DNA of 32,000 nt from Nitratidesulfovibrio vulgaris str. Hildenborough (GTDB taxonomy: Bacteria; Desulfobacterota; Desulfovibrionia; Desulfovibrionales; Desulfovibrionaceae). Of the stretch, positions 1-32,000 are shown in pieces. Numbering within the stretch: position 1 is the stretch's first letter; each line of letters opens with the position of its first letter. The notes below the pieces were generated by a model. That model saw only the letters and a program-made list of their open reading frames with translations. It searched no databases and was not told the DNA's origin. The translations under genes were made by a program, and so were the position numbers. Location of the stretch: NCBI RefSeq assembly GCF_000195755.1, contig NC_002937.3, positions 360,001 to 392,000 on the forward strand. The letters are read 5' to 3'.

Positions 1-401
1 TTGACGGTGTCCACGGTGGTGACGTTGGCCTCGTAGCCGCGCTGGGCGGTCATGAGGTTGGCCATCTCCTCCACCACGTTGATGTCAGGGTACGAGACGA
101 ACCCCTGCTGGTCGGCATCGGGGTGCCCCGGTTCGTACACGCGCTTGAAGGGCCGCTGGTCGCGTACCACGTTCATCACGCGCACACCGCGCAGTTCACG
201 GTCGAGTGCAGACTCCATCTGCTTGCTGAAGGGGCCGTCCACCTCGGTGGCGGCCATGATGGTGGTCTTGCGGCGATAGGGGCCGCCCTCGGCCGTGCGC
301 GTGGTCTTGGCGTTGGCGAGGTTCATCGAGATGATGTTCATGTTCGTGCGTTCCGCCGTGAGCGCGGAAGCGCCGATATCGAGCGCGGTCATGAAGTCCA
401 T
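1..401 (-). CDS. flgC: Flagellar basal-body rod protein FlgC, C-terminal end cut by the window edge
   Basis: Minus-strand frame starting at ATG 401-399 reads MDFMTALDIGASALTAERTNMNIISMNLANAKTT...DINVVEEMANLMTAQRGYEANVTTVDTV, with typical FlgC N- and C-terminal rod motifs. It is not in the ORF track because it runs off the window. Its start overlaps the flgB stop (TAATG). Confidence 0.9.
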   Translation of the reverse strand, partial: MDFMTALDIGASALTAERTNMNIISMNLANAKTTRTAEGGPYRRKTTIMAATEVDGPFSKQMESALDRELRGVRVMNVVRDQRPFKRVYEPGHPDADQQGFVSYPDINVVEEMANLMTAQRGYEANVTTVDTV

Positions 402-811
402 TACTTCTGGCCCTCCATGATGATGGTCTTGATGCCTTCGAAGTTGCCTTTGATGACCGTGGCAAGGGCGTTGTACTGCAGCGACGCCTTGGCCATCTTG
501 GTCATCTCCTTGTCCAGATTGACGCGGTCCTCACCGTGGACGACCCGCGGCTTGAAGGTCTTCGACCACTCAGGGCCGAAGCCCTCGGGGTCGAAGACGG
601 CGGGCAGATGCTGTTTCTCGGTGATGGTCATGCGCCCTTTGGCGTCCAGCCCCAGTGCCGACTGAAGCTCCTTCTCGAACTCGAGCTCGCGCGGCTTGTA
701 GCCGGGCGTGCGCACGTTCGCGATGTTGCTCATGACGACATTCTGACGCTGGAGTTGCATGTCCATGACCTTGCCCACAAGGTTCACGTGGGATTCATAC
801 ATGTTTTTCAT
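401..811 (-). CDS. flgB: Flagellar basal-body rod protein FlgB (136 aa)
   Basis: ORF 401..811 has the N-terminal rod motif (QNVVMSNIANVRTPGYKPRELEF) and C-terminal MTKMAKASLQYNA. GGAGG lies 6-7 nt upstream of the ATG, and flgC follows directly. Confidence 0.9.
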   Translation of the reverse strand: MKNMYESHVNLVGKVMDMQLQRQNVVMSNIANVRTPGYKPRELEFEKELQSALGLDAKGRMTITEKQHLPAVFDPEGFGPEWSKTFKPRVVHGEDRVNLDKEMTKMAKASLQYNALATVIKGNFEGIKTIIMEGQK

Positions 812-885
812 GCGGTTACCTCCGTATCGTCATGTCCGTGGCAGACGTTGCCGGTTGCGTGTCCGCTTCCGACGACAGGAGGAAA

Positions 886-900
886 GCAAAAAGGGTTCCA
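886..900 (-). promoter_or_regulatory. Candidate sigma-54 (-24/-12) promoter for flgBC
   Basis: The minus strand reads TGGAAC-CCTTT-TTGCT. GG and GC are spaced exactly as in the TGGCAC-N5-TTGCW consensus. It lies about 75 nt upstream of the flgB ATG. Confidence 0.5.
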
Positions 901-1336
901 CGTATGATTTCGTTTCTATTCCAATGTGTTGAGTGGATTGTCAGGCGTGAGTGACGTCGGTAAGCCGTCGCCGGGAAGGTCGTCAGCACGTCTGTTTTGG
1001 TATGCACCAAGCCCCCGTGGGGGCGCAGGGGAGGCACCCTGTTACAATGGATAAAGGAAAGTATGCGGCGGACGGGGCGCTGGATGGCGACTGACATGGC
1101 GGGTTGTTTCCACAGGCATGGGTGGCTGCCGGCGGCGCAGGGGGGCTTCGCACCCTGCGGCACAGCTGGTGCAGGCATCCGTCGTGTGGCGTGAGGAAGG
1201 AGTTGCCTAGCGCAGCACTCAGGCGTACGAATCGCCTGCCTCTGGTGGACTTGCGGCGGCGGAAGGGTGACGTAATTGCCGGATGTCATCGTTGTGTGTT
1301 TCTGTAAGATGCTGTAAAAATGGAAGTTGATTTTTT

Positions 1337-1352
1337 GGGCATGGCGCTTGCT
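1337..1352 (+). promoter_or_regulatory. Candidate sigma-54 (-24/-12) promoter for the TPR gene
   Basis: The plus strand reads gGGCAT-GGCGC-TTGCT with correct GG-N10-GC spacing. An AT-rich tract (ctgtaagatgctgtaaaaatggaagttgatttttt) precedes it. It lies about 100 nt upstream of the ATG at 1450. Confidence 0.5.
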
Positions 1353-1449
1353 TGGTATCTCGTGCCTGCTCTGCCAGCGGCCCCCGTCATGCAGGCGGCA
1401 AGGGCGCGCAGACAAGGCTTCAACGTCCCACTGTCATGGAGGGGAAACC

Positions 1450-2013
1450 ATGAGCAGCCATCTGGATTACGAAATCAACAAGGAATTGGGCGAGTGCTAC
1501 CTGTTCATGGGTGACCTCGAAAAGGCGGAGGACTACTACCGCAAGGCTGCCGCCAGCAATGGCGTGCATCCCGACCCATATCTCGGACTCGCAACCATCG
1601 CCGTCCAGCGCGGTGCGCTTTCGGACGCACTCGTCCTCTACCGCAAGGCGGCGGACATCGAAGCGGGAGACAAGGCCCTTGCGGGCATGGGTCTCGTGGA
1701 GATGGAACAGGGCGATGCCGAGGCGGCCTACGGGCACCTCGCCGCAGCGCTGGCGCTGAATCCCGAGAACCTTGTCGCCATGAATTGCATCGTGCGTCTC
1801 GGATACCATTTCGGGCGTGTCGCCGATGTCGTGCCGTACCTCGAGAATTATCTCTCTCTCGTCCCGGGAAAGGACACCGTGCGTACCACGCTTGCGGGCT
1901 GTCTCATCACCCTCGGACGCCCTGAAGAGGCACGTGCCCATCTTGAACAGGTGCTGGCCAGCGACCCCGCCAACCCCGAGGCGCGCTCACTGTATGAAGG
2001 TCTCGCCGCCTAG
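1450..2013 (+). CDS. Tetratricopeptide-repeat (TPR) protein, 187 aa
   Basis: An internal ATG of ORF 1327..2013 is preceded by GGAGGGGA. The sequence MSSHLDYEINKELGECYLFMGDLEKAEDYYRKA..., with repeated A/L/Y/G/P-spaced 34-residue units, is TPR-like. GC3 is high downstream of 1450 only. Confidence 0.75.
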   Translation: MSSHLDYEINKELGECYLFMGDLEKAEDYYRKAAASNGVHPDPYLGLATIAVQRGALSDALVLYRKAADIEAGDKALAGMGLVEMEQGDAEAAYGHLAAALALNPENLVAMNCIVRLGYHFGRVADVVPYLENYLSLVPGKDTVRTTLAGCLITLGRPEEARAHLEQVLASDPANPEARSLYEGLAA

Positions 2014-2040
2014 TGCGGCGTGCGATACTCCCCTCCCCAT

Positions 2041-2080
2041 GATTTTCCGGCCCCTTCGCTGGCGCTGGGGGCCGGAAAAT
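2041..2080 (+). terminator. Stem-loop downstream of the TPR gene (14-bp perfect stem, 12-nt loop)
   Basis: gattttccggcccc / ggggccggaaaatc is a perfect inverted repeat with no clear U-tail. Confidence 0.35.
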
Positions 2081-2097
2081 CTCTTAACGCCGAGGGC

Positions 2098-2129
2098 AAG
2101 GGCTGCATCCTGAAGATGCGGCCCTTTTT
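2098..2129 (+). terminator. Rho-independent terminator of the TPR gene
   Basis: aagggctgcatc-ctgaa-gatgcggccctt forms a 12-bp stem with one G-U pair, followed by tttttgcgttctt. Confidence 0.7.
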
Positions 2130-2436
2130 GCGTTCTTCCGGGGGGGATGAGGGTGACGTGGTACAGGCGTGCGCGTGCCCGGTGTCCGTCCTATCAGGGG
2201 GCCGTCGGGGCTGCATGAACGCGCGCTGGGTCACTTTGCGTGGCGCGGGTCGCTTCCGCGTCGACTGCGCAGGGGAGGGCGTCTGCAACCGGCATGATGC
2301 TGCGAGGCAATGCCCGTGAGACACCTTCCGGCGTCAGCGGTAGGCCGAGGGGGCGATACCGGAACAGCCGACAGGTCACGGACGGGCTGGAGGCTGCCTT
2401 GCAGTGCCACAAGCACCGGGCGAGTCGCCAAATGCA

Positions 2437-2458
2437 AAGGCCGCCCGGAGGCGGCCTT
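2437..2458 (-). terminator. Stem-loop downstream of the epimerase gene
   Basis: aaggccgcc-cgga-ggcggcctt forms a 9-bp GC-rich stem 27 nt past the stop at 2485. On the minus strand it is followed by tgcatttgg. Confidence 0.5.
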
Positions 2459-2484
2459 GATGGATGGCATGCAGCGTGCGGTGA

Positions 2485-3510
2485 CTACTTCAGGTTGGCG
2501 GCGTACCAGTCGCCAGCCAGTCGCAGCCCCTCGCGCACGTCGTACACCGGGGCGTAGCCCAGAAGCGTCTGTGCGCGGGTGATGTCGGCCAGCGAGTGAC
2601 GCACGTCTCCCGCGCGGAAGTCGCGATGCACGCAGGTGGCCCCGGCGGCTTCGGGCTTGTGACGCACCACCTCTTCGCGAATGAGGTCGAAGAGTTCGTT
2701 CAGTGTGGTGCGCTGGCCGAAGGCCACGTTGTACACCTTGTCGCGTGCTTCGGCAGGGGCCAGCGAAGCGAGGATGTTGGCCTGCACCACGTTGTCGATG
2801 TAGCAGAAGTCGCGGCTGGTCTCGCCGTCGCCGTTCACGAACACGGTCTCGCCGCGCAGCAGGCTGGCGAACCACTGGGGGATGACGGCTGCGTAGGCAC
2901 CGAAGGGGTCCTGGCGCTGCCCGAAGACGTTGAAGTAGCGCAGCCCGATGGCGGTGAAGCCGTAGCAGCGCGCGAACACGTCGGCGTAGAGTTCGTTGAC
3001 GTACTTGGTGACGGCGTAGGGCGAAAGCGGCTTGCCGATGATGTCCTCGACCTTGGGCAGCGTCGGTTCGTCACCGTAGGTGGAACTGGACGCCGCGTAG
3101 ACGAAGCTCTTGGCGCCGGCATCACGGGCGGCCACCAGCATGTTGACGAAACCGGTGATGTTGCACTCGTTGGAGAGGATGGGGTCGTCGATGGAGCGCG
3201 GTACCGACCCGAGGGCCGCCTGATGCAGCACATGGTCGACGCCCTTGCAGGCTTCGTGGCAGGTGGCGAGGTCGCGGATGTCGCCCTCGATGAAGCGGAA
3301 CGACGCCCAACGCTCTTCGCCCACGAGGTCGCGCACCATGTCGAGGTTGCGCTGGTAGCCGGTGAGGAAATTGTCGAGGCCCACCACGCGCTGTCCCTGC
3401 CTGAGCAGGGTCTCCAGCAGGTTGGAGCCGATGAACCCGGCTACGCCCGTGACAAGCCATGTGCGCGGGCTGGCGTTGATGTCCTGCAGGACGGAGTCGA
3501 ACGTGCTCAT
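2485..3510 (-). CDS. wbpP: UDP-N-acetylglucosamine 4-epimerase-like extended SDR (WbpP/TviC type), 341 aa
   Basis: It has [16 protein letters not shown] (Rossmann GxxGxxG), [12 protein letters not shown], a [11 protein letters not shown] (YxxxK) catalytic motif and [17 protein letters not shown] lies upstream of the ATG. Confidence 0.8.
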
Positions 3511-3641
3511 TGTATACCTCCGGGCGGTACGGGCCGCCGTTGTGTGCGATATGCCGCGTGCCCCGGCGGGGCATACGGCCTAGCCGGATGTATACACTTG
3601 GACGAGGCCTGTAAAGGCGCGCACGTTAGAAGCTGCGAGCG

Positions 3642-3902
3642 CTACAGTTCAAGCAGGCGCGCGACGCGTGCCGGGTCGAGTCCGCCATGCGCGTCGGCGG
3701 GGCCGTCACCCAGAAGGCGCAGCACTTCGCCGTAGGCCTGGTCGGCGTCATCGGCAGCGGGGCGCACGGGCACACCGGCAAGCTGGTCGGCAGGGCTGGT
3801 GGTGCTGCGTTTGCGTTCGGCGAGGTCGCGGACACGGTGCAGCAGCGAGTCGACGCGGGAGAACGGATCGTTCACGGAATGGGTGGCGGTGATGGTGGAC
3901 AT
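3642..3902 (-). CDS. Small hypothetical protein, 86 aa, no recognisable family
   Basis: An internal ATG of ORF 3642..3944 is preceded by CCGGAGGTAGCC. GC3 is consistently high across the frame. The sequence is MSTITATHSVNDPFSRVDSLLHRVRDLAERKR...GLDPARVARLLEL. Confidence 0.55.
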   Translation of the reverse strand: MSTITATHSVNDPFSRVDSLLHRVRDLAERKRSTTSPADQLAGVPVRPAADDADQAYGEVLRLLGDGPADAHGGLDPARVARLLEL

Positions 3903-4048
3903 GGCTACCTCCGGCAGGGTTTTCCTTGTGGCGGAAACAAGCAAGAAGCGTGCAAGCTGGTGCGTCGAGCGCCTTGATGGCGCCTTCGATGTGGCGCTTC
4001 GACGTCACGTTTCACCATGGCGCATCGGGGACGCCTCGTCGGGCAAGG

Positions 4049-4072
4049 CTGCCGTGTGCGGCCGCACGGCAG
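4049..4072. other. GC-rich hairpin containing GCGGCCGC
   Basis: ctgccgtgtg-cggc-cgcacggcag forms a 10-bp stem including one G-U pair. It lies in the intergenic region upstream of coaX. Confidence 0.4.
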
Positions 4073-4144
4073 GCGTAACCATCGTAAGGGGCAAGTGCAG
4101 CCTTGCGTTTCCGGGGCGACACGGTACACTCTTGCAGGCGGCTT

Positions 4145-4178
4145 CTGCCGCCGAACCGTGTCTGCCGCCGAACCGTGT
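4145..4178. repeat. Perfect tandem duplication of a 17-bp unit (ctgccgccgaaccgtgt x2)
   Basis: Read directly: 4145-4161 equals 4162-4178. It lies 41 nt upstream of the coaX ATG. Confidence 0.95.
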
Positions 4179-4218
4179 CGGGCAAGACGCGGGCCATTTT
4201 CCGGAGGCCGCACATCGC

Positions 4219-6409
<2,191 letters not shown>

Positions 6410-6563
6410 TCCGCTTGCCTTTCGCGCCCGCAGCCGTTATGAAGCCGCCAGCGAAGGCCCGCCCCGACGGTGTGGCCCGCCAACGGAGATGACATGACGG
6501 ATACGGGTACGTTCAGCGGGGCTTATGGCCCCACCGCCACGCGCCCTTGACGTGCGTCCGTGA

Positions 6564-6604
6564 ACCGGCCGGAACCCCTACAGGTTCCGGCCGGTATTCT
6601 TTTC
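6564..6604 (+). terminator. Rho-independent terminator after eno
   Basis: accggccggaacc-cctaca-ggttccggccggt forms a 13-bp perfect stem followed by attcttttc. It ends about 18 nt before the folD ATG. Confidence 0.8.
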
Positions 6605-6621
6605 AAGCAGGAGGAGAGCCG

Positions 6622-7482
6622 ATGCAATTGCTCGACGGCAAGGCCACAGCGGCCACCATTCGCGAAGAACTGCGCGCCGAGATAGCCGCGCTGACCCCGC
6701 GCGCCCGCCGCGCACCGGGGCTTGCGGTCATCCTCGTGGGTGAGGACCCCGCGTCGCAGGTCTATGTGCGCAACAAGGAAAGGGCCTGCCACGATACGGG
6801 TATCGTGTCCGAGGCGTTTCGCCTTGCCCCCACCACGACACAGGAAGAGCTTGAACGGCTCATCGCCGACCTGAACGTTCGCCCCGACATCGACGGCATC
6901 CTGTTGCAGCTGCCCCTGCCGCGCGGTCTCGACGCCCAGCGTTGCCTCGAGGCCATCGACCCCGCCAAGGACGTGGACGGCTTCCATCCCCAGAACATGG
7001 GGCGTCTCGCCCTCGGGCTGCCGGGGTTCCGTCCCTGTACCCCTGCCGGGGTGATGACGCTGCTGGAGCGGTACGACCTCTCGCCCTCCGGTCGCAAGGC
7101 CGTGGTGGTGGGCCGCAGCAACATCGTGGGCAAGCCCCTCGCCCTCATGCTGGGCGCACCGGGCAAGTACGCCAACGCGACGGTGACGGTCTGCCACTCG
7201 GGCACCCCCGACCTCGCGGCCGAATGCCGTACTGCCGATTTCCTCTTTCTTGCCATCGGGCGTCCGCGGTTCGTCACTGCCGACATGGTACGTGAAGGCG
7301 CCGTCGTGGTGGACGTGGGCATCAACCGCACCGAGACGGGTCTTGCGGGCGACTGTGACTTCGAGGGCGTAAGCCGTGTGGCCTCTGCCATCACCCCCGT
7401 CCCCGGCGGCGTGGGCCCCATGACCATCGCGCAACTGCTGGTGAACACCGTCCAGTCGTGGAAGGTGCGCTGCGGGCTGTAG
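6622..7482 (+). CDS. folD: Bifunctional methylenetetrahydrofolate dehydrogenase/cyclohydrolase (286 aa)
   Basis: It has [60 protein letters not shown] and [18 protein letters not shown] lies upstream. Confidence 0.95.
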
Positions 7483-7646
7483 TGTTGCGGGCACAGCGCG
7501 TCGGGCTTCGGGGCTGGCGTCCGTAGCGCATGGCGGGACAGTGATTGCCTGCTGCCGTGCCGCCCGTCGTACCTTCCCTCTTGCCGTCCCCCTTGCCGCC
7601 GCGCGCCAGTACAACTGGCCCTTCTCTTCGGATATATGATCGCATC

Positions 7647-7676
7647 GAAGCGCGTCGCCCCTAGGTGGCGCGCTTC
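7647..7676 (+). terminator. Stem-loop 165 nt downstream of folD
   Basis: gaagcgcgtcgcc-ccta-ggtggcgcgcttc forms a 13-bp stem with two G-U pairs, followed by ttcattg. Confidence 0.4.
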
Positions 7677-7837
7677 TTCATTGCCCGTCGCGGGTGGAGG
7701 TGGCGATGGAGGGAGTACAGGCCGCTGGGGCGCAGACTGCCGGGGCAGGGTATGGTGCCTCTGTCGTGCGCCGGTGCTCACCGCCTGCCGAATCTGCTGA
7801 CGCCGGGGATGAAATCCCGTCCCGGTCGGTCGTTGCG

Positions 7838-7867
7838 TTGACACCGCCCCTTGGTGCGGCGTAGCAA
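7838..7867 (+). promoter_or_regulatory. Weak candidate sigma-70 promoter for hypDE
   Basis: A perfect TTGACA at 7838-7843 is followed by an 18-nt spacer and TAGCAA (a poor -10). It lies 65 nt upstream of the hypD GTG. Confidence 0.2.
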
Positions 7868-7931
7868 CAACGGGACAGACGGAACATGACGACAGACCCA
7901 ACCCCCCTACAACGTTACAAGGAAGGGCCTC

Positions 7932-9029
7932 GTGAGCGTCGATTTCACCTCTTCGTTCAAGGACCCCGCGCTGTGTCGCGGGCTGCTCGACCGGCTGCAC
8001 CGGGAACTGGACAGGCCTCTGCGGTTCATGGAGGTGTGCGGTACGCACACCGTGGCCATCTTCCAGAGTGGCATCCGTCCGCTTCTGCCCGAGGGCGTCC
8101 GCCATCTTTCCGGGCCGGGGTGCCCGGTCTGCGTCACCCATGAAAGTGAGGTGGCGGCGTATCTCCAGCTTGCGGAACGCGGCGACGTCATCATCGCCAC
8201 CTTCGGCGACCTCATGCGCGTACCGGGCCCCGGCGGGCGCAATCTCAAGCTGGCACAGGCGCAGGGCGCACGCATCGAGGTGGTGTACTCCTCGTTCGAC
8301 GCGCTGAAGCTGGCTGCGGACAACCCCGGCGAGAAAGTCGTCTTCCTCGGCATCGGCTTCGAGACCACCGCACCCACCGTGGCTGGCACTGTGCAGATGG
8401 CCCGTGCACAGGGGCTGGACAATTTCATGGTGCTCTCGTTCCATAAACTGGTGCCGCCCGCGTTGCGCGCCCTGCTGGTCGACCCGGAATGTGCCGTCGA
8501 CGCCTTCCTGCTGCCCGGCCACGTCTCCACGGTGCTGGGCATCGAACCCTATCGCTTCGTGGCCACCGAATTCGGTACGCCGGGGGTCATCGCCGGTTTC
8601 GACCCTGTGGACATCCTTCAGGCGTTGCTCATCATGGTCGAACAGCGCAAGACGGGAGAGTATGGCATCGTCAACGCCTACCGTCGCGCAGTGGACGATG
8701 CGGGCAACCCGCGGGCACGACAGGTCATGGACGACGTGTTCATGCAGTCCGATGCGCTGTGGCGTGGCATCGGCCTCCTGCCGGGCAGCGGGCTGGTCTT
8801 CCGCCCCGAGTATGCAAGGTTCGACGCCATGCAGCGTCTGGGACTGACTCTGCCCGAAGCGCGCGATACGCCCGGTTGCAAGTGCGGTGATGTGCTCAAG
8901 GGCAAGATGCAGCCCAACGAATGTCCTCTTTTCGGCAAGGCCTGCGTGCCCGCAAAACCGGTGGGCCCGTGCATGGTCTCCACCGAAGGCAGCTGTGCCG
9001 CCTACTACAAATACAACGTCGAGGCGTAA
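7932..9029 (+). CDS. hypD: [NiFe]-hydrogenase maturation protein HypD (365 aa), GTG start
   Basis: It has FMEVCGTHT, GPGCPVCV, FLGIGFETTAP and LLPGHVS plus the C-terminal Cys-rich CKCG...CPLFG...C motifs. AAGGAAGG lies upstream of the GTG. Confidence 0.93.
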   Translation: MSVDFTSSFKDPALCRGLLDRLHRELDRPLRFMEVCGTHTVAIFQSGIRPLLPEGVRHLSGPGCPVCVTHESEVAAYLQLAERGDVIIATFGDLMRVPGPGGRNLKLAQAQGARIEVVYSSFDALKLAADNPGEKVVFLGIGFETTAPTVAGTVQMARAQGLDNFMVLSFHKLVPPALRALLVDPECAVDAFLLPGHVSTVLGIEPYRFVATEFGTPGVIAGFDPVDILQALLIMVEQRKTGEYGIVNAYRRAVDDAGNPRARQVMDDVFMQSDALWRGIGLLPGSGLVFRPEYARFDAMQRLGLTLPEARDTPGCKCGDVLKGKMQPNECPLFGKACVPAKPVGPCMVSTEGSCAAYYKYNVEA

Positions 9030-9035
9030 CGAATC

Positions 9036-10061
9036 ATGAGCGGCGAAACCCTTCTTCTCGATTACGGCAGCGGCGGGCGCGCATCGCACCGCCTCATTTC
9101 CGACCTCTTCCTCCGCCATTTCGACAACCCCATCCTCGGCACGCTCAACGACGCCGCCCGTCTCGACCTGACAGGCCCCCTCGCCATGAGCACCGACAGC
9201 TACACCGTAGACCCCATCTTCTTCCCCGGCGGCGACATCGGCACGCTGGCGGTGCACGGCACCGTCAACGACGTCTCCATGCTGGGCGCACGGCCGCGCT
9301 ACCTCAGCTGCGGTTTCATCCTCGAAGAGGGACTGGACATGGACATCCTCGAACGGGTGGTCGCCTCCATGGGGAAGGCCGCGCGTGAGGCGGGGGTGTT
9401 CATCGTGACGGGTGATACCAAGGTCGTGCCCCGTGGGGCCTGCGACAAGATGTTCATCAACACCACCGGCATCGGCGAGATTCTGGTCGACCCCGCGCCC
9501 TCGGGCGACAGGGCGCGCCCCGGTGACGCCATCCTCATCAGCGGCAGTATGGGCGACCACGGGCTGACCATCCTCTCGCAGCGTCAGGGGCTGAACTTCG
9601 CTGCGGATGTGTGCAGCGACTCGGCCTCCCTCAACAGGGTGGTGGAGAAGCTGGTGCTGGAGGTCGGCGACATCCACGTGCTGCGCGACCCCACCCGTGG
9701 GGGTCTCGCCACGACACTGAACGAGATAGCGGGCCAGTCGCAGGCCGTGTGCCATGTGCTGGAGACGGCCGTGCCCGTGCGCGAGTCGGTGCGCAACGGC
9801 TGCTCGTTCCTCGGACTCGACCCGCTGTATCTAGCCAATGAGGGCAAGCTCATCTGCATCCTGCCCGAGGAGAGGGCCGAGGCCGCGCTTGCCGTGTTGC
9901 GCGAAGGGCCGCACGGTGAACACGCTGCCCGCATCGGGAGTGTGAAGTCCGTCGGTGAACTCGGGGCAGCCCGGGCCGGTCAGGTGGTGATGGAGACGGC
10001 CCTTGGCGGGCACCGCCTGCTTTCCATGCTCGAAGGCGAGCAGTTGCCGCGCATCTGCTAG
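9036..10061 (+). CDS. hypE: [NiFe]-hydrogenase maturation protein HypE (341 aa)
   Basis: It has an AIR-synthase-like fold (GDIGTLAVHGTVNDVSMLGA, VTGDTKV) and the diagnostic C-terminal PRIC. It starts 7 nt after the hypD stop. Confidence 0.93.
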   Translation: MSGETLLLDYGSGGRASHRLISDLFLRHFDNPILGTLNDAARLDLTGPLAMSTDSYTVDPIFFPGGDIGTLAVHGTVNDVSMLGARPRYLSCGFILEEGLDMDILERVVASMGKAAREAGVFIVTGDTKVVPRGACDKMFINTTGIGEILVDPAPSGDRARPGDAILISGSMGDHGLTILSQRQGLNFAADVCSDSASLNRVVEKLVLEVGDIHVLRDPTRGGLATTLNEIAGQSQAVCHVLETAVPVRESVRNGCSFLGLDPLYLANEGKLICILPEERAEAALAVLREGPHGEHAARIGSVKSVGELGAARAGQVVMETALGGHRLLSMLEGEQLPRIC

Positions 10062-10153
10062 GGCTTCGGACTCTGCTCGAGGGCTTTCCGGGAACACTCC
10101 TGTTCGCCGATGCAGCCATCGCCACCCTCCCGTAGACGACCATCCATAAAGCA

Positions 10154-10185
10154 AAGGCCCGTCCGGCATGTACCGGACGGGCCTT
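10154..10185. terminator. Bidirectional terminator between convergent hypE and the sugar transferase gene
   Basis: aaggcccgtccgg-catgta-ccggacgggcctt forms a 13-bp perfect stem. A T-rich stretch follows on the plus strand (gtctcttgcgtttcc). Confidence 0.75.
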
Positions 10186-10216
10186 GTCTCTTGCGTTTCC
10201 GCAGTCGCAGGGCCGA

Positions 10217-11563
10217 CTAGCGTGCGCCCTTGGGGAAGAGGATGACCCCCACGGTCTTGAGGACGATCTGGATGTCGAGCAGGGGCGACATGTTCTTGAT
10301 GTAGTAGAGGTCGTATTCGAGTTTGTAACGGGCGTCCTCCACCGAGGCCCCGTAGGGGTAGCACACCTGCGCCCATCCGGTGATGCCGGGCTTCACCGAG
10401 TGGCGCACGTAGAAGTAGGGGATGACCTTCTCAAGCTGCCGGACGAACTCCATCCGTTCAGGGCGCGGGCCTATCATGCTCATGTCGCCGCGCAGCACGT
10501 TCCACAACTGGGGCAGTTCGTCGATGCGCACCTTGCGGATGAAGCGACCCACGCGGGTGACACGGCTGTCGCCCTTGGTGGCCCATACGGCACCGTCCTT
10601 CTCGGCGTCGGTGCGCATGGAGCGGAACTTGAGCACCATGAACTCCTGCTCGTTGATGCCCACGCGCTTCTGGCGATAGATGACCGGGCCGGGCGACTCC
10701 ATGCGGATGGCGATGGCGGCGACCAGCATGATGGGCGCGGTGGTGATGAGCAAAGAGAGGGAGACGATGACGTCGAACGCGCGTTTGAGACGACGGACGG
10801 AACCCTGCGTATTGAGGTTGAAGCCGTCTTCGGTGAGCAGCCATTCGTCGCGTATCTGGTCGACGGGGATGCGCTTGGCGACGTGTTCGTACAGGGTGCG
10901 GATGTCGACGACCATGAGGCCGCGCAGCTTGGCGTCGAGAAGGTCGCGGGCGATGTCTTCGTCCACGGGTGCGTCGGGCAGCATCACCAGCATGGTGGCA
11001 CCGTAGCGCCGGGCGATTTCGACGGGTTCATAGGGTGCACCAAGGCAGGGGCCCGCATCGGGGTCCACGTCGCCCTCGCCCACATAGCCCAGAATCTCGG
11101 CTTCGGGCATCCCTTCGTTGAGCAGTTTGCGGACACGACCCGCCCTGTCGACACCCACCAGCACCACGCGGGGCCGGGTGGTGAAGCGCTGGCCGAAGCG
11201 GTGGTAGACCATGCGCCACAGCAGCGTCATGCCCACCACGAGCAGGAGCAGCACCACGAAGGTGGTGCGCTCGAAACGCCAGTGTTCGAACGAATAGAAG
11301 GTGAAGCCGGTGAAGATGATGCCGAGCACCGAGGCCACGCTCACGCGGGCGATGCTGTCGCGCACGTCCTCGTGCCCGACGTTGTAGCAGTCGAGCACGT
11401 AGAAGAAGAGCAGGAAGAAGAAGGTGGTGAAGGTGGATGCGCCCGTGTAGTCGACGAGGACGTTGTATTCGGCAGGGAGCATGATCTCGCCCGACACATA
11501 GAGGGCGACGAGGATGCACAGTGCGTCGAGGGCCTGAAAGTAGGCGTTGCGGATGCCGTTCAC
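10217..11563 (-). CDS. Polyprenyl-phosphate glycosyl-1-phosphate transferase (WbaP/EpsB-like initiating sugar transferase), 448 aa
   Basis: The C-terminal bacterial sugar transferase domain has KRAFDVIVSL, PVIYRQKRVG, KFRSM, DELPQLWNVLRGDMSMIGPRPE and KPGITGWAQV. There are N-terminal TM helices and a central Rossmann-like region. I chose the GTG at 11563, which has GGAGG 9 nt upstream and overlaps the upstream stop (GTGA). Confidence 0.85.
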   Translation of the reverse strand: MNGIRNAYFQALDALCILVALYVSGEIMLPAEYNVLVDYTGASTFTTFFFLLFFYVLDCYNVGHEDVRDSIARVSVASVLGIIFTGFTFYSFEHWRFERTTFVVLLLLVVGMTLLWRMVYHRFGQRFTTRPRVVLVGVDRAGRVRKLLNEGMPEAEILGYVGEGDVDPDAGPCLGAPYEPVEIARRYGATMLVMLPDAPVDEDIARDLLDAKLRGLMVVDIRTLYEHVAKRIPVDQIRDEWLLTEDGFNLNTQGSVRRLKRAFDVIVSLSLLITTAPIMLVAAIAIRMESPGPVIYRQKRVGINEQEFMVLKFRSMRTDAEKDGAVWATKGDSRVTRVGRFIRKVRIDELPQLWNVLRGDMSMIGPRPERMEFVRQLEKVIPYFYVRHSVKPGITGWAQVCYPYGASVEDARYKLEYDLYYIKNMSPLLDIQIVLKTVGVILFPKGAR

Positions 11564-12705
11564 TGGGGATTGCCTCCGGCGCGGGGGGCGGCGTCGAGCC
11601 GCATGACCCGCATGATGTGTGCGGCGACCTTCTCCGCGTCGAACTCCCGTTCGGCGAGGTCGCGTCCTGCCCGGCCCATGCGCTGCACGAGGGACGGGTC
11701 TTCGATGAAACGTTCCATGGCTGCGGCGAGGGCTTCGGGTGAGCGCAAGGGCACCATGAAGCCGTTGACGCCGTCTTCGACCACCTCGCGGCAGCCGGGT
11801 GCGTCGGTGACGATGGCGGCGCGGGCCATGCTCATGCCCTCCATGACGGAACACGGCGTGCCCTCGCGCCACGATGGGAGCACGACGACGCTCGCCTCGC
11901 GCAGGAAGGGCCGAACGTCGCGCGTCTGGCCCATGTATTCGATGACACCTTCGCGGTGCCACTGGTTGATGGTCTCCATGGGTACGCTGCCAAGCCCCTG
12001 CTCGGGCGGGCCCAGCACCCTGAAGCGGGCTTCGGGGTGGCGCGCCTTGAGCATGCGTGCGGCTTCGGCATACTCATAGAGGCCCTTGGCCTCAATGAGT
12101 CTGCCTACCAGCAGGAAGGTGACGGGGGCGGTGACGGTCTCGGCAGGGGCGAAATGGTCGAGGGCCACCCCCGTGCCGCGGCTCATGGCCACTTCGGTTC
12201 CCGCCGGGACGATGCCCTTTGCGGTGAACACGGCCCTGTCCTCCTCGTTCTGGAAGAAGACGGTGTGCACACAGGCGAGGGCTGCGCGGTACATGAGCAC
12301 CGCGACCCTGTTCAGCAGGCGTTTGACGGGGGTGTCGGCCTCGAACATGTAGCCGAGCCCCGTGATCATGGCGACGCGCCCCGGAACGCGGGCCAGCGCG
12401 GCGGCGGTGGCACCGTAGATGACGGGCTTGATGGTGAAGCAGAAAAGCCTGTCGGGGCGTTCCTGCCTGAAGATGCGATAGAGTGCCGCGAAGGTGGCGA
12501 CGTCACGCACGGGGTTGAGACCCTTGCGGTCGAGCGGGTAGTGGCGCACGCGCACACCCATGGAGGTCAGGGCTGCGTCACCCTCGGCGTCACCGGGAGG
12601 GATGATGCACACCACGGTGTGCCCATCGGCCTGAAGGCGCGCGATGAACACGCTCCAGAAATTGACCATGGCCCGGGCCTGATTGCCCAGAATGGCGACG
12701 TTCAT
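11560..12705 (-). CDS. Family-1 (GT4-like, GT-B) glycosyltransferase, 381 aa
   Basis: It begins MNVAILGNQARAMVNFW and has a C-terminal EGTPCSVMEGMSMARAAIVTDAPGCREVVEDGVNG (EX7E-type retaining GT-B motif). I used the internal ATG of ORF 11560..12948 because the upstream extension is not protein-like. Confidence 0.8.
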   Translation of the reverse strand: MNVAILGNQARAMVNFWSVFIARLQADGHTVVCIIPPGDAEGDAALTSMGVRVRHYPLDRKGLNPVRDVATFAALYRIFRQERPDRLFCFTIKPVIYGATAAALARVPGRVAMITGLGYMFEADTPVKRLLNRVAVLMYRAALACVHTVFFQNEEDRAVFTAKGIVPAGTEVAMSRGTGVALDHFAPAETVTAPVTFLLVGRLIEAKGLYEYAEAARMLKARHPEARFRVLGPPEQGLGSVPMETINQWHREGVIEYMGQTRDVRPFLREASVVVLPSWREGTPCSVMEGMSMARAAIVTDAPGCREVVEDGVNGFMVPLRSPEALAAAMERFIEDPSLVQRMGRAGRDLAEREFDAEKVAAHIMRVMRLDAAPRAGGNPQ

Positions 12706-12799
12706 GTCGCGCCGGCCTCGCTTGCTGCGGTGAGAAGACAAGGCGGGAGGGCGCGGTACGCCCGCGCCGGATGATGCTCCCCCCTCATCCGAGTTGCGC

Positions 12800-12828
12800 A
12801 GTATAGCAGGTGCGGAGATGCCTGAAAA
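12800..12828 (-). promoter_or_regulatory. Candidate sigma-70 promoter for the GT4 / sugar-transferase operon
   Basis: The minus strand reads TTTTCA-17 nt-TATACT. It lies about 95 nt upstream of the ATG at 12705. Confidence 0.35.
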
Positions 12829-12995
12829 GAGGGAGAAAACCGGGTGCCCCGGCCTCCGGTATGGCTGTGGTGACGGGGGCTGCGTCCGGGGCTTCGTGTG
12901 GCAGTCCCGACTCATTGCGGTGGGTTCATTGCAGGGGACACATCGCAACGGGCATCAGCCCCGGCAGGCGTGGCCAGCCGCATCGCCCTGCTGCT

Positions 12996-14237
12996 TCAGG
13001 CTGGCTGGACTGCCTGAAGCCTGTCCCGTGCAACCTGCAGCCACGCGGGTAATGCGTCAAGAACGCCAAGGGTTTCAAGGTGTCTCATGTCGCATCCCGG
13101 CAGGGTGAGGTTGCCGCCTGCCGCAAGCAGGGCATCGATGGCGTCGGGGGTCTGCAACAGGTGGTCGATGGCGTTGGCCACGTGTACCACCGTCACCGTG
13201 CCCAATACCGTCTCTGAGTCCGCAGGATTGTGATGTCGCGCGATGGCCGTGACCACGGGGATGGGTAGCCCCCACGTGCCAAGCAGATACGACCCCACAT
13301 CGGCATGGGTGGCCTTGTGGTGCCTGCGTTCGATGTCGATGAACGAACCTTCTCCAGCCGCCATGCGTTCGAAGACGGCATTGACCCTGTCGGGGGCGAT
13401 GGCGGCAAGGGCAAGCTTGCCCACGTCGTGCAGCAGGCCGGCTGAAAGGGCGTTGTCGCGCTCCTCGTGGGACAGTCCCGCCTGCGTGGCGATGCCCTGT
13501 GCTAGCCCGGAGGTGCGGACACCGTGCTCCCACAGCCCGGTCAACTGCCGGACGGCGACGGGCGCACCCCCCAGGGAATCGAAGAGGTGTGCGGCCAGCA
13601 CGAGTGAGCGCAGGGCCCGTACGCCCAGCAGCACGACGGCCTGTTCCGGCATGGAGATGCGTCTGGCGAAACCGTAGAAGGCCGAATTGACGAGGCGCAG
13701 CAGGTTCGCCGAGAGGGCCATGTCCCTCTGGATGAGTGTGCCAAGCCTGCGTAGCGACGGGTTGGGGGCGTTCAGTTCGGCGAGCACTTCGCGCAAGGTC
13801 TCGGGAAGGGAGGGCAACGCGTCGAGGCGCGACAGCCTGCCGTAAAGGTCGTCATCGGCGATGAGTGGGCGTAGGCGCAGCGCGTCTTCCAGTGCGGGGA
13901 CGAGACGGGCGGCATCGCACGGTTTGCTGATGGACTGGTGCGCAAGAGAGGACGTATGCAGATGCGAGGTCTCTTCGGTATAGCCCGAGAGCACCAGCCG
14001 TAACGTGGTGGGGCGCGCGGTGCGGATGTGCCGCAACAGGGTGGCGCCGTCCATGCCCGGCATGCGGATGTCTGCCACCACCACGTCGACTTCCGTCTGG
14101 TCGACGATGCGCAGGGCATCTGCGGCGTCGTGGGCAAAGAGCATGTTCCATCGGTTCTGTTGCGGGGCAAGCATGCGCCGCAGGCCGTTGAGCACGTTAT
14201 GGTCGTCGTCGACGAACAGGATGACGGGCAGCATCAT
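12996..14237 (-). CDS. Response regulator with receiver (REC) and HDOD output domains, 413 aa
   Basis: The REC domain has ILFVDDD, VDVVVADIRMPGMDG and a conserved K in SISKP. The HDOD-like domain has LPSLPETLREVLAELNAPNPSLRRLGTLIQRDMALSANLLRLVNSAFYG, LGVRALRSLV and LLHDVGKL. Its start overlaps the kinase stop (ATGA). Confidence 0.85.
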   Translation of the reverse strand: MMLPVILFVDDDHNVLNGLRRMLAPQQNRWNMLFAHDAADALRIVDQTEVDVVVADIRMPGMDGATLLRHIRTARPTTLRLVLSGYTEETSHLHTSSLAHQSISKPCDAARLVPALEDALRLRPLIADDDLYGRLSRLDALPSLPETLREVLAELNAPNPSLRRLGTLIQRDMALSANLLRLVNSAFYGFARRISMPEQAVVLLGVRALRSLVLAAHLFDSLGGAPVAVRQLTGLWEHGVRTSGLAQGIATQAGLSHEERDNALSAGLLHDVGKLALAAIAPDRVNAVFERMAAGEGSFIDIERRHHKATHADVGSYLLGTWGLPIPVVTAIARHHNPADSETVLGTVTVVHVANAIDHLLQTPDAIDALLAAGGNLTLPGCDMRHLETLGVLDALPAWLQVARDRLQAVQPA

Positions 14238-17155
14238 GCCTCCTGCGAGGGCGAAGTGAAGGGCAGACGGATGAAGAACGTGGAACCGAGGCCCGGTTCG
14301 CTTCGGAAGAACAGTTGGCCCCCCAGTCTGCCGACGATGCAGGCGTGGGCGATGGCCAGCCCCTGTCCCGTACCCCGTTCCATGGGCTTGGTCGTGAAGA
14401 AGGGGTCGAAGACGTGTGCTGCGTGTTCGGGTTTGATGCCCGCGCCGTTGTCGCTGACGCTGACCTCGGCCCAGCCCGCCTTGAGTCGGGATGTGATGAC
14501 GATGCTCCCCTCATGCGCCGGGTCTTCGGCCTTGCGGTCCTCGATGGCATGTACGGCGTTGATGAGCAGGTTGAGCACCGTCTGGTTGAACTCGGACGGC
14601 ACACAGGGGACGGGAGGCAGCCCGGGGGCGAGGTCGAGTCGAAGCGAGGCCACGCGGCGCCATGAACTTCGGGCGACGTTGACGGTGCTTTCGATGTTGA
14701 AGTTGATGTTGACGGGGACCACGGTGCCATTGCCGGGGTGGGCGAATTGCCGGACGGAACGCACGATGGCGGCGATATGCTCGACCCCCTCAAGACATTC
14801 GCGCAGTGCCCGCGGGGCTTCGTCGCGCAGGTAGGCGGTGTCCAGGTGCTGCATGGCGTCGAGCGCCGCGTCGATGGAGGGCACGTCGCTGCTACCGTCT
14901 CGCGCTGTGCGGAGGGCCGTGTCGCAGGTCGTATAGGCCTTCATGATTTCGTCGAACGCATGTTGCAGGAACGTCAGATTGCTGCCGAGGTACTGGACGG
15001 GGGAGTTGATCTCATGGGCGATGCCCGTGGCGAGACTGCCCACGGCCTCCAGCTTCTGGGTCTGCGCCAGCTGGCTTTCGAGGATGCGGCGTTGCGTGAT
15101 GTTGGTGATCATGGCCGTGAGCCCGATGAAATGCCCGTGGCTGTCTCGCAGGATGGAGGGAGAGACAAGGGAGAACGCCCGTCCGCCCTTGGAAGTGAGC
15201 CATGTTATCTCTTGCAGTGAGGGAGGGGCTTCTTCGGGGAAGAGAAGGTTCTGAAACGCCTGACGACTTTCGGGGGCCACAAGGTCGAGTGCCTCGCGTC
15301 CGGCCAGTGCATCGGCATCATGCTCCACCATGGCGCAGAACGGGCCGTTGATGTAGGTCATGCGGCCTGCGGCGTCGGTGAAGAGCAGCCCTTCCTGCAT
15401 GGTGTCCAGCAGCATCCTGTAACGAACCTCGCTGCGGGCGAGGTCGGCCTCTGCACGGCGCAACGCGGTGACGTCGCTACGCATGAGCACCGCACCGGTC
15501 AGGGGTGGCATCAGGGGTGCCAGCTGCAACATGAAGTGACGCCGTCCGTCGGCCATGACCTCGTATTCGAGCGACCCACCCTCGCGTCGTCCTGCCAGAA
15601 TCTCGCGCAGCAGCGTCGCCGCATCGCCCGCCGAGGGGATGTCCGGCGTCTTGGCGTCAAGGGCGGAGAGATAGTCGGCCCCCGGCAGGCAGCGCATGGG
15701 TTCGGGCAGGGACATGTCCGCCGCGGCATGAAGCCACGAGGCGTTCACGTGGGTGATGCGTCCGGTTCCGTCCACCACGGCGACCTGCGCCGGGAGCGTG
15801 TCGAGAATGGCCGCGATGTGGGCATGTGCCCGCTGGTGCTGGAGCAGGGTCGCCGTGCGGTCGAGGGCCGCGCCGAGCATTCCGCCCACGGTTTCCGCGA
15901 GGGCGATGTCCTCGGCACTCCATTTGCGGTTGCCGATGTCGTCCATGGCGAGGCAGCCGGCGAGTTCGGCCCGACGGCGCAAGGGCACGGCGAGGGTGGA
16001 GACGAGGCCCATCTCCCTGTGCCTGTCCCGTTCGTGCTCATGGCCCTTGCCGAGGGAACCTGCGTCTTCGATGGCGACCGTTTCGAAGTCGGTCAGACGC
16101 CACAGGCTCCACGGCAGCATGTTGAGCGGGGTGGCATCGAGTGTGCCCTTCCGCGACGTCGCCCCGGCAGCACGCCATTCGTGGCGCAAGGACACTGTCG
16201 TCTCGCCGGGGGGCATTTCGATGAACCATACGTGCCTGACGCCGAGAAAGTTGCCCAGCCGTTCCGTCACCGCTGTCAGTGCCGCCTGCGTCGCCTCCGG
16301 TGTGGAGCCTGCAAGCAGCGTGGCGATGTCACCCACAAGGTGCTCGCGCTCCATCCGTCGCTCGAGGGCTTCACGCGCCGAATGCCGTTCGCTGATGTCG
16401 CGGGCGTTGCTGAGCACGACCTGCCTGCCCTGAAGCAGAAGCAGCCTGTCGGTCATCTCCACCGGCACCGGTCTGCCGTCCATCCGGCGTAGATGCGACT
16501 CGGCGAACGTCATTCCCCGGAGACGGATGCGGTTGATGTGCGCTGCAAGTTCTGCGGCGTCGTCGGGGGGGAGCAGGTCTCCGAACCACCTGCCGCGCAG
16601 TCGCTCATGGTCGGCACCGAGCAGGCGCAGAGCCGCGGCGTTGATGTCGAGGATGATGCCTTCAAGGTCGTACAGTACAAGGGCTTCGGTGACGTAGTCG
16701 AAGATGGAGCGGTACTGTTCGGCGCGTTCGCGGGTGGCGGCGACCGTTACGATCTGTTGCAGGCATGAGCTTATGATCTGCCCGCAATCCTCAAGGAGCG
16801 CATAGGCCCGTGGCGGTAGCGGCGCGGCGGGCGTGCGCCACAGTTCGATGGATCCGGTCTCGCGCGAGGCCACGTCGAACGGGTGGATGATGTGCGGAGG
16901 AAACGCCGGGAGGCCCGGCGGGTCGTAGGCCGTGCCCAGCCACACGATGCGCGCGGCATAGCACCCCTCGCCGAGGGCCGGGGGCAGTAGCCATGCCACC
17001 GTGCGCATCTTGTCGGCGATCTGTTCGGCGTTGTCGGCATCACGCAACGAAACCAGCGACAGAAGCATCTCGTTGAGGCAGGCCGGACCTGAGAGGCCGC
17101 GTGAGGCAGCCTTGCCGGACTGCTGTCCGATGTGCGTGGCGGTAACGGTGGTCAT
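14234..17155 (-). CDS. Soluble multi-PAS/GAF sensor histidine kinase (about 973 aa; start uncertain, ORF open to 17296)
   Basis: The C-terminus has the H-box LATGIAHEINSP and HATPase_c N/G boxes (LLINAVHA, DNGAGI, GTGQGLAI). Several PAS-like segments (IFDYVTEALVLYD, ILDTLPAQVAVVDGTGRITHVN, LLDTMQEGLLFTDAAGRMTYIN) and GAF-like stretches are present. No TM helices are evident. No clear SD precedes the ATG at 17155, and the alternative ATG at 17257 has a distant GGAGGAG. Confidence 0.8.
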   Translation of the reverse strand: MTTVTATHIGQQSGKAASRGLSGPACLNEMLLSLVSLRDADNAEQIADKMRTVAWLLPPALGEGCYAARIVWLGTAYDPPGLPAFPPHIIHPFDVASRETGSIELWRTPAAPLPPRAYALLEDCGQIISSCLQQIVTVAATRERAEQYRSIFDYVTEALVLYDLEGIILDINAAALRLLGADHERLRGRWFGDLLPPDDAAELAAHINRIRLRGMTFAESHLRRMDGRPVPVEMTDRLLLLQGRQVVLSNARDISERHSAREALERRMEREHLVGDIATLLAGSTPEATQAALTAVTERLGNFLGVRHVWFIEMPPGETTVSLRHEWRAAGATSRKGTLDATPLNMLPWSLWRLTDFETVAIEDAGSLGKGHEHERDRHREMGLVSTLAVPLRRRAELAGCLAMDDIGNRKWSAEDIALAETVGGMLGAALDRTATLLQHQRAHAHIAAILDTLPAQVAVVDGTGRITHVNASWLHAAADMSLPEPMRCLPGADYLSALDAKTPDIPSAGDAATLLREILAGRREGGSLEYEVMADGRRHFMLQLAPLMPPLTGAVLMRSDVTALRRAEADLARSEVRYRMLLDTMQEGLLFTDAAGRMTYINGPFCAMVEHDADALAGREALDLVAPESRQAFQNLLFPEEAPPSLQEITWLTSKGGRAFSLVSPSILRDSHGHFIGLTAMITNITQRRILESQLAQTQKLEAVGSLATGIAHEINSPVQYLGSNLTFLQHAFDEIMKAYTTCDTALRTARDGSSDVPSIDAALDAMQHLDTAYLRDEAPRALRECLEGVEHIAAIVRSVRQFAHPGNGTVVPVNINFNIESTVNVARSSWRRVASLRLDLAPGLPPVPCVPSEFNQTVLNLLINAVHAIEDRKAEDPAHEGSIVITSRLKAGWAEVSVSDNGAGIKPEHAAHVFDPFFTTKPMERGTGQGLAIAHACIVGRLGGQLFFRSEPGLGSTFFIRLPFTSPSQEA

Positions 17156-17366
17156 GGTACGAGTATCGCATATCAGCGGGCGTTTGACATGATTTATTCC
17201 ATGATGGCGGCAGGTGGCGAAGGGAGAACTCCGGGCTTGCGGAAACGAAGCCTGCATGGTCCACGCATCTCCTCCACTTCGGGCGGGGGTTGGCACATGC
17301 CGTCACTGTTGCTACACCTGCTCACGTCACGCGCGTGAAGCGCCAACAGCAAACCGGGGTACCGCC

Positions 17367-18023
17367 ATGTCCGTCCATTCCCGGGAAAGCACCGCCGACA
17401 GGCCCTGTGCCGCGACCTACGCCCTGCCTTCCCTTACCTTCGGGTGTGATGCCCGCTGGCCCGTTCCCGGTGAGGATGCCTGCCACGCCCTCTGGGACGC
17501 CTACGCCATGCCGGAGCATATCCGGGCGCACAGTACCCTCGTGGCGGGCATCGCAGGGGCCCTGGCCGACCTCGCGGTGGCGGCGGGCATGGGCGGGGTG
17601 CACCCGGCCACGGTGCGCGCCAGCGGTTTGCTGCACGACATCGCCAAGGACTACACCATCAGGCATGGCGGCAACCATGCGCAACTGGGGGCGGCATGGG
17701 CGTTGGCGGCCACCGGCAACCCCGCCATCGCGCAGGGGGTCATGCACCATGTGCACTGGCCGTGGGGCGAAGACCTCGGCCCGTGGTTCCTGCCGCTGGT
17801 CATCATCTACGCCGACAAACGGGTCAAACACGACCGCATGGTCACGCTCGAGGAACGCTTCGACGACCTCATCGACCGCTACGGCAGGACGGAGAGGATA
17901 CGCGAGCGCATCCGCGAGTCGCACCATCAGGCCACAACCATAGAACGCGCCCTCGTGGCGCGACTGGGGATACGCCTCCATGAAAGTACTCTTGATCGCG
18001 GGCGGCTGGTCGAGCGAGCGTGA
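17367..18023 (+). CDS. HD-domain (HDIG-like) metal-dependent phosphohydrolase, about 218 aa
   Basis: HIRAHSTLVAGIA, GLLHDIAKD (HD dyad), HAQLGA and IIYADKRV match HD superfamily motif spacing. The start is uncertain because the SD is weak. The 3' end overlaps ddl by 44 nt. Confidence 0.7.
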   Translation: MSVHSRESTADRPCAATYALPSLTFGCDARWPVPGEDACHALWDAYAMPEHIRAHSTLVAGIAGALADLAVAAGMGGVHPATVRASGLLHDIAKDYTIRHGGNHAQLGAAWALAATGNPAIAQGVMHHVHWPWGEDLGPWFLPLVIIYADKRVKHDRMVTLEERFDDLIDRYGRTERIRERIRESHHQATTIERALVARLGIRLHESTLDRGRLVERA

Positions 18024-18891
18024 CGTCTCGCTCGCCGGGGCGCGGGGCATCGAAAAGGCCCTGTGTGCGCTGGGCCACGATGTGACGTGGTTCGACCCCG
18101 CAACGTCGTTGGACGGGCTGCTCGAAGCCGCATCGTCGCACGATTTCGCCTTCATCAACCTGCACGGTTCACCCGGTGAGGACGGACTGGTGCAGGCCAT
18201 GCTCGACACCGCAGGCTGCCCCTATCAGGGGTCCGGCCCTGCCGGGTCGTTCCTCGCCCTGAACAAGGCGGTGTCGAAGCAGTTGCTGCGTCGGCACGGC
18301 ATCCTCACGCCCGACTGGGCCTTTCTCGCCGCAAGGCCCGCAGCCGACTGGGAACCGGGGCTCGGGTATCCGCTCTTCGTCAAGCCCAACACCGGCGGGT
18401 CGAGCCTGTGCCTTTCGCGCGTGACGCAGCCCGAGGGGCTGGCCCCGGCACTGGAGGCGGTGTTCGCCCATTGCGGCGAGGCCATCGTCGAACCGGCCAT
18501 TCCCGGCGTGGAGGTGACCTGCGGCGTTCTGGGCGATACGGCCCTGCCGCCCATCCTCATCCGCCCTGCTGAAGGGGCGTTCTTCGACTACACCAGCAAG
18601 TACACCCCCGGCGGTGCCACTGAACTATGCCCTGCGCCGTTGCCCGCAGAGGTGACGGCGCATGTGCAGGACGTGACCCTGCGCGCGCACAGGCTACTGG
18701 GGCTTCGGGGCTACAGCCGCGCCGACTACATCCTGCGTGACGATGGCGCGCTCTTCCTGCTCGAAGTCAACACCCTGCCCGGCATGACACCCACCAGCCT
18801 CGTTCCGCAGGAGGCCGCCGCCATCGGGCTGGACTTTCCCGCGCTCATCGCGCGACTCATCGAACTGGGCATGACAGCCGCCGGAAGGTAG
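17980..18891 (+). CDS. ddl: D-alanine--D-alanine ligase (303 aa)
   Basis: MKVLLIAGGWSSERDVSLAGA, HGSPGEDGLVQAMLD, ATP-grasp motifs and the C-terminal LEVNTLPGMTPTSL are canonical Ddl. Confidence 0.93.
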   Translation: MKVLLIAGGWSSERDVSLAGARGIEKALCALGHDVTWFDPATSLDGLLEAASSHDFAFINLHGSPGEDGLVQAMLDTAGCPYQGSGPAGSFLALNKAVSKQLLRRHGILTPDWAFLAARPAADWEPGLGYPLFVKPNTGGSSLCLSRVTQPEGLAPALEAVFAHCGEAIVEPAIPGVEVTCGVLGDTALPPILIRPAEGAFFDYTSKYTPGGATELCPAPLPAEVTAHVQDVTLRAHRLLGLRGYSRADYILRDDGALFLLEVNTLPGMTPTSLVPQEAAAIGLDFPALIARLIELGMTAAGR

Positions 18892-18908
18892 CGTCTGCCG
18901 CGAAGCAT

Positions 18909-18946
18909 GCACGGGCGCGTCACTCCGCAAGGGGCCGCGCCCGTGC
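18909..18946 (+). terminator. Stem-loop between ddl and waaA (11-bp perfect stem, 16-nt loop)
   Basis: gcacgggcgcg ... cgcgcccgtgc is a perfect inverted repeat with no U-tail. It may be a partial terminator or an RNA-processing structure. Confidence 0.35.
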
Positions 18947-18973
18947 CGTATCAACCCCCACCGTCCCGGAGGA

Positions 18974-20569
18974 GTGATGCCCCTGCGCCTGCACCACCGC
19001 GCCCTTCTCGCCCTGTACGGCGCCGTCTGGCGTCTCGCCCGCCCCGTGCTCGCTCGGAATCGTCGACTCGCCCACCGCTTCGAGGAACGGCTGGTGCCCC
19101 GTCAGTGGGCGACGCCCGTCGATGTGTGGGTGCAGTCGGCTTCGGGGGGCGAATCGTATCTCGCATGGGAACTGCTGAAGGCGTTGCCTGTGGCGGTTGC
19201 GCAGGACGCTGGCGTGGGTATGGCAGACAGGCCGGGTGGCCGTGCCGAAGGGGGAACGCAACCCGGTAGCTGTGGCGACGTCCATAACGGCATGGGGACT
19301 GCCACCCCCTCGGGATGTCGGGCTGATGGGGCGGGTATGCCACCTGTGCGGAAGGTGCTTCTCACATCCTGCACGGAACAGGGACTCGACGTGCTGCACA
19401 AGGCGGTGGCATGGGCGGCTGATGAACGGCCCGACCTTGATGTGCAGGTGCAGGTCTTCCCCTTCGACGAACCGTATCTCATGGGCGAGGCGCTGGCACA
19501 GGCGAAGCCACGCGCCGTCGTCCTGCTGGAGACGGAATTGTGGCCCGGGCTTCTTGCAGCCTGCACGGTCGCCGGCATCCCCGTTGGGGTGGTCAATGGG
19601 CGCATGACGCCGCCCAGCCTTGCCGCGTATCTTGCCATTGAGGGCTTCTGGCAGGCCGTGGGGCCGTGTCGCGTCGCCGCCATGAGCGATGATGACGCCA
19701 TGCGCTTCGCCCTGCTTCTGGGCAGGCGTGCAGGCGCGGACGGTGTGGACGTGATGCCGAACATGAAGTTCGACCGCGTGGTGCCGGACGTCGTAGCGTC
19801 TTCGGGGGCGTCAAGCGCTGAAGCGCATGGGAACGCCGCGAAGTGCGATGCGGTGCCGCCTTGCACCGGGGGTGGTGCGTTGTCGGGCACAGGGGGGACC
19901 GTCGCCGGTGGCAGGCCGGATGCCGATGCACCGGGCACTCCCGCCCCCATGGGCGAGGTGCTGCGCGAGGGGGCGTCCCTCGTCGTCTTCGGGTCTGTGC
20001 GCGAAGAGGAAGAGACGGCCCTTCTGTCCGTGCTGCTTCGACTGCGTGACGAACGTCCACGTACGGACATCGCCATCGCACCACGGCACATGCACCGCGT
20101 CGAGGCATGGTGCCACATGATGCGTCATGCGGGCATCACGCCCGTGCTTCGGTCGTCGCTCACGACGCCTCCTGCACCCGGCGCGGTCATCGTGTGGGAC
20201 ACCTTCGGCGAACTGGGCGCGCTGTATGCCGCGGCCCGTGCGGTGTTCGTGGGTGGCAGCCTCGCGCCTCTGGGGGGGCAGAACTATCTCGAACCGCTCG
20301 CCCGTGGCGTCGTGCCCTGCGTGGGGCCGTATCTTGGCAACTTCGAGTGGATAGGGGACGCCTTGCGCCAGCAGGGGCTGGTGCAGGTCGTGCCCGATGC
20401 CGATGCCCTCGCCGGGGCGCTGCTGGGTCAACTCGAACGCCCCATGCCGCGTGACAGGGTGCTCGAACGGTTCATGGCGTGGGCCGAACCCCGGCGCGGG
20501 GGGGCCTTGCGTGCCGTGCAGGTCGTGGAAGAACTGCTGGCGATGCCTACGCAACAGGGCGACCGCTAG
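18974..20569 (+). CDS. waaA: 3-deoxy-D-manno-octulosonic acid (Kdo) transferase with two low-complexity insertions (531 aa from GTG 18974; ATG at 18977 possible)
   Basis: It is collinear with WaaA/GT30: VWVQSASGGESYLA (compare E. coli SVSVGET), LLETELWPGLL, VNGRM, APRHMHR (compare PRHPERF), DTFGELGALYAAARAVFVGGSL and GGQNYLEP (compare GGHNPLEAA). GGAGGAG lies at the start. Confidence 0.85.
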   Translation: MMPLRLHHRALLALYGAVWRLARPVLARNRRLAHRFEERLVPRQWATPVDVWVQSASGGESYLAWELLKALPVAVAQDAGVGMADRPGGRAEGGTQPGSCGDVHNGMGTATPSGCRADGAGMPPVRKVLLTSCTEQGLDVLHKAVAWAADERPDLDVQVQVFPFDEPYLMGEALAQAKPRAVVLLETELWPGLLAACTVAGIPVGVVNGRMTPPSLAAYLAIEGFWQAVGPCRVAAMSDDDAMRFALLLGRRAGADGVDVMPNMKFDRVVPDVVASSGASSAEAHGNAAKCDAVPPCTGGGALSGTGGTVAGGRPDADAPGTPAPMGEVLREGASLVVFGSVREEEETALLSVLLRLRDERPRTDIAIAPRHMHRVEAWCHMMRHAGITPVLRSSLTTPPAPGAVIVWDTFGELGALYAAARAVFVGGSLAPLGGQNYLEPLARGVVPCVGPYLGNFEWIGDALRQQGLVQVVPDADALAGALLGQLERPMPRDRVLERFMAWAEPRRGGALRAVQVVEELLAMPTQQGDR

Positions 20570-20769
20570 GGCCGCCCTGTTCTGCATTCTTCTGCGCTGT
20601 CGCGCGTAGTGTCGCTTCGTCGGGCCTGCTTAGGGCCTGTTCAGGTCGTGTCCATTCCGGTGGCGTACCCGTCTGCGCATCCCGGCGTCCGGTCACGAGT
20701 CGGTGTCCGTCTTCGTGCGGATATAGGTGCCGCTGCCGGGCGTTCTCACCCTTCTGATGCGTCGTCCTG

Positions 20770-22110
20770 TCAGGCTTTGGTGCCTTCCGCGCGTGCCATG
20801 TCCCTGAAGAAGGCCAACAGCGGTGCTTCGCATCCTTCTTCGACCACGCAGGGCCAGTTGATCACTTCGCGTCCCGTCCGTTCCGAGACGGGGCAACGTC
20901 CCTCTGCATAGCCGAGGCTGTCGAGGCCGTGGGTGGCCCCCAGCACGGGCACCGTGAACCACGTCCACGCGGTGTGGACGCGTGCGTCCATGCGTGCGCG
21001 ATGGCGGTCGGCGTCGGGGTGGCGATAGGCCAGCCTGTGGCCCACGATGTCACGCCGGGGGTCGCGGTAGGACTCCGGCAGCAGTGCCTCGAGTGGGGTG
21101 TCGTGTGCCGCGTCGAGATAGGCGGCAAGCAGGGCCCTGCGGCGCGTGGCTTCGCGTGGCCAGCGGTCGAGTTCGTACAGGCCGAGGCGTGCCAGCATGG
21201 CGGGCATCCGCGCCGGGAAGGGATAGGCCCCCGTGCGTTCGACGGTGTAGTCGTCATCGAGGAAGGTCATGCCCGTCTTGAGCACACGGCGCGTCAGCGA
21301 ACGCAGGAGCATGGCGCACTGGTACGCCCCGTAGCTTCCGGGTCTGGCAAGGCGGCGTTCGAGGCGCAACTGGCCGATGATGCGGCGTTGCTGTTCCTCT
21401 GGCAGCGTCGGCAGGGTGCGGACGGTGCGGTCGACCTCTTCCTGCAAGCCCGCATCGCGGGTGTAGAGCACACCTCCCACGAGGGTGTTGAGCGGTTTGG
21501 AGTGGTCGGTGGAGAAGAAGGCCGCGTCGCCGAAGTTGCCAACAGTGACGCCGTCGAGGGTCGAACCCAGCGTGAGGGCGCAGTCCTCGATGAGCGCGAT
21601 ACCTTTGGCCGAGGTGATGGCGCGTAGTTCGTCCACCCGGCACGGGATGCCGAAGCTGTGCTGGGCGATGACGGCGCGGGTGCGCGGCGTGAGGGCCCTT
21701 TCCACGGCTTCGGGGCTGGTGCCGAACGTGGCGGGGTCGACATCGGTGAACACCGGGGTCGCCCCGGTACGCAGTACCGCGCTGGCGACCACCGCGCAGG
21801 TGAATCCCGGCAGCACCACCTCATGCCCTGCGCCTACGCCAAATGCCTTGAGCGCCGTGAAAAGTGCCATGCGTCCGCCTGCCAGTGCACGGGCCTGCCC
21901 GTCGCCCACCACGGCGGCGAAGGTGCGTTCGAAGGCGCCCATGACGGATTCGGCCTGTGCGGGGTCGTCCTTGGCGCGTTCCACTTCGGACATCTGCGCA
22001 TCGGTGAGATGGGCGTGCCCGGTGACGAATCCGTAGTAGGGCCGGGTGAGCACCATGCGCCCCAGAAGGGCGAGGCGACCGGCCACGGCGGCGAGACGTG
22101 CTGTGCTCAT
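20770..22110 (-). CDS. DegT/DnrJ/EryC1/StrS-type PLP-dependent sugar aminotransferase-like protein, 446 aa (longer than typical)
   Basis: It has FERTFAAVVGDGQARALAGGRMALFTAL, GHEVVLPGFTCAVVASAV, GATPVFTDVDPATF, IALIEDCALTLGS and FFSTDHSKPL (candidate PLP lysine). GGGAGGA lies upstream of the ATG at 22110. Its start overlaps the upstream stop (ATGA). Confidence 0.75.
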   Translation of the reverse strand: MSTARLAAVAGRLALLGRMVLTRPYYGFVTGHAHLTDAQMSEVERAKDDPAQAESVMGAFERTFAAVVGDGQARALAGGRMALFTALKAFGVGAGHEVVLPGFTCAVVASAVLRTGATPVFTDVDPATFGTSPEAVERALTPRTRAVIAQHSFGIPCRVDELRAITSAKGIALIEDCALTLGSTLDGVTVGNFGDAAFFSTDHSKPLNTLVGGVLYTRDAGLQEEVDRTVRTLPTLPEEQQRRIIGQLRLERRLARPGSYGAYQCAMLLRSLTRRVLKTGMTFLDDDYTVERTGAYPFPARMPAMLARLGLYELDRWPREATRRRALLAAYLDAAHDTPLEALLPESYRDPRRDIVGHRLAYRHPDADRHRARMDARVHTAWTWFTVPVLGATHGLDSLGYAEGRCPVSERTGREVINWPCVVEEGCEAPLLAFFRDMARAEGTKA

Positions 22111-24023
22111 GCGTCCTCCCTGTCGCCGGACTGCGTCTGCGGTGACGTCATGCCCAGCAGGGCGCGCCAGCGCGGAAGTGTCTTGTCGAGGGCGAGAAAG
22201 TCGTCGGGCAGGTCGGGTGAACGCGGCGCGGCGAGTGCGGCGGCAAGTCCCTCTGCATCCTTGACGAAGGTCATGCCGGGTACACCAAGCAGCGGGCACA
22301 TGTTGAAGTCGTTCTCCGCCACCTGCACCACCAGCGGCAGCCCCTTGCAGGCGGCTTCGAGGGCCACGGTGGTGGAGTTGGACGCCCAGACGACGGTGCC
22401 GGGCACCAGAAGTTCAGGCACGGGGGTGTTCGATACGGCGGGGATGCCGCCCTCTGCGAAGCGTGCCGCCAGTCTGCCTTCCACAGGCAGGTTGGGGTGC
22501 GGCTTGACCACCACCTCATAGCCTGCCAGCAGCCCCTTGCGGGCTGCATCCGCAAGAACGTCAAGCTGGTTGTCGGTCTCGTCCGGGAAGAAGCTGGTCA
22601 TCACCAGCAGCCGGGGCGTTGTTCCCGGCAACGGGGCGGCTTCGTGCGGTGTCAGCCGCGTCTGTCCCGCGAGGTAGAGGTAGCGCAGTGCCTCGATGGT
22701 GGCGAGGCGGTCTTCGGGCATTCCCGCATCGCGCATGGCGCGGAGTGCCCCGCTGCCGTTGCAGCAGATGCGGTCGGGCAGGGTGGCTGCGGCATCGGGT
22801 TCGGTGAACGCTCGCGGGTCTTCGTAGTAGCGCAGGTCGGTGGGGCGCACCGTGGAGTGCTGCGTACCGAATACCGGGCCGAGACCCCGTTCATGCATGG
22901 CATGGGCGAGTGCCTTCTCCCACGGGTGATTCTCCATGGGGAAGATGGCCCATTCCTGCGGGGTGGGCTGCTGCGCCGCCATGCGGCGGAAGGCCACGCG
23001 CATGAGGTGCCGTTGCAGCCCAAGCCAGCCGCGTGTCGCATCGGCCCAGTTGCGGGACATGTAGGGCCAGAACGGCATGTTCGACCCCGGCAGACGGCAG
23101 CGCGAGGCCACCAGCCCTTCCACGCCAAGACCGCGTAGGGCGATGCGGCAGTAGTCCGCCACGGCGCGGGCGATGGCGGCGGCGGGCAGGAATTCTTCGA
23201 TGAAATGGAAGGCGATGCCGTCGCGCCCGTTGCGACGCAGGGTGTCACGAAGCGCGATGGCTTCGCCCAGCGTGAAGTGCGGCGTCGGTTCGAAGATGAA
23301 CAGCCACGTGACACCGTGGGTGCCTTCGCCAAGCGCGTCGTGCAGGCTTTCCCAGTAGCGTGAACGCAGACGCCCTTCACGGGCGGCCTTCACGTCCACA
23401 TTGGGGAAATAGGTGGCGATGGTGCCGGGGCGGGGGTGCGCGGGCAGTGTACCCTTGAAGGCGGGCAGATGGCGCTTCTCGCGCAGCAGCCATGCGCCAA
23501 GGCGGGCCACGGCCTTGACCGGTGCGGGAAGCCGTTCGTAGATGCCACGAATCGAAAGGTCGAGGGTGCGCCCCTTTCCGGCGGGGCGATGGGCGAACAC
23601 GCGCCCGGTGAGGCGGCAGAAGTCGCGCAGGCACGCCACCAGCGCGGCGTCATCGGTGCGCACCTCAAGGCGGCGGTAGTCGTGTTCCTCGATATGCAGT
23701 TCAAGGGCGCGCAGCTTCACCACTTCATAGAGGTGACGGCATATCTTGGGATGCTTCTCGGCCAGCGGCGTCATCCACCAGTGCGAGAAGGTATCTCCGA
23801 CGGCAAGGAGGTCGCGTAGGGTGGCGCCGCCCTTGCCTACAGGGGAAAGCCCCATGTCGTGCGCCCATGTGATGTACTCGCGGCGCAGGCGGGTGAAATG
23901 CGTCTCCACCAGCGCGGGGACGGATACATGCCCTTCGGCTACGGACATGCGTGTCCAGTGGGCGATGTCCATGCCGAGGGGCAGCGACGGCGCGTCACCG
24001 TCGAGCAGAAGCAGGGTGTTCAA
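22107..24023 (-). CDS. Large orphan polysaccharide-biosynthesis protein (about 638 aa); the C-terminal half looks like a GT-B Rossmann domain with a KPHP motif
   Basis: The frame is long with high GC3. I chose the TTG at 24023 (GGGAG 5 nt upstream), and ATG alternatives lie downstream (MDIAHW...). The C-terminal LLVMTSFFPDETDNQLDVLADAARKGLLAGYEVVVKPHPNLPVEG...VVWASNSTTVALEAACKGLPLVV resembles nucleotide-sugar-binding domains of GT-B enzymes. I cannot assign the N-terminal about 400 aa to any family by eye. Confidence 0.6.
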   Translation of the reverse strand: MNTLLLLDGDAPSLPLGMDIAHWTRMSVAEGHVSVPALVETHFTRLRREYITWAHDMGLSPVGKGGATLRDLLAVGDTFSHWWMTPLAEKHPKICRHLYEVVKLRALELHIEEHDYRRLEVRTDDAALVACLRDFCRLTGRVFAHRPAGKGRTLDLSIRGIYERLPAPVKAVARLGAWLLREKRHLPAFKGTLPAHPRPGTIATYFPNVDVKAAREGRLRSRYWESLHDALGEGTHGVTWLFIFEPTPHFTLGEAIALRDTLRRNGRDGIAFHFIEEFLPAAAIARAVADYCRIALRGLGVEGLVASRCRLPGSNMPFWPYMSRNWADATRGWLGLQRHLMRVAFRRMAAQQPTPQEWAIFPMENHPWEKALAHAMHERGLGPVFGTQHSTVRPTDLRYYEDPRAFTEPDAAATLPDRICCNGSGALRAMRDAGMPEDRLATIEALRYLYLAGQTRLTPHEAAPLPGTTPRLLVMTSFFPDETDNQLDVLADAARKGLLAGYEVVVKPHPNLPVEGRLAARFAEGGIPAVSNTPVPELLVPGTVVWASNSTTVALEAACKGLPLVVQVAENDFNMCPLLGVPGMTFVKDAEGLAAALAAPRSPDLPDDFLALDKTLPRWRALLGMTSPQTQSGDREDA

Positions 24024-24096
24024 GGCGACTCCCGGTGGAGTGGCGGCTTGCGCCGCGGTGCGTTGCGGGCCGCGCAAAGGCGCGGCCCGTTGATGG

Positions 24097-24738
24097 TCAG
24101 TCGGCAGCGAGGGTCTCAAGCCATGCGGAAAGTCCGGTGAGGTCGTCACCCCACGGATGCGTTCCTCCCGCGAAGGTGTCGCCGCGCCCGTAGAACAGTG
24201 TGCCCACATCCTCCGCGGCGCGCAGGTCGGTCTTGCTGTCGCCGACCATCACCGTGGTGGCGGGGTCGACATCAGCCAGTTTCACGACCTTGGCGAGCAG
24301 TTCGGACTTGCCGGGAGGCGAACCGTAGATGCCCGCGAAGAAGCGCGACAAGCCGCGCTCGTGCAGGATGTGCGTCAACTCCTCATGGGGTGCGCCGGAG
24401 CACACGTACATGGGGACGCACCCGTGCCATGCGGTGATGGCGTCGTAGGCACCGGGAACGAGTTGGGCGTTGAGGACGCCCTCGAAGGCGTATTCGGCGT
24501 AACGGCGACCCAGTTCATTGAGTTCGTCGCTGCTGATTTCGCGACCGAGAACCTCGCGGAACATCCACTCGAACTTCTTGTAGCGGCTCACTCCGCCGTT
24601 TTCGAGGTGGTAGGCCACCAGCCTGTCGCGAACCTCGCAACCGAAGGGTTCGGCGACGCGCGCGAAGGCTTCGGTCTTCACGTTCACGCTTTCGAGAATG
24701 ACGCCGTCGCAGTCGAAGACGATGCAGGAAAGGGGCAT
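24097..24738 (-). CDS. HAD-superfamily (subfamily IA-like) phosphatase, 213 aa
   Basis: MPLSCIVFDCDGVILES carries the DxDG nucleophile motif. It also has CSGAP (motif II region) and VMVGDSKTDLRAAEDVG (motif IV). AGGAG lies upstream. It is the C-terminal part of ORF 24097..25800. Confidence 0.85.
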   Translation of the reverse strand: MPLSCIVFDCDGVILESVNVKTEAFARVAEPFGCEVRDRLVAYHLENGGVSRYKKFEWMFREVLGREISSDELNELGRRYAEYAFEGVLNAQLVPGAYDAITAWHGCVPMYVCSGAPHEELTHILHERGLSRFFAGIYGSPPGKSELLAKVVKLADVDPATTVMVGDSKTDLRAAEDVGTLFYGRGDTFAGGTHPWGDDLTGLSAWLETLAAD

Positions 24739-24767
24739 GGAACTCCTCTTGAGTGGGGTGCTGGCGA

Positions 24768-25673
24768 TCAGCCCTTGAGGGCGTCGAGCAGGTTGCGGAT
24801 GGTGTCGGTCTCCATGCGGATGCGGGCTTCCACGGCGTAGGAACCCACATGCGGCGTGAGGATGACGTTGGGCAGGTCGCGCAGCGGGCCGGTGTAGGGC
24901 TCCTGTTCGAAGACGTCCAGCGCCGCACCGGCTAGGCGGCCCGAGGCGAGGGCGTCGTGCAGTGCGGCTTCGTCCACGAGTCCGCCGCGCGCGGCGTTGA
25001 TGAGCCATGTGCCTTCGCGCATGAGGCCGAGACGCGTGGCGTCGATGAGATGACCGCCGCCAGCGGGCTTCGAGCAGTGCAGCGAGATGATGTCGGCCCA
25101 GCCCATGAGGGCGTCCATTTCCATCTTCTGGTGGGTGGCGTCCTCTGCGTAGGGGTCGGAGAAGGCGACTTCTGCACCGAAGGCTTCGAAGAGGCGCGCC
25201 GTGGCACGACCGATGCGGCCGAAGCCGACAAGGCCCACCTTCTTGCCGTTGAGCAGGTTGCCCATGCGCTTCTTCCACGTGCCGCCGCGCAACTCGTGGT
25301 CCATGCGCGTGACCTGCCGCATGAGGTCGAGGGCGTAGCCCAGCGTGAGTTCGGCCACGGCGAGGGTGGGGCCGTCGGGCGTGTTGCGCACGGCGATGCC
25401 CTTCTCTTCGGCGGCGACCCGGTCGACGCTGTCCATGCCCGTGCCGCAGCGGGAGATGACCTTGAGGCCCGGCAGGGCGTCCATGACGCGGCGGGTGAGG
25501 GGTTCGGTACCCGCAGCCACGCCCACGCAGCCCTGCAGGATGTCGATGGCCTCGTCTTCGGTGAGGGCGCGGCCCGTGGTGTTCAGAACGTACTCGATAC
25601 CCGCCTCGCGCAGCAGGTCCAGCGGTGCGTCGCTGAACTTGGCGAAGGAGGATGTGGTGATGGCGATCTTCAT
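24768..25673 (-). CDS. D-isomer-specific 2-hydroxyacid dehydrogenase family protein (PGDH/GyaR-like), 301 aa
   Basis: It begins MKIAITTSSF and has GKKVGLVGFGRIGRATARLFEAFGAEV (NAD-binding GxGxxG), INAARGGLVDEAAL and the C-terminal NVILTPHVGS (catalytic His). AAGGAAG lies upstream of the ATG at 25673. Confidence 0.85.
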   Translation of the reverse strand: MKIAITTSSFAKFSDAPLDLLREAGIEYVLNTTGRALTEDEAIDILQGCVGVAAGTEPLTRRVMDALPGLKVISRCGTGMDSVDRVAAEEKGIAVRNTPDGPTLAVAELTLGYALDLMRQVTRMDHELRGGTWKKRMGNLLNGKKVGLVGFGRIGRATARLFEAFGAEVAFSDPYAEDATHQKMEMDALMGWADIISLHCSKPAGGGHLIDATRLGLMREGTWLINAARGGLVDEAALHDALASGRLAGAALDVFEQEPYTGPLRDLPNVILTPHVGSYAVEARIRMETDTIRNLLDALKG

Positions 25674-25815
25674 GTCGCTTCCTTTGCGTCCGGCTGTGCC
25701 GGATAGTCGTTGTGGCGGTGTCGCTTCGGCGGGTGCTCGGCGTCTTCGCGACGCAGCCACCCCCATACCTGACCACGCGGCCGCACGGGGCGGCTGGCAT
25801 CAGGCCGGGCGAGAC

Positions 25816-26409
25816 CTATTCTGCGGGGCCGCGCCTGCGGATGAACCGTGCGGGTACGCCCGCGACCACGGTGTAGGGTTCCACGTCCTTCGTGACGACG
25901 GCACCCGCCCCCACCACGGCCCCGCGCCCGATGTGCACGCCGGGCACCACGGTGCAGTTGGCGGCTATCCATACGTCATCGTCGATGACGACTTCGCCGT
26001 ATTCGTGCCCCTGGAACATGATGGGGGTGTCGAGCCTGTCGAAACGGTGGTTGGCGGCGCGAATGACGGTGCCGGGGCCCACGGTGGCGTGTGCGCCGAT
26101 GCGGACGGTGCCGCCGTCGGCGTCCACCACCACGTTGATGTTCAGCGCGGCGTTCTCGCCCATGACGAGTTCACCCGTGCGGGCGTAGAGGTGGCACCCC
26201 TTGCCGAGGCGTACGCCGTCGGCAAGGCGCATGTGCCCCGCGCCCTGAAGCGTGAGCGACTGCCCGAAGCGCACCTTGCCGCACACGCCGCCGAGAAGCC
26301 TGAACAGCGGACGCCACGCCACGAGACGCACCGCCGTGCCGAGCACGGTGGGCACCCACGCGAAGAGGGCGAACCACAGTTCTTCGAGAAAGACGGCGCA
26401 ACGAGCCAT
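25816..26409 (-). CDS. Left-handed beta-helix (hexapeptide-repeat) acyl/acetyltransferase, 197 aa
   Basis: Hexapeptide repeats are present (VRIGAHATVGPGTVI, VVIDDDVWIAANCTVVPGVHIGRGAVVGAGAVV), ending VVAGVPAR. The N-terminus is hydrophobic. Confidence 0.8.
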   Translation of the reverse strand: MARCAVFLEELWFALFAWVPTVLGTAVRLVAWRPLFRLLGGVCGKVRFGQSLTLQGAGHMRLADGVRLGKGCHLYARTGELVMGENAALNINVVVDADGGTVRIGAHATVGPGTVIRAANHRFDRLDTPIMFQGHEYGEVVIDDDVWIAANCTVVPGVHIGRGAVVGAGAVVTKDVEPYTVVAGVPARFIRRRGPAE

Positions 26410-26418
26410 GCGTTTGTC

Positions 26419-27189
26419 CTACTTCGTGTAGACGGCGCGCAGGGTGTCTTCGCGCATCATTTCGATGACACGTGCGAGGTCTTCAGCCGTGTCGACGCTG
26501 AGGGTGCGCTTGTCGGTGGGCACCATGCGCACCTTCTCGCCGTGTTCGAGGATGCGCATCATGTCCACCGACTCGATGATCTCGAGCGGGCTTTCCTGCA
26601 TCTCGTTGAACTTGAGCAGATAGTCGCGGCGGAAGGGGATGATGCACACCTGCTTGCGCATGGGCACTTCGGTGACGCCCTTCTTGCGCGAAGGCACAGG
26701 CTCGCGCGAGAAGTAGAGCGCGTCGTTGTTGAAGTCCACCACGACCTTGACTTCGTTGGGGTCTTCGAACTCGGCCACGGTCTCCATCTCGGCCATGAGG
26801 TTGACAACGTTGATGGACGGGTCTTTCAGCATGGGTTCGATGGCGGCGTCAATCATGTCGGGGGTGACCATGGGTTCGTCACCCTGCACCATGACCACGA
26901 TGTCGGCCTTGCGGCCCGTGGCCTCTTCGATCTTGAGCATGGCCTCTGCGGTTCTGGTGGTGCAGCGCACATGGTGGTCGCCGGTCATGACGGCCTTGAG
27001 GCCCACGCTTTCGGCGTAGTCGTATATCTCCTTGTCGCAGGTGGCGACATAGGTCTCGGTGAGGCACTTGCTCATGGCGGTGCGGAAGGTCACATGGCCC
27101 ACCATGGGCACGCCGTGGATGTCTGCCATGGGCTTGCCCGGAAAACGGCTGGAGCCCATGCGGGCGGGGATGATGGCTATGATGTTCAT
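26419..27189 (-). CDS. KdsB/NeuA-family cytidylyltransferase (CMP-ulosonic acid synthetase-like), 256 aa
   Basis: MNIIAIIPARMGSSRFPGKP is the P-loop-like CTP-binding signature of CMP-Kdo/CMP-NeuAc synthetases. It also has VVMVQGDEPMV and SVDTAEDL. AAGGAG lies upstream of the ATG at 27189. Confidence 0.85.
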   Translation of the reverse strand: MNIIAIIPARMGSSRFPGKPMADIHGVPMVGHVTFRTAMSKCLTETYVATCDKEIYDYAESVGLKAVMTGDHHVRCTTRTAEAMLKIEEATGRKADIVVMVQGDEPMVTPDMIDAAIEPMLKDPSINVVNLMAEMETVAEFEDPNEVKVVVDFNNDALYFSREPVPSRKKGVTEVPMRKQVCIIPFRRDYLLKFNEMQESPLEIIESVDMMRILEHGEKVRMVPTDKRTLSVDTAEDLARVIEMMREDTLRAVYTK

Positions 27190-27290
27190 GATGTCGCTCC
27201 TTGCGGCATTGTGTCGTTCTTGGGGTATGCCCGGTCGTTTCCGGGTGTCACTGTGTGCCCCTGCATGTCCCTGACGGCCCTTGCCTGCGC

Positions 27291-27328
27291 CTGTTTGCAC
27301 CTGTTCGCACCTGTTCGCACCTGTTCGT
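27291..27328. repeat. Four tandem copies of a 10-bp unit (ctgtt[t/c]gcac; minus strand GTGCGAACAG)
   Basis: Read directly: ctgtttgcac ctgttcgcac ctgttcgcac ctgttcgt. It lies in the gap between the SDR gene and the cytidylyltransferase gene. Confidence 0.95.
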
Positions 27329-27356
27329 CAGGGCAGATGCGATGCGCCGGTTATCA

Positions 27357-27392
27357 GGTCGTCTCCCCGGTGGTCTCCCCGGTCGTCTCTGG
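27357..27392. repeat. Three tandem copies of a 12-bp unit (ggtcgtctcccc / ggtggtctcccc / ggtcgtctctgg) running into a G8 homopolymer (27391-27398)
   Basis: Read directly from the sequence. Confidence 0.95.
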
Positions 27393-27457
27393 GGGGGGCG
27401 GCCTCCGGGCTGGTGCGCCTTGCGGCGGTGGGGGGTGCCCGGGCACGAGTGTACCAG

Positions 27458-27492
27458 CCGTGCCGGGCGCGTATGGACGGCACCCGGCACGG
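27458..27492 (-). terminator. Stem-loop immediately downstream of the SDR gene stop
   Basis: ccgtgccggg-15 nt-cccggcacgg forms a 10-bp perfect stem 10 nt past the stop at 27502. A second short palindrome, gtgcccgggcac, lies at about 27435-27446. Confidence 0.4.
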
Positions 27493-27501
27493 CGGCGAAG
27501 T

Positions 27502-28416
27502 CTATTCGTCCTTGCTGACCAGATACCCGCCCACGTCGTGCATGTCGGGGTGCATCTCGCGGTGCACGTCCTCCATCACGCGCAGGATGCCCTGTCCGAG
27601 GTCTGTCGTCAGGATGGGCGTCATCTTCTTGCCCACCTTGGGCATGAAGGCATACGGCGTTATCTGGTAGTGCCCGCTGTTGGGGTCGTGCTGGTAGACG
27701 ACCTCGATGTCCTTGCCGAGCATCTCGCCTATCATCTTGAACAGGTCGCCCACGCGCATGGGCTGGTTGCCCGAGAGGACGATGTTCTCGTTGGCGTATT
27801 CCGGCTTCAGCACCTCCACGGTGCACAGGGCCGCATCCTCGACGTGGATGTACTCGCGCAGCGCCGTGGGGCTGCCGTAGTAGGTGATGGCGCCCTTCTC
27901 CAGCGCCTCGGCCACGAAGCGGTTGATGGCGTTGCGGATGTCGGCACGCGAACCGTAGAGCGAACCGTAGCGCAGGATGGTGTAATCGAGACCGTGCATG
28001 GCCTGATAGTTCTCGATGTACAGTTCGCACGCCTGCTTGCTGCAACGGTAGAACCCGCCCGACTTGCCGTACACGTACAGCGAACTGGCGAAGACGTAGC
28101 GCTTCACCCCGGCCTTGCGGCAGGCTTCCAGCGCGATGACGTTGCCAAGCACGTTGATGCGCGCGGTGTCGACCGGGCGGCGGTTGGCCTCGCCGATGTC
28201 GGCGATGCCCGCGTAGTTGAAGACCATGTCCGCGCCTTCCACGGCACGGGCAACCAGTTCCTCGTCGAGGATGTTGCCGGTGATCATGGTCTGGTCGGGA
28301 CGAAGGTAGGGCGAGGGCCGCAGGTCGACCACGGTCACGTCATGCCCGGCCTCGGAAAGCTTGTCGCACACATGTGAGCCGAGAAAACCGGCTCCGCCGA
28401 AGAGCGTTATCTTCAT
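27502..28416 (-). CDS. NAD-dependent epimerase/dehydratase (extended SDR), 304 aa
   Basis: MKITLFGGAGFLGSHVCDKL carries GxxGxxG. It also has FASSLYVYG and FYRCSKQACE (YxxxK). It starts 2 nt after the aldolase stop, and it is the C-terminal part of ORF 27502..29142. Confidence 0.85.
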   Translation of the reverse strand: MKITLFGGAGFLGSHVCDKLSEAGHDVTVVDLRPSPYLRPDQTMITGNILDEELVARAVEGADMVFNYAGIADIGEANRRPVDTARINVLGNVIALEACRKAGVKRYVFASSLYVYGKSGGFYRCSKQACELYIENYQAMHGLDYTILRYGSLYGSRADIRNAINRFVAEALEKGAITYYGSPTALREYIHVEDAALCTVEVLKPEYANENIVLSGNQPMRVGDLFKMIGEMLGKDIEVVYQHDPNSGHYQITPYAFMPKVGKKMTPILTTDLGQGILRVMEDVHREMHPDMHDVGGYLVSKDE

Positions 28417-28418
28417 GG

Positions 28419-29201
28419 TCACTTCCGTTCTGCTGTAGGGGCGGGGCACTGTGCCCCGTGGTAGAGGAACACGGCGTCGATGCCGTAGGCGATGAAGCGG
28501 TAGCCTTCGGCCACCTTGGCGCGTACCAGCGCCTCGTCCGGCTGGACGATGTGCAGGCCCATGGGCACGCCGTGTGCCACGGCCTTGTCGCGGATGCGGT
28601 CGAGCGCGGCCTTGAAATCGGGGTGGTCGAACTGTGCCGTCAGCCCCATGGACCCGGAAAGGTCGTAGGGGCCGACCATGATGGCGTCGAGGCGCGGGTG
28701 CGCGAGGATGGCGTCGAGGTTCTCCACGGCGCGGATGTGCTCTATCTGGGCCACGAACACGAGGTCGCGCGCGGTGGTGTTGCGGTAGGCGTCGAACTCG
28801 CGGCCGAAGAGGTTGCCCCGGCAGTAGCCCACGCCGCGGATGCCCGAAGGCCCGTCGGTGCGCGGGTACAACGCCCATCCGATGGCGGCGTCGAGTTGTT
28901 CGCGCGTTTCGATCATGGGAAAGATGATGCCGTGTGCGCCCGAATCGAGCGCGGCCTTGATGTCGGTCAGCGTCGCTTCGGCCACGCGGGCGAACGGTGC
29001 CGTGCCGCCGAGTTCGATGGCGCGGAACAGGTCGGGCAGCATGGCGCGGGTGAAGGCGGCGTGCTCGAGGTCGACCGCCACCCAGTCGTACCCGGCGCGG
29101 CCCAGTATCTCGGCCACGTCGGTGGAGGGCAGTTGCATCCATGTGCCGATGGTGGCTTCGCCCCGTTGCATCTTGGAGCGGATATCGTGTGCGGTAGTCA
29201 T
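28419..29201 (-). CDS. HpcH/HpaI-family class II (pyruvate-dependent) aldolase, 260 aa
   Basis: It has GTWMQLPSTDVAEILGRAGYDWVAVDLEHA, GIIFPMIETREQL, FVAQIEHIRAVENLDAI and AIMVGPYDLS, the divalent-metal and pyruvate-binding motifs of HpcH/HpaI/GarL-type aldolases. Confidence 0.85.
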   Translation of the reverse strand: MTTAHDIRSKMQRGEATIGTWMQLPSTDVAEILGRAGYDWVAVDLEHAAFTRAMLPDLFRAIELGGTAPFARVAEATLTDIKAALDSGAHGIIFPMIETREQLDAAIGWALYPRTDGPSGIRGVGYCRGNLFGREFDAYRNTTARDLVFVAQIEHIRAVENLDAILAHPRLDAIMVGPYDLSGSMGLTAQFDHPDFKAALDRIRDKAVAHGVPMGLHIVQPDEALVRAKVAEGYRFIAYGIDAVFLYHGAQCPAPTAERK

Positions 29202-29359
29202 GTCGTTCTCGGTACGCGTCCGTGGCGCGTGGGTCGCCGTCGTGCGGTGTGCGCGGCGGTATCGGAGATGGCGAGGCGACCGCGACTGTCGCGGCGCTTC
29301 ACGGTGTCCCGGCAGGGCGCGGCTGCGCGATGCGATGTCGGGGCTTTTCAGGCGGTGGC

Positions 29360-29388
29360 AGTATATCCTTGCGTGATGTCGGGTGCAA
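29360..29388 (-). promoter_or_regulatory. Candidate sigma-70 promoter of the aldolase operon
   Basis: The minus strand reads TTGCAC-17 nt-TATACT. It lies about 160 nt upstream of the aldolase ATG at 29201. Confidence 0.5.
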
Positions 29389-29561
29389 TAACCCTTGCGG
29401 GGGCTTGGGGGCGAAAGACATCGGCCGGGTGGAACAGAGATGGTGCCGGGAGGGAGAGGCGGGGATGATGGCGTACCCCGCTTTTGCCGGGGCTGTACCT
29501 CGCGGAGGGGACACCGGCTGCATCGGCTGGCACTGCGTCATGTGTCGGCCGGTGAATGACG

Positions 29562-29599
29562 CCCCTGCCTGCGGCCTGTGCACAGGCCGCAGGCAGGGG
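29562..29599. terminator. 38-bp perfect palindrome downstream of the MCP gene (probable terminator)
   Basis: cccctgcctgcggcctgtg|cacaggccgcaggcagggg gives 19 bp per arm with no mismatch. It lies 70 nt past the MCP stop, and neither strand has a U-tail. Confidence 0.5.
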
Positions 29600-29668
29600 G
29601 CTGATACTCCAGTGTCTGTCCCTTCCGCAGGGTGGCCGGGTGGCGTCCGGTAGCCCCTTTGCGCCGGG

Positions 29669-31483
29669 TCAGCTACGGGCCTTGTCGTTGAGGTCGGCCA
29701 TGAGGCCGCGCAGGATGCCCGTCTTGTCCTCGATGCCCCGGATGGCCGTATCGGCCTCAGACAGCAGCGAGCCGTTGTCGCGTGCGACGGCGTCTATCTC
29801 GGCGATGCTGCGGGTTATCTGCTCCGATGCGGCGGACTGTTCCTCGGCTGCTGCGGCGATGGCCTGAACCTGTGCCGCTGCGGCGTCTGTCATGCGCAGA
29901 ATCTCACCGAGGGTGGCGGCGGACTGTCCGGAACGCTCGGCAGCGGCGCGGATGGCCTTCAGGGCATCTTCCATGCTCGCCACGTTGGAACGGGTAAGTG
30001 TCTGGATGTTGCGCACGGTGATGCCCACCTCGCCGGTGGCCTGCATGGTCTTCTCGGCAAGCTTGCGCACCTCGTCGGCCACGACGGCGAACCCTCGTCC
30101 CGCCTCGCCCGCACGGGCCGCCTCGATGGCGGCGTTGAGGGCCAGCAGGTTCGTCTGGTCGGCGATGTCGTTGATGACGTTGACCACCTTGTCGATGGCG
30201 GCGGACTGGGCGTCGAGTTTGCGCATGTCGTCGGCCAGACCTGTGGCCACGGTGTCAAGCGACTGCATGGCATCGAGCGTGGCCTTGACCGAGTCGACCC
30301 CCTCGCGGGCCTTGTCGCGGGTGAGGGCCGTCTGTTCGGCTGCGCCTGCAGCACTGTGGGCCACGTCGAGAACCGTCGCGTTCATCTGGCTCATGGCCGT
30401 GGCGGTCTCGCCCACCCGTTGCAACTGGATGCCGGACCCACTGTTGATGGAACCCGACAGGGCGGCAAGACGGTGCGAGTCGGTGTCGAGGTCGGTCGTG
30501 ACCTCGCCGAGGCGCACGGCGGTGCTGGACATCCCCTCGCGGGAGGCGAGGGCCACACGGGCCATCTCGTCCGCACGGGCAGCCGCTTCAAGGGCACTCT
30601 GGGTCTGGCGTTGCGCCTCGGCCTCCTTGGCATGGAGTGCTGCGAAGTTGTCGCGCAGGGTCGTCACCATGTCGGCGAGGGCGCGTTGCAGGGTGGCGGC
30701 CTCATCCCTGCCCGACGTGTCGAGGGTGATGTCGAGTTCACCCGCCGTGATGCGCGTGGCGGCATGGGTCGCCGCAGCGAGGGGCCGCACGATGGAACGG
30801 GTCAGGGCCATGGCTGCGGGGACGCCCAGAAGCAGCAGCACCGCAAGCACCACACCGAGGGTGATGAGGGTCTCGCGCTGGCTGATGTCCGTCATGGTGG
30901 CGTGCAGGGTCTCGCGCGCGGCGTCGATGTTGTCGATGTAGATGCCCGTGCCAATCCAGTAGCGTGTGCCGGGAATGGCCTCGGCATATCCCAGTTTGGA
31001 GAGGTCGCCCTTGCCCGGTTTGGGAAAGACGAAGGTGACGAACCCGCCGCCGCTCGCCGCCACCCGCGCGAGTTCACGTACGTAGTACACGCCTTCGCGG
31101 TCGGTGGTGTTGCCGAGGTCCTTGCCGATGAGTTGTTTCTGGGTCGGGTGGGCGGCGTTGACCGTACCCGTGTAGACGAAGAAGTAGCCGGAGTTGTCGC
31201 TTTCGAAACGCGCCTTCTCGATGGCGTCGGCGATGATGGCGAGTTTCTCCTCGTCGGTCTGTACGCGGGCGGTGAGTACCTCCAGCGACAGGGCCGTGGA
31301 GTGGGTGATGGACTGGATGCGGTTCTTCTGTTCGTCAAGCAGCATGGTCTGCGAGGTGGAGACACCTGCGGCTGTCACTCTGGCGATGGTGCCGTAGAAG
31401 GCCGCTACGATGCAGACGATGCACAGCGCCATGACGGTGAAGAGCGCCGTCATGCGTGTGGCGATGGAATAGTTGCGTAGCAT
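29669..31483 (-). CDS. Methyl-accepting chemotaxis protein with a periplasmic single-Cache-like sensor, HAMP and MA domains (604 aa)
   Basis: It has two TM segments ([19 protein letters not shown] and [22 protein letters not shown]). The Cache-like core is [14 protein letters not shown]...[11 protein letters not shown]...YWIGTGIY. The signalling hairpin is [39 protein letters not shown] chose the ATG at 31483 because the upstream part of the ORF is not protein-like. Confidence 0.9.
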
Positions 31484-31770
31484 GTCTCTCTCGCAGGTTC
31501 TGGGGGTGATGGGGGCGCTGGCCTGAACGTGCGACACAGGTATCTGTCCGCCGTTACGTGCCGGTGAAAGAACGTAGACTTTACCTGCAAATGCCACGAA
31601 GGCAATGGGGGATGTGGAGTATACTGGTGTGGTGTAAGGCTGCGCTCCCGTACTGCGATACTGTCATATGGTGGGGTGGCATGACGTTCACGGTATGGTG
31701 GCAGGGAGGGTGATGCCGTTCAGGACATGGTGTCCGCGAGCAGATGCCGGACTGGCTGTGCATGCTGATG

Positions 31771-31803
31771 AAGTGCCACACGGTGTGTTCCCGTGCGGCA
31801 CTT
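31771..31803 (-). terminator. Stem-loop downstream of the partial membrane-protein gene
   Basis: aagtgccacacgg-tgtgttc-ccgtgcggcactt forms a 13-bp stem with one mismatch, 27 nt past the stop at 31830. Confidence 0.4.
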
Positions 31804-31829
31804 CAGTGTTCTTTCCGGTCGCAGGATCC

Positions 31830-32000
31830 TTATCTGTTGCGACGCAGTCTGCCGAGGGCGCGCGTGGCAAGCCCGGTCAGGTCGGCCCGTGTCAGGCCTG
31901 CGAGAGGCGGGAACAGGAGAACCCCGCCGCCTACGATGCACGAGTAGAGCACGCCCGAGACGAAGAAGCGGACGATGGCCGTGGCATCGCCGAGGCCCAT
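31830..32000 (-). CDS. C-terminal fragment (at least 56 aa) of a membrane protein; the gene probably begins beyond the window
   Basis: The minus-strand frame reads (M)GLGDATAIVRFFVSGVLYSCIVGGGVLLFPPLAGLTRADLTGLATRALGRLRRNR*. GC3 is high, with a hydrophobic helix and a basic tail. It is not in the ORF track (<60 aa, at the edge). Confidence 0.4.
   Translation of the reverse strand: MGLGDATAIVRFFVSGVLYSCIVGGGVLLFPPLAGLTRADLTGLATRALGRLRRNR

Follow-up and report, generated by a model that had tools for sequence, protein, structure and literature searches.

In a model built on the crystal structure of Escherichia coli KdsB, Y185 contacts the C5 hydroxyl of Kdo, and 5-deoxy-Kdo is not a substrate of the enzyme (PMC12199768). 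In Herbaspirillum, a LIC12162-family transferase (TIGR04331) and a "surface carbohydrate biosynthesis protein", the latter not further specified, come after the sialic-acid genes (PMC6679464). The locus described here lies in a window of 32 kb (the whole stretch of DNA that was analysed) and encompasses eight co-directional minus-strand genes between positions 20770 and 29201, as shown in Table 1. Gene models were taken from an ORF listing and from a public, near-identical contig on which genes had been called independently; all eight genes of the original prediction were present and matched the families first claimed, with Pfam matches of the cassette proteins at E values from 1e-14 to 1e-54, and the eight-gene surface-sugar cluster is genuine. 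On balance, we lean modestly towards reading it as the Desulfovibrionaceae version of a widespread surface-glycan cassette, in which an aldolase route would lead to a non-Kdo CMP-2-ulosonic acid without a PEP-dependent synthase; if this is true, the route is one undescribed so far.

Table 1. Features of the cassette, in the order of transcription, and the convergent waaA gene.
Feature	Coordinates	Strand	Details
HpcH_HpaI aldolase, class II (metal-dependent) pyruvate aldolase	28419-29201	-	260 aa; PF03328, E 9e-31
Extended SDR (dehydrogenase/epimerase)	27502-28416	-	304 aa; PF01370, E 2.5e-45
Intergenic gap, 312 nt	27190-27501	-	Hairpin and two short tandem repeats
KdsB' cytidylyltransferase (CTP_transf_3)	26419-27189	-	256 aa; PF02348, E 6e-44
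LbH hexapeptide acyltransferase	25816-26409	-	197 aa; PF00132
D-2-hydroxyacid dehydrogenase (D-isomer-specific)	24768-25673	-	301 aa; PF02826 and PF00389
HAD-IA family phosphatase	24097-24738	-	213 aa; PF00702 and PF13419
TIGR04326-family protein, GT-B fold (model-based)	22107-24023	-	638 aa; TIGR04326 match, without Pfam match
DegT/DnrJ/EryC1-family aminotransferase, divergent	20770-22110	-	446 aa; PF01041, E 3.5e-51
waaA (Kdo transferase; Glycos_transf_N)	18977-20569	+	PF04413, E 6e-31; convergent, outside the conserved cassette

The predicted repeat-rich gap between the SDR and cytidylyltransferase genes was also recovered, with one tandem repeat of a 10-nt unit (3.8 copies) and one of a 12-nt unit (2.8 copies) (Tandem Repeats Finder) placed at 27290-27327 and 27357-27389, and a perfect 11-bp hairpin was read in the sequence past the SDR stop codon (~27457-27493). 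The gap matched no Rfam family, its repeat copy number accounts for a 32-nt difference from the near-identical contig L001, and it is not conserved in the other species compared. Six-frame tblastn searches of the window with E. coli KdsA, KdsC, KdsD and NeuB and with the NeuB of strain G20 returned only noise (E >= 0.1), which bears out the claimed absence of a PEP-dependent synthase from the window. Similarity to KdsA was observed at none of 83 loci, and NeuB-like genes occurred within 10 kb at 3 of the 31 Desulfovibrionaceae and 4 of the 9 other-taxa loci that were assessable. At seven loci the NeuB-like gene is accompanied by its own, separate and adjoining NeuA-like cytidylyltransferase, and at three more it lies near the locus start, where a partner may stand just outside. 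A NeuB- or KdsA-type synthase always encoded beside the cassette in relatives, which the original prediction had named as a point against itself, is thus not the pattern found, KdsA being never adjacent and NeuB only sometimes.

Gene neighbourhoods were compared at 80 genomic loci carrying KdsB' at 65-89% identity, among which 31 loci from Desulfovibrionaceae and nine from other taxa (Syntrophales, Sulfurimonas, Sulfurovum, Arcobacteraceae, Thiovulum, other Campylobacterales and Endonucleobacter) were assessable. KdsB' is nearly always found beside an HpcH aldolase among the 80 loci, usually together with an SDR and a phosphatase, and beyond Desulfovibrionaceae, in lineages including Campylobacterota and Planctomycetota, the set also includes a 2-hydroxyacid dehydrogenase together with a protein resembling TIGR04326. 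The aldolase adjoins KdsB' at 29 of the 31 Desulfovibrionaceae and all nine other-taxa loci, often at 33-80 nt or with a 4-nt overlap in other phyla, and the pairing is also seen on shorter contigs that bear the labels Isosphaeraceae and Desulfobacteraceae and on one from a CPR genome. Since this core recurs across phyla without the usual synthase, a route to an activated acidic sugar is probable. Cross-phylum identities are 65-69% for KdsB', 33-37% for the aldolase, about 30% for the dehydrogenase and 25-30% for the phosphatase; the partners are far less conserved than KdsB', and therefore the substrates may differ between lineages. The versions outside Desulfovibrionaceae also contain methyltransferases, radical SAM enzymes and a "cyclase" of PF04199. 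The best solved structure for the aldolase is E. coli GarL (1DXE, E 1e-36), whose catalytic residues His50, Arg75, Glu153 and Asp179 are each matched by the same amino acid. An HpaI, GarL or RhmA orthologue is ruled out by scores of 146, 137-142 and 116 bits, far under the cut-offs of 369, 393-407 and 441, and no catabolic gene context was found at any locus examined, so that the purely catabolic role also named earlier as a weak point was not encountered. The equilibria of aldolases usually lie on the side of cleavage if the product is not withdrawn, which counts against the aldolase route.

The 638-aa protein had been called an orphan, a label it loses as a member of the NCBIfam family TIGR04326, "surface carbohydrate biosynthesis protein" (901.6 bits, cut-off 250), with at least 167 homologues. 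Its AlphaFold2 model (mean pLDDT 91.3) retrieved GT-B proteins in Foldseek at E values down to 6e-9, and from this predicted structure we are confident that it has a GT-B fold; it is proposed to be the glycosyltransferase for the CMP-sugar of the cassette. The motifs K507-x-H509-P510 and N549-S-T-T552 are invariant, and hhalign aligned them with E. coli KpsS (37% probability, E 3.6e-4). In other phyla the cassette is followed by a full TIGR04326 member, as in Syntrophales, a deltaproteobacterial MAG and Scalindua, or by a protein whose C-terminal domain is similar, and the LIC12162 family (TIGR04331) is found beside the Thiovulum cassette. The TIGR04326 and DegT genes share 4 nt where the first stops and the second starts, the same pairing exists in contigs L092 and L088, and the G20 orthologue of the DegT protein (53% identity) is the C-terminal portion of a longer protein (1156 aa), the N-terminal part of which shows a weak TIGR04326 match. 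The two genes had been counted in the conserved core; they constitute instead a separate, variably placed module.

KdsB' exceeds the cut-offs of two "KdsB" subfamily models in NCBIfam (346 bits against 255 for NF009905, and 271 against 193) and falls narrowly below that of the kdsB equivalog TIGR00466 (151.9 against 155.2), and its 13 closest solved structures are all CMP-Kdo synthetases, the best being E. coli KpsU (E 1e-41). At the E. coli KdsB positions H181/Y185/E210-Q211 it carries Q/I/D-M, and more than 100 of the 123 full-length cluster representatives have R-[C/A/S], K-Q, I/M and D-M at E. coli positions 74-75, 180-181, 185 and 210-211, where the canonical KdsB representatives retain S-G, H, Y and E-Q, while the CTP/Mg residues are kept in both groups. 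Judged by sequence, KdsB' is a large, deep and distinct clade and not canonical KdsB. Y185 is the sole documented Kdo contact among the substituted positions; H181, E210 and Q211 are presumed to be sugar-site positions on structural grounds and from their conservation in canonical KdsBs. The D. vulgaris orthologue DVU0341, annotated kdsB and of the same length (771 nt), tolerates insertions at 77, 105 and 53 central positions in the three transposon libraries compared and was called non-essential, pyrG having one such position in the same table.

It is possible, if rather unlikely, that KdsB' is a true CMP-Kdo synthetase, either housekeeping or a KpsU-like extra for a Kdo-containing capsule or glycan, with the aldolase not acting as its supplier and the neighbours serving other components. 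The subfamily scores, the near miss of the equivalog and the 13 structures led by KpsU all point this way, and both the NCBIfam placement and the published naming of DVU0341 and of Dde_3687 (strain G20) as kdsB count against a non-Kdo product; in addition, E. coli capsule clusters contain a sugar-phosphate isomerase and KpsU without KdsA, and one locus of a sister clade (52-55% identity) carries a Capsule_synth (KpsC/KpsS-like) gene and an ABC transporter. However, KpsU keeps the canonical H/Y/E-Q signature that KdsB' lacks, the many insertions in DVU0341 are unexpected for a sole source of CMP-Kdo, and the close, sometimes overlapping aldolase-KdsB' pair is left unexplained. The identity of 65-69% between KdsB' of Desulfovibrionaceae and Campylobacterota, and its movement together with the aldolase, fit a mobile accessory cassette. 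In any genome without a second, canonical kdsB, KdsB' would have to provide CMP-Kdo as well. The waaA gene is convergent with the cassette, as predicted, and its position beside it in the window would suit a CMP-Kdo synthetase; this adjacency is confined to the window and near-identical contigs and occurs at none of the 31 other assessable Desulfovibrionaceae loci, which argues against that role and no longer permits waaA to be read as evidence of an LPS destination.

The SDR reaches no NCBIfam equivalog (GalE 79 bits, cut-off 262; LegB 68 bits, cut-off 475), and a homologue is present at all 31 Desulfovibrionaceae loci and all nine loci from other taxa. The LbH protein, present at 28/31 and 5/9 of these loci, has its longest NCBIfam alignments with WbbJ (model positions 15-184 of 192) and with the WcaF family, matches NeuD through its C-terminal repeats alone, and is probably a WbbJ/WcaF-type O-acetyltransferase. 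The DegT aminotransferase lies under the LegC, PseC and ArnB cut-offs, and the analogy once drawn with legionaminic and pseudaminic acid synthesis finds no support, the SDR, DegT and LbH proteins being far below the LegB/PseB, LegC/PseC and NeuD cut-offs. The HAD phosphatase displays no similarity to E. coli KdsC. The dehydrogenase, with phosphoglycerate dehydrogenase TIGR01327 as its best NCBIfam match (214 bits, below the cut-off of 454), is kept at all nine loci outside Desulfovibrionaceae but at only 7 of the 31 within; most gut Desulfovibrio cassettes lack it and retain the aldolase, SDR, KdsB' and HAD genes, an absence that counts against the aldolase route as well. In minimal medium, D. 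vulgaris Miyazaki mutants of DvMF_1902 show no phenotype (PMC5764234); this gene was equated with the dehydrogenase by its serA annotation and its place beside DvMF_1903, the HAD gene, and not by alignment. The HAD counterparts in D. vulgaris, equated by family and position, cannot replace serB in E. coli, and defined medium supports the growth of a DVU0338 deletion mutant (PMC5764234). The dehydrogenase and phosphatase are not the serine pathway.

That the aldolase and dehydrogenase jointly yield a short acid of the dihydroxy or keto type (e.g., a 2,4-dihydroxy acid from pyruvate and a small aldehyde), carried as a non-sugar substituent, N-acyl or ether-linked, on a DegT-made amino sugar, with KdsB' activating an unrelated or atypical acid, appears improbable. 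An aldolase followed by a D-2-hydroxyacid dehydrogenase would follow established HpcH chemistry to such an acid, the cyclase, methyltransferases and radical SAM enzymes beyond Desulfovibrionaceae would suit its tailoring, and the DegT aminotransferase is coupled to a GT-B protein; yet a KdsB-type enzyme requires a hemiketal hydroxyl beside the carboxylate, which reduction of the 2-oxo group would abolish, the dehydrogenase-free gut cassettes persist, and the most constant and best-conserved member is the cytidylyltransferase. That housekeeping genes (serA, a gene for phosphoserine phosphatase, kdsB and one for a catabolic aldolase) merely came to lie side by side by chance is very improbable; although several resources annotate the dehydrogenase as serA and the phosphatase had earlier been a candidate for the missing D. 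vulgaris serB (PMC5764234), this reading is largely refuted by the mutant and complementation data, the synteny of the gene set across phyla and the aldolase scores below all catabolic equivalog cut-offs.

The preferred reading remains that of an aldolase replacing the PEP-dependent synthase in the making of a CMP-ulosonic acid for a surface glycan. This part of the original prediction is favoured by the cross-phylum neighbourhoods, the divergent sugar-region signature of KdsB' and the non-essential DVU0341, while the product identity, the destination and each chemical step are what we infer from genomics. The HpcH aldolase would condense a 2-oxo acid (pyruvate, possibly hydroxypyruvate) with an aldose or aldose phosphate to a 4-hydroxy-2-oxo acid; the HAD phosphatase might dephosphorylate this product in a KdsC-like manner, or else 3-phosphohydroxypyruvate from the phosphoglycerate-dehydrogenase-like enzyme; and the SDR would alter a stereocentre or the oxidation state. 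KdsB' would then join the acid to CMP with CTP as donor, the LbH enzyme would O-acetylate, and the TIGR04326 GT-B protein with its coupled DegT partner could place the acid on a glycan, which a flippase of the Wzx type, encoded nearby, would export. In the sister clade the aldolase and KdsB' genes overlap by 4 nt, and a SIS_2 sugar-phosphate isomerase and an Inositol_P-family phosphatase, the latter in the HAD position, are added. With an isomerase, a C-C bond-forming enzyme, a phosphatase and a cytidylyltransferase, this set parallels the Kdo pathway, and these additions therefore suggest a Kdo-like set in which the aldolase takes the place of KdsA.

The eight head-to-tail minus-strand genes predicted at 20770-29201 were confirmed by gene models and Pfam searches, as listed in the first table. 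The window, at about 66% G+C, is rich in spurious open reading frames, and the gene models were therefore based on G+C at third codon positions and on gene calls made independently for L001, a locus near-identical to the window. One of these additional frames, antisense to four cassette genes and 1010 aa long, exhibits no family match, which together with its codon-position G+C identifies it as a high-G+C artefact.

Features of the window, with window coordinates
Feature	Coordinates	Strand	Remark
HpcH_HpaI aldolase	28419-29201	-	strong Pfam match
Extended SDR (short-chain dehydrogenase)	27502-28416	-	strong Pfam match
SDR-KdsB' gap	27190-27501		312 nt
Short tandem repeats in the gap	27290-27327, 27357-27389
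CTP_transf_3 cytidylyltransferase (KdsB')	26419-27189	-	strong Pfam match
Hexapeptide acyltransferase (LbH)	25816-26409	-	strong Pfam match
D-2-hydroxyacid dehydrogenase	24768-25673	-	strong Pfam match
HAD hydrolase	24097-24738	-	strong Pfam match
638-aa protein	22107-24023	-	sole cassette member without a strong Pfam match
DegT aminotransferase	20770-22110	-	strong Pfam match
waaA	18977-20569		convergent to cassette
Antisense open frame	25345-28377	+	1010 aa
Bac_transf phosphoglycosyl transferase and GT4 genes	10217-12954		8 kb from cassette

The repeat-rich gap reported between the SDR gene and the gene of the KdsB-family cytidylyltransferase (hereafter KdsB') is indeed present, with two short tandem repeats in it as well as a perfect hairpin of 11 bp. 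Compared with L001, the window has one more 12-nt unit and two more 10-nt units just upstream of the KdsB' gene, a 32-nt copy-number difference between close strains. Conservation of the gap in other species was not found, and scans of the cassette, gap included, against Rfam and for promoters and terminators gave nothing above chance. The absence of a PEP-dependent synthase also held, as six-frame searches of the 32 kb with E. coli KdsA and NeuB and with a Desulfovibrionaceae NeuB were negative, and the E. coli KdsC and KdsD queries likewise found no match in the whole 32 kb. The rest of the window carries unrelated housekeeping, regulatory and flagellar genes, along with one phosphoglycosyl transferase and one GT4; these last two adjoin a response regulator and a PAS/GAF histidine kinase. 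Just past the high end of the window, L001 (1-4387) harbors a Wzx-type flippase (Polysacc_synt) and another hexapeptide acyltransferase gene, which lie beyond the chemotaxis receptor gene bounding the cassette, and the glycan locus may continue outside the window at this end.

KdsB' displays the CTP_transf_3 fold (PF02348, E 6e-44), scores just under the cut-off of the TIGR00466 kdsB equivalog (151.9 bits against 155.2), and passes the looser NCBIfam 'KdsB' subfamily models NF009905 (346/255) and NF003952 (271/193). Its nearest solved relatives are all CMP-Kdo synthetases, the best being E. coli KpsU. An exhaustive search of 1.84 billion cluster representatives returned 1,000 at E <= 1e-30, and 123 full-length proteins among the best 150 representatives were aligned with E. 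coli KdsB. More than 100 of these 123 carry the non-canonical residue pattern of the window protein, as shown in the second table, their identity being 35-64% with that protein and 27-37% with its E. coli counterpart. According to the alignments, KdsB' keeps the residues for triphosphate and Mg (R10, R15, K19, Q98, D100 and D235 in E. coli), and the E. coli residues at the altered positions are kept by the few canonical representatives in the list, by KpsU and by Coxiella KdsB.

Residues distinguishing the KdsB' clade from canonical KdsB
E. coli position	Canonical KdsB	KdsB' clade	Window protein
74-75	S-G	R-[C/A/S]	R-C
96	N	M
181	H	Q	Q
185	Y	I or M	I
210-211	E-Q	D-M	D-M

Among the altered positions of E. 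coli KdsB, H181, E210 and Q211 are presumably contacts of Kdo, and Y185 is a documented one. Modelling based on the crystal structure of the E. coli enzyme has the C5 hydroxyl of Kdo held by Y185 and Q98, and 5-deoxy-Kdo is no substrate of KdsB (PMC12199768). The altered signature speaks against the main rival explanation, in which KdsB' is a plain CMP-Kdo synthetase of the housekeeping or KpsU-like kind, as its KdsB naming, its structural relatives and the kdsB annotation of DVU0341 and Dde_3687 would have it.

The neighborhoods of KdsB' were compared in a one-genome-per-species scan with the alignment of its clade, which gave 80 loci at 65-89% identity. In a separate comparison, KdsB' proved highly conserved within Desulfovibrionaceae, at 77-89% identity. 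About 20 of the 80 are labelled other than Desulfovibrio or Desulfovibrionaceae, namely Syntrophales, Desulfobacula, Sulfurimonas, Sulfurovum, Arcobacteraceae, Thiovulum, Isosphaeraceae, Endonucleobacter and a CPR genome. All loci were searched with the window proteins, and only those with enough flank were counted (31 Desulfovibrionaceae, 9 other), as shown in the third table.

Genes accompanying KdsB' in loci with enough flank
Gene	Desulfovibrionaceae	Other taxa
Aldolase	29/31	9/9
SDR	31/31	9/9
LbH	28/31	5/9
Dehydrogenase	7/31	9/9
HAD	24/31	8/9
TIGR04326 (full length)	2/31	1/9
DegT	1/31	2/9
waaA	0/31	0/9
KdsA	0/31	0/9
KdsC	0/31	0/9
KdsD	0/31	1/9
NeuB-like	3/31	4/9

KdsA is absent from the window and from 83/83 related loci. 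Where a NeuB-like gene occurs, a separate NeuA/PseF-like cytidylyltransferase adjoins it in seven loci; in three Campylobacterota loci the NeuB-like gene sits near the locus start, so that a partner just outside is possible. The LPS destination that the original prediction read from the adjacency of waaA gained no support from it, as this adjacency is conserved in none of the assessable relatives. Both this lack of conservation and the fact that KdsB' travels with the aldolase across phyla argue against a plain CMP-Kdo synthetase. The order aldolase-SDR-KdsB'-LbH-dehydrogenase-HAD is kept in O. alaskensis G20 and one further genome, and the usual order outside Desulfovibrionaceae is aldolase, KdsB', methyltransferase, variable genes, dehydrogenase, SDR, PF04199 'cyclase' and HAD, with a Wzx-type flippase gene upstream of the cassette.

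Several variations of the cassette were also observed. Most gut Desulfovibrio cassettes (L015-L047 and others) lack the 2-hydroxyacid dehydrogenase and retain the aldolase, SDR, cytidylyltransferase, acetyltransferase and HAD genes. Outside Desulfovibrionaceae, methyltransferase and radical SAM genes are inserted, and a PF04199 'putative cyclase' is located between SDR and HAD in the two loci scanned (L088 15058-15702; L063 13891-14553), with an ORF of the same size in that position in L078 (15677-16375). A 2.9-kb contig of a Candidatus Moraniibacteriota MAG (CPR; L080) carries aldolase, KdsB' (67% identity) and LbH genes, and could represent either a real transfer into an LPS-less lineage or a binning error.

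A sister clade was formed by KdsB' relatives at 52-55% identity from a deltaproteobacterial MAG, Scalindua and a marine contig. Two of these have the aldolase gene directly upstream of KdsB' and overlapping it by 4 nt; no aldolase gene was called beside KdsB' in the deltaproteobacterial MAG. The 3' genes comprise a methyltransferase (2/3), a GFO/IDH/MocA oxidoreductase, a SIS_2 sugar-phosphate isomerase, an Inositol_P phosphatase (2/3) and a 2-hydroxyacid dehydrogenase, and two of the three loci have a full TIGR04326 protein after these genes, with DegT then following in one. The recurrence of an isomerase, a C-C bond-forming enzyme, a phosphatase and a cytidylyltransferase follows the logic of the Kdo pathway with the aldolase replacing KdsA. 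The dehydrogenase gene usually lies beside that of the phosphatase despite the change of phosphatase family, suggesting that the two enzymes perform successive steps.

The aldolase matches PF03328 with 107 bits (cut-off 25), and H50, R75, E153 and D179 of GarL align to identical residues in it. Aldolases of the HpcH/HpaI type reversibly convert pyruvate and an aldehyde to a 4-hydroxy-2-oxo acid. Glycan genes surround the aldolase gene in all loci inspected, with no catabolic operon among them, and its position beside the cytidylyltransferase in glycan clusters implies use in the synthetic direction. A literature search showed, among the papers listed, no link between an HpcH aldolase and KdsB or ulosonic acids, and was unproductive for Desulfovibrio kdsA and kdsB.

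The 638-aa protein, previously considered an orphan, belongs to NCBIfam TIGR04326, 'surface carbohydrate biosynthesis protein' (901.6 bits against a cut-off of 250, spanning model positions 1-602), and has at least 167 homologues. Sequence and profile searches against solved structures gave no significant match for it, and only the fold search was informative. Its AlphaFold2 model, based on 44 homologues, has a mean pLDDT of 91.3 and a two-Rossmann GT-B fold, with Foldseek matches to UDP-GlcNAc 2-epimerases, a TagF-like capsule polymerase and many GT-B glycosyltransferases at E down to 6e-9 and TM-scores of only 0.3-0.6. The family has an invariant K-x-H-P (KPHP), followed about 40 residues on by N-S-T-T (NSTT). 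In hhalign comparisons, the CMP-Kdo transferase KpsS of E. coli gave 37% probability (E 3.6e-4), with its H-P and S-T motifs aligned to those of the family; for KpsC and for NeuS, a polysialyltransferase, the motifs aligned likewise at a probability below 2%, and NeuE gave no similarity. These H-P and S-T motifs may be CMP-binding. The TIGR04326 protein is probably a glycosyltransferase, and possibly depends on a CMP-sugar.

Outside Desulfovibrionaceae, a GT-B protein recurs beside the cassette. A full TIGR04326 member accompanies the Syntrophales cassette, TIGR04331 ('LIC12162 family transferase') lies upstream of that in Thiovulum, and proteins of about 500-600 aa lie downstream in Sulfurimonas, Sulfurovum, an Arcobacteraceae genome and the Isosphaeraceae- and Desulfobacula-labelled contigs, their C-terminal domain weakly matching the TIGR04326 nucleotide-binding region. 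The TIGR04326 and DegT genes of the window overlap by 4 nt. G20 encodes a 1156-aa protein (L006 14801-18271) whose C-terminal part is the DegT orthologue (53% identity to that of the window) and whose N-terminal part matches TIGR04326 weakly; this fusion ties the two window genes functionally. The pairing is found again in L092 and L088, and DegT and TIGR04326 constitute a second module. Some other Desulfovibrionaceae have their TIGR04326 gene separate from the cassette (L004 8903-12028; L005 8931-12106), directly 3' of an mtnA-type S-methyl-5-thioribose-1-phosphate isomerase gene. No mention of TIGR04326, TIGR04331 or LIC13510 was found in the literature library searched, and LIC12162 turned up in a single paper. 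In Herbaspirillum, neuABC is immediately followed by genes for a 'surface carbohydrate biosynthesis protein' not specified further and for a transferase of the LIC12162 family (PMC6679464).

In D. vulgaris Hildenborough the cassette presumably corresponds to DVU0338-DVU0343. In the literature, DVU0338 is confirmed as the HAD gene and kdsB is the annotation of DVU0341, which at 771 nt equals the KdsB' gene of the window in length. Supplementary Table 5 of PMC10102598 gives DVU0341 77 central insertion positions in the wild-type transposon library, 105 in JW710 and 53 in the older library, with lowered read counts and a non-essential call in both essentiality analyses; for pyrG it gives one position. 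The lowered read counts suggest that disruption carries a fitness cost. Such tolerance of insertions is not what one expects if the enzyme were the sole source of CMP-Kdo, and the non-essentiality weighs further against the CMP-Kdo synthetase explanation. The cassette dehydrogenase is widely annotated serA, and mutants of its Miyazaki counterpart DvMF_1902 had no minimal-medium phenotype; E. coli serB was not complemented by the phosphatase DvMF_1903, and a strain deleted for DVU0338 grew in defined medium (PMC5764234). On this genetic evidence the pair is not the SerA/SerB serine pathway.

In the proposed pathway, the aldolase, which has the GarL catalytic residues and no orthology to catabolic members of its family, would condense pyruvate with an aldose or aldose phosphate. 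The phosphatase would then strip a phosphate, the SDR would adjust a centre, KdsB' would form the CMP derivative and pull the aldol equilibrium forward, the LbH enzyme, nearest to WbbJ/WcaF-type O-acetyltransferases, would acetylate, and the TIGR04326 protein would transfer the acid. Alternatively, the phosphatase and the phosphoglycerate-dehydrogenase-like enzyme could convert 3-phosphoglycerate to hydroxypyruvate, which is an accepted nucleophile of HpcH aldolases; this would explain the coupling of dehydrogenase and phosphatase, and the product would be a 3-hydroxylated ('Ko-like') acid and not a 3-deoxy one. The cassette itself is well supported by the genomic sequences. For the full interpretation the odds appear evenly balanced: that an undescribed CMP-activated 2-ulosonic acid is made in Desulfobacterota, Campylobacterota, Planctomycetota, Gammaproteobacteria and possibly CPR through a class II aldolase replacing the PEP-dependent synthase, with the KdsB' clade as dedicated cytidylyltransferase and TIGR04326/TIGR04331 as a new family of CMP-ulosonic-acid glycosyltransferases. 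A pathway for a small-acid substituent is possible, and the cytidylyltransferase fits it poorly. Synteny and genetics both contradict a chance clustering of housekeeping genes.

To our knowledge, all known routes to CMP-activated ulosonic acids (Kdo, Kdn, sialic, legionaminic and pseudaminic) form the carbon chain with a PEP-dependent synthase. If true, the aldolase route would solve this biosynthetic problem in a new way and would imply that many bacterial surfaces, including those of gut Desulfovibrio and Bilophila and of environmental Campylobacterota, bear an acidic sugar so far unrecognised; the families TIGR04326 and LIC12162 would thereby receive a first function. The name '3-deoxy-manno-octulosonate cytidylyltransferase' may be wrong for thousands of database proteins, which bears on LPS pathway reconstruction. 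The question is directly testable with existing D. vulgaris mutants, in which the orthologous genes carry transposon insertions or deletions.

Compared with known systems, the cassette shares with the CMP-nonulosonic pathways (Neu5Ac, legionaminic, pseudaminic and Kdn) a CMP-activated keto acid as the predicted endpoint and surface-glycan clusters with acetyltransferases, aminotransferases and flippases, and with the Kdn route the combination of phosphatase and cytidylyltransferase. It differs in having no NeuB/LegI/PseI synthase, in a cytidylyltransferase that is KdsB-like and not NeuA/PseF-like (PseF 44/206 bits), and in an SDR, DegT and LbH that are not orthologues of LegB/PseB, LegC/PseC and NeuD/PglD, as seen from their scores against the cut-offs (SDR: LegB 68/475, PseB 36/408; DegT: LegC 111/420, PseC 106/424; LbH: NeuD 61/161, C-terminal repeats only). 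The likeness to legionaminic and pseudaminic acid synthesis drawn at first thus fell away, with no synthase present and no component at an equivalog cut-off. The aldolase has the fold and the catalytic His/Arg/Glu/Asp set of the catabolic HpcH/HpaI aldolases (HpaI, GarL, RhmA/YfaU), but remains under half of each cut-off (HpaI 146/369, GarL 137-142/393-407, RhmA 116/441 bits). The TIGR04326 protein may resemble the beta-Kdo transferases KpsC/KpsS and NeuS in its modelled two-Rossmann GT-B fold and in the K-x-H-P/N-S-T-T motifs, which align with their H-P/S-T at 37% probability at most, and TIGR04331 takes the equivalent place in the Thiovulum cassette; unlike these transferases, the TIGR04326 protein is larger, has a distinct N-terminal half, and is coupled or fused to a DegT aminotransferase.

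With the CMP-Kdo pathway (KdsD/KdsA/KdsC/KdsB; capsule KpsF/KpsU), the cassette shares a KdsB-family cytidylyltransferase with all CTP/Mg residues kept, a phosphatase, a sugar-phosphate isomerase in the sister clade, and a predicted product that is a CMP-linked 2-ulosonic acid for a GT-B-type transferase. It departs from that pathway in using an HpcH class II pyruvate aldolase for the C-C bond in place of KdsA, in a phosphatase of HAD-IA or Inositol_P type as opposed to the HAD-IIIA type of KdsC, in the replacement by KdsB' of residues conserved in both canonical KdsB and KpsU, and in the non-essentiality of the D. vulgaris orthologue of KdsB'. Judged from these sequences, the cassette appears to work like the Kdo and Kdn pathways and yet is not one of them, as the synthase and a KdsC-type phosphatase are absent and the cytidylyltransferase departs from both the equivalog cut-off and the residue signature.
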